Below, piece by piece: positions 1 to 64,000 of a stretch of DNA of 64,000 nt. The DNA is from Azolla caroliniana (taxonomy: Eukaryota > Plantae > Polypodiophyta), in NCBI GenBank assembly GCA_043228905.1, contig JBHGNT010000002.1, positions 21,514,001-21,578,000 on the forward strand. Direction: 5' to 3'. Both the position numbers and the translations under genes were made by a program. Every line of letters begins with the position of its first letter. Within the stretch, counting starts at the first letter, position 1. Under the pieces are notes generated by a model. The model saw only the letters and a list, made by a program, of their open reading frames with translations. It did no database searches and was not told where the DNA came from.

Positions 1-652
1 ACTGACTTGTCATTTAATATGACCCAACTCCCTAGGTACAGGCTAGTGCTAGATAATACTTATCTTGAAGTCAATGACGCATACTTCAAGACTAAGTACA
101 TCGTAACTTGCCCACAAAATATTCTAGCTGACTTGATTAGCCAATCCTTTTATCTATTTCTCTCTTTCCTAAATATATTGTGTCCTACGCATCTACGGTT
201 TCCTAGATTAACACCTTATCGACCCATATGGTCGAGTTGCACACTAGCCGCTCCTCATTTGGGGCGCTATCACAAAATGTGCACTCTAAGAGCACATATG
301 GGGATAGATTTACAACTTGGGGCTGATCATTGATTATATCTAACAGTTTGACCCATAGTTTGTCTATAGGAAAGTTCCTCAACTAGCTCCCCATCAATAG
401 GGGTTGATGAAGTGTTGCTTGGCCTATCAATCTGGGGGTCTAATTCATCTCTATTATGAGGGACTCATCTCTTTTTCCTATTTGTACTATTCTTTTCAAT
501 AGTGCAACGTGTGCACTTATTGTTGGCATAAAAGGCTGATTCCTTTCACTTTGTATCCTAGTGTGAACATGTCTTGAAGTTAGGGCTTGAGTATATAAGC
601 TCAACCATAACATTGTAAGAAGTAGCATCTCGATTTTCTGAGTGTAAGAGAG

Positions 653-656
<4 letters not shown>

Positions 657-708
<52 letters not shown>
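657..708 (+). repeat. (GA)n microsatellite inside the LTR of copia C
   Basis: Uninterrupted AG dinucleotide run. Confidence 0.98.
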
Positions 709-713
<5 letters not shown>

Positions 714-797
714 AAAGAATTTCCATTGAAGCTCCAAACTTGTGTGTCAATCCATTGTTTTCTTCTTTGTTGCATATTTATGTTGTTTGTTGTACGT

Positions 798-1811
798 TGT
801 CGTGAAGATTTTCGGCAATAGTGTGAAAATCCCATAAAACGTACAAAATCGAGTATGAATCACGTAATACAATAATTGTGAAGATAACATTTTTAATATC
901 TAAGTACAAAATGATGGAGGTTTCAAATGCACTTTATTACACGAGAAATAGACAACTAAATGTCAAGATATGAGGGTATAAAGTTTGTGAAAAGAAAAGA
1001 GAAAATTGTGAGATATCCCACATAGGCACGACAAATACGGCTCTCATCATATATAAGGTGGAGCAAAAGATATTATCTTTGTGTCTATGTGTGGAGCATA
1101 GAGAGTTCAAGGTAACTTGAACTTAGAGTGGAGGTGGCTAGCTACTCGAAAAGGGTTTTGGCCAACCAAAACCGGACCGGCGATGGAGCCGGTGATCCGG
1201 CGGCAGCATGCGGCACCGGTATCCGGCGTCGACATCCGGCGGCGGCACCGGTATTCGGCGACGGCATCCGACGACGGTATCCGGCGAACCGGCGACTAGA
1301 TAAAATAAATATATAAAAATATATACATATTTACATATACAAGGAGGGCAAGTATAGATTCAAACCTTGCATCTCCAAGTTAGGAGTCAAATGGCTTACC
1401 ATTAAGCCATGGTATTTAGTTGAAATTATATTTCTATCATTGTACTTTTACATGTAAATTCTCATCCATGAGAGCTAAAATGAGTGACATGGTTAGCATG
1501 CACCACATGTAATACTTAAGTGCCAAATGGCAAACATGCAATTTATGCATGTCTTGTACCCTCACATGCATCATATGCATGAGAGCATCTATAAAAGAGG
1601 GAAGGGGGAGGAGAAAAACACGGTTTTTTTTGTATGAAAATTAAGAGGAAGAAACTCGTTATCAAATCAATTGTGTAATCTCAACTTTTCTCTTTCCCAA
1701 TCTATCTTAAGTACTTTCTCGCCAAAGCTTGTATCGACTCTAAATCCTTCCGGTCCAGAACCCCGGCGGTTCCGCCTCACGATCCGCGCGTAGTGACGGA
1801 TCTTCACGACA
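798..1811 (+). repeat. 5' LTR of the gypsy (1014 bp)
   Basis: TG...CA ends. Direct repeat of 7623-8575 with about 11 substitutions by eye, mostly CpG transitions. TATA-like ctataaaag near 1589. Confidence 0.97.
1350..1417 (-). other. tRNA-derived Pol III promoter-like module (A box and B box) antisense in LTR U3
   Basis: Minus strand reads TGGCTTAATGG-TAAGCC-ATTTGA-CTCCTAA-CTTGG-AGGTG-CAAGG-TTTGAAT-C. A box 1399-1409, B box 1357-1366. The 3' LTR copy has the consensus GGTTCGAATC. Confidence 0.7.
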
Positions 1812-1819
1812 TAATAAAG

Positions 1820-1836
1820 TGGTGAACCCGACGTGA
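1820..1836 (+). promoter_or_regulatory. Primer binding site complementary to the 3' end of tRNA-Trp
   Basis: tggtgaacccgacgtga is the reverse complement of the plant cytosolic tRNA-Trp end ...UCACGUCGGGUUCACCA, recalled from memory. It starts 8 nt after the LTR. Confidence 0.85.
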
Positions 1837-1878
1837 TAGAGGCGGTAGGAAGGATCAAGTCGAGATTAATACTTGGAG

Positions 1879-4066
1879 ATGGCGTCCTCAAGCAGGAGAG
1901 CTCGAAAGGATGATGCTAATCGTCGAGCAAATGATTAGATCTCGGGACAACGACGCGAGCGTGGAGAAGGCTGTCGATCGTGTCGTAGAGCTCGAGGGCC
2001 AATTCGATGGAAGGAACGTTACGAAGTTCCTTGATGCATATAAGAGGGAGATGAATCAAAGGGACGTGTCCGAGGCACGTCAAATCGCAAGCTTCAAGAG
2101 AGTTGTCGCTCGCCAACAACATCCAAAGACGCGTCATCGAGCTTCAAGAAGGAAAGACAACATGGTCCGAATTCGAGAAAACGATACTAGCGGAGTTCGT
2201 GACTGAAGACTCAACGAGGATGACTCGACATGCCCTGATGAAGTGGATAGAGAAGAAGAATAAGAAGATGAGCGTCTCGAGGGTGTACGACGAATTCGAC
2301 CAGATGTTTAGTCGTCTCCCCAATACGGACCAAGTATTGCTTGAAGAGGACAAGACTTTGTACTTCTTGAAGGCCGTGGACATAAAGGATAGACGGGAGT
2401 TGGGGACTCTTCTCGAAGATGATACCCAAGCAAATGGGCTCATAGCGGACTGGATCGCGGTGAAGCGGGCATGCAATAGGCTCGACAAGCGTCGCCAATG
2501 GGTTGATGACACCGACTTGACGGGACCGACTACCACGGAGAAAGCAAGACCGCCGAAAGTAGCTGAGCCGCTGAGACAAAGTAACGTGGAAGGAAAGAAG
2601 ATTAATGACGACATCATTGAAGAGCTAGCGAAGAAGTTCGAGAAGGTCACTCTAGCCAACATGAATCGTCGGGGCCCTAAAGGAAAAGAACCCTTTAGAT
2701 GCGTGTGGTGCGATAGCATGGACCACATGAGAAGGGATTGTGCGAGCCTTCGAGAGGCGATTCGACAAAATATCGTATACATAGAGGACAACATGATCTG
2801 CTCAAGCGAGACTAGAAGACCCCTACGGGTGAATTTCGGAAGAGGAGGAATGAAGAAATCTATGGAGGATGCCGATGCGACTCATGTGGATGCGATGCAC
2901 TATGCTGCGTCGGCCGGAATAAGAGTCGGGAAAGACAAGACTGAAGCTGCTAGAGCGGGAGCAAAGTTTTGGACTTCCGTTCTCGAATATGAGAAGAAGG
3001 GAAAAGTCACATCGAACGAGGTAGAGCTTGCGGACCGAAACGTGCAAAGCATAACCGGGTGGTCGGATCCGGTGGACGACAACACCATACTCGCAGAGGT
3101 GATGTGCGACAACCACGAGGTGTTCGTCGAAGAAAAGAGAAAGAGAATAGAAGAGCAAGGCCCATCTAAAAGACATGAAACAAGGAACGCGAAAAAGAAG
3201 GACGATGTGGAGACGAGTCGACCTTTACAAACGGAGGAACGAGAATCAAGCCGAAAAGGGGAGCCGAGCATACGAGTTGAAGAAACGGTTCGGCCCGTGA
3301 AGGTTGGTGTCGAAGACCCCACTTGGAGGACAAGGACCATACCTACCTATAAGCTAAGGTCGGACATAGAGCAGACGACGGACCTAAAGAAGATTCTCGA
3401 AGAACGAGTTCTTGATAGCCACGTAACTTTGTCCTTGAGGGAATTGCTTGGCATTACGAAGGAGTTCCATGACACGATCGTGGACCTTGTAAAGAGAAAG
3501 AGACAACAATCGGACGAGGAAGAAGAGAAGCCGCAGAAAGCCAAAACGAATGCCATAACGATGGCAAGAGACGAAATCGATGAAGATATGGTGGACAGCC
3601 ACTACACTCGACCTCATTGGGCACGAGCGACAACGGAGACGCCGGTAAAGATCGGGGAGAAGAAAGAGACCGTCGTAGCCTTGATCGACCACGGCTCGGA
3701 GATCAACCTCATGTCAACCGACACAAAAAGGGAAGATGGCCAATCAATACAAACCACGGATGGAAGATTCGCGCGGCAACAAAGTCTACGGAGGACTTGT
3801 ACGGAGCTTGTCCCAATGTCAAAGTCACGATCGGGGATGTGGAGATGGATCAACACTTCTTCGTACAAGAATCGGCGTCGCATCATGTCATCCTAGGGCA
3901 ACCTTATATCACATCATCTCGGATGGAGACCAAAGTGTTCGATAATGGAGCAGCCTTCGCACAAATAAAGAGTCTTGACAACCAAAGATCGGTCCAATTC
4001 CTAACAGTGCGAGCCAATCATGAAAGGAATCGAGATAGTCTCGGAGGCGAATCCTCGGATTTTTAG
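1879..4066 (+). pseudogene. gag: Gypsy gag-protease ORF1, frameshifted
   Basis: ORF pieces 1910-2206, 2103-3896, 3617-4066. CCHC knuckle CVWCDSMDHMRRDC, aspartic protease ALIDHGSEINLMS, VILGQPY. Frameshifts near 1895, 2105 and 3720. Confidence 0.88.
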
Positions 4067-7000
4067 AGCGGACTATTGAAGCATGGGGCACAAATAGTCC
4101 GAGCAATCACAAGACCCCACAAGAAAGAAGAGTGTGTGGATTGCAAGGAGAAGCAACATGTGTCACACCTAGTGGCGCATGTAAACTAGTACTACCCGAC
4201 AAGAAGCACAAGAGCCGGATACAAGAATTCGAGAAGATGCTGAAAGAAGAGAACATAATAGAAGAAGGGGAGTTCGTGACTCATATTATGGAAGAAGCCT
4301 CATTTAACGACACCATCGGCGAAATCGAGGACGTCGTGGACTTGAGCTATCTTCACAACCAATGCGTGATTTCGGTTAACTCCGTCAACATGTACGCTAT
4401 CATCGATGAATACCGTCGTGGCATCTCGATGAAGGAAGCTGACATCAACACGAAATATAAAACGGTGGATAAGAAGATCAAGCCAGTTGCGGTTCCGCTA
4501 CCGGAAGATAGCTGGCAAAAGATGAAGGAAGTCGCTAATGATCCAAGCTTAAGAGATCCGAAGAAGATAGGTCATGACTTCACCAAAGAGACGAAGGGGA
4601 AGCTACAAGTTGGAAAGGAGGATTTCCTTCTCCCTGAAGAGGAGCGAATGTTTTGCGATATGCTTGAGAGACATGGGAAGGCTTTCACATTCTTCCCACG
4701 AGAAATCGGATGCGCCGACCCAAAGGTTATAGAGCCAATGGTGATCTTCACGGTGCCTCATGTGCCTTGGAATTTGAAACCGATACCGGTTCCGAGAGCA
4801 CACCTTCCGAAGCTGATCGAGCTCTTAAAGGAGAAGGTGAGTATGGGAATTCTAGAACCGTCGAATGCTCCTTATTCCAATAGGTGGTTCACGGTGCCGA
4901 AGAAGAATGGATCATTGCGATTCATCCAAGATCTTCAACCCGTCAACAAGGTGACAATTCGAAATGCCGGAATCGGTCCGAGCGTGGACGAATTTGCCGA
5001 AGCGTTTGCGGGCCGGTCCATCTACTCCATTGGCGATCTCTACTCTGGATATGACCAATTCCAATTGGCGATCGACAGTCGGGACATTACAACCATGAGG
5101 ACTCCGATCGGGCTTGTGCGGATGTGTACCTTACCCCAAGGCGCAACGAACTCGGTGGCTCATATGGTGAATGCCATGAATAAAGTCTTGAAGGATTGCA
5201 TTCCGGACATCACGATGCCATTCTTGGATGATATTCCGATAAAAGGATGTTCGGATGAGGAGAAAGATGAATCGAAAGATAAGGAAGGTTGTAGAAAGTT
5301 CGTTGCGGATCATATGAAAGATTGCGAGAAGGTGCTTCAAAGGCTCGAAGATGCGAATTTGACATTTTCGGGAGAAAAATCCGCATTCGGGCAACCGAAG
5401 ATCTTGGTGGTAGGTCACTTGTGTGGAGCATACGGCCGAAAGCCCTCGCCATCCAAAGTAAACGCAATCCAAGACATGAAAGAAGAATGCGAAAACCAAA
5501 CAGAGGTTTGAAGGTTCCTTGGAGCGTGCGCGTTTTATCATATATGGATTCCTCATTACGCTCATGTCGCCGAACCGTTATATGGACTACTAAAGAAAAG
5601 AATAAAGTTCGAATGGCGAGATGAGCACACAGAGGCGATGCGAAGATTAAAGAAACTGCTTCTTGAAGCTCCGACACTAAGGAAGGCCGACTATGCCGAA
5701 GGGAAACCAATTTACGTGACCGTAGATATGAGCCCAACCGGAATCGGGTGGGTCATCAATCAAGAAGGTGAAGATAATGCTCGATATGCCGTCCGGTTCG
5801 GAGCAAAGGTTCTCAGTGAACGGCAACAAAGATATGCCCAAGTCAAGCGGGAACTTTGGGGTATTGTGTCGGCAGTGAAGACGGACAAAGATTACCTGAT
5901 CGGGTCAGAAGTGATAATAGAGACAGATGTTCTCCCAATTCTCGGAATGGTCTCGGGATGTGCGACCCCAGATCTTGCTATGCTAAGGTGGATCGCCTAC
6001 ATCAAGTCTTTAAACCCAGAGATTCGTCACATCGCAGGGAAGAAGAACGCCATGGCTGACATGCTGTCGAGGGCAAGATTTTCAAATGGAAGTAACATGG
6101 TTTCGGAAGATGAAGATGTCGCCCTCAACTTCTTCAAGATGGCTCGATTGTCGGCGGAAGACCAGGACACGCAAACCCTCCACGCCTTCAACGAGAACGA
6201 GTACGAAGGAGAGTGGTTATTCATCGGTAGATTCCTAAGAACATTGACGACCGATGCTTCGTTGACAAAGGAGGAGGCCCTACGAATCCGAAAGAAAGCT
6301 TATCGATACTTCTTGAAGGGAGGATTCCTTTGGCGACATCCAAAAAGAAGGACAGGAATACCACGTCGAGTGGTGGTAAAGAAAGAAGAGCAAGAGACGC
6401 TGATGACCGAATTCCATGAGACTGCTTGGGCAGGTCATAGAGGGACATGGGTGACGTTCGAAAAATTGAAGGAGAAGTACTAGTGGCCAAGCATGTACAA
6501 AGATGTACTCATTTCGTGTCCACATGTGAAACTTGCCAAATATATTCAAATATACGTCATCGTGATGAGTTAAAGCCGACATACCCACTCACCATTCACT
6601 TCAAATGGATGGTGGATCTGGTCTCGATGCCAATGGGAGTGGGACAAATGAAGTACTTAGCGCTCGCAAGGGAAGACTTGACAAATCAAGTGGAAGGACG
6701 AGCCTTGACAAATAAGACGACTTCAGCCGTTTGTAAATTTTTACTTGAAGATGTTGTTTGCCGATATGGATGTGTAGGGAAGATAGTGGCTGACCGAGGG
6801 GAGTTGGACGTGCACGAAGCGACGGAGCTCTTCGAAAGACTAGGCGTGAAGCTCTCCCTCACGACTGCCTACAATCCGGAAGCAAATGGGAAGATCGAGC
6901 GAGGGCATGGACCTATCGTTAAAGCCATCGTACGGGCATGCAACGGTCGAGTCGGGAATTGGCCACGACTATTACCCTATGCCTTGTGGGCCGATAGAAC

Positions 7001-7550
7001 GACACATAGCTCGGTGACAGGGTATATGCCGACGGAGCTTATGGATGGACAAAAGCCGATTATGCCCATCGAAAGGACGATCACCTCATGGGTAGCGATA
7101 CCGTGGGAGAACGAGATGAGCCGAGAAGAGTTATTAGCGGCGCGGATAAGGCAACTTGAAAGAAGACCTGAAGATTTAGAAAAAGCGCGAAAGATGATGA
7201 AGGCAGCCCGAGTAAAGAACAAAGTTCGGTTCGACAACACGCATCGACTTCGTCCTCAGAAGATTGAAGAAGGGGATTGGGTTTTGGTTTACGACAGCAC
7301 CCTTGACAATCAACACAGTACAACAAGGAAGTTCGCAAGAAGATGGTTCGGGCCGTATGTGGTGACAAGTGCCAACGATAATGCCACATACCACCTTGCG
7401 GAACTAGACGGATCAAGGTTGGCCGTACCCATTGCGGGAAAAAGAGTAAAGCTTTTCAAGAAAAGACAAGACAAGGATCCTGACCTCGATTACCTCGACG
7501 ATGAACATAATAGGCAGGATGAAAATGAAGACATGGAGGAATCTAATTGA
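4063..7550 (+). pseudogene. pol: Gypsy pol (RT-RNase H-integrase) in the -1 frame relative to gag-PR
   Basis: RT motifs RFIQDLQPVN, DLYSGYDQ, LPQGATNS, FLDD. RNase H YAQVKRELWGIV, NAMADMLSR. INT H...H...CETC, WMVDLV, YNPEANGKIERGH. Stops at 5509 and 6481, frameshift near 6505. No chromodomain. Confidence 0.92.
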
Positions 7551-7622
7551 TCATCGTAGCCAAAATCTCACATCTTCTCTTCTTGGCACGTACCGGAGGA
7601 CGTGCGGTTTGGTGGGGGTGGA

Positions 7623-8575
7623 TGTCGTGAAGATTTTCGGCAATAGTGTGAAAATCCCATAAAACGTACAAAATCGAGTATGAATCACGTAATACAATAA
7701 TTGTGAAGATAACATTTTTAATATCTAACTACAAAATGATGGAGGTTTCGAATGCACTTTATTACACGAGAAATAGACAACTAAATGTCAAGATATGAGG
7801 GTATAAAGTTTGTGAAAAGAAAAGAGAAAATTGTGAGATATCCCACATAGGCACGACAAATACGGCTCTCATCATATATAAGGTGGAGCAAAAGATATTA
7901 TCTTTGTGTCTATGTGTGGAGCATAGAGAGTTCAAGGTAACTTGAACTTAGAGTGGAGGTGGCTAGCTACTCGAAAAGGGTTTTGGCCAACCAAAACCGG
8001 ACTGGCGATGGAGCCGGTGATCCGGCGGCAGCATGCGGCACCGGTATCCGGCGTCGGCATCCGGCGGCAGCACCGGTATTCGGCGACGGCATCCGACGAC
8101 GGTATCCGGCGAACCGACGACTAGATAAAATAAATATATAAAAATATATACATATTTACATATACAAGGAGGGAAAGTATAGATTCGAACCTTGCACCTC
8201 CAAGTTAGGAGTCAAATGGCTTACCATTAAGCCATGGTATTTAGTTGAAATTATATTTCTATCATTGTACTTTTACATGTAAATTCTCATCCATGAGAGC
8301 TAAAATGAGTGACATGGTTAGCATGCACCACATGTAATACTTAAGCGCCAAATGGCAAACATGCAATTTATGCATGTCTTGTACCCTCACATGCATCATA
8401 TGCATGAGAGCATCTCAACTCGTTATCAAATCAATTGTGTAATCTCAACTTCTCTCTTTCCCAATCTATCTTAAGTACTTTCTCGCCAAAGCTTGTATCG
8501 ACTCTAAATCCTTCCGGTCCAGAACCCCGGCGGTTCCGCCTCACGATCCGCGCGTAGTGACGGATCTTCACGACA
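7623..8575 (+). repeat. 3' LTR of the gypsy (953 bp, 61 bp shorter, TATA segment missing)
   Basis: Follows the PPT. Matches the 5' LTR except for loss of ataaaagagg...gaggaaga near 8416. Confidence 0.97.
8175..8242 (-). other. tRNA-derived A/B-box module in the 3' LTR
   Basis: Minus strand A box TGGCTTAATGG (8224-8234), B box GGTTCGAATC (8182-8191). Confidence 0.72.
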
Positions 8576-8636
8576 ACGCATATACTTGTAGGTCCTCATA
8601 CTTCCGTGTATTCAATCGAACACCTAATCCTTCAAC

Positions 8637-8648
8637 TGGTATCAGAGC
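8637..8648 (+). promoter_or_regulatory. PBS (tRNA-iMet) of copia C
   Basis: tggtatcagagc, 2 nt after the LTR end cttca. Confidence 0.9.
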
Positions 8649-9929
8649 AAGGTTGTTGTTCAACAACGAGGAATAACAGAAAAGGTAAGAGAAGAAGCTA
8701 TTCGGCTGAAAGAAAAGACTAGGTCAGTTAAATCTCACTTCAAAAAGAACATGGCTTCAACATCCAGTACACGAGTTGAGATTGGGAAGTTTGATGGTAA
8801 AAATTTTGTCTATGGAGGGAGATGATGCAGGATGTGCTGATCATCCGATGTCAAATCAAGGCAATATGACACACCAACAAGCCAACCTCGATGATAGTAG
8901 AAGAATGGCGCTCATTGGATGAAATATCCAGGTCAACCAATCGTATGCACGTGGCCGAAAACGTCTATCTTAATATGGCCAAGGAGAAGGAGACGACAAC
9001 ATTCTCATTGTGGGAGAAGTTACAGGATGTATACGAAAAAAATCCTCCTCATTGATACTCATATATATTCGACAATTGTTCAATATGAAGATGAGAGAGT
9101 AGGATCCAACAACCTCCCACATCAACACCTTCAGCCATGTGTTATCTGAACTCTACTCCCAAGGGATCAACTTCAAAGAAGAAGTGAAAGCCCTTGCCCT
9201 CCTATCGAGGTTGTCGACGAGTTGGGAGGTATTCTGCACGACTTTTGCTAATAGTTGTCCAAATCTAAACTTAGATGAGACAATAGGGCAAGTCCTCATC
9301 GAGGACATTTGGTGAAAATTGATGGCACTCACCATTGACGAGTCGACAAAAACCCAACACTAGACTGAGTCGATCAATCGATCCAATTGATCTAGAGACC
9401 TAGCCAACAAAACCGGTCGAAACACTAGTTGATCCAGAAAGAGGGGAGTCTGACAACAGTCGAAGTTAAGAAATAGTCGACTAGGTGATTTCTACACTCA
9501 TTGTGGAAAAGCTAGTCACAATGTTTTCGACTATTGGTTGATCAAGAGGAAAGAGAGCGGTCGACAATCTGAGCAAAATCCAAGACGATCAGACTCGAAC
9601 CGTTCTCCAGTCGGCAACCAAATCAATGTTGTTGACTCCCGATCAGGAGAAATCATCTCTCTGGAGGACTCAATGATCGTTGAAGTCCTCTATAGTGCAT
9701 AAGATGCACATAGGTGGTTACTAGACTCCAAAGCCACATTTCACATGACCCCAAACATCAAATGGTTCTCGAACTATTCGGCTGATGCCGGCGGCATAGA
9801 CCGACTAGGAAATGTGCAAGAATGCAGAATTGTAGGAATTGGCGAAGTACCAATCTGATTGTCAAATGGCAATACAATCACCCTGCACCAAGTCCGGTAT
9901 GTACCCGCATTGAAAAGGAGTCTAGTCTC

Positions 9930-10563
9930 TATGAAAGTGTTTTTAGAATTCAAGGTATTGAACTCTACAAGAATATAAGGTATGGAGCATTCACATCCGG
10001 AGGGCAAGAACACGAACCAAGGTGTTGAGGATAAGTCAAACAAAAAGCAAGACACGTGGAGAAAAGTAAAAGAAGAAAAAAGCGGGCCACCAAAACACAG
10101 TCTACAACGAACGCTCATAACTCATTCGTATGGATGCCAAATATAATGTTCAAAGGGTTAAACAAATTATGAAGAGAGCTATCCGTACCTTTTTAAAGCT
10201 CTAAATTTGGAGCTTGGATGAGGGAGATATGATGATTAGAAGATCTCTGTGTCATAACTAAGAATGGGAGATGGAAAAGCTCTAAAAAAAGCGTGGAAAA
10301 GAAAGCAAGGGAAACTTATCTAGTGGAAGAGAACTTTATATAAAGCAAAAAGAGTAAGGTGGTAGGGGAGTCTACTTCTTATGGTGTTTTTTCTTGCCTA
10401 TTCATGTAGTGTGGTTGTGTTGTTATCCATATATCTTTGTAGACTTGGATTTATGTATCTTCTTTCTCTCTTCCTTCCATCATGATTATTCATTATCAAT
10501 AGCTCTTTGTGGTTTTGGATCTATATATCTTCCTTCTCTCTTCTTTCTATCATCTCTCTATCA
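9930..10563 (+). mobile_element. Solo LTR inserted in the protease region of copia C
   Basis: Flanked by gtctc (9925-9929 and 10564-10568), ends ...tatca, TATATAAA near 10337. Removing it restores VRYVPALKRSLVS-IGLLTEDG. Confidence 0.7.
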
Positions 10564-11570
10564 GTCTCCATTGGCCTGCTAACCGAAGATGGATGATCAA
10601 TTGAGGAAATTTGAAGATCGGAAACGAACATAAGTACAATAACTTGTATCCAATAATGGCGATCAATCTAATGTAGCCGTATCGACTAAACCGAAGCTAT
10701 GGCATGGCCGACTCGGCCATATGTCGCAAGTCAAACTTGATCGGCTAATGGCGGTTAACTAAATCCTGAAACTTTAGAATAAGACAAAATTTTGTGAGCA
10801 TTGTCGATATGGGAAACAGACCCGAAGTCCACACTCTCTCCACTATGAGACGGTACGACAACCCCTAGAGCTCGTGCATACGGATATATTTGGGCCTATG
10901 CATGAGCGATCATTAGGAGGCATTGGGTACATCATCACCTTTGTTGATTTTTGTACATGGAAGGTTTGTGCCTATTCAATTAGGTTCAAAGAAGAAACGC
11001 TCGAGATCTTCACTCAATGGTTAGTCGAAGTGGAGAACTGGTCGGGATATAGAGAGAAGACTCTCCGATCTGATAACGGATGTGAATACACCTCGTGAGC
11101 CTTCAAACAATACCTTTCCGACAAAGGGATCGAGCATCAAAAGACCGTTCTATACTGTTGAGAATAGTGTCCACACTAGTAAGTGGACAACTTACTAGGA
11201 CATTTCTATAATTAGTCGAAACGGCATTTTCCCTAGACTAGTTGCTATTTAAACCAACCTTTTGTAACTGAGTAACTGTTGGATGTAATATACAGTTTCT
11301 TGTCTACAACTCTCTCTCTATGTCTGTCTATGTCTGTCTCTGTCTCTGTCTCTCTCTTGTCGCGCGTGCACATACACACACACATAGTCCTTCTGGTGCA
11401 CAGAATCACTCTCGATTCTTTACATGGTATTAGAGCCATGGCAGCTTGATCCAAGACAATCACCTTCATGTGTGTTGTGCTCAAGCTCGAAGAGAATCGG
11501 TTGATCACTGAAGCAAGATTTCTGCACAGCTCGTATCAAGAGTAGAAGAAGTTCGACAATGAACACCTAG

Positions 11571-14500
11571 ATGGGAAGCGCTCTTCCCACTGAGAAGCTC
11601 AATAGAACAAAATTTGCATCTTGGGAGTACAAGATGCATCAGTACCTTGTCGGACAAGGTTACTGGAGCAACATCGAGGGAGCTCACGAAATGCAACCCA
11701 ACCCATCACATGCCGACTACCTAGCGTGGGAGCAGGCCGCGAGATGTGTGTTGTACTGCCTTGCGTCATGCGTTCATGACCACATGCTTGGCTATATTCG
11801 AGACTTGAAAACGCTGAAAGAAGTTTGTGGAAATCTCAAGAAGATTTTTGCGGAAAATACTGGTGCATGAAAGGTCCAACTTCGGCAAGAGCTAAACAAC
11901 ATGCAACATATGGACATGTCGATCACTAGCTATACCCTGAAGATCAAGGAGCTATACCCTGAAGATCAAGGAGCTATACCCTGAAGATCAATGTCGATCA
12001 CTAGCCATTAGTTTGATTAATGTCGTCATTGACGATGAAGAAATGGTGCAAATATGCCTTGACGTCTTCGTACCTTGCGAGGGAGAACCCTCCCTCCTTT
12101 TTCGACCTTCAATCGATTCTGTTGGTCGAAGACAATCATGTTCAACAAAGGAACAATGCGCCTGATGGTCAGATGCTCTACTCACAGTTGGATTATAGAA
12201 AAGGACTTGGAGTAACTCCCACCATTGGCAAGAGGACAGGGACAGTCCTAGCGAGTTCGGTAGAAGGGGGAGCCACCCCGCCGGATCGAGGAATCGTAAC
12301 AACCCGATCGAATGCGGGTACTGTGGGAAACATGACCACTATGAAGAGGAGTGCCGAAAAAAGATACGAGATTGGGCTTTGACTACTCCACAACTCATGA
12401 ACTACTCTTCAAATTCTGACTACGACAATCGTGGTAGGATGTTTGTAATGAGGCATGAACCACATTCGATGTCGACAAAAGCCCCAACTAGCACCTCTTC
12501 TTCAGATAGCATATGGTTTGTCAACTCGGGAGCATCCAATCACATGATGTCCCATGGAGATTGGTTCCGAGAATTACAAAAGCCCGATTGACCTAACTAT
12601 GTCGAAACTGGAGATGATACGACTCATCCAATTCGGCATGTCAGAAATGTTCCATTTGGAAATGACGGCAAACAAACCTACCTTAAGAACGTCTAACATT
12701 TCCCAACCATCACGAAAAACCTAGTCTCGGTATGTTAGATTGTCAAACAAGGTATGCACGTACAATTCAATAATGAAGGATGCTTCATCGAAAAAAACTA
12801 TAAAATCATAGAGCATGGTCGCCGCGAAGTCCGAATGTTCATCCTCGAATTAGAGGAGGTAAAATCGGTTATGTTCGCAAAAGGCCTCAAAGTCAAAATA
12901 GACTTGAAACTATGGCACAAGAGAATCAGCCACATCAATCTCCAAAAGCTCCAGAATATGCAGTCGAAAGGAGTCGTGATCGGCCTCCCGATAGTTACTA
13001 AGAAAGAGATTACGAGCATATGCGGGGCATGCCAATTTGGAAAACAACACCGACATCCATTCCCGAAAGAGAGGAATGTGAGTAAAGGGATTCTGGATGT
13101 AGTACATTCAGATGTGTGGGGACCAACCCAAATTGCAACATTCGGAGGTTGCCGCTACTATGTCACGTTCATCGACAACTTCTCCAGGCAAACCAAAGTT
13201 TTTGGACACTTTCAAAAGTTTAAAATTGAAGTCGAAAAAGCCACGGGTCGGCACGTACGATGCCTTCGATCAGATGGAGGAAAGGAGTATTTCTCGGATG
13301 AATTTACGGCGTATCTCCGAAAGGAAGGAATTCGACTAGAATTCTCGTGTCGACATACACCTCAACAAAATGGTGTAGCCGAACGGAAGAATCGCTACAT
13401 AGTAGAGGTTGCACAGGCAATGATGAATGAGAAGAACCTGCTGAAATCGTATTGGGCTGAAGTAGTGAACACGACCGTATATCTCATGACAGGTGTACAA
13501 CCTCTGGGGTACACGATGTACCCCTCAAGAGGTGTTTTGGAAAGAAGCCGGACTTATCATATGTCCGGATTTTCGGCTCAATCCCCTACGTGCATATTCC
13601 TGACAAGACGCAACAAAAACTCAATTCGAAGTCGGAAAAATGTATCCTCGTAGGTACTCGCTCGAACATAAGGGGTACAAATGATTCAACCCATCTACCT
13701 GAAAAGCTCAAGTGAGTCGAGACGTCATTTTCGACAAGTCGATATCCTGGTACGACCCAAAGACGACTCCGATTCCTACTCCAGTTGACCCGGAATCGGC
13801 CAAATGAGAGATAGAAGATGAATTTCGACTTCGACACATGTTTGAAGGAAGTCCAATTATGACAAGGCTTAGTGGACTACAGGAGCCCCCGAGTGAGAGA
13901 AGCACATTTCGGCCGAGTCCGAAACTTGACAAAGGGAAGGCCAAGATGTCCGAATATGAAGATTCAATCGACAACGAGTCAACTCACTCCCTTGACAGTG
14001 AGTTCGAAGGCTTGGATATCCCAATCATCTAGAAGAATGGAGCGAAGAAAGCATTAGTCTCCGTGAACGAGAAGCTACGCCGGTCTACTCATGAAAAGAA
14101 CCCCGTAAACCGATTCGGCTACGATGAGTACATGACGTATCATTGCGCCTTTATGATGAAGGTAGCAATTGTCTGAGAGCCATGAAGGAACCACGATGGG
14201 TGGACCCGATGAATGAAGAAATGGAAGCCTTGTGCAAAAACAAGACATGGGACCTTGTTCCCCATTCACCGCATAGGAAGGCGATTGGTTGCAGATGGAT
14301 CTATAAAGTCAAATACAATGCCGATGTTTCGTAAATTGCTTCAAATCACGTCTCGGCGCAAAAGGATACGCACAAATACACAGAGTCGATTACGAGGAGA
14401 CCTTTGCCCCGGTGGCAAAGATGTCGACTGTGTGGACCGTAATTGCACTCGCAACTGCGACAGGGTGGCATCTCCACCAAATGGATGTCAAGAACACCTT

Positions 14501-15719
14501 TCTTCAAGGTGAATTAGAAGAGGAGGTGTACATGGTACAACCACCCGGATTCAAATCGAAAAATCATCCGAAAGTAGTCTATAGAGTAAAGAAGCCACTC
14601 TACGGTCTTAAGCAAGCACCGCGTGCTTGGCATTCGAAGAGTACTCAGTATCTTCATCAAATTGGCTTTTGAATGTCAAAATCAGACAACTCCCTATACA
14701 TCCGAAACGAGTCAAACAACCCGCTTGTCATCATCTTGTACGTGGATGATCTGATCATCAGAGGAAAGGATCTCGCCGAGATTAATAAGGTAAAATCAAT
14801 CCTATCTGGCAAATTCAAAAGGAAAGTTATGCACGAGCTCCATTACTTCCTTGGTATCTAAGTAATTCGGACACCAATCAGGATATTGATCTCTCAACGG
14901 CACTACGTTCTCAACTTACTCTACAAGTCAGAATGACCGAGTGCAAACCTGTGTCTACCCCTCTCATCTTAAGATCATTGTCGATGCGATTTGACTCAGT
15001 ATCGACAGTTGATCGGCAACCTAATCTATCTAACCATCACACGACCCAACCTCAGCTATTCAGTCGGCCCTATTCAGTCGACCCAATTCATGCAGAACCC
15101 ATGAAATGATCATCTCGATTGCGCTAAGAGGATACTTTGGTATGTCAGTACGACGATGGATTACGACATCTTGTATAAGACGAATACGCTTATTCGACGT
15201 GAAGGGTACACAGATGCGGACTGGGTAGGCTATAAGGCCGATAGACGTTCAACCTCCGGATTCGTTTTCTCTCTCGGCAGCGAAGCAATCTCTTGGAGTA
15301 GTAAGAAGCAACCGACAGTCACATTGTCGAGTACAGAAGCCAAATATAGGACTGCGACGATCCCCGGGTGCGAAGCTGTCTGGCTCAAACGCATTTTGAA
15401 AGATATGGGCATTCCCATCACATATCCAATTTGCCTCTATTGCGACAACATGAGCAGTATCTATCTTGCTCGGAACCCGGTGTTCCACGCGCGGACCAAA
15501 TACATCAAAGTGCACTACCACATTATTCGCGAACGCGTTCAGGCTGGTGATTTTGATTTACAACATATCAGTACGAACCTCCCTGTTGCTGATATCTTTA
15601 TGAAAGCCTTAGGAGTCGACAAACTCGGGCAATTCGCATCGGACCTTGGTCTCACAATCTCTACATTGTCGAGCTTGAGGGGGAGTACATCAGGTGACAC
15701 GGAAGCAGCCGAGAAGTAG
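11571..15719 (+). pseudogene. Copia A gag-PR-INT-RT-RH polyprotein pseudogene
   Basis: MGSALPTEKLNRTKFASWE, WFVNSGASNHM, LWHKRISH, VHSDVWGP, RSDGGKEY, QMDVKNTFLQG, LYVDD, YTDADW...RRSTSG. Many stops and frameshifts. Confidence 0.9.
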
Positions 15720-16083
15720 AAGTAACTGATCAATCGATCAAAGCCGACGAGAGGAATCGAAGTACGACGAACAACGAGCATGAAGCCGAAAAGCCGAACA
15801 ACCAAATTTGAAGATTTTGAAAGCCGGAAGCCGATTCATCTGAATCGAAGTATTCTGAACACCGAACCGAAACAACTTTTCGACATCCAGAAGTTGTGTT
15901 TGAAGGGGCGTGTTGAGAATCGAACTCAACTTCCCATAGGAATAGTGTCCACACTAGTAAGTGGACAACTTACTAGGACATTTCTATAATTAGTAGAAAG
16001 GGCATTTGCCCTAGACTAGTTGCTATTTAAACCAACCTTTTGTAACTAAGTAATTGTTGGATGTAATATACAGTTTCTTGTCT

Positions 16084-19000
16084 TGAAAAATAAGGTTTAG
16101 GATGTGCCTAAAGATGGAAATGTAGGCAAATAGGGACATGTGACCTATGAGACTTATCCACGCCTTTTACGACTATGATTTTGGAATTGCAATGGATACC
16201 CATGGAATGTGGGATTTGGCATAGAGGAGTTCACCGATGACTCTGATATCACACTTCTTGTTGAAACATGGGAGCATGATACTCAAAGGATTCAAGGTTT
16301 AGGAAACTATAATGTACACTCTTTGATATGGAAGAAAAATCCAAGACAAAGAAGAGAACAAGGAAGGGTGGCATGTTTGATTAAGAAGCAAATAGAGAAA
16401 TATGTGTTAATCATAAAAAATGATGAACATAAATGCTACATATGGCTCAAAATAGAAACACCTAATGATTTTCCCACTTTTGTAGTTGGATGTTACATTC
16501 CTCATCAAGATTCTAACTTTTATGCTTGTTTGGATAAAGATCAAGCTTTTGTCAATCTAGAAGATGATATTGCTTATTTCAAATCCAAAGGGAAAGTTAT
16601 TGTCTTTGGTAACATGAATGCTCGTACAAGAAGTTTCCAATGTGATTCACAAGTGTCTTTCATGCCACATATCTCAAGGATGCAAATGTATAGCCGCTCT
16701 TCTTGCGATGAAAAAGATCCGGACCAATTTGGGAAGTTACTCCTACAAATGTGCAATAGTACCAGATTGCTTATTGCAAATGGTATTTCCTTATGCCCAA
16801 CTCTAATGCTTTTACATGTAAAAAACACAACGAAAATAGTGTGATTGACTATGTGCTACTTTCCGAAGGTATTTTGGATCGTATGCATAAATTCTCACTT
16901 GGTGAATGGACACTAGAATCCGATCATAGGCCTTTATGTATTGATCTCAAATGTATACATAGGTTTGATTATGAGAAGGCTATTGAAGATAATAAACCGC
17001 CGCACTTGAGCATGAACCTTAAGCGAGCGCCCATGTATTCCAAGATGGTTGAGGATATGTTACAAATGACAAAGTTACAAATGGGAAGCTTTCAAGAAAG
17101 TCATTCTCTCCTGTACAAACAAATGTTTTTCGACCAATCGCACATCTTCGAAATGCACCAAGAAACTTCGGAAAACTGGTTTGATAAAGAATGTTGTGAA
17201 GCTCGAGAATGCTTTATGGTTTTGGATGTAGTTAAGGATAAAGAGAATTACCAAAAGCATTTGCATGAGTATAAAAGGCTTATTCAAAGAAAGAGAAGAA
17301 TATGGGACGTTGCTCAACAATTTATCCAAACGCAAGAGAAAGCACATGCATGTGCCAAATTTTGGGGACATCTAAAGGGGAAACGTGTTGAGAGTTATGG
17401 TGACTTAACTCTTCACGACTTGTCTATGCATTGTAAGAATTAATATGAGTTATCTCTTGCCGGAAAGATTATGTGTTATGGTTCTCTTTCATATATGTCT
17501 CCCTCCTTTACAATTGAAGATATATGCATAGGACTTAAGAAATTAGCCTCTCGAAAGGCAAGCGATCTTCAATGTATAAAGGCTTAAATGCTCAAATGGA
17601 TGGGAAAGGAAGCACATGTATGGATAAGCGATATGTTTAATGATGCATTGAAACATGGTATGCTATACGATTGGACTACAAATTGGATCAAACCTTTACA
17701 TAAAGGTGGAGATGTAAATAATGTAGACAACTATCGAACCATCATGGTTGGCTCATTAATGGCAAAACTGTTTGGATGTATAATGCAATCAAAGATAAGT
17801 GTATGGGCTGAGAAAAATGGTAAGAGAGCTTATGGACAAGTTGGCTTTCGAAAACACCATAGCACCATTGATCACATTGTCACCCTTCGAGTATTAATGG
17901 AGAAAAGTCGCCTTAGAGGTAAAGGTTTATATTGTTGCTTTGTAGACTTCAAGAAAGCTTTCGATATGGTACCTCGTGAGCATCTTTGGAGGCGAATGGA
18001 AGAACTTGAGGTGCCAAGTGAATATATGCTTGCAATTTCCCAAATTTATGAGAAGGTTATATGTTGTGTGTGCATGAGAGATAAACTTTCAGATTTTTTC
18101 AAAAGCACTATTGGTGTTAAGCAGGGATGCCCACTCTCACCAACACTATTTGGTCTATGCATTGATGAATTGGAAGTAATGGTTACCAAGTTTGCAAAGG
18201 AAGAATGTGTTGAAGAACTTGTCATTGGGAATGTTGTGATTATGCTTTTGCTATATGCAGATGATGTAGTGTTTTTTGCAAATAATTTAGGAGATGCACA
18301 AAAGTTTATGAAGGCATTGGAATTTTTTTTGCATCCATACTAAATTAAGTGTCAATAGCTCTAAAACAAAGATTATGCTTGTGAAGAGACAAAACAGAGA
18401 TAAACCATGCATTATGTACAACAATGAGCCACTTGAATGTGTGGAAAGCTTCAAATATCTTGGCCTTGAAGTTCCTTCAAATCATAGATGGAATGAATGT
18501 GCTACATGCCGCTTAGCGGCGGGTAAGTGAGCATACTATGCATTTGAGAACACATGCAATCTTGGAGATATTAAGTGTTGGGTCCTCAAGAAATATCTTT
18601 TCGACACTCATGAGAAATATGCGGAATAATCTTCGGCCACAACCGAAGCGTAGATCACTTGAAGACAATCAAACACAGAAGAAATGGGAATGGGGGTAAG
18701 TACGCAAAACAGAAAGAGAATACACAACATGTTAACGTGGAAAACCTTGAGAGGGAAAAACCACGGGAGTCCACAGACTCCAAACTATCACTAGGTCAAA
18801 AATTACAATCGGGAGCATAGAGGCAACAACCTCTTGCTCACAATCTTCGCCTAGCGGCGGTTACAACAGACACACGATCTCTGTATATTGCTCTCTCTCT
18901 CTCTCTTACACACTGTACAGAAATTACACCAGTAACTCTATCATCATACACATTGAGTTTGCCCTAGGTCATATTTATACTAATATGCCTTTCGGGCTAT

Positions 19001-22000
19001 TTACAAATATAGCCCCGGTGGGCTCTCTGGAACATATTTACATATATTTCCCTTTCATCCGATGAGAGGTTCTCACCAGGTCTGCATCATCCGTTGCCGA
19101 GTACTCCACATCCGATTTTCACCGGGTCTTCCGTTGTTGGGCCTTCGTATCCCATTTGGAGGGACCGAGATCCTAACAAACTCCCCCTTCACTCCGCCAT
19201 GGGATGCCTCATCAACCCGATCCGCTTCCGCCATGTACTCCGCTTCCGTGGTTGACAATGCAACCGTCTTTTGCAACCTCGATTGCCATGAAACAACTCC
19301 CCCAACATATGTCATGACATATCCGGATGTTGACCGGCTGGAATCCGCATCAGCTGATATATCCGAATCGGTGAAACCGTCAAGTTGGGGTTTACCGGAG
19401 CTGAATCGGGGACACATACTTGAGGTGCCTTTCAAGTATCGGAGTATCCATTTTACCGCATTCTAGTGCTCCTTGCCGGGATTGCTCATAAACCGGCTCA
19501 CCACTCCGACTGCATATCCGATATCCGGTCGGGTACACACCATTGCGTACATTAGGCTCCCGACGGCAGAGGCATATGGTATCTTCATCATATATGCCTT
19601 CTCTGTCTTCGTCTTCGGGCTTTGCCTACTGGATAACCTGCAATTTTCCAGAAGTGTCGATTTGACCGGTTTCGCATCTGACATGTTGAACCGCTGAAGC
19701 ACCTCTGTCACGTACTTCTCCTGTGACAGCCACAATTGCTTCGTTGGCCGGTCTTGGATGATATGCATCCCTAGCATCTGTCTTGCCGGACCCAAGTCTT
19801 TCATTGAGAAGGTCTGGTTCAAGGCCTTCTTTAGTATCCGTATCTTGACTTGGTCTCGTCTGACGATCAACATGTCGTCCACGTACAAGAGGAGTATCAA
19901 GAAGTCTCCACCTTCGTACTTGTTCACAAATATGCAGTGATCGGCCTACGTCTTGTGGTACCCTTGATCGGTCATGAAGGAGTCAAACTTCTGGTACCAT
20001 TGCCAGGGAGCCTGCTTCAACCCATAGAGGCTCTTTTTTAACCGGCCGACAAGCTGCTCCTTCCCTTTCTTCACAAATCCCTCTGATTGCTGCATGTAGA
20101 TCTCCTCTTCGAGGTCACTGTGGAGGAATGCCGTCTTCACATCTAACTGCTCTAACTTGAGGTCCATGCTTGCCGTTATACTCAGCACCGTCCGGATGGA
20201 AGTCATCTTTACTACCGGGGCAAATATCTCGTCGAAGTCCACACTCTTCTTCTACTGGAACCCCTTCACCATGATCCTGGCTTTGAACCTTGGAGGGTTG
20301 CTGGCATCTCCCGGTTTCAACTTGTACACCCACTTGTTTCGAAGTGCCCTCTTTTCTTTCGGCAACTCCACCAATTCATATGTGTGGTTCTCATGTAGGG
20401 CATCCATCTCGTCTTGCATGGCACTCAACCACTTGTGGCTATGGGTGTCATCCTTCGCTTCTTCGAAGCTTTCCGGCTCCCCCTTCTCGGTCAGCAGCAC
20501 ATGCTTTGCATCCGGAAATCTCCGAGGGGGCCTTCTCTCTCTGAGAGGATATCTCTGTCTTTGGCTTTCGGCAACCGGCTCCTCTATTTGTTCTTCATCT
20601 GAATCCAATTCGGGGTCTTGGCCGGTTCCGGTTTCAACTTCCTCTACTTCTTCTTCTGCCGGTTCGGTATCCTCACCGTAACCGGCTGGTTCCTCGAGTG
20701 TCAACCGGCTCTTAGCTGGGTGGGTCCGAATCTCATCGAAGTTCATTATCTTCTTCTCCGACTCCCAGTCGGCAAGAGTCTTGTCCTCCATGAAGATAAT
20801 ATCTCGGCTCCGGAAAACGTTCTTGTCAACCGGATCCCACACTCGGTAGCCGAACTCATTATCGCCGTATCTAAGGAATATGCATGGCCGGGTGTTTGGA
20901 TCCAACTTTCCTCTACGGTCCTTAGCAACATGCACGTACGCGAGACACCCGAACACCTTCAAATGATGGTAGGACACTTCCTTACCAGTCCACACCTTTT
21001 GCAGCGTGTCTCCATCCAAGGGCACTGAGGGTGATCTGTTTATCACATACGTCGCTGTTGACAGCGCCTCAGCCCAAAACGTCTTGGGTAGATTAGCATG
21101 TGCTAGCATACTCCGAACCCTCTCCATTATGGTCCGGTTCATCCTCTCAGCTATTAGTTCCCGCGTCTTCGGCACGGTAGATTCGAGCCGGATTCCCTTC
21201 GAGCGGCAGTGCTCCTCGAATTACCCCCGGTATTCCCCTCCGTTATCTGCTCGAACCGCCTTCAACTTCCGTCCGGTTTCTCTTTCCACTCTTGTGTAGA
21301 GCTCCTTGAAGACGGATAACACCTGATCCTTCGTCTTCAACGGTGTGGCCCATAGCCTCCTGCTGTGGTCATCTATGAATGTTACGAAGTACTGTGCTCC
21401 GGCATGGGACTTCGTGTCCACTTGTCAAACATTGGTATGCACCAACTCCAATGGTGCATTACGTCTCATTGGTGGCCTTGATCGGAAGGAGGTCCGGTCC
21501 GGTTTTGTTTATCGGCTAGGCAGTCGGTGCACCCCTCAAGATGCACGTGCTTCACCGGAATGAGGTTGTCATCGGCAAGCCTCTTCATCCCCTTCACGCT
21601 CATGTGACACAGTCTCTTGTGCCACAGCTGACCGGCAATGTCGGAAGTCACGTTTACTTCTTCCGGGCATAACCGGGCATTCATCAGGTACAACGTGTTG
21701 ACCTTCCGGGCCCGAGCCACTATCAGGCTCCCTTGCTGAATTTCATGACTCCGTTCTGGATGCTACCCATGTAGCCTTCATCATCTAGCCGATCGGCTGA
21801 TATCAGGTTCAGTCGAACCTCCGGAACGTGTCGGACATCCTTTAGCAGTAGCTTGCATCCAGTTGGTGTTGTCAACCACACATCTCCTATGCCGACAATC
21901 TGGCATGTACCTTCATTCCCCATCCGGACACAGCCGTGATCACCGACTGTGTAGGATGAGAAGCATTTCCGGTCCGGGGTAAGGTGGAACGACGCTCCGG

Positions 22001-24495
22001 AATCAACAACCCACGTTGTCTCGTCGCTGGCAAGGTTCAACTCACTCTCCTCGGTGATGAGCATCAACTCTTCTTCACTTGCTGTGATTGTTGTCGTTCC
22101 CTTCCGGTCCGGTCCGGTCCGGTCCAGTCCGGTCCGCTTCGGTCTTTACCATTCCTGTCCGGTGTCTGCTTCGAATCGGTACTGTCGGTTTTCTTGTCTT
22201 TTCGGAAGTGCCGACAGTTCTTCTGGAATGGTCTCGGCTTGCCACAATAGAAGCAAGTAGGCCTCCCCGTTGACTTTGACTGTGTCCCCAACTTTTCCAG
22301 GTTCTGGGGACTACGATTTCTTTGTATTCCGCGTTCTGATTCAGTAAGGAGCGCTTTGGAGTCGGAGCTCGTATCCTTGTCTTTCCGATGCGCCTCCTCA
22401 TCTAGCAAGCTCGACTTCACTTTTGCTAGAGGTAACAGTTTCCCTTCCAGCCCGGCGTTGCCCAAAATGACAACCAACGTCTCCCAGCTATCTGGGAGGG
22501 AACCGAGCAGGAGTAGTGCTCGTAGCTCATCGGCGAGAGGTACTTCCAATGATGTTGCCTGGTGGATCAGCCCCTGGAAGGCATTCATGTGCTGCGCCAT
22601 GCTGGAGCCATCTTGGTACCGGAGTCTTACTAGCTTCCGAAATACTGAAACCTGATTAACAACATTTTTGTTCTGAAACATAATGTCAATCTTCTCCCAG
22701 AGCGCATGAGCCTTGCTCTCTTCATTGAAGTTGTTGTATAGACTCATGGCGATGAAGCACCGTATGTACGCCGTTGTCTTCATGTGCATCACCTCCCATA
22801 TCGTCGCATCGATTTTGTCCGATCTCTTGTCCCCGAACTGAACCGACAACCAAAGATCTTTAACCACGAGCATGTCCCTCATATTCAACTTCCACACTGA
22901 GTAGTTGGAGCCGGTGAGCTTGAACATGTCTCCCAACGAAATGTCCATTTTTCAGTGTCATTTCGCTCTGATACCAATTTGACGAGAAATATGCAGAATA
23001 ATCTCCAGCCACAACCGAAGCGTAGATCACTTGAAGACAATCAAACACAGAAGAAATGGGAATGGGGGTAAATACGCAAAACAGAAAGAGAATACACAGG
23101 ATGTTAACGTGGAAAACATTGAGAGGGAAAAACCACAAGAGTCCACAGACTCCAAACTTTCACTAGGTCAAAAATTACAATAGGGAGCACAAAGGCAACA
23201 ACCTCTTGCTCACAATCTTCGCCTACCGGCGGTTACAACAGAGACACAATCTCTGTATATCGCTCTCTCTCTCTCTCTCTTACACACTGTACAAAAATTA
23301 CACCAGTAACTCTATCATCATACACATTGAGTTTGCCCTAGGTCATATTTATACTAATATGCCTTTCGGGCTATTTACAAATATAGCCCCGGTGGGCTCT
23401 TTGGAACATATTTACATATATGTCCCTTTCATCTGATGAGAGGTTCTCACCGGGCCTGCAACATCCGGTTGTCACCGGGTCTTCCTTTCCGAGTACTCGT
23501 CATCCGGTTCTCACCGGGTCTTTCATTGCCAGGCCTTCGTATCCCATCCGGAGGGACTGAGATCCTAACAAACACTTTGGTGACACCGGTTCTTCTCTAT
23601 GGGGTGGAAGTATGGGGCCGTAGGATCCCTAAATCTATGTGGAAAGAATTTGAAAATGTCCAAAAACATTTTCTTACAAAGTTTCTACAAGTTAAGAAAC
23701 AAATGCCCTACACCCTCCTTCTCCTTGAGACGGGATGGTTTCCCATTGACATCATGGCCATGGAAAGGGTTGTTGAATACATGCTTAAGGTTCAAAAAAG
23801 TCACTCACATCGACTTCCTAGAATTGCATGGGAAGCAAGCAAAAAGATCCAAAAGATGCATAAAAGCAAAATTTTGTGTTCCGGTTGGATGCAAGATATA
23901 GAAAAATGGTTTGGTAAATGTGATGGGAGACCCTTGCTTCATGATGCATCATTAGATTCCTCTATAAATGAGGCCTTTTTGCAATGCCAATGTATCATGA
24001 CATGGGACAAATGTGGAGTCTCACGCTTCACACATTATACTACACATGTTGCACCTAACTACAAAACCATATTCTTTGCGGAACGGGGAAATCGTACACA
24101 TCGATACATGTTCGAGCCCATACCGTTATCTGCCATTCGAACCATTGCTTCCATGCGACTTAGGTCACATGCATTGCGATGTGAGACATGGCATTGGGGC
24201 ACAAGTGATGAGAGTGGTCGGCTATGCACACTTTGCCCTAAACAAGTTCGCGAGTCTGAGTATCACACTTTGATACAATGCTCTGCCTTTGATCATATTC
24301 GACCAAGCCCAATCCTTGCATGAATTCCTCTCACAACCACAATGTGCACTCTCGATTGTAACATTCATTGGTAAAGTTCTTGAACATCGAGAGTTACTAC
24401 TCACTTTCACACGTATCACGTGAAATGTAATATTTTTGGTCTCATAGGTCATATTTGACCTCCGAAGACGATAATATAATCTATCTATCTAATAA

Positions 24496-24497
<2 letters not shown>
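16084..24497 (+). mobile_element. 5'-truncated non-LTR retrotransposon (LINE, RTE/RTEX-like), split by copia B
   Basis: APE endonuclease FWNCNG...LLVETW...GNMNART...SVIDY...SDH (16185-16930). RT NYRTI, FVDFKKAFD, GVKQGCPLSPTLF, LLYADD (17588-18343). Resumes at 23576 (LVTPVLLYGVEVWG). C-terminal CTLC...ESEYHTLIQC. Tail ataat/ctat short repeats 24470-24497. Confidence 0.9.
18608..23570 (-). mobile_element. Ty1/copia element 'B', degenerate, inserted in the LINE RT
   Basis: LTRs 18608-19178 and 22980-23570, PBS tggtatcagagc (minus strand, 22965-22976), PPT 19179-19192. TSD gacac/aacac. Removing it restores the LINE frame KKYLFDTLVTPVLLYG. Gag starts at 22948. Confidence 0.95.

Positions 24498-24567
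<70 letters not shown>
24498..24567 (+). repeat. (CT)n microsatellite in the 3' LTR of copia A, at the LINE 3' junction
   Basis: Pure CT run. The 5' LTR counterpart near 11290-11357 is an interrupted CT/GTCT tract. Confidence 0.97.
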
Positions 24568-24570
<3 letters not shown>

Positions 24571-24999
24571 TGTCTCGCGTGCACATACACACACATAGTC
24601 CTTTCGCTGCACAGAATAACTCTCGATTCTTTACATATACACACCCATGCAGAATGGAGTGGTTGAACGGATCAACCGAATGATCCAAGAGAGGGTGACG
24701 ACAAAGCTCAAGCAAGTCGGACTAAAGCTGGATTTTTTGGCCGAAGCGTTGCAGACGGTAGTCTACCTGATAAATCTATCACCATTGAAAGCAATCGGGC
24801 TCTATGGTCAGGCAAACAGCTGATCTACGATAGGCATCATATATTCAGATATGAAACCTACACATTGATCCCCAAGGAGAAAAGGACCAAGTTGGCATCC
24901 CATGCTACAAAATGCATACTTCTCGGTTATGGAACCAATGGGGAATTCGGCTCCAGGCTATGGGACCTAGAGAACCGGAAATTGATCCGGAGTAGAGAC

Positions 25000-25261
25000 T
25001 GCAAAAGGATTTGAACCCATGACCTTGTGTTACATAGTTTGAACCCTTACAATTAAACGATGCATTGTAATACGAAAGATATTATTTTCATTTATTATTT
25101 CTATAGGAAATTCATGTATATTCCAGATTACTCTAGAACATTCTAGAAACTTCAGGAGTACTCCTGATAGTATAATTTAGAACCAATTCGATTCAATGCA
25201 AGTCTTAAGCCTCCTAGCTATTCTTGTATTTTCTCTTCATATAATATATCACATGTTATCA

Positions 25262-25305
<44 letters not shown>

Positions 25306-25856
25306 TCTCTTGTGAGTCCCACACACTTCCTTCCTCTTAGTACTAATCCTAATAGTACTTTCCTTTTCTAGTACTAATTCTCTCCCTGTCTTTAGTACTA
25401 TTTCCTGACAGTTTGAACCAAATTTCTCTCGTCTTAGTGTCACAGACACACCAACCCCAGACTACGACGGATCATGAATGACGAGGCTACGACCGATAAG
25501 GTTACAAACGTGGAACTCAACGTGATGAGGGTAGAAACTCGAGAACTTGGGAGCAACGAGATGAGGAACTTAAGACGCTAGGAACAATACAAGAGCATAA
25601 TGATAGAGATGTAAATCAAGGAGAGAAGATGGGGCTAAACAAGAATACTAGATTGATGCGTTAGTGAATGGTGTTGAATCCCTTGAAAGGGACCAAGGAG
25701 GTTACAAGTATTTATAATGTGAGTCAAAGTACATCCATTAGAATCTTCTAGAACCCTCTAGAACCTTCTAGTTCTAGAACTTTCTAAAAACTCCTAGAAC
25801 TTGAAATAGATAATCTATTATGAATCTACTAAGATACACATAACATGACCATATAT
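25000..25856. mobile_element. LTR-like fragment interrupting the copia C integrase, beginning with a tRNA-like module
   Basis: Starts TG exactly where the C reading frame stops (...IRSRD). Contains ctagaac-type repeats and (CT)n, has no ORF, and is cut by the LTR of D. Confidence 0.5.
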
Positions 25857-28800
25857 TGAAGAGAAATGTGCGGAATATCGCTCGGCCACAACCAAGTAGT
25901 AAATCACTTCTCTGAAAAAAGAATCAAACACAAAAATAGGAAGTGGAGAGTACACAAGAAAAATGACACAGGATGTTTACGTGGAAAACCCTAATAGGGA
26001 AAAACCACGGGAGTCCACAGACTCCGAACTATCACTATGAAGAGAGGAAAGGAAATACACAAGTGGAGGCATAGAGGCAACGACCTCGTGCTCGCAATTT
26101 TCGCTAGGCAGCGGTTACATCAGAGAGTGCTCGTAACTACTCTCACGTTCTCTCTCTCTCTCTCTCTATACAATAGTTACAATAATATGCAACGCACACA
26201 ATCACAACACAAAGTGATTGCCCAAAGTCATATTTATAGTTATATGAACTTAGGGCTATTTGCAAATATAGCCACAATGAGCTTATTTAAGACATATTTA
26301 CAAATCTGTCTTCTCTTCTGGTTCTCACCAGGTCTCCTCCGGTTTCCGGATCTCTTCTGGTTCTCACCGGTTCCTCTTTATTCATCACCGGATCCCATTC
26401 AGAGAGACCGATTTCCCAACAATCTCCCCCTTCACTCCGGTATGGGATGTCTTGTAAGTCCGATCCGCTTCCGGCATGTGTCCAGCTTTTCGGATGTCAG
26501 CACCTTGGTCAGCATATCCGACCCGTTCTCCTCCGTGTGGATCTTTGTCAGCATGAACTCTTGATCTTCAACTCACTCCCAGATCTAGTGGTACCTACGT
26601 TGGATGTGCTTCGTTCTGGAATGGTATGTCGTGTTCTTTGCAAGGTGGATGGCACTTTGACTGTCGGAGTAGAGCCGGTATTCCTCTTGCTGGATCCCTC
26701 GCTCTCCGATGAAGTCCTTCATCCATAATATTTCCTTGCTGGCTTCCACGGCTCTACCTCCGTGGTTGACAACGCAATTGTCTTCTGCAGTCTCGACTGC
26801 CACGAAACGGCTCCCCCTGCATAGGTCATGACATATCCGGTAGTTCATCGGCTATTGTCCACATCAATCAACATATCCGAATCGGTAAATCCTTCCATGA
26901 GGGGTTTACCAGAGCCGAATCAGAGGCACATACTCAAAGTGCCCTTCCAGTGCTCTTTTCCGGGGTTGGTCATGAACCAACTCACCACTCCGAATGCGTA
27001 TCTAATATCCAGACGAGTACACACCATTGCGTACATCAAGCTCCCAGCCACAGAGGCATATGGAATCTTCATCATATCCGCCTTCTCTGCCTTTGTCTTC
27101 GGGCTTTGCTTACCTGATAATCTGTAGTTTGTCGGGAGTGTCGATCCGACCGGTTTTGCTTATGACATGTTAAACCGTTGAAGTACCTTTGTCGCGTACT
27201 TTTCTTGTGACGGCCACAATCGCTTCTTCGACCAGTCCCAGATGATGTGCATCCCCAATATCTGTCTTGCCGGACCCAAGTCTTTCATTGAGAAAGTCCG
27301 GTTAAGGGCCTTCTTCAGCATCTATATCTTGACTTGGTCTCGTCCGACGATTAACATGTCGTCCATGTACAGGAACAATATCAAGAAATCTCCTCCATCA
27401 AATTTCTTCACAAACACGCAGTGATCGGCTTGCGTCTTGTGGCATCCTTGATCGGTCATGAAGGAGTCAAACTTCCAGTATCATTGTCGAGGAGCTTGCT
27501 TCAGTCCGTATAAGCTCTTCTTCAACCGGCACACCAGGTGCTCCTTCCCTTTCTTCTCAAATCCTTCTGGTTGATGCATGTAGATCTCTTCTTCGAGGTC
27601 TCCGTGTAGGAATGTCATCTTGACATTTAGTTGCTCTACCTCGAGGTTCATGCTTGCCGTAATGCCCAAGACCGTCCGGATGGATGTCATCTTTACTACC
27701 AGGGCAAAGATCTCATCGAAGTCCACTCCTTTCTTATGTTAGAAGCCCTTCACCACGATTCGGGCCTTATACCTTGGTGGATTTCTGGCGTCTCCCGGTT
27801 TCAGCTTGTACACCCACTTGTTCCGGAGTGCCCTCTTTCCTTTCGGCAACTCCACCAATTCGTATGTGTGGTTCTCATGCAGGGAATCCATCTCATCCTG
27901 CATGGCACTCAACCACTTGCGATTGTGGGTGTCTCCCCTTGCTTCTTCAAAGCTTTCTGGCTCCCCCTCATCGGTTAGCAACACATGCTCTGCATCCGGA
28001 AATCTTCGGGGGGCTCTTCTCTCCCGGAGAGGATATCTCCGTCCTTGGTTTCTAACTGTCGGTTCCTCCGTTTGTTCTTCATCTGAATCCGATTCGGGAT
28101 CTTGTCCGGTTCCGGTGTCTTCCTCCTCTTCTTCTTCTTCTTCAGTCGGTTCGGTTTCCTGTCCGTATCCGGCTAGTTCGTCAAGTGTCATCCGGTTACC
28201 GGCTAACATCCGGTTTTCAACCGGGTATATCCTTTTTTCCTCAAGCTGGTTTTCAATGGATGATCCAGAGTTCGTTACCTTCTTCTCCGATTCCCAGTCG
28301 GCAATGGTCCTGTCTTCCATGAAGACTATGTCCCGACTCCGGAACACCTTTCTATCAACCAGATCCCACACTTAGTAATCGAGCTCATCATTGCCGTATC
28401 TAAGGAATATGCATGGCTAGGACTTCGGATCCAACTTTTCTCTCTTGTCCTTCGCCACATGCACATATGCGAGACACCCGAACACCTTTAGATGCCGGTA
28501 AGACACATCCTTACCGTTCCATACTTTCTGCGGTGAATCTCTGTCCAAGGGTACTAAGGGTGATCTGTTTATCACATAGGTCATCGTCTTCAGCGCCACA
28601 ACCCAAAACGTCTTGGGTAACTTGGCATGTGCGAGCATGCTCCGGACTCTCTCCATTATGGTCCAGTTCATCCTTTTGGCCAGCCCATTTAGTTCCGACG
28701 TCTTCGGCACGGTGAATTTGAGCCGAATTCCCTTCGACCGCAGTACTCCTCGAACTGCCTCCGGTATTCTCCTCCGTTGTCCGCTCGAACCACCTTCAGC

Positions 28801-30330
28801 TTCCAATCAGTTTCTCTTTCCACTCTCTCGTGGAGTTCCTTGAAGACGGATAACACTTGGTCCTTCGTCTTAAACGGTGAGACCCACAACTTCCGGCTGT
28901 GGTTGTCTATGAACGTCATGAAGTACTGCGATCCGGCATGTGACTTCGTGTCGACTTGACACACATCGGTATGCACCAGCTCTAGTGGTGCATTCCGTCT
29001 CATAGGTGGTCTTGTCCGGAAGGAGGTTCGGTTTTGCTTGTCGGCCAAGTAGTCGGTGCACTTCTCAAGTTGCATGTCCTTCACCGGAATGAAATTGTCT
29101 TCGGCAAGCCTCTTCATCCCCTTCTCACTCATGTGACACAGTCTTTTGTGCCACAGCTCACCGGTAGTGTCAGATGCTACGTTCACTTCTTCCACGGCAT
29201 ATCCGGGCATGCATCAAGTATAGTGTGTTGACCCTCCGGGCTCGAGCCACTATTAAGCTCCCTTTGCAGAACTTCATGGCACCGTTCCGGACGCTACATG
29301 TGTAGCCTTCATCATCTAGCCGACCGGTTGATATCAGGTTCAGTCGAACCTCCGGAACGTGTTGGACATCCTTCAGTAGCACCTTGCATCCGGTTGATGT
29401 CATCAACAACACATCTCCTATGCCGATAATTTGGCATGTCCCTTTATTCCCCATCCGGACACAACCGTGCTCACCGGCTGTGTAGGATGAGAACATTTCC
29501 GGTCCGGGGTAAGGTGGAACGATGCTCCGGAATCGACAACCCATGTTGTCTCATCGCCGACAAGGTTTAACTCATTCTCTTCGGTAATGAGCATCAGTTC
29601 CTCTTCACTTGTCACGATCACCGACGTTCCTTTTCGATCCGGGCATCTCCGGTCCGAACCGTTTCGGTCCGAACTCTTCTTCGAATCGGTGATACCGGTT
29701 TCCTTCTCTTTCTAGAAATGCTGACAATTCTTCTAGATGTGCCCCGACTTTCCACAGTAGAAGCAAGTAGGCCTCCCCCTTGACTTCGACCTCGTCCCCA
29801 ATTTGTCCCGGTTTTGGGGACTCTGATACCGGCCTCTTCCCCGGTTGTGGTCATCTTCCGTGACCAAGGCCTTCGGATCTATTCGGACTTCCGGTCCTTC
29901 CGGCGAGCTTCTTCATCTAGCAAGCTTGATTTTACCCTTGCTAGGACAATTGCTTTCCTTCCGGCCCGACATTGCCCAACGTGACATCCGGGAGGGAACC
30001 GAGCAAGAGTAATGCGAGTACCTCATCGACAAAAGGTACTTCCAACGAGGTTGCCTGGTGGATCAGTCCCTAGAAGGCATTCATGTCGTCCGCCATATTG
30101 GAGCCATCTTGGTACCGGAGCCTCACTATCTTCCAGAATACATAAACTCGATTAACAACATTTTTGTTTTGGAACATAATGCCGATCTTCTCCCAGAGTT
30201 CATGAGACTTGCTCTCTTCGTTGAAGTTGTTGTACATGCTCATATCGATGAAGCACCGGATGTATGTCGTAGTCTTCATGTGCATCACCTCCCATACTGT
30301 GGCATCGATCTTGTCCGGTCTCTTGTCCAC
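25857..30330 (-). mobile_element. Ty1/copia element 'D' (family of B and F), lacking 5' LTR and PBS
   Basis: 3' LTR 25857-26421, PPT 26422-26435, degenerate gag-PR-INT-RT-RH. Gag is cut near its N-terminus at about 30330. Confidence 0.92.
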
Positions 30331-30334
30331 CGGT

Positions 30335-31403
30335 TTGTTTCAGGTTTGGAAACCCCACCTTGAAGGATTCACAGATTCAGATATGACGGCTTATGCAGAT
30401 ACTAGCCGGTCAACTTCCGGCTATGTTATGACATATGCAGGGGGAGTCATATCATAGCAGTCGAGGTTGCAGAAGTCCATTGCACTATCAAGAATGGAAG
30501 CGGAGTACATGGCGGCCGTGAAAGCCGGTAAAGAGGTAATCTGGATGGAGGACTTCATCGGAGAGCTAGGGATCCGGTAGGAGGATTTCAGGCTCTACTA
30601 CGATAGTCAAAGGGGCATCCACCTTGCAAAGAACGTGGCATACCGCTCCAGGACAAAGCACATCCAACGTAGATACCACTGGCTTCGGGTGAGAATAGAA
30701 GATCAAGACTTCGCACTATTGGAGATCCACACGGAGGAAAACGGGTCAGACATGTTGACCAAGGTGCTCTCAGTAGACAAGTTGGATGTGTGTAGGAGAC
30801 GGATCAGACTGCCAACGCATCCCATGCCAGAGTGAAGGGGGAGCTTGTTGGGAATTTGGTCCCTCCCGACGAATCTAGAAGATATCCAGATGAATCCGGT
30901 GTGAACCGGATACAAGAACATATGTGTAAATATGTTTCTAGAGGGCTTGTCATGGCCATATTTGTAAATAGTTCTAAAGTCCTATCCCAGTCCTATAAGT
31001 ATAAATATGACTTAGGGAACCCGCTTATGTAGTGGTCATTAGAGTCGTTATTATTACTATTGTAAAGATAGAGAGGAAGAGGGAGAGGGAGAGAGAGAGA
31101 GAGGGAGGGAGGGAGGGAGGGAGGGTGAGAGAGATACAGAAAGCTTTTCTATTGTAACAGTTGGTTGGCGAAGATATAGAGCTCGAGGTCATTGCCTCCG
31201 AGTCTCGCTTGGTATCCTCTTCTTATAGTGATAGTTGAAGTCAGTGGGCTCCTATGGTTTTTTCCCTATTAGGGTTTTCCACGCAAACATATAGTGTCGT
31301 CTCTTACTCTGTAAGTGCATTAATCTCATTTCTATTTCCTGCTTTCTTCCATTGAGTGTTTAAGACTTGGTTGAGGCCGAGCACTATTCCGCATGTTTCT
31401 TCA
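30335..31403 (+). mobile_element. 3' remnant of copia 'E' (RNase H, PPT, 3' LTR)
   Basis: KPHLEGFTDSDM...RSTSGYV...RTKHIQRRYH...HPMPE*. PPT gtgaagggggag. LTR 30846-31403 (tgttggg...tttcttca) homologous to the LTRs of B, D and F. Confidence 0.88.
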
Positions 31404-33982
31404 AGTTTGTTAAGAATTTGGAACAAAGACCCTTTAATACATGCATCCTTAAGCCTGGAATATGTATATTTTTTATGTACGTCTCCCACTCAATGTCATT
31501 GAAATTGAAGCCAAATAATAGTTTTTCTTCGCTTGATAGATTTTCATAGAGTTGTTGTGTATTGGACGTGTCAAATCCATAAACATTGAAAAATGTTGAA
31601 ATGAAGGTATTAGAATGAAGTAGATCATTGTTTGATTCTGCATTTTGTTAAATAAACCGATTTGATGTTAGTATACCAACATATAACTATGTCATGCATT
31701 ATGCATACATGAGAGAATGTAAAACACAAAAGAGAAGCATGCCTAAATAGTGGAGACAATAGTTCCAATCTATTAATGTATTATTCTGTGTCTCTTAAAT
31801 AATATCTTATATGTCATACTACATGAATGCACAAACATACAAATGCACAACCCATTTTTCCATCTCGATTTTCACATATAGTGTTAGCGAATGTACATCA
31901 CTTTTAAACAACATAGAAATATATTTCCTTCATCATGTAAAATAGCTTGAAACTTTGGAATTCCCTTCTCTAAACAATAAGAATTGGAAAGATGCCATCG
32001 TGTATAGCCCCAATATGTTCACTATTTGTAAGCAAATTCGTTAAGAGGAACCTACCTTCCTCGATAGAATCTGTAAGGATAATAGATTTTGGCTAGGTTG
32101 ATTACACGCTTGTTTATTGTGAGAATGATTTGTTGGTATTGTTTAAAGAACTTTGGATTTTGTTCCTAGATATTGTAAAGGAGAATGGTTAGATACACTT
32201 ATATGTGTGCACATTAACTAGAAAAATACACCTTTGAAAAGACACCCAAATCAAGTGACATGTGTGAAACATATATGCATTTGGAATAGGATAATATCTT
32301 AAGGTATCTTCCAAAGGCTTTATAGGGTAAATAATGAGCGTATAAGTAGTGCAACTAATCATTAAACACAATGTCTACATTTGCATGATATGAATGGAGA
32401 CGTGAATCATCCGCGCCAAGTATTACTTATAGATTCAAGAAGTGACTTGATAGAAATTCAAAAAATTGAAGAAGAAGATGATGTAGTCATAAACTATCTT
32501 GTTGTCTACCATAGAACTTGGTCTGTAAAATACTGCATGGAGTAAAATTTTAATATACCTTAGATTCCAAAACAACTTGAGATAATGCCTCGGTATAGCT
32601 CTCCATATCTCGGTAAGTTTGGAACTTCTTGTTTCTTATAGGTTTTCCAGTGTTGTCTATGAGAGGCTCCTCTCTAAAATGCTCTTCTAAGAATCTTACC
32701 ATGTTTGACAAGGAGAAAGGGTTCACCATTGAGGATGCAATGTGGTAAACTTTTAATCCTGGCTTGCAAGCATGTTTTGCCATGGCAGCAAGCATTGCAT
32801 TTGCCACCATATCCACTGGTACCTACATCGTGTTAACAATCATAGTGTGATAAATATGGCTTACACCAACACATGCAAGAATAACCATTTTGGAAGTGTG
32901 TGTTTTAGTGGAATATCAAAATGGTTTAAAATGCACTTGGGTTACTAATCATTCTAATACCAATGGTTGAAAATGCTCAAGAGTAAGCACCAAGGTTTCA
33001 AAAGAAGACACTCATACCAAGGGACTTATAACAAAATGAATGAAAGAGTGGTCAAGGGAGTTGGAAATGAAGAAACTAGACTAATAAACCAAGTAAATAC
33101 AAATGGTAGAGTGATAAGAAAAAAATTCTAAAGCAAAGATAAATTTGAGAAGATACAAACCACATGAAGAAGCAGTTTGCATCCATGGGGAAGCCTAAGA
33201 GTTTTACCTTTCCGTATGATATTATGATGGGGTCCATCATCCTTGTGTATAAGAAAACATTGACATATATTACACTCTAGAGATATGTTATGGTCATGAT
33301 ATTAGTCAATAGATGGTGTTAATATTAGCATTGGGCACCGTTGCCTGTTGCCTTTTATTCAACCTGGAAATGGCTCTCTGAATGAGCTCTCCACTATACT
33401 TGTTCTCACAATCACTGTCAGTAGATCATCTCTCATACTATCAATAACCATCTCTCCCATTGCCTTTGTAAAGACATAAGTGTCTTGCCAACCAAAGTGA
33501 TTCGCTCTAACATCAAATGATCAATTATCATCTATCTCAATTTCTAGTGAACACTTATACCAAGAGATTACAAACTAAAGCAAATTACGCATACATCATA
33601 TGAGAAACCGTTGACCTTACATATCACACAAGAAACTTTGCACATCACAAAAAAATATATTCGCATTCTACGCTCAACCCACAAGGTTGAAAGCCATTCC
33701 AATGCCGATGAATGTTACTCAATTGGATAGTAACATTCATAACAAATGTCCACAATCAATTAATAACAAATATCTTCACATTGCTAAAGATTAAGCTTTA
33801 TTCAACACTCTTTATCTTACCTTTCCAATCCTAGCTCCTTCAAGGTTTTAGTAATGTTGTTTGATGGATTAAGTGGTCCATGTTAACATCACTTGTTGAC
33901 ACATGCATTAAAAGTTGTAGATGTTAACATTTAGCAAATTCCATAATTCTTCGAGTGCTTCCCGTGTTCATATTTAGCGCAT
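31404..33982 (-). pseudogene. Truncated tandem duplicate of the FAR gene (part of exon 2 to exon 8)
   Basis: Exons and introns collinear with 36596-39425, offset about 5.2 kb. Lesions: exon-8 acceptor AG>GG (31577-31578), 1-bp deletion in exon 5, TGG>TGA at 33359-33361, GT>GC donor, most of exon 3 deleted, 5' end missing, stop codon lost. Confidence 0.9.
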
Positions 33983-33984
33983 AG

Positions 33985-34850
33985 TCCTACTTCTCATCGA
34001 AGCCCGTTGTAACAGCATACTTTACAATTATATCCATTCTAGTGTAAACCATAGGACATCTTAGTTTCCATCTCTCTCTTGCTTAATGCTTGAACACATC
34101 GATCATCATTGTCCTTCTAAAGAATCTCCACATCTACATCAGCTAGGGGTCCTAAGGTCCACTTGCTATACCAATCTTGTGGAGTTTGATGAGTTGATAG
34201 TCTTCCTCATTTAATTTTCCAATCAAAACCGGGTGGTTGGGCTGTACTATGTAGAAGATGGCCTTCTTCAGGCAAAGACGATCTTTGTTTGAGGTATACA
34301 TTCATGTTTAAGGACTTCCAATACGATGATGCCAACCAATCCCCACTAGGGGCCATGCCTTATAGCCTTCTCTTGTCAGACCGGAAGAAAACCCATCTAC
34401 AGGATAGTCATGAATAGTCCATGCTTAGATCCATATAGACTTTGAAGGCTTGAAGTCCTCTCGGTTTGGTTGCATGGATGACATCTAAAGCTCTCCACAA
34501 TTCATGTTGGCCATCAATAAGATGTACTAAGTATACATTCAAATCCTTAACTTGTGTCTTTTGTGGAATTAACAAGCATAACATTTTTAAGTGTTCCTTC
34601 TTTATTCCTGAATAAGGTGGTAGATCCTAATTAATTACAAGCACCATCTAGGTTGACTATTTTGATGATTGAATTTAAAACACCTAGACCATTTTGATGA
34701 TTGCATTTAAAATGGGTTGACATCATTTAGTCGTGAACGTAGTTTTAAGTTTCTTGGCTTGATCGTGAAATGTGGCCACCTATTATCTATGTGTTTAAAT
34801 GCTACACAATCGGCTAGACAACCAATTACCGTCTCCGTCTCCGATGGGGA
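33985..34850 (-). mobile_element. CACTA/En-Spm transposase (Transposase_21/TnpD-like) remnant
   Basis: AFKHIDNRWPHFTIKPRNLKL...DVNPF and WTIHDYPVDGFSSGLTREGYKAWP motifs. Many stops, no TIRs found. Confidence 0.78.
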
Positions 34851-36595
34851 GTCTTGCATTTGATCTTGAGGGTTTGAATGTGATATATCCATCCTTGGTA
34901 AAGGGATATGCCTTTACTTGATCAAGGGTGGTATACAAGATGGAGGTGGAGATGGTGTTAGTGCACTTGAATCTTAATCTCTATTGTACATAACAAAACA
35001 AAGTAATTAATTAGAAACAATCTACCATAAGTTTTCACTTGATTCAAAATCTAGACAAACTGTCTCAATGGAGTAGATTCAAATTTCATTGTAAGTTAGT
35101 CTGGCAGTGTTTTATCTGCAATGAAATATATTATTTACGAAATAAGGTGTAGACAGAGAGAGGATAAATACAGAATGAAATCATGCTGTCTTCTGGAGCA
35201 AATTTGACCATGAAAGAAAAAAGAGAGCATATAAGTGAGATTCAATAAATGGCGAAAAGAAACTCAATAAAATAGAAACAAAGTGGATCATACATAAACC
35301 AATGGTATTGTGAACCAAGTAACTAGGTTGCCAATACTACTCGCCATACGATGTAAAGGGGCATTCCTAGATCTCTCTAGAATTACATCAAAATGTCTTC
35401 CATTTAGGATGCTTTAATGATGATTTTGCATGATAATGCCCCAAATCTAATGAAACAATTGTCACTTATAATGTGAATAGTCATAAACTCCAAGAGTGTT
35501 TCACAAAATGATATTAAGGTCACTAAGGTCTTGGAATTAAAGATATCAAACCACAACCATTGTTAAGGGAGAGGATAGAAAATCATACTACTACAAATAA
35601 GAGAAGATGTGGTTTCACCATTAAGGTTGTGCATTGAGAGATTTGAATAATGAGTCCCTCACATCATGAAACCATCCCCTTGACTCATAGGGGTGGTCAT
35701 TGACCAAGCACACACATTGTTAATGTACAAGGTTTGAGTTATAGGGGCATGTCAACATGTGATTTTGCATCAACTTCTACATACAAATTATATAGCTTGG
35801 ATGTCATGCACTTCTTTATAAAATCGAAAGTATGAGAGAATGTGTATATTGGATATTAATAGTTGATTAGAAAGCTCCATGTTGAATTGGGGATGTTGAT
35901 GATTGGTGCCGATCTTGCAAGACATGCAAATAAGTAGATAAAACTACACAAGAATTACGGAACATTACGAGATTTTCCCTTGTAAGCACTATGCCGCTTC
36001 TTGTAATAAAGTTTCCTTTTTCATGTATACCATAATCAAGTTTTTTCATTGATCAATGTTATTTCGTATACCATGATCAAGTGTTTTCTACACTAGGTCT
36101 ATCCAATTGTTAATTAATATCTCCCCTTTAAATATTCTTGTTGTACCCCAACTTAATCATATCAATATGTATCTCCTTTCAACCTAACCAAAGGAACCAT
36201 GAAACTTTTAAACCCAATGCTTGAAAAGAGATATACAAATAGTTATGTCATGTTTTTGCTACAAACTGAATTGTTACCGATTTCGAGATTTACGCTCTGA
36301 AAACCCAAGTTGAAACAAGTTATGGTTCAGTATTCTCTTATCATCAAATCATGCATACCATGTTTTTACATTGACAAGTCATGGCAAAAACATAACCTTT
36401 GACAAATCATAAAAACCACATAGTGTTATTATTTAGCAAATTTTTTGGGGTTTTCTACATGAATGTTTAATATGATACAATACATCGATATTGTATGCAA
36501 ATGTGAGTTGCATGAAATGTAGGAAAACAATGAATACATTGATACAAATAATGCATAAGGAGAACCAAGAAATGGCATACTTTCTTCAGGTTTGT

Positions 36596-39500
36596 TCATA
36601 ATTTGGAGCGAAGACCCTTTAATACATGCTTCCTTAAGCCTGGAATATGTATATTTTTTATGTACGTCTCCCAATCAATGTCATTGAAATTGAAGCCAAA
36701 TAATAGTTTTTCTTCGTTTGATAGATTTTCATAGAGTTGTTGTGTATTGGAAGTGTCAAATCTGTAAACATTGGAAAATGTGGAAATGAAAGTATTAGAA
36801 TGAAGTTGATCATTGTTTGATTGTGCATTTTGTTAAATAAACCGATTTGATGTTAGTATACCAACATATAACTATTTCATGCATTATGCATACATGACAG
36901 AATGTAAAACACGAAAGACAAGCATGCCTACATAGTGGAGAGAATAGTTCTAATCTATTAGTGTATTGTTGTGTTTCTCTTAAATAATATCTTATATGTC
37001 ATACTACATGAATGCACAAACATACAAATGCACAACCCATTTTTCCATCTCGATTTTCACATGTAGCGCTAGCAAATGTACATCACTTTTAAACAACATA
37101 GAATTATATTTGCTTCATTGTGTAAAATAGCTTGAAACTTTGGAATTCCCTTCTCTAAACAATAAGAACTGGAAAGATGCCATCATGTATAACCCCAATA
37201 TATTCACTGTTTGTAACCAAATTTGTTAAGACGAACCTACCTTCCTTGATAGAATGTGTACGGATAATAGATTTTGGCTAGGTTGATTGCACGCTTGTTT
37301 ATTGTGAGAGCCATTTGTTCGTATTGTTTAAAGAACTTTGGATTTTGTTCCTAGATATTGTAAAGGAGAATGGTTAGATACACTGATATCTATGCACATT
37401 AACTAGAAAAATATACCTTTGAAAAGTTACACCCAACTAACATAAATGAAACATATATGCATTTGGAATAGGATAATATATGGAGGTATCTTCTAAAGGG
37501 TTTATAGGGTAAATAATTTGTGTATAGGGGATGCCAAGCCAAAGTAGAGCAACTAATTATTAAGCACAATATCTACATTTGCATGATATGAATGGAGACG
37601 TGAAGCATCCCCACCAAGTATTACTTATAGATTCAAGAAGTGACTTGATAGAAATTCAAAAAATTGAAGAAGAAGATGATGTAGTCATAAACTATCTTGT
37701 TGTCTACCATAGAACTTGGTTTGTAAAATATTGCATGGAGTAAAATTATAATATACCTTAGATTCCAAAACAACTTGATATAATGCATCGGTATAGCTCT
37801 CCATATCTCGGTAAATTTGAAACTTCTTGTTTCTTATAGGTTTTCCAGTGTTGTCTATGAGAGGCTCCTCCTTAAAATGCTCTTCAAAGAATCTTACCAT
37901 GTTTGACAAGGAGAAAGGGTTCACCATTGAGGATGCAATGTGGTAAACTTTCAATCCTGGCTTGCAAGCATGTTTTGCCATGGCAGCAAGCATTGCATTT
38001 GCAACCATATCCACTGGTACCTACATGGTGTTCCCAATCATAGTTTGATAAATATGACTTACACCAACACATCAAGAATAAACATTATGGAAGTGTGCAC
38101 ATGGTTTAGTGGAATATCAAAATGGTTAAAAATGCACTTGGGTTAATAATCACTCCAATATCCATGGTTGAAAATGCTCAACAGTAAAAATAAATGAAAA
38201 AAGCAATTTGAGAGCACCAAGGTTTCAAGGGAAGACACTTATACCAAGGGACTTAAATAAAATGAATGAAATAGGGCTCAAAGGAGTTGGAAATGAAGAA
38301 AATGAACTAATAAACCAAGTGAATTCAAAGAGTAGAGTGATAGCAAATAAAATCTAAAGCAAAGAACAAATTGAGAAGATACAAACCACATCAAGAAGAC
38401 ACTTTGGATCCATGGGGAAGCCTGATAGTTGACCCTTTCCATATGATATTATGATGGGGTCCATCATCCTTGTGTATAAGAAAACATTAACATATATTAC
38501 ACTCTAGAGATGTGTTATGGTCATGATATTAGTCCAAAGACGGTGTTAAAAATGACATTGGGCACCGTTACCTGTTGCCTTCTATCCAACCTGGAAATGG
38601 CTCCCTTAATGAACTCTCCACTATACTTGGTCTCACAATCACCGTTGGTAGATCATCTCTCATACTAGTAATAACCATCTCTCCCATTGCCTTTGTAAAG
38701 ACATAAGTGTCATGCCAACCAAACTGATTCGCTCTAACATCAAATCATCAATTATCGTGTCTCTCAATTTCTAGTAAACACTTATATACCAAGAGATTAC
38801 ACACTAATGCAAATTATGAATACATCATATGAGAAACCATTGACCTTATATATCACACAAGAAACTTTGCACAACCCACAAGGTTGAAAGAAATTCCGGT
38901 GTCGATGAATGTTACTCAATTGGAAAGTAACCCGCAAATTGCAATCAATTAATAACAAATATCTTCACATTCCTAAAGATTAAGCTTTATTCAACACTCT
39001 GTATCTTACCTTTCCAATCCTAGCTCCTTCATGTTGTTTTGTCTATCATGATTTTTTGTAGATCCAATCTCATTAAAAGCACTCAATTTTTCTTTGATAT
39101 GTTTGAATTCGAAATCAACAAATGTGCTGGGATGCAAATTTTGGTCCATGGTTATAGTCGCATTAGATTTGTTGTATCCGTAATTGAAGGTTTGTTCATA
39201 TAGAAGGCCTTTTCGTTTCCCATGGGCAAAGGCTACGAAAACAACGGAAATTAAAAAACTCAGCATACAACACACCTAGTAATGTAAATAAAGGTTGGAT
39301 GGATTAATCGAAGGTCCACGTTAACGTCACCTGTTGACACATGCATTAAAAGTTGTAGATGTTGACAACATTTAGCAAATTCCATAATTCTTCGAGTGCC
39401 TCCTGTGTTCATATTTAGCGCATGGTCATAATGTTCATTGAAGCTCGTTGTAGCAGCAGAATTGACGATTATGTCGATTTTGGTAGCAAGGAAGGTAAAT

Positions 39501-40519
39501 GTGAAGGGATCCATGCCCAATGTTTCCTTTGTCATGTCACCCACCACGGGAGTTATCTTTCGCTCCATGAATGCTTCATATTCTTTACCATGGCGAGATT
39601 GCAAGCATTTGAACAAGTCACTACATAAGATCTCCTCCTTGAGTCTACGTTTTGCGCAACTTGCATCTGGTGCTTTGATTAGTAAGTACAAATGCCTCAC
39701 GTTTGGTTGCACCCGCAATATCTTCTCCACAAGCACTACATTGTAGGATATATTATCATGTAATTAATATTAGGAGAATTGAACATCTACTCATGACCAT
39801 CTACTTAGTTGTAATGATAATATTAGGTGTTCAATATATTAGTTGAAAACATTGGATCTCAAGGTCTAGTTTCAAACATAATTCACAATGATGATATTGT
39901 ACTAGATCACTAATATATATAATTAGTGATTCTGTTCCGAACTTTGCCTCCTTCAAGTATAAGCTAGTTGTGTTCTAATAAAAAGAAAAGGTAGGAGGTG
40001 GTATGGATACTTATGCAAAGTGATAAATAATTATCGTGCAAGATATTTAGGATTACACAAACCCTGTTTTCGTGTTTAAGTACATGATTTAGACAACTCT
40101 TGCATGATTGAATCGAAGAACAATAAATCCAATATTATCTGCAATGCTCAAGATATTCGTTTGTGGAATCATGTTAAATATAAATGGGAGTGTGCATTTG
40201 GACTACATAAGGGTAGGTCACAAGAGCTTTAGTGAGCATAGGTATTTTTGCTAGTAACGATATGGGTATCCCGTTTAGTGGTAGTTAAAAAAACTATTAG
40301 ATCACATTCATTATTACCTTTGGCGAGGAAGCCAGTGGCTCCGGTTATGAAGATGGCCTTGTCCTTGAGGAGATGGACAATGTCCAGGCCAGGAGGACCT
40401 ACATCCACGTTTCTTCCCGCACGTTGGTCACCATGAAGACATTCCGAGTTCGGCTCCAAGACTTGCATCATGGGGCTACCATTCGGCGACCAATCCTTCG
40501 TCATAGCTAAATTTAGCAT
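36596..40519 (-). CDS. FAR: Alcohol-forming fatty acyl-CoA reductase (MS2/FAR2-like), 8 exons, 537 aa
   Basis: Exons 40318-40519, 39331-39735, 39010-39232, 38572-38733, 38387-38468, 37757-38020, 37241-37350, 36596-36761. All introns GT-AG and phases sum to 1614 nt. Motifs [42 protein letters not shown]-terminal [15 protein letters not shown]. Confidence 0.93.
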
Positions 40520-40621
40520 ATAAGCTAGAATAAGCCTTGGAAGGCGAGCCCAAGCCGTGGAAGAAGGAAATATGATTGATTGGCTAACTGAGTGTATGAG
40601 AAGAACATTCCGTTGGGTAAC

Positions 40622-40654
40622 CCTTTATATCTATATATCTATATATATATAAAT

Positions 40655-40700
<46 letters not shown>
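40622..40700 (-). promoter_or_regulatory. Probable TATA box and (AT)n tract of the FAR promoter
   Basis: Minus-strand ATATAAAGGG about 105 bp upstream of the ATG, adjacent to an (AT)n microsatellite. Confidence 0.5.
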
Positions 40701-40982
40701 CTAAATAATGGGGAAGGAGACAAGAGGCTAAATAATGGAAGGGCCGCTCATTACGGCACTCAATGAATGGCCCAGAAATTGATAGGTAGATTTTTTGAGC
40801 GTTTGAAATATTAGTAGCTCAAATGAATCGTTTCTCTCACATCATATTTGCGTCATGGCTCAATTCATGAGATGCGCAGCTTTGCAACCTACTCATTATT
40901 ATGTAGATTATATTATAAATCCAACAACACGCGATTCAATCAAGTCATTTAATTCGGTTGACAAAAGTTGTATAGGAGGAGC

Positions 40983-41060
40983 ACTCTCGATAGTAACACA
41001 CTTCTAATGATTTTTTGTCATGACTCTCGATAGTAACACACTTCTAATGATTTTTTGTCA
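40983..41060. repeat. Tandem duplication with 40-bp period
   Basis: actctcgatagtaacacacttctaatgattttttgtca at 40983 and 41023. Confidence 0.95.
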
Positions 41061-41098
41061 CGGTCTCTACAAAAAGGAAACAAGGATATGTCTCCAAT

Positions 41099-41276
41099 TA
41101 GGGCAGGAATTTGATAGGTGTCATGCTAGTCAAAGGCCATTTTGCCCGTAAAAAACACACACCCAATAAAAATGTCCGTCAAGTGACATATAAACTTTCA
41201 ATTTTCATTTTTCATGTGAAAGGCGCCCAAATTTTATACATGTCAAATGACATGCTAAAAATTTATTTTCCATGTC

Positions 41277-41311
<35 letters not shown>

Positions 41312-44111
41312 CAATATGACATTGTATAATGTCATACAGTATATTTAATAGGCAAAAGTACCAGGATACCCCTAGAAATTTGTCTATTTACCAGAATGCC
41401 CCTGGAAGTTCCAAATTTACCAAACTACCCCTATGTCCAAAAAATTACACTTTATAAAGTAATTATACACTCAAATCTACAAGCCCTATTTACCAAAGAT
41501 GGAAGAAATGGACCCGAACTAGCCCTATTTACCAAAGATTTGATTGTATAATTACTTTATAAAGTGTAATTTTTTGGACATAAGGGTAGTTTGGTAAATT
41601 TGGAACTTCCAGGGGCATTCTGGTAAATAGACGAACTTCCAGGGGTATCTTGGTACTTTTCCCTATTTAATATTGTAGTATATACATTGTAGATTGTAGT
41701 GTATATACATAGTTTATACTACAAAGACATGTACTATTATACTATTATAATTTATAATGTACAATTTACATTGTAGTATGTAGTCTTCTAGACAGTAGTA
41801 TCTACATTTTATAATAGTATATGTCTTTCATTGTTTCAATATTTCATTTCCAAATTCCCCCCTCTTTCGCTTTTCCCCCTATTTTTTCTTTTCTTGCTTT
41901 CCTTCTTCTCGCTTCTTGCTCCTTCTTCGCGCGCTACTCATTGCTCCCTGTCACTTCTCGGTGATTGCACGACATCTGCTGTTTGCCACTCCAAACGCCA
42001 TGTAATCTTCTTGCCTTGTGCTTTCATCAAGTGCAAACTATTAAAAATGTTTCATAATATATAATATACCACATCAAATATATTGCTCTTGTTTGCCTTC
42101 TTTTCATTTTTTTACATTAAAAATCTTTGTTAACTTCTTGCATTATCGCATAAATGTTGTGCATTGTCCTAGAAAAGTTAGCGTATGGAGATGTAGAACA
42201 ATGACATAGCTTTACCAGAACCAAATTTATGTCCACATAATAAGATGTAGAAGTGGCATTTTAAGATTTATCATCAATTCAATAGTCTCGTGTATTATCT
42301 TCCCCTGTCAACAGTTGTTTAGCACTCAACATTTCACATACATGACTGATTCAAAAGAATATGTTTTCCCTTATTAAGCCATAGGTTTCACTTATTTAGA
42401 CAATATAAACTCATGGGGAATGGCAACCATGAAGTCATTGATGATGACTTCTCTAACATATATTAATTGTTTGTGTTGGTTTGTGGCATTATTGAAAAAA
42501 CAACGAGATGCATGAGTAGACATGATGGGGAAATGACACATTGAAATTGAAGGCATGTTAAGATTTCCCTCTAATTTGTTGATTATCATGCATAAATAAG
42601 GTCTCTCAAATGGAGTTGAAAAATGATACTTGGAAATCCATATGGACACTTACATCCGGGCAAAATTCTTCTAAAAGTACTCAATTGATTTCTATTGTGT
42701 TATATAGTCTTTTTCCTTTATTGTCAGTCGTTCATGGAGAAATTGCTATCCACAATGTAGATAACGATAGCTTCATCATCATCTATTATGGCCAAGTCAC
42801 ATAAAGTCTCCCTTTTTGGTGGTCATGGAATTTGAGGGCGCAATAAAATATTGGATTCTTTTTACAAGTTTATGCTTTATGTGCAACAAGTCATCTTATG
42901 ACTATTTTTAATCGCAATTATTTAGAGTACATTGATTGCTTCGTGACTTCCTCAATGCTTACATATTTAGGTTTAGTTTTTGACAATAGTTTCAACTAAG
43001 GAAGGGCGTGCGATGACAGGGCCATTTGTTAACCATTTCCTTTATTGGATTCCTTTGTCTCCCATCATTGAATTTTCTTACCTTTGTTTTGTGTATGAAT
43101 CTCTTTTAATAGGGAATAACTTTTTTAGACACTACCAATTTCTCTTCTTTTTTCTCCCTAAGTATATTTACCTCACCATATTGATTAAATGTCAAGAAAG
43201 GTTTTGAAGAAACATATGTGGCAGTTATATAAGGAATGTAACATAGAAGATGGAACAACCTCACCATGCTCACATTTTACATTCAATCAATTTTATTTTC
43301 TATAACATCTTATGCATTCAAACTCAATTATTTATGGGTTCATGAAAAGTCGACGAGCATTATTACCTAGCATTTTTATTGTCCTCTTGTTTTAATATAT
43401 CCACTACTTTTTTCTCTTGATCTTTTTCTTCAATGAGCGAGAAGATTTTGTTGGTATGCTTGTTAGAATTGCTAAAGGAAGAGGAATGCATGATGCATGG
43501 GATATTTGTTGCAAAGCACAATCTTGGTGGCAATTATTTCCAGGTATTATGCAATTGTGGCAACTATGTATGACTATTCATATTAGTATAGCAGCATGTG
43601 AATGAGGTTTTTCACGTCAAAATATCATAAAAATTGATATTAGAAACGGTTTATCTTTGGAAACTTTAGATGCTTTGATGTTTATATCCTTGAATGCTCA
43701 AGATACATCAAATATTTGTTGGAGGGATATATTTAACCTTTGGTTTCAAGATAAAGAGAGAAGGATAGTATCATTGAAGTAGACACATATTGCACAATGC
43801 TTAATATGAGGAGTCACGGTATGATAAACATTTTTTGTGTTTTTTGGGCTTTAAGAAATATATGATGATTTAAGTATTCAATTTGTATGTTTTCATTATC
43901 TTTGTGAGGTAGTTATGTTTATTTGTGTATCGTTGTATACTTTGTATAGTAATAAAATCTATAATAATGAAGCATCATATAGAGCTTTTCATTATTAAAA
44001 CTTGTATGTCAAATGACATGTTTGTTTTTGCACTCTTGTCTCATATGACATACATCTTTAAAAAATGCCCGTCAAAAAACTTAAAGACTAACCTGTCAAA
44101 TTTAGGCCCTG
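41099..44111 (+). mobile_element. hAT-superfamily DNA transposon, non-autonomous and decayed
   Basis: 8-bp TSD tctccaat (41091-41098 and 44112-44119). Imperfect TIRs tagggcaggaatttgatagg and cctgtcaaatttaggccctg. hAT dimerisation remnant SIAACE*GFSRQNIIK...RNGLSLETLDALMFISLN at about 43585-43700. Confidence 0.9.
41351..41663. mobile_element. Mutator-like MITE nested in the hAT element
   Basis: TIRs of about 127 bp (ggcaaaagtaccagg... and ...ttggtacttttccc), 9-bp TSD tatttaata (41342-41350 and 41664-41672). Confidence 0.92.
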
Positions 44112-47100
44112 TCTCCAATACCTAACACCAATCATAAGTCATGCAAACATATGCATGCATTTTCACTGTCTCTACAAAAGGAAACAAGCACATGCCTCCA
44201 ATACATACCTAACACCAATCACAAATCACAAGTCACACAAACATATGCATGCATTTGAGGGAGATATCACTCCAATAGGTCAACCGATTTCTTTTTGAGC
44301 ACAACCCCACCACCTAGACGAATCACGTAAATTTTATCATCAACTATACATTTGATTCGGAAAGAGAACCAACGCATGTAGTTGCATTGTTTATTGTAAA
44401 GATTCCACCAAACCAACTTGAGAGGATGAGGGTGGTGAAAGGTTTATATTTCGGGGAAACTATAATTTCGTTGTAGTTCACACTAATTTCGTGATTTTAT
44501 ATCTTGTTTTCTTTGGTTAATACGTGCAAGCAGGGGCGAACCAGAATTCATAATCCATCAACTTTCGGAATTTATAGACTCGGATCACAACCAATCAAGT
44601 TGCCGTGGTCGCAAGTGTTAGGGTATTGCAGGGTAAACGTGACCACCCCTATAGGTGTTCTTGTGTTCTTCGTGATGGTGATGGTTCTAGTGCTAGTGGT
44701 TCTACTTGAATTGTTGTCCTGGTCAGCGTCGATAATTTGGCATATGAGATAGATTTAGTTGTAGTTGGCCGACATTTACAAATGGGTGATGATGTCATGT
44801 CCTCATTTTTTTACCCCAACACCATCTCATGTGTTGGGATGGTTGAGGGGAATTCCTTAAACATAGGCTTCATATTTAGTGTAATGAAATATGAAAACAA
44901 AGGCGTCACATAGTTAAACATTTTTCAATTTTTTTCATAAAACCTAAGGAAAAGAGGATTCATAATCCTCCGTTTTAGATATCGACCCTTCCTCTCACCA
45001 TTGAACTAGAGCATTAGAGCCATGTTAAGTAGTGTGTCATTTTTAGATTTTTAAAATAATGACACAATAGGTGTGGAAATGTGGGGTTTAAGTACTTGGC
45101 ATAATGGCTTAGGCCATATTTGTAATTAGCAGTGGTGCCTTTTTTGCGATGGGCACTAAAGAAGGTAAACATGAGATATGTAAAGAAGAAAAAGAAAAAG
45201 CTAAATATGCATGAGGCACCATGATAAAAACAGAGGAAGGTATATGAAGGTTCTCCCACAACAAAAATAGGGGACTACTTGGCCTATGTAAGTAATGGTT
45301 AATCGAGAACCACATACACATACACATACACATACTCATACACACATAGTGGCTACAATGTGATACTTCAGAAAGTGCACATACCTCTCCATCCAAGCTC
45401 TAATCGACATCGCTTTAGAATAACTATTCCATTAAGTCCTCTTAAGTGTGCCATTCTATTAGGTGTGCTTTTTATGGAGGCCAAATTCTACATAAAAAAA
45501 AAAACATTGTTTCACGACAAGATTATCTCAAACCAAATTAAAATTATATTCCAAACATTCAAAACAATAATATAAATTCTCTATATCATACCATACTCAT
45601 GTAAGGTCATTGGCCTACATTTAGGTATGCGCTTAAAAATAAGGGCAGGATTTGCTTCTTCAATAATTTTATGAGCACTCTATAAAGTTGATTTTCTTTT
45701 CTTTTCTTTTCTCAACTCAAATAAGTTGTTGATAGGATTGAATCAAGCATGAGTTCAATATCAACAATACATCAGGAATAATTACTTCATCTTCCCTTCA
45801 ACATCCATGCATATCTTACATCTCAACAAACTCAAATTCCAAATAGTGGGGTTCATTGATGTTCTATATTTGTTTCTAGAGTTTGATTTTCTGAAAACAT
45901 AAAATGAGAGGTAATTCTAATTCACGTTATTTTCGTTTTGCAGATGAAAGATAATGGGCAATCACCTACGAATTATCAGCTAAAAAATAGCCACATACAA
46001 AGGAAATAAATATTTAACAAATATAAATTCCCAACCATTCTAAAGGTAAGTTCAATTTATAGACTATATCATTTTACTATTGTCTCTTTATCTTATAACA
46101 AAATTCTAACAATTTTCAGGATTTTATAGGTTAAGGAAATTCACAAAAATTAGGACATTCTTGAATTCAAATGAGACCAACAAATCGACCACCCAAGACT
46201 TCCACATCAAACCAAGAATCATGCAGGGGAAGAGGTGATCAATTCATCATTGAATAATTCTTCAAAATCATCACAAAATAGTGACACCAGCTTATTTATT
46301 TTTTATTCTACATATTACTAGTTTTTTTTCCCCTGACTTATAGTAATAACACTTCATATACAGTACAAATTACTTCAATCATTTGTCTCTCATTTTTTGG
46401 CATGTTAAAATTTTCATGTAATGACAGTTACCCAAAATATTTTGTTGTAATGGTGCTCGAGTTAGACTACAATATCTATCACAAGACCAATAGCAAGACT
46501 GAAATGAATATTGAGGTCGAGAAAACAACAAGAGAGTGAGCGAGAGCAATGCCCCGAAACTACAGATGCGCATGTCAATTAGACTGGACCACTAGGGACT
46601 TGAATCGAAGACGATGGTTTGAAAATATCGATGTTTTTCAAGGATAGTGTATTACAAGGATTAAGCATTTGGGAATATGTGGGCATGCAAATGCGAATTT
46701 GTATAAGTATTTCAATGTTTAGATTAATGTAAATAGGTATTTATCAATGAGGACGAGATGCAGTTGGCGACAGTAACTGCTAACCATTGTTGACGAAGGC
46801 GAGCATTTGACTATGAAGGCTCAGAGTCCAAGTTTGGGCCTTTGACTTTGAAGGCTTAGAGTCGAAAGCTCTTTTTAAAATATTTATTTATTTATCTATT
46901 ATTATTATTCATTGTTGGAACTTCTTTTTACCCTCTTAAGGGGAAGGGGGGAATGAAAATGGTTTTTCATTAATAATAAACAAACCCCTGCCTCATGGAG
47001 AGGGGGATAATTATGGAAATTGCGTCCTACCCTTGCCCTCAGGTGTCATACAGTGGATGGGACATCGGTTTTGGCTGGCGTGACAAGTTCATCTCCTATT

Positions 47101-47135
47101 TCCTAAAAAATTTACAGAAGGACGATAGTATATGT

Positions 47136-48066
47136 TGTCGTGTTGAATAAGGTACACTAGGAGAAAACGATAAAGAACAATGATTTCACGTTATCGTAGG
47201 TGTTGTGAAGGAATTGTTTTATGATATAAAATATATACATATATACTCAAAACTTATATTCAGTCACACTTGAATGATTTGAACCCACAACCATACAAAT
47301 CATGTAGAAAGTATACACCAATAGGCTAAGTTGTTCCATTTAAATTACATGTGTCCATCATATTAGTCATATGTATTGGAGCATCTATATAAGAAAAAAA
47401 GATAAAAGGAAAAAGGAAAAAAACTGTGGATGAAATCAAGAATTAATAATAAAAAATTCACTAAGGTTATCTCATTGGTAATGTGTCTTGTTTGTGAAAA
47501 TTGAAGTCAAGGTTTCAAACTCGGAATTGGAGTTTCTGTCTATCTGTTTGTCTCTCTCTTAAATACTTTCTCGCTTATGCTAGTAAAAACATCAAGTCCT
47601 TCCGGTTTAGGACCCCGACAGTCTTGCTTCATTTCACGAACTGATGAGGATTTCCTCGACATCTTTCTTGGTGAACCCGGCGTGAAAGAAGTGGTAGGAA
47701 GGATCAAGACGAGGATTGACCAATACTTGGAAATGGCATCTTCAAGAAATCAAGTGGAAGAATTCGAAAAAATGATGGTTATCGTCGAACAAATGATGAG
47801 ATCCCGGACAACGATGTGAGGATGGAGATGGTTGTCGACCACGTCATGGACGTCGTGGGTCAATTTAATGGAGTTCCTTGATGCATACAAAAGGGAGATG
47901 AATTAAAGGGACGTGTCTGAAACACGTCAAATCTCAAGTTTCAAGCAAGTTGTCACCAACAACGTCCAAAGGCGGGTCATCGATCTTCAAGAAGGGAAGA
48001 CACCGTGGTCCGAGTTCAAGAAAGCAATATTGGTGGAGTTCGTGACCGAGGATTTGTTGAGGATGA
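47136..48066 (+). mobile_element. 5' fragment of a gypsy related to 798-8575 (LTR, tRNA-Trp PBS, gag start)
   Basis: LTR tgtcgtg...tcgaca 47136-47661, PBS tggtgaacccggcgtgaa 47669-47686. Gag MASSRNQVEEFEKMMVIVEQM is homologous to 1879 onward. Confidence 0.85.
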
Positions 48067-48067
48067 G

Positions 48068-48778
48068 GAACCTGGGGGACCGAAGTGATCCACACCCCCA
48101 GCGGCATATTGCTATTTTAACGACAGTATGTGTTGAATAATATGTTGTACAAGTTCGGCATGACGGATTGCTGACCGGTGTCCTCTCCCTTGGACCGAAA
48201 CCTAAAGCTTCGTCCGAACTTTGGACCGTCTTGCAACAAGAAACGGTTTCGAAAAATTGTCGAAAGCCTCATCTATTTAACAATCACTCAACATGACATC
48301 AACTATCTGGTCGGGGTGATCAGTTAGTTGAGGCACCTTCAGTTCGTTTACCGAATATTGAGGTATGTTAGTGGCACTAAGCACGAGGGATTGTTATACC
48401 GACAGGGTATAACCGAAAAGTTAGTCAGATATACAAATGTCGACTAGGTTGGTGATGCGTCGGACCATCGATCAACATACGAATTTATGTTCTCTCTTGG
48501 TAGCGTGGTTGTTGCATGGAGCAACAAGAAGCAGCCAACAGTGGCTCTATCGAGCACTGAGGCTAAGTATTGGGGTGCTACCGCTGCCACCTGTGAAGTC
48601 ATCTGGATTTGAAGTACCAACTCCGATCCTGATCTACTGCAAAATCATGAGCAACATGCAACTCGCCAAAAATCTTGTGTGCCATGCTTGGACGAAGCAC
48701 ATAGAAGTGCATTATCACTTTGTGCCCGAGCGAGTCCTCGACGGTGAAGTCGAACTTTGGTATGTTCAGATGGATCAG
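48068..48778 (+). mobile_element. Copia RT C-terminus and RNase H remnant (A-like family)
   Basis: LYKFGMTDC, SLIYLTIT, WSNKKQPTVALSSTEAKY, TKHIEVHYHFV. Confidence 0.82.
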
Positions 48779-50083
48779 TGTTGTCCATAGGCCAGAAATA
48801 TAAATACAAAATATGTAAACTCGCTGGTAAGTAGAAAAGTAGGTAAGGAAATAGGTAGAACAAAAATTAGTCGAGTTTTGAGATCCTCACAATCAGCTAA
48901 CGGCTCGGCTCGGCTTTGTGTAAAGAAGAAAACTATATAAGCCAAGATCTGGATACCTCGAGAGGAGGAGATACATAGATTATTTAGCAAGATCAATATC
49001 ATAGCATTGAGCTCTGCACAAAACTGTTTTCGGCCGAGAGCCGTGTACTGTAATCACTATGAGCTTTCACATTTAATATAAATATGGCTCTTACTGTTCC
49101 TTCATCTGTGTATTCTCCCTGTACTCCTAAACCGAGCTACATCTGTGTCTATGTCTACCGGGTTGTAGCTAGTGTATGCTCCCCGTTCCCCTAACGTCTT
49201 CTCGGTGTAGAAGAAGCCTCCACGTAACACGACCCCTTGATACCGATAGCCTATGGGCTCATCGAAGGTGTTTCCTCCAGAAACGATTAACACAATTTGG
49301 CATGCCCGGTTATAACTGTAAGGTCACAACGAACTACATAGGAGGCAAACCTCAGCCGCCATTACGGCGCCCAATTGCATCATGCGGTCTCGGCCACCTG
49401 CCCGATCCCCTGAGCCAGTCGAAGGAACTTCCGACTCGGCGGTCACTGACCAATCTTTCCAGGAGCTATCGGAGGCCCACCGGTTGCAATCCTCGCCACC
49501 CGATACCCAGTCACGAGTTGATTCTGCACCAATCCCTCTAGAGCTCACCCAACCTGATGCTAACCCTTTTCCAGCTTTACCTGAAGACCCGGATCTCGAT
49601 ACCATGGCTTACCCTTACCCACGATATACAGACGGCCTAGACGCGGAATCGCACACCCGTGCTTTCGTGTCCACATGGCAGGAAAACCACTCGACATAAT
49701 GGTTATTGTCTGCCGAAATCGAGTCCTCCAAAATCGCGGAATTTGCTCTATCCCTCGATGATCCGACTGCTCGATGGTATTCTCGCCTCGATGTGGGGTA
49801 GGTCACAACGTTCCAGGAAGTCCGAACAAAGTTTTTAGAATTATTTCACAGCGAAGTTCCGAAGCGCGAACTGCTCCGACAGTTCTTTTCCATGAGCCAA
49901 GAACCTCACGAGACGGTCGCCCAGTTCACGATCTGGTTTCAGGATCTCTATCGACAACTAGCTGACGATGTCTCCGCACATCAAATTCCGGATACCTTCC
50001 TTTCCAGCCTACGGGAGCCTCTACAGACGACTCTCGCACTTACCAATTTTTCTAACTAAACAATCGAGCAAGTCATCGCACGC
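48779..50083 (+). mobile_element. 5' part of gypsy 'H' (LTR, PBS, degenerate gag)
   Basis: LTR tgtt...aaca 48779-49292 with TATATAA. PBS tggcatgcccggt 49298-49310, tRNA-Arg-like. Gag MAYPYPRYTDGLDAESH...SKIAEFALSL is homologous to the G gag near 63857. Confidence 0.78.
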
Positions 50084-50494
50084 TGTCGTGAAGATTCCGG
50101 GCCATAGGTGGAAACAAGGTGAAACGCACGGGAGCACTGGTGTGCACGATTGGTAGGTAGTTAAGGCATAGGTAGTTAAGGCATAGGTAGTTAAGGCATT
50201 AATAGGGATTCAGACATCGTGTAAGTAGGGAGAGTTACGAGGAGAGCGAATCATGGGGGAGAATCTAGGAAGGGAAAACGACAAGTCATGAATGCCTTGT
50301 AACGGTCGTTCCTTGTGCTATAAAAGGGGCGACCTTTGACTATTTGGGGGGATGTCATTTTTGGGAAGTAATCGAGATAGGAGAAAGGGAATAGAGAGAA
50401 GAACAGATGAGCAGTCCTATGAGAGATCACCAGAAGGTGCTTCCCCTGCTCGCGTCAGACGCTCGAGTGTTCTCGACCAGGGATCAACCTTTTG
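50084..50494 (+). mobile_element. LTR fragment sharing the tgtcgtgaagat terminus of the 798-8575 family
   Basis: Interrupts the H gag. Three copies of 15-bp taggtagttaaggca (50154-50198), ctataaaagg near 50318. Cut by the LTR of G. Confidence 0.65.
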
Positions 50495-50849
50495 TGTTGT
50501 TGTTTGGTCGACAATTGCTATTTTGCCGACACAGTATAAGATGAACGTTCGTCTCGAATGTTCTATCAAGAAGTTGTGGTTAGACGAATAGATACGAATT
50601 AGCTGTAAAATTATCGGTGATAACAGAAACCGAGATCGTGACTTATGTAATATAGCTTGGACAGAAATAAACAGATGACAAGAAGCAATCCGTACACAGA
50701 GATTTCCTAACCAAACTTTATATTACTAAATACAACGATAGATTTTTACAATGCCTTTGGTTCCTTTTATAGGTAACCCGAAGGTCTTTCTCATCAAGAA
50801 ATCCTACTGCTTATACTTAACAAGAATTACAAAACTTCGTAACTAACTA

Positions 50850-53752
50850 TGTCCTATTCGGCTATTTGTTGAGTCATCGATCTGAACTGTCGATCCAACT
50901 CCGAACATCTTTCCGATTTCGACAGATTCATGCTTGTCCGAGTAACACTTGGCATGCTCGTGGGCGAGGACGTTGTCCGGCGAACCCACAAGAACCCTTT
51001 ACTTCTGCTGCTCTGAGGAAAGATCTTCTTCCATATCCAAATCCTCGTCTATGTCGTCCTGCAAAATGTCGAATAATGAGGGTTCTGCCTCTTGTGTTGC
51101 CATGCCCTCCTTGTCTTTGTCTTCATTTTCGGTATCCTTCCCCCGTTGTTGTTATCCTGTCGGGTTCCTTCGGTTGATGGTCTTGGCTCCGCTTCTGTTC
51201 CTGCTTCCGGTGCCCCGAGTCCAGGTGTTTTGGTGACTCTTTCGGCCTCAATATTGTCTAACTCGACGGATGTCTTGACATCATGCTTGTCGAATTCCTG
51301 CATGATTTAGTTAATTTCTTCTTTAAAATACGCCGCCATGTCGTATAGGTCCTTAGCAATATCTTCTTGAACTGTGGTAATTGATTCTTCCGATATCTTG
51401 AGGAAGCCCTTGCCCTGAACTTTCCTATTTTCTCTGTCGGCTCTTAATAGCTGAAGCTCTACGGCTTGTGCCGACCATGTTTGCCAACCCTTCTCCAACG
51501 ATTCATTGAACAATTTTAGGGTGTTAATTCGGTGACGTCTAATGATCGCTTGAACCCTGTTCTGAGTCATTCTAGCCTCAAACTGTGTTGTTGCCAATGT
51601 TTTCCGTAAATCAATAATTACCGCATTAGTCTGCCCTTCTGCCTGCATCAGTTTAGCTTGTGCCACTAAGAGGTCAAGTCGTCGTTTCTCGGAGACTGTT
51701 TGAATTTCTGCACATTGGTTTTCTATCTTCGCTTTCTCTTCATTCCAGTTGTTCTAACGCTGAATAATTTTTCCGTTGATTTCGTTTATCAGTTTGTCTT
51801 TACCCGCCAACTGTGTTGTAAAACAAGTCTCTTGGCTCTTGACATACTCTTACAGTTCCTCGACTTGTTGCCTTGTAGTCTCTTGCTGTTGGGCTAACTG
51901 TTGGCGTAAATCTTGTATTACAGTATCCTTTTCCCCTAAACATCTGTCGACAGTCGTTTTTGCCGACTGTAATCGAACCTCCATTTCCTTGAACCGGTCG
52001 TCAATCTTTTCCACCTTAATTTCTACCTCCCTTCGTGCTTGTTCGGCTTGGTACAACCTCTTTTGTAATTCCGAATCCGTCTCCAAAGGTTGCCTTTGTG
52101 ACTCTGGCTGGACTATCTGTTCTCTCATTTTTTCTAGAGCCACATGTTCTTCTTGCAGTTAATTTTCAATTGCTGATTTTCTGCCTGCATTCGTTTATAA
52201 TGTGCATTAAGCACATCTATAGGTGTTGTAGCCTGTTTGTATAATTCGGCCATATCCCTGGCCGCTCTGCTAGCCTTTTCATATTCACGGTGTACTTCCA
52301 CCAGTGCCTCATGTAATGGTGGTATTTGAATGGCTGCACCTCTATTTTTAGCATGTCGCTATCGACCAATTCTATCCACTTCCGCTAGTTTATTTGGTTC
52401 GATATCTCCACATAATGACTTCTGGATCATTATTTGATTTCTGTGCTCATGGGCCATTCTTTCCGACACTTCTTGCAGTTTTTTAGCTAACCATTCTACC
52501 AGTTCATATGATGTTCCGAACTACAGAATGGCAGCTCGCTCATGTGCTGCTGCTAGAATGTCGGAAGAATCGAGTGCCTCTTGCACCGTTGCCGTTGATG
52601 CCTGCCCTTTTTGAACTCGTAATGTGTCATCTGGATTGACACGAGGTATTTGCGTGCTTTGGGCGGCTTGATCGTTAGTTCTCTTTTTCTTCTGCACAGG
52701 TTGTTCTTGCTCCGATCTAGAGTATCTTTGAGATCATTGTTTCACCCTTCGTTGTTTCGGTAGTTGTTGGTCAATGTCAACTCATCTTGATTCCTACTGC
52801 TGTGATGGTTGCTCGTCTGTCGTCCCTCATTGTTGCATCCTCTGAGGTTGAGACTCAGGTGGTGGAGTCGGCGATTGTTGGGTAGGTTCGGGTTGTGGTA
52901 TCGACTGTTGTTGTTCAGATTCTTGTTGGTGCCTTGGTTCCGGTTGGTCAGTCTCGGTCTAAGTGGTATCGTCCTGCATTGATTCTTCTTCCCTCCACTC
53001 TTCCTGTTGGACTTGTCGTCGGGCTCGGGATGACTGTACCTGAGGTGGTTGACGCACCTCTGATCGGTTTTCCGGCTCTGTAGTCGGAAATAATACCGAT
53101 AACCAACGAGCAAAAATCGGCTTCATTGGTTTTCCTTTCCGAACTCCGTTTAGTTGCTCTCTCAGAGCATCTGCCACAGTAGCCCCCAATCGAAAGCTTT
53201 GCCTTCATAAGCGGCGATAATAAATCCGGCCGTCTTTTTGGGCATACAGTAGAATCTGGGACTAACAAACCCTACTTCCAATAAAAATTTTGCAACTTCA
53301 TGAAAAAACACGTCCCTACCTCCCTATGTCTGATACGCTTTGGCAGAGGGCGAATATTTACCGAAATAGGACCGCAAAACATCCTTTGTGACCTTGTTGA
53401 CATCATCGAACCCGCCTCTTGGCATCTCCAACACGGCCCATACCTTCTTATTCGTGATCGTCGAGACATCGATTTCTGCCAATAGAGATTCCACGTTCGG
53501 GTGCGGCTCTGTTTCTGCTACTTTCAAAAATCCCTATAACTTATTGCGAACGATCCAATGGCGCAAGTTTTCAGATACGACAATCGGCATGTTGTCGTCA
53601 TCGATTAACAGATCGTCACTTAGTGAGGGCTGTGAGAAACGTTGTGGGCTATGGTGAGAAAAATCAGAAAACCTGTGAGGTCGAATGCGTTTCTGCTTCC
53701 GTGGTGAAACAGTCATTACAGAAATAGGTTTTAAGTGATGAATTGTTTGCAT
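50850..53752 (-). pseudogene. Extra ORF downstream of pol in gypsy G (about 950 codons, broken; P/Q/E-rich linker and coiled coil)
   Basis: Consecutive same-strand ORF fragments 53534-53752, 53324-53527, 52959-53189, 51850-52143, 51307-51666, 51049-51303 with heptad-like E/Q/K/L composition. Confidence 0.7.
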
Positions 53753-55327
53753 GATGCCTAGGGAATAAAAGTACTATTAATGTTGTAATGACTAGGCGTA
53801 CTAGTGGAGTGATGGCTAGAAATAGTAATAATGACTAATAGAAATACGCCTCCATCACTTTTACTTATAGTCTTTTGAAATTACTCCAAGAGTTAGTTAT
53901 GATTTGGCAAGAAAATATTCTATAGTTAGTTTTTTTTTGTTTTTACTTTTCTACCGATTCATCCTTGAATGGATTTTCCAGCATATGTCCACGATATGGT
54001 TTAAGTTGGAAACCATTGACCCATTTCGGTAAAATATCACCTGATAGGGTTCCCAGTTAATACGTACCATTTTTACTGTTCACGATCCAAACTGGTCCCG
54101 TCCATCTATACCGAAGTTTTCCTGGCATCGCCCCCATCTTGGTCTGGAAAACCAGTACCAGTTTCCCGATTCCGAATTGCGATTCGGTTTTCCGTCGGTG
54201 TCGATTTACAAATGCCTTGGTTTGCCTTTGCTTGTGCTCTAAAGCTGTCATAGCTTGTAGTCAGTCTTCTTCTAATAGTAATAAAGATTCCTTCCGAATT
54301 TGCTCCGACTGTAGTTCATTTAAATTTTCAGTTGCTTGTATTTGGAGTGTTGGAATTTGGAATTCGATTGGCATCACTGCCTCCAATCCAAAAGCCATTC
54401 GGAAAGGTGTTGATTTGATAGATGTTTTGTACGACGTGCGATATGCCCATAAAGCACTATGCAACTTTTGATCCCAGTCCGTACGATTCTCATTTACTAT
54501 CTTTTTGAGTATCGTCTGGAGGGTTTTGTTTGTCGACTCCGCCAATCCATTCGCTTGTGGTAGTAAGGGGTGCTTTTCTTATGAACCACTGCATAGTAGG
54601 TAGACAATTCATGAACAAGTTTGTTAATGAAATGTGTACCTTGATCGCTCACTAATTCTATTGGGCAGCCGAATCGACACCATATACTTTTGTACAAAAT
54701 TTTTGCTGTTGAAGCTGCCGTATTATCCCTAAGAGCTTTACCTTCTACCCACTTTGTACAATAGTCAGTAGCCACTATAATATATCTATTTCTTGTTCTT
54801 ACTGCTGCCGGTTTGACAGGGCCTACAAAATCCAATCCCCATTTCTGGAAAGGTTCAAGAGGTAACACCGGTTGAAACGACATTCGGTCCTTTCCTGTCG
54901 ATTGTCCCATATGCTAACATAAATCACATTTCCGACAATATTCGACCGCATCCTTCATCACTGTGGGCCACCATAACCCATTGTTCCATATTTTTCGTGC
55001 TGTGGTTTCCCCAGCATAGTGTCCTCCTGCAATTCCACAGTGCGATTCCCGAAGAATGACCGATTTTTCGAATTGTCGTACTGTTCTTCTCCAAATACCA
55101 TGTGCTCCTTTATGATACAGAGTATCGTTCAAAAGACAAAAATTACGACTCCTTACCGCCAGCCTTTTTCTTTCGTCTGTCGATAGATGTTCGGGTGGTA
55201 ACCCTATTGTAAGAAAGATTGTCATTTCTGAGATCCAAGCATCCTCACTTTCTGTTGGGATATCGGTCCCTCCGGATGGGATGTCCGGAGATGAATGACG
55301 GCAAGCCCGGTTGCGGTTACGGAACCG

Positions 55328-55537
55328 GAGGATGAAGAGTACCCGGCATGAAGCCGGATGAAGAGTACCCGGCATGAAGCCGGATGAAGAGTACCCGGCT
55401 TGAAGCCGGATGAAGAAGACCCGGCTACGGAGCCGGATGATGAAGACCCGGCTACGGAGCCGGATGATGAAGACCCGGCTACGGAGCGGAGCCGGATGAC
55501 GAAGACCCGGCTACGGAGCCGGATGACGAAGACCCGG
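55328..55537 (+). repeat. U3 tandem arrays in the F LTR: about 3 x 26 bp and 5 x 27 bp (repeated at about 59213-59417)
   Basis: Units gccggatgaagagtacccggcatgaa and gccggatgatgaagacccggctacgga. Confidence 0.92.
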
Positions 55538-56034
55538 AGAGAGATCCGGATGCGGGGACATATTTGTGAATATGTTTGCCAAGGGCCCTTGAGGCTATAT
55601 TTGTAAATAGCCCGAAAGTCATATGTGTATAAATATGACTTAGGGCAAACTGTTTGTTGTTGCTGAAAAGTTGCTGCTCATATTTTTCTGTTTTTCCACT
55701 TAGAGGGAGTGAGGTGAGCAGCCGAGAGAGAGAGAGACGAAGAGGTCGTGGCCTCTGTGTATTACCGCCGCCTGTGGCGAAGATAGTGAGCTCAAGGTTG
55801 TTGCCTTGTAGCTTCACCATTGTACATCTCTGTTTATAGTGACAGTTGGAGTTTGAGGACTCCCGTGGTTTTTCCCATTTAGGGTTTTCCACGTAAAACA
55901 TCCTGTGTACCTCTCTCTCTATTGTCTTCGTGCATTTTGCATTTCCCGTTTTCTGAGAGTTGATCCTTTTTCCTCGGTTGTGGCCGAGCGGGTTTTTTCA
56001 ACAAAGTGGTATCAGAGCGACGGTAACACAGAAA

Positions 56035-58473
56035 ATGGAAGGCGGCGGCAGCGGGCAGCCGGGGATGATGGTGCTGAATGCGCAGAACTACGCCGACTGG
56101 AAGATCAAGATGGAAGATCTTCTGATTGTTCGGGACCTGTACGAACCGATTGACAGGTCGGAAATACCGAAGGGAGTACTTGAGTCGGAATGGAGGCTTC
56201 TGAACCGGAAAGCCGTTGCAACCATTCGGCAATACGTAGACGTGAGCGTTCTACAACATGTGGCGAACGACACCAACGCATATGAGATGTGGAAGAAGCT
56301 GTCGGGCCTCTACGAGAGGAAGAATGCGTTGAACCGGACCTCCCTGATGAGGAAAATAGTGAATCTTAAGTACCGGGACGGCGAGAGCATGGTCGAACAC
56401 GTAAGCACGTTCATGGGATTCGTGAACCAGCTTGCGGCGATCAAGTTCCCGTTGGAGGATGCAATGCAAGCCATCATCTTGATGTGTACATTGCCGGAAA
56501 GCTGGGAGAACTTGGTGGTGACTCTCAGCACCTCCTGCACCGAAGATAACTTGTCTCTACAAACGGTAAAGACAAGTATTTTGAATGAAGAAGCGCGTCG
56601 GAGAGATAAAGAACCGGCCTCCGACTCGAAGGCGCTGCTAGCCGAATCGGAACGGGGAAGACAATGGAACCGGAGTCCGCAAAGACGGGAGAAGTCGGGG
56701 ACCCGGTCGCAGTCAAGAGGAAGGCCCACATGCTTCCACTGTGGGAAGCCGGGGCACTTCCGGAAGAATTGTCGGCATTACCGAAAAGACAACGGAGCCG
56801 ACGACACCGATTCGAAGAAGTCACCGGAGAGAAACGGTGCATACCGGGGAGCCACGGACCGGAGAGGTTCGGATCGGCGAGGGCAGGACCGGAAAGGAAC
56901 AACGGCACTCGCGGCAAGTGAGGAAGAAATCATGCTCATCACCGAAGAAGGTGAACTAAACGTTGCCGGCGATGAGACGACCTGGGTGGTCGATTCCGGA
57001 GCATCGTTCCACCTGACCCCGGAAAGAAGATACTTTTCATCCTACACAGCCGGTGAGCATGGCTGTGTTCGGATGGGAAATGAAGGTACGTGCCGGATTG
57101 CCGGCATCGGAGACGTGTGGTTGACAACCCCGACCGGATGCAAAATGCTGCTGAAGGATGTCCGACACGTTCCGGAGGTTCGATTGAACCTGATTTCGGC
57201 CGGGAGGCTAGACGATGAAGGCTACACAGGTAGCATCCGGAACGGCGTAATGAAGTTCAGCAAGGGGAGCCTGATAGTGGCTCGGGCCCGGAAAGACAAC
57301 ACACTGTACCTGATGAATGCCCGGTTATGTCCGGAAGAGTTGAACGTGGCAGCCGACACTGCCGGTGAGCTGTGGCACAAGAGACTGTGCCACATGAGTG
57401 AGAAGGGGATGAAGAGGCTTGCAGAAGACAACCTCATTCCAGTGAAGCATGTGCATCTGGAGAAGTGCACCGATTGCCTGGCCGGTAAGCAGAACCGAGC
57501 CTCCTTCCACTCAAGGCCACCGACGAGACGTAGTGCACCATTGGAGTTGGTGCACACTGATGTGTGTCAAGTAGAAACGAAGTCACATGGCGGAGCCCAG
57601 TACTTCGTGACATTCATTGATGACCACAGCCGGAAGCTGTGGACTGCACCGTTGAAGACAAAGGACCAAGTATTGTCCGTCTTCAAAGAACTCCACGCGA
57701 GAGTGGAAAGAGAATCCGGCAAGAAGCTGAAAGCGATACGAGCGGATAACGGAGGAGAATACCGAGGGCAATTTGAGGAGTATTGCCATTCGATGGGAAT
57801 CCGGCTCGAGTTTACTGTGCCGAAGACGCCGGAACTGAACGGGCTGGCCGAGAGGATGAACCGGACCATAATGGAGAGGGTCCGGAGTATGCTGGCGCAT
57901 GCGAAATTACCCAAGGGGTTTTGGGCTGAGGCAATGTCGACGGCGACATACGTGATAAACAGATCACCCTCAGTACCTTTGGACGGAGACACGCCGCAGA
58001 GAGTGTGGACCGGTAAGGAAGTATCCTACCGGCATCTGAAGGTGTTCGGGTGTCTAGTGTATGTACATGTGGCAAAGGACCGGAGAGGAAAGCTAGATCC
58101 AAAGACCCGGCCATGCATATTCCTCGGTTACGGCAACGATGAGTTCGGCTACCGAGTATGGGACCCGGTCGACAAGAAGATATTCAGGAGTCGAGATATC
58201 ATCTTCATGGAGGACAAGACACTTGCCGACTGGGAGTCGGAGAAGAAGATGAAGAGCTCCAAGTCGACCGGTGAGGATCAACTCTACAAGGAGCAGTCCC
58301 GACCGGCAAGAGACCGGTTAGCACTCAGGATCCGGCCGAAGACGGTGAAGAGACAGAACCGGCCGAAGAAGATGAAAATGATACCGGAACCAGCCCCGAT
58401 CCCGAGATGGATTCGGATGAAGAAGAATCGGAAGAACCGGTTACCGAAGCTCCGGAACGGAGATATCCTCTAA
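56035..58473 (+). CDS. Gag-protease-integrase polyprotein of copia F (812 aa, open)
   Basis: ATG 56035 just after the PBS. CFHCGKPGHFRKNC, WVVDSGASFH, LWHKRLCH...CTDC, VHTDVC, RADNGGEY, NGLAERMN. A frameshift near 58325 ends the ORF after the integrase. Confidence 0.9.
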   Translation: MEGGGSGQPGMMVLNAQNYADWKIKMEDLLIVRDLYEPIDRSEIPKGVLESEWRLLNRKAVATIRQYVDVSVLQHVANDTNAYEMWKKLSGLYERKNALNRTSLMRKIVNLKYRDGESMVEHVSTFMGFVNQLAAIKFPLEDAMQAIILMCTLPESWENLVVTLSTSCTEDNLSLQTVKTSILNEEARRRDKEPASDSKALLAESERGRQWNRSPQRREKSGTRSQSRGRPTCFHCGKPGHFRKNCRHYRKDNGADDTDSKKSPERNGAYRGATDRRGSDRRGQDRKGTTALAASEEEIMLITEEGELNVAGDETTWVVDSGASFHLTPERRYFSSYTAGEHGCVRMGNEGTCRIAGIGDVWLTTPTGCKMLLKDVRHVPEVRLNLISAGRLDDEGYTGSIRNGVMKFSKGSLIVARARKDNTLYLMNARLCPEELNVAADTAGELWHKRLCHMSEKGMKRLAEDNLIPVKHVHLEKCTDCLAGKQNRASFHSRPPTRRSAPLELVHTDVCQVETKSHGGAQYFVTFIDDHSRKLWTAPLKTKDQVLSVFKELHARVERESGKKLKAIRADNGGEYRGQFEEYCHSMGIRLEFTVPKTPELNGLAERMNRTIMERVRSMLAHAKLPKGFWAEAMSTATYVINRSPSVPLDGDTPQRVWTGKEVSYRHLKVFGCLVYVHVAKDRRGKLDPKTRPCIFLGYGNDEFGYRVWDPVDKKIFRSRDIIFMEDKTLADWESEKKMKSSKSTGEDQLYKEQSRPARDRLALRIRPKTVKRQNRPKKMKMIPEPAPIPRWIRMKKNRKNRLPKLRNGDIL

Positions 58474-58545
58474 GAGAGAGAAGGCCCCCCCGGAGATTTC
58501 CGGAACCAGAGCACGTGCTGCTAACCGACGAGGGGGAGCCGGTAC

Positions 58546-59127
58546 ATGAGCAATCCCGGAAAAGAGCACTGGAACGCGGTCAAGTGGATACTCCGATACC
58601 TGAAGGGCACGGCAAACGTGTGCCTCCAATTCGGCTCCGGTAAGCCCGAACTCGACGGCTTCACTGATTCGGATATGTCGGCTGATGCAGATACCAGCCG
58701 GTCCACATCAGGGTATGTGATGACGTATGCAGGGGGAGCTGTTTCGTGGCAGTCGAGGCTGCAGAAGACGGTTGCATTGTCAACCACGGAGGCGGAGTAC
58801 ATGGCGGCTGTTGAAGCCGGCAAGGAAATAATATGGATGAAGGACTTCATTAGAGAGCTCGGTATCCGGCAGGAGGAGTACCGACTCTACTGCGATAGTC
58901 AGAGTGCCATCCACCTTGCGAAGAACGCGGCCTATCACTCCCGGACGAAGCACATCCAGCGAAGATATCACTGGATCCGGGAAAGGATAGAAGACGAGGA
59001 GTTCGTGCTGACGAAGATCCACACGGACGAAAACGGCTCAGATATGCTGACCAAAGTGCTCACACCCGACAAGCTGGAAGCATGCCGGAAGAGGATCGGA
59101 TTGGAGAGACATCCCATGCCGAAGTGA
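58546..59127 (+). pseudogene. Orphan RNase H region of copia F
   Basis: FTDSDMS...RSTSGYV...STTEAEY...CDSQSAI...DMLTK, abutting the RT deletion junction. Confidence 0.88.
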
Positions 59128-62100
59128 AGGGGGAGTTTGTTGGGATATCGGTCCCTCCGGATGGGATGTCCGGAGATGAATGACGGCAAGCCCGGTTGCG
59201 GTTACGGAACCGGAGGATGAAGAGTACCCGGCATGAAGCCGGATGAAGAGTACCCGGCATGAAGCCGGATGAAGAGTACCCGGCTTGAAGCCGGATGAAG
59301 AAGACCCGGCTACGGAGCCGGATGATGAAGACCCGGCTACGGAGCCGGATGATGAAGACCCGGCTACGGAGCCGGATGACGAAGACCCGGCTACGGAGCC
59401 GGATGATGAAGACCCGGAGAGAGATCCGGATGCGGGGACATATTTGTGAATATGTTTGCCAAGGGCCCTTGAGGCTATATTTGTAAATAGCCCGAAAGTC
59501 ATATGTGTATAAATATGACTTAGGGCAAACTGTTTGTTGTTGCTGAAAAGTTGCTGCTCATATTTTTCTGTTTTTCCACTTAGAGGGAGTGAGGTGAGCA
59601 GCCGAGAGAGAGAGAGACGAAGAGGTCGTGGCCTCTGTGTATTACCGCCGCCTGTGGCGAAGATAGTGAGCTCAAGGTTGTTGCCTTGTAGCTTCACCAT
59701 TGTACATCTCTGTTTATAGTGACAGTTGGAGTTTGAGGACTCCCGTGGTTTTTCCCATTTAGGGTTTTCCACGTAAAACATCCTGTGTACCTCTCTCTCT
59801 ATTGTCTTCGTGCATTTTGCATTTCCCATTTTCTGAGAGTTGATCCTTTTTCCTCGGTTGTGGCCGAGCGGGTTTTTTCAACACTTTCTTCATTTACACC
59901 TTGTGCATTTACTGCTTCCACTCAAAAAGCTGACCATCCGGAAAATCATCCTTGACGCCTATGCCTTCTTCTCCTGACTCCAGTCGACTGAGATAATCGG
60001 CCACTGCATGTTGTACTCCTAGCCGATGTAAAATGTCGAATTCGAATTCTTGGAGAAGAAGAGTCCATCTTGCTAACTTGCTAGTTAACTCTTGTTTCGA
60101 GACCAAATAAAGGAGAGCCGAATGATCAACATGAAATGTAAACTTTTTCCCCAAAAGGTAGTGTCGAAACTTATTGACACTATAGATCATTCCTAAAGCT
60201 TCCCTCTCAATGGTAGAGTAATTTCTTTCTGCTGTCAAAAGTTTCCGACTAGCATAGTAAATTGGCCTGTACCAATTCGGTTCGGTTAACTGCATTAATA
60301 CACTTCCGATTGCGATGTCCGATGCATCGACAAAAAATGAAATGGCTTATTCCAATCAGGTGGTTGAACGATTGGAACTTTGGACAATATTTTCTTTAGA
60401 CAATCATAGGCATCCTGTTCGACACTTGTCCACTGAAAAGGAACTTTGTGTACTGCTGTATGTAAGGGAATGGCGATATCCGCAAGATATCTTATCATTC
60501 GACTATGCCACTGAATCTGCCCCAAAAACCGACTGAGAGCTTTAGAATTTGTGGGTGCCAGTGCTTCGAGTATGGTTTTAACCTTGTCAGAGTGCACTGC
60601 AATTCCTTCCTGACTGACAATATGGCCTAATAATGTGCCATTAGTGACCCCGAATGCACATTTAGCCGGATTTAAACTAAGTTGTCCTTCCCGACATTTC
60701 TCCAAACATAGTCGTAAATGCTCAAAATGTTTGGTTTTCCGACTATAAACAGCAAAATCATCCAAAAATACTTGCATAAAGGCAGGAATGTAATTCCCAA
60801 ATATTTCCTATATCACTCTTTGAAATGTCGCCGAAGCAGTCTTCAAGCTAAACATCATTACTACTGCAACAAACACTCCCCATTCTGTAACAAAAGCTGT
60901 CTTTTCTTGATCTTCCGGATTCATCCGAACCTGATTATAACCACTCAAACCATCTAGGAAACTATATACTTCATGGCCAGCTATACCATCCAATATACTA
61001 TCCGTAAATGGTAATGGAAACGTGTCCGTAACGGTAGCCGCATTTAATTTCCAGTAGTCGACACATACCCAAATTTCCATTCTTTTTCGGAACCACGACG
61101 ATTGGACTTAACCATGTCGATTTTTTCACCGGACGAATAAACCCTACTTTCAAAAGTTTATCTATTTCTTCTTTAACTTTAATAGCATAATTAGGATTTA
61201 ATTGGTACCTGCGTTGTTGAATTGGCTTTGCATCCTTATGCAAGTTGATTTGATGTTGACAAAAAGCTGGATCTAGTCCCTTCATATCTTCAAAAGACCA
61301 GGCAAAGACATCCTTATATTGCTTTAATAATGCGGTTAACCGTTGTTTGTCCGCTTCTATCATTTCCTTAGCAATGAGTACTGTTTTAAACTCATTGTCC
61401 CCATTTCCTTCTGCCAAATTTATTTCCTCCAATGCTGAAGCTTTAACTCATTGGGACACTTTCATCTCTCTATCAGTAGTTTCTTGCTGGAGTCGTATTT
61501 CCTTCATTGCTTGCTCATCTATTGGCAATTCCTCCTGGGAATCCACGTATGGCGTTAAGGCTTGTAAAATATCGACTTCGAACAAAGAAATGATTTTCGG
61601 ATTATCATCAAAATACTGATTTTCTTCGACCTCGTCTAATCCTTCCATCATATTGACAAACTCAGCATATACAGGCAAACATTGTTTGCTTGTCGCAACC
61701 TTGTTCTGTGTCAAAACCCGAATTTTCGTTTTGCCTTTTCGGAATGTTAGTTGATTCTTATTCCAATTTTGCTTGATGTTAGCAGTTTTTAACCATGGAT
61801 GTCCTAATAACAAATGATATGCACCAGGAGCTTCCAAATGAAGAATAACTGCTGATATCAGAAAACTATGACCACCCAATACTACCTCTTATTGGCGGAG
61901 TAACCCAATTGGTCGTACCGTAGAGGTATCCGCCATTCTAAGCCAAAATGGGCAAGCTTCCCATTTAGTAATTCCCAACCTATCACATGTGGTTTTATTA
62001 ATGACATTCACTCCTGAGCCACCATTGATAATCGTATTTTCGATTTCCTAACCCTGAATTATTACCTTAATTGATGGATTTTGCTCATCCATGATTGAAG

Positions 62101-63078
62101 GGTTGTTGCTCAGTTGACTATAATTTACCGATACTTGTTCTGACCCTTTTTGGGCAGTCAATGTCGCTACTTTTTCGGTAAATCTAGGGACCAACTTAAG
62201 TAATCCGATTAGTGGTAATGACACTTGGCAATCTACCAAGAGCTTCCAAGCTTCCTCTTGTTCTGGTACAAGAATCACTCCTGGTAATTCATTAACTTGA
62301 TTAATTTCATTGTCTTGGAGCATCCGGTTTACATTATTTCTGTTTGCTTCCTCTACCCATTCCTTGGCTGCTTTCCGGACTGCTTACTGAATCTCCCACT
62401 TGGATTGTTTACTTTTTCTCCTAGTGGTTACTTGATGTATTTCTGGTATAACCATATTAACCGCCGGTCCTTTCCCTTTAGCAGGGCACTGATTAGCATA
62501 ATGACCAGTTTGACGGCAAATATAGCAAGTAGGAACAAATGTTCCACTTCCCTCGCCTTGCTCAAACTGACTAGTCCCCTCATTTTGCATAAACTGTTGA
62601 CCATCATTCGGCGATTGTTGAAACTGTTGTGAGGCTTTCAGTTTGTAGAATTTTTTATTTTTATACTGGTTCTGCTTAAACCGTCCTCCATTTTGTTGTT
62701 GCTGATTCATATTCGATGGTACCGAGAATTCTTGATTTTGTTGAAAATCTTGATTGTGCTGAAAATTACTTTGTTGGAAAGATTGATTATTTTGTTGAAA
62801 ACCTGGATTCAGCTGGAATTTATTTTGCTGAAAGGTTTGATTGTTTTGAAAATTATTTTATTGAGCTTGTGGAAAACTATTTTGTTGGTATCCATTATTG
62901 AACGAATTCTGTTTATTGTGGTACCCATTTTCCGGAAAAATTTGTCTTACCGGAGCCGTCGTTTTATTAAGCAAGTTATACTCACATTGCTCAACCGAAT
63001 GAAGTTTAGAATGACATATTGTGCAATGTGTTCGCAGACTACACTCGATCGTCGAATGACCGGTATTTAAACAAGTAG

Positions 63079-63452
63079 TACACTGAACTGCTTGTCGAAA
63101 TTGTAACTCCTCCATCGTTGGCAGTGTATGATATAGTGCTGACATATCCATACTTCGTACATTTATCGGCTGTCGGCCCATAGCGATTGCCTTATCAATC
63201 ACTTGCTCGATATTTTGATTCCGGAAATCGAACACCTTCAGTGTTGTTCGTAATGGTTCCCGAATTACACTGAACTGCTTGTCGAAATTGTAACTCCTCC
63301 ATCGTTGGCAGTGTATGATATAGTGCTGACATATCCATACTTCGTACATTTATCGGCTGTCGGCCCATAGCGATTGCCTTATCAATCACTTGCTCGATAT
63401 TTTGATTCCGGAAATCGAACACCTTCAGTGTTGTTCGTAATGGTTCCCGAAT
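63079..63452. repeat. 187-bp tandem duplication in the gag of G
   Basis: 63079-63265 and 63266-63452 appear identical. The ORF track shows the same peptide twice in different frames. Confidence 0.93.
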
Positions 63453-64000
63453 TGCTTCAAGGAATACATCCTTCAATTCATCGTCCGGAATAGGCCTACA
63501 AATTTGCAATGCAAATTTTGAAAATGAATCACGAATTGAGACACCGTTTCCTACTACTCCTGAGATAACACATAAATTTGCGCTATCAAGTCTTTTTGAG
63601 GTATTTGACAATGAAATAAGTGCAGAAATTTGTTGTTCAATTGTTTGAATGTTTCGAAACCACGAAGACCATTTTACGCAAACCAATTAGCAGAATAACC
63701 CTCTAATGACAAAATGAACTCAACAATCTTTGACTTATCTTTTGTTGCCGCCGACAGTCTCTGAGCTCCATGGTTAATCTCCCATGTTGTCACAAAATCC
63801 CTCACATGCGCTTCTGCATCAGCTCCCTCGCGGAACTTTGAGTACGGATAAGGCATATTGTCCTCACTCTAAATATCGTAAAATGATACCTCTTCCGGCT
63901 GATTTTCGTCAGAAGACTGGCTATCAGTTAAATCAGGAAGTACCGTTCACCTTCTACTTGTTTCGCACTGTAAGCCCTCAGCCGATTCCGTCTCTAGCGT

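What the first reader, a model, noticed from the sequence alone, without database searches (positions are those of the whole stretch)
1350..1417. Antisense tRNA-derived Pol III promoter module built into retrotransposon LTRs
Seen: on the minus strand both LTRs of the gypsy carry an A box (TGGCTTAATGG), a paired D-stem GCTT/AAGC, a CTCCTAA anticodon-loop-like heptamer and a B box (GGTTCGAATC in the 3' LTR). The acceptor, anticodon and T stems do not pair. The same layout, with an identical 53-nt span from A-box start to B-box end but unrelated intervening sequence, recurs at 47276-47328 and 25008-25060. Established: A/B boxes bind TFIIIC, can act as chromatin barriers, and Cassandra TRIMs carry 5S-derived Pol III promoters in their LTRs. 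Inference: these elements may have kept a tRNA (Arg-like) promoter about 170 bp upstream of the Pol II TATA as an insulator, anti-silencing or antisense-RNA device. I am not aware of a description of this but could not search. Caveat: the related LTR at 50084 shows no such module.
Basis: partly seen in the sequence, partly recalled or inferred. Interest (0 to 1): 0.85.

Follow-up and report, generated by a model that had tools for sequence, protein, structure and literature searches.

The report
tRNA promoter boxes inside retrotransposon LTRs
A family of protein-coding jumping genes from a seed-free plant carries, backwards in each terminal repeat and about 180 bases before its normal promoter, the promoter boxes of a broken tRNA gene, which likely bind the host factor TFIIIC and would help keep the element's promoter open, although nothing beyond the sequence shows yet that they are used.

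Summary
Observation confirmed. Both LTRs of a Phygy-like gypsy (798-8575) carry an antisense 53-nt A-box/B-box cassette; it and the sites at 47328 and 25060 are the four best tRNA-profile hits in the window, each above all 30 shuffles. The spacer alone scores tRNA-like, the stems are broken, and 53 nt is just the ordinary tRNA span. The cassette is fixed in the family (both LTRs, L062, L079, four organism labels), has no target duplication, and survives as an island in the otherwise unalignable LTR L013. Different cassettes sit in other LTRs, facing away from the TATA box. Against function: inside the family the boxes are no better conserved than spacer or flank, the invariant B-box C is mutated in 2 of 5 copies, no terminator is conserved, and 15 of 20 complete LTRs lack the antisense cassette. 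Best reading: a captured tRNA/SINE head kept as a TFIIIC site beside the Pol II promoter (0.4); passive relic 0.35. tRNA-like LTRs are known (Helenus TRIMs; sense, non-coding), and this scan noted related cases on other DNA. New variant; function untested.

The parts
794..797 (+). Left target-site duplication ACGT (right copy ACGC at 8576-8579; NCGN pattern, one mismatch)
   Evidence: Phygy TSD row
798..1811 (+). 5' LTR of the gypsy element (TGTCGTG...CACGACA, 1014 nt)
1357..1409 (-). tRNA-derived cassette: A box 1409-1399 (perfect), 32-nt spacer, B box 1366-1357 with C56>T
1420..1422 (-). CAA triplet 13 nt before the A box (-6 of a tRNA +1), the slot of the plant Pol III start motif; also in L062 and L079; chance not excluded
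   Evidence: motif position from passages of PMC13578239
1410..1589 (+). 180-nt CATG-rich stretch between cassette and TATA (putative enhancer; reading as RY/E-box sites is recalled, untested)
1590..1597 (+). Putative Pol II TATA box TATAAAAG
   Evidence: window conserved with the 47136 LTR, 31 of 40
1820..1836 (+). Primer-binding site (tRNA-Trp by recall; Phygy uses tRNA-Trp in 81%). Not complementary to the cassette's own 3' end (8 of 18)
2055..7550 (+). gag-pol in five reading-frame pieces: DUF4100, RVT_1, RT_RNaseH, Integrase_H2C2, rve; no chromodomain hit
7606..7622 (+). G-rich polypurine tract before the 3' LTR
7623..8575 (+). 3' LTR, 953 nt; 12 substitutions against the 5' LTR; 61-nt deletion removes the TATA region
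8182..8234 (-). tRNA-derived cassette with perfect A and B boxes
47136..47661 (+). LTR of a decayed sister element (same PBS at 47669; U5 plus gag start 73% identical to the first element)
47276..47328 (-). Second cassette type: A box 1 mismatch, B box perfect, spacer unrelated to the first type and not significantly tRNA-like alone (p 0.13-0.23); 57 nt from the TATA at 47386
47468..47521 (+). Weak sense-strand A/B-like unit downstream of the TATA (12.4 bits, below the shuffle maximum 16.1); homologous stretch in L114 and L079; lead only
25000..25410 (+). TG...CA LTR-like unit abutting a broken copia integrase; no TSD, no second copy found
25008..25060 (-). Third cassette type at the very edge of that unit: weak A box, perfect B box, tRNA-like spacer; TATA-like sites 111 and 180 nt from the A box

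Best explanation
An ancestor of one Phygy-like gypsy lineage took up the promoter half of a tRNA (likely as a SINE head) backwards into its LTR, where it is now a fixed part of every copy seen and is likely kept because its A and B boxes recruit TFIIIC, which would help hold the neighbouring Pol II promoter open. Shown: tRNA origin, broken stems, fixation in the family, position between a GC-rich repeat block and the TATA-proximal enhancer, orientation away from the TATA, other cassette types in other LTRs. Inferred: capture by SINE insertion into a 3' LTR and copying to both LTRs by normal retrotransposition; TFIIIC binding to unmethylated copies; TFIIIB loading on the TATA-facing side; a nucleosome-positioning or barrier effect. 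The 162-184 nt gap is about one nucleosome repeat (recalled). The cassette cannot be the promoter of the genomic RNA, because it points out of the element and the element has its own TATA. It is not needed by all relatives.
For: (1) Recurrence. Three unrelated spacers with a 53-nt span lie antisense and upstream of a TATA or TATA-like site in three LTR types within 64 kb. All 4 window hits above shuffle level lie in LTR or LTR-like units, which make up about 8.4 of 64 kb; 0 hits above that level in 58.5 kb downstream of the PBS in 74 loci. (2) Between L079 and the chimeric, gag-less L013 only 4 of 45 windows match above background: the LTR tip, two over the cassette (29 and 27 of 40) and a CT-rich patch. 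The cassette aligns without gaps, 39 of 53. (3) In the old sister copy at 47328, 20 of 21 box positions fit the consensus while the spacer no longer scores tRNA-like and matches the first type at chance level, although U5 plus gag start are 73-77% identical. (4) The four A-box substitutions seen among the window, L062, L079 and the laid contigs fall on tRNA positions 9, 12, 13 and 15, all degenerate in the recalled consensus. (5) The gap from A box to TATA is 180, 162, 180 and 184 nt in the window, L062, L079 and L013, although the L013 stretch is unrelated. (6) Sense cassettes in L082 (19.0 bits) and L029 (12.1 bits, weak) lie downstream of a TATA, so they also face away from it. (7) TFIIIC sites alter neighbouring Pol II transcription in yeast (PMC4228148, abstract), and yeast tRNA genes order upstream nucleosomes (PMC5911963, passages).
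Against: (1) Within the family the cassette is not more conserved than its flank: 87% against 94% (L079) and 85% against 88% (L062) over aligned columns. In the 40 of 65 variant rows shown, variable sites number 2 of 11 in the A box, 6 of 32 in the spacer and 31 of 187 in the flank (p = 1; 0 of 6 invariant A sites has chance 0.33). (2) Against L013 the spacer (24-26 of 32) is better kept than the boxes (7 of 11; 7-8 of 10), and L013 breaks two invariant A-box positions if read without a gap. (3) The invariant C56 is T in 2 of 5 copies (5' LTR, L079), a CpG-type change. (4) Intact boxes with broken stems are also what a SINE brings with it, so they need not reflect selection inside the LTR. (5) 15 of 20 complete or nearly complete LTRs lack the antisense cassette (plus the window's 5' LTR), including the sisters L036 and L076; L076 shares the rest of U3 and keeps only a B-like core (11 of 23 upstream matches; 5 of 249 background sites reach that). 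(6) In Arabidopsis, tRNA genes in heterochromatin are CG-methylated and silent in spite of intact boxes (PMC7544208, passages), so plant Pol III sites need not resist silencing. (7) The 47328 cassette is only 57 nt from its TATA.
Confidence: 0.4

Rival explanations
1. Passive relic: a tRNA-derived SINE fell into the tolerant part of U3 of a master copy and rides along. Antisense and upstream copies persist because they do least harm to the genomic RNA and the enhancer.
For: No box-over-spacer conservation after capture; C56 lost in 2 of 5 copies; absent from 15 of 20 LTRs; Kojima 2024 notes many Repbase LTRs with tRNA-like parts and proposes SINE insertion as the origin; an AT-rich tract follows the cassette like a SINE tail.
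Against: Three cassette types in LTRs and none free-standing in the rest of the window or in 58.5 kb of internal sequence (internal coding DNA is not neutral, which weakens this); island-like retention in L013; intact boxes in the decayed 47328 copy; no TSD.
Confidence: 0.35
2. The cassette makes a short antisense Pol III RNA from U3 that tunes silencing or competes with the Pol II promoter.
For: Perfect A and B boxes at 8234 and in L062; CAA at -6; T4 runs 15, 24 and 2 nt after the B box in L079, 47328 and 25060.
Against: The terminator is not conserved: first T4 at +212 in L062 and +119 in L013. Fold z-scores are -0.99, -2.83, 0.08 and -0.73 for the four window sites, so no shared structure.
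Confidence: 0.1
3. The whole ~70-nt block is kept for a reason other than Pol III, such as a site for another DNA-binding protein or a hairpin in the U3 part of the genomic RNA.
For: Spacer conserved at least as well as the boxes against L013; hairpins CTCC/GGAG and around the T loop are possible in the window and L013.
Against: Other types keep only the boxes and the span with a random spacer (47328; L029 4 of 27).
Confidence: 0.08
4. The cassettes are landing pads that draw tRNA-targeting elements, or were gained because the elements insert next to tRNA genes.
For: tRNA genes or copies lie upstream of the PBS in 3 of the 78 loci given to ARAGORN (L083 Arg, L057 Met, L052 Phe); earlier notes report this in a fungus (untested).
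Against: No insertion sits at the start side of any cassette in the window or in L013, L062, L079; Phygy is described with an NCGN target preference.
Confidence: 0.05
5. Chance motif pairs.
For: The 25060 A box has 3 mismatches; Rfam and ARAGORN see nothing.
Against: 3 observed against 0.03 expected; top four profile hits beyond all shuffles; spacer-only tRNA signal.
Confidence: 0.02

Closest known systems
Helenus / TRIMp3 (Kojima 2024, PMC10886601; read parts 1-4 of 6 of the text, searched the supplement)
   Same: tRNA-derived sequence inside both LTRs; A and B boxes kept, not a functional tRNA; not complementary to the PBS; origin by SINE2 insertion proposed; one seed-free plant family known (Selaginella Helenus-1_SMo).
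   Different: Helenus is non-coding and 311-1263 bp. In the two supplement records I saw (Helenus-1_SMo, Helenus-2C_ToGe) the boxes read on the sense strand, where they can drive the element's RNA. Here the element is 7.8 kb with gag-pol, the cassette is antisense and there is a Pol II TATA. Kojima states that the autonomous partners must use Pol II and are unlikely to share such LTR sequence.
Cassandra TRIM (as described in PMC10886601)
   Same: A small-RNA-gene-derived Pol III promoter in the LTRs of a plant retroelement.
   Different: 5S type-1 promoter, sense, drives the element's transcript, non-coding. Here tRNA type-2 boxes, antisense, coding element.
Phygy clade of non-chromovirus Ty3/gypsy (Neumann et al. 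2019, PMC6317226; passages and one supplement row)
   Same: 4-bp NCGN TSD, tRNA-Trp PBS, 7656-9968 bp, polyprotein filling the interior, no extra domain.
   Different: No tRNA-like LTR part is mentioned in what I read. RT placement against the reference set was not tested.
ETC sites and tDNA insulators of yeast (PMC4228148 abstract; PMC5911963 passages)
   Same: TFIIIC boxes next to a Pol II promoter that may act without making a useful RNA.
   Different: Those are host loci with tested binding. Here the boxes are on a mobile element, in a plant, and binding is untested.
Plant tRNA-derived SINEs (recalled)
   Same: A and B boxes at tRNA spacing, decayed stems, AT-rich 3' side.
   Different: No TSD, no body, no free copy found; it moves with the LTR.

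Membership tests
Helenus (TRIMp3) | tRNA-like sequence with A and B boxes in both LTRs | tested here: met
Helenus (TRIMp3) | Short (311-1263 bp), non-coding TRIM | tested here: not met
   7778 bp with gag, RT, RNase H, integrase
Helenus (TRIMp3) | Boxes oriented to transcribe the element | tested here: not met
   antisense in all 5 copies of the first type; sense in the two Helenus records seen
Helenus (TRIMp3) | PBS and PPT present; tRNA-like part not complementary to the PBS | tested here: met
   8 of 18 identity to the PBS complement
Phygy (Ty3/gypsy) | 4-bp TSD NCGN | tested here: met
   ACGT / ACGC; table row
Phygy (Ty3/gypsy) | tRNA-Trp PBS | tested here: inconclusive
   PBS present and shared by some 65-70 related LTR ends; its identity as Trp is recalled, no plant tRNA-Trp was fetched
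Phygy (Ty3/gypsy) | Length 7656-9968 bp, no chromodomain or extra domain | tested here: met
   7778 bp; Pfam
Phygy (Ty3/gypsy) | RT falls in the Phygy clade | not testable with these tools
   no reference RT set; named relatives come from Riccia, Adiantum and Calypogeia
Functional tRNA gene | Cloverleaf stems pair | tested here: not met
tRNA-derived SINE | Target-site duplication around the unit | tested here: not met
   no flanking repeat of 6 nt or more in L062, L079 or the 47328 site; only short AT-rich matches in L013 and at 25060
tRNA-derived SINE | Free dispersed copies outside LTRs | tested here: inconclusive
   none in the window or 131 loci, but no whole genome was available
TFIIIC barrier / ETC-like site | B box (with or without A box) matching the consensus | tested here: met
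   perfect at 8191, 47285, 25017 and in L062; C56 changed at 1362 and in L079
TFIIIC barrier / ETC-like site | Boxes conserved above neutral flank | tested here: inconclusive
   not within the family; suggested across families
TFIIIC barrier / ETC-like site | TFIIIC occupancy and an effect on neighbouring chromatin or Pol II output | not testable with these tools
   needs ChIP and reporter assays

The most novel reading that the evidence does not exclude
Coding LTR retrotransposons of seed-free plants have repeatedly captured tRNA/SINE promoter heads and keep them, pointing away from the TATA box at about one nucleosome's distance, as portable TFIIIC sites that protect their Pol II promoter from silencing: a cis anti-silencing device borrowed from the Pol III machinery.
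Probability: 0.3. Interest if true: 0.8.

Novelty: new variant of a known kind. Interest (0 to 1): 0.48.

Why it matters
Pol III boxes in LTRs are known only as (proposed) promoters of small non-coding elements. If coding elements keep them backwards beside a Pol II promoter, they must serve something else, most simply chromatin control by TFIIIC. That would give a compact, testable case of TFIIIC barrier activity in plants, where I found none described in the searches run, and a route by which retrotransposons spread TFIIIC sites through heterochromatin. If the cassette is only a passenger, it still matters for annotation: high-copy LTRs carry tRNA-like heads that can be miscalled as SINEs or tRNA pseudogenes.

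Tried and rejected
No whole genome is held for this window, so family-wide alignments and a search for free SINE copies were not possible. Sequencing runs: no RNA holder listed among 24 runs; this says nothing about expression, and no RNA run was laid. The laid stretch starts 11 nt beyond the B box, so B-box variants and joints that skip the cassette could not be seen: even the known C/T difference at 1362 is not listed, and 25 of 65 variant rows were not shown. Its depth figures are not copy numbers. Rfam at E<=10 gave no tRNA hit on the window, on 8170-8260 or on L062. Phage blastn gave 11 short hits at E about 8, none a tRNA. Cassette patterns found 0 matches in viral contigs and 0 in prokaryote genomes; an LTR-end pattern found 1 prokaryote contig, not examined; RT in viral contigs gave no relative; the 11 PBS matches in viral contigs showed no gag. 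Parent tRNA not assignable: best identities to 100 viral tRNAs are 17-18 of 31, across several isotypes. Read-through of the primer tRNA as the source was rejected for the 3' end (8 of 18 identity). C74-C75-T76 in all 5 first-type copies hints at a mature-tRNA copy, but it is one inherited observation in C-rich sequence and is left as a lead. A common family for the 47328 and L082 cassettes was not supported (non-box p above 0.05); the other pairwise p values come from 36 comparisons and are weak. Rows dropped: of 80 candidates, L008, L055, L070 and L088 were later left out as bacterial-like; loci L092-L131 hold at most 300 nt upstream and cannot show the slot; one search used 39 loci with 400 nt or more. 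The tree rests on 440 nt of U5 plus gag start, with weak deep nodes and long branches, so no order of gains and losses is claimed.

Full report
THE ELEMENT. The finding lies in the 5' LTR (798-1811) of a 7778-bp gypsy element whose 3' LTR is 7623-8575. The LTRs differ by 12 substitutions in 953 aligned bases, 9 of them transitions, and the 3' LTR has lost 61 nt that include the TATA box. The interior holds gag, RT, RNase H and integrase in five reading-frame pieces, with no chromodomain hit, so this copy is probably dead. The flanks are ACGT and ACGC; a PBS starts at 1820 and a G-rich PPT precedes the 3' LTR. Neumann et al. 2019 (PMC6317226; passages; one supplement row) give Phygy a 4-bp NCGN TSD, a tRNA-Trp PBS in 81% and 7656-9968 bp. 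That fits; that this PBS is the Trp one is my recall. Named RT relatives among the 120 listed come from Riccia, Adiantum and Calypogeia, so the host is a seed-free plant. No genome is held.

IS THE MOTIF REAL. Yes. On the minus strand 1409-1357 and 8234-8182 carry an A box and a B box 53 nt apart; the 3' copy is perfect and the 5' copy has C56>T. Pairs with at most one mismatch number 3 in the window against 0.03 in 100 shuffles (the consensus motifs are recalled and agree with the TRGCY/YGG/GGTTC given in PMC10886601). I fetched 121 viral-contig matches to an A-N31-B pattern; 119 are ARAGORN tRNAs, so 53 nt is simply the common tRNA span. A profile of the 31 free spacer positions from 100 distinct genes scores the spacers of 1409, 8234, L062 and L079 as tRNA-like (p 0.0004-0.007), L013 (0.004-0.015), 25060 (0.0008-0.004) and L082 (0.003-0.007) too, but not 47328 (0.13-0.23) or L076. 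The stems are broken in tRNA register; ARAGORN and Rfam find no tRNA. The anticodon slot is CCT in the window and L013, CTT in L062 and L079. The D arm resembles the tRNA-Arg(CCG) called in L083, but only at p about 0.014, so the parent is not named.

HOW WIDESPREAD. A scan of metagenome contigs with the PBS gave 120 loci of about 550; most of the moss-like ones end in an LTR terminus and many show gag. A strict scan of 80 candidates found the antisense pair in L062, L079 and the two window elements; a relaxed scan added L013, and an HMM of the five first-type copies found no further copy in the window or 131 loci. Of 19 complete or nearly complete LTRs plus the window's 5' LTR, 5 carry an antisense cassette and 15 do not; these are not independent families. 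The sisters L036 and L076 lack it; L076 keeps a B-like core in the same slot with weak upstream likeness (11 of 23; 5 of 249 background sites reach that). Contigs of 4 runs with 4 organism labels from 3 studies all cover the cassette. There is no TSD. So the cassette is a fixed part of one lineage's LTR, not a SINE present in some copies, and not a feature of the whole clade.

IS IT UNDER SELECTION. Within the family, no: identity to the window is 87% in the cassette against 94% in the flank for L079, 85% against 88% for L062. Among the 40 of 65 variant rows shown, variable sites are 2 of 11 in the A box, 6 of 32 in the spacer and 31 of 187 in the flank; the B box lay too near the edge to be read. 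The four A-box changes seen (tRNA positions 9, 12, 13, 15) are all consensus-compatible, but 0 of 6 invariant sites has chance 0.33. C56 is lost in 2 of 5 copies. Across families the picture favours selection. L013 has a U5 of another family (93% to L126) and no gag match; against L079 it matches above background in only 4 of 45 windows: the LTR tip, two over the cassette, and a CT-rich patch. There, however, the spacer is kept as well as the boxes or better. The element at 47136 groups with the first family (support 94/98, 73-77% identity over U5 plus gag start) and shares its TATA window (31 of 40), yet its cassette matches only in boxes, span, strand and slot; the spacer is 8-10 of 32. Either a second cassette replaced the first in the same slot or only the boxes were kept. 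The unit at 25000-25410 is an unrelated LTR-like sequence with a third type at its edge. With a variable-spacing profile, all 4 window hits above shuffle level are in LTR or LTR-like units (about 8.4 of 64 kb); 74 loci give 0 such hits in 58.5 kb downstream of the PBS; upstream, the hits above that level are L062, L079, L082 and real tRNA genes or copies in L052, L057 and L083, with L013 at the threshold (16.0 against 16.1) and L029 below it. Internal coding DNA is purged of insertions, so this contrast is suggestive only.

GEOMETRY. The A box lies 180, 162, 180 and 184 nt from the TATA in the window, L062, L079 and L013, 57 nt at 47328, and 111 or 180 nt from TATA-like sites at 25060. L082 and, weakly, L029 carry sense cassettes 182 and 134 nt downstream of a TATA. 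In each case the cassette points away from the TATA, with the side where TFIIIB loads facing it. A CAA sits at -6 in the window, L062 and L079, inside the -10 to -3 range given for plant tRNA genes (PMC13578239, passages; the same review says such motifs are weaker in non-flowering plants). A T4 terminator close to the B box is present in L079, at 47328 and at 25060 but not in L062 or L013, so a defined RNA is unlikely to be the conserved product.

MECHANISM. The cassette cannot drive the genomic RNA. I favour, at 0.4, a captured tRNA/SINE head kept as a TFIIIC site that orders nucleosomes or blocks silencing next to the Pol II enhancer and TATA. This rests on recurrence, island-like retention and geometry, and on yeast precedent (PMC4228148, abstract; PMC5911963, passages). 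Binding and effect are inferred. A passive relic is nearly as likely (0.35): a SINE brings intact boxes and broken stems with it, selection after capture is not shown, most relatives do without it, and methylated Arabidopsis tRNA clusters are silent in spite of intact boxes (PMC7544208, passages).

KNOWN OR NEW. Kojima 2024 (PMC10886601; parts 1-4 of 6; supplement search) defines Helenus TRIMs with tRNA-like LTRs, one in Selaginella, notes that 'not a few LTRs' in Repbase hold part of a tRNA, and analyses only elements under 1000 bp. The present element fails Helenus membership on size, coding capacity and orientation. Seven searches (listings and abstract starts only, apart from the papers named) showed no description of antisense tRNA boxes in LTRs of coding plant retrotransposons; subscription papers and Repbase entries are outside this library. 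Earlier notes of this scan report Pol III boxes in fungal chromovirus LTRs and a broken antisense tRNA in another gypsy; they are unchecked and I did not use them as support. Verdict: real, tRNA-derived, lineage-fixed and recurrent; new variant of a known kind; function open. Interest 0.48.

Noticed in passing
window 1591-1651 against 8415-8417: The 3' LTR lacks 61 nt that include the TATA box, so progeny of this copy would inherit a TATA-less promoter.
   Followed up: partly
window 47468-47521 (+), L114, L079, L118: Weak sense A/B-like unit in the R region of the same clade, facing away from the TATA on the other side; below the shuffle maximum.
   Followed up: partly
L082 LTR positions 553-605 and 704-756; L067: Duplicated sense tRNA-like unit downstream of the TATA in another Trp-primed family.
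   Followed up: partly
L083, about 860-930 nt upstream of its PBS: A full tRNA-Arg(CCG) copy lies antisense about 20 nt after what looks like another element's LTR end and PBS, and about 200 nt from the Phygy-like LTR.
   Followed up: partly
L057 363-429 and 728-799 (oriented on the PBS): Two tandem tRNA-Met-like copies upstream of a nested LTR.
   Followed up: no
L013: Chimeric LTR (tip and cassette of this family, U5 of the L126 family) followed by a repetitive non-gag reading frame; probably a non-autonomous element.
   Followed up: partly
L043: LTR reduced to about 124 nt (tip plus U5), with no TATA or cassette; deletion or assembly artefact.
   Followed up: no
window 31396-33842 and 36581-39031: Tandem duplication at 89% identity, 5.2 kb apart, beside an ORF with a NAD_binding_4 (male sterility / fatty acyl reductase-like) hit at 39260-39763.
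   Followed up: no
window 41341-41673: 138-nt inverted repeat, 94% complementary, MITE-like; its mir-559 hit is far below the gathering score.
   Followed up: no
window 63079-63453: Perfect tandem duplication of 187 nt inside a zinc-knuckle-coding region.
   Followed up: no
window 1170-1295; L062, L079, L076: GC-rich CCGG-type short repeats in U3 that turn over quickly between relatives; a likely methylation target next to the cassette.
   Followed up: no
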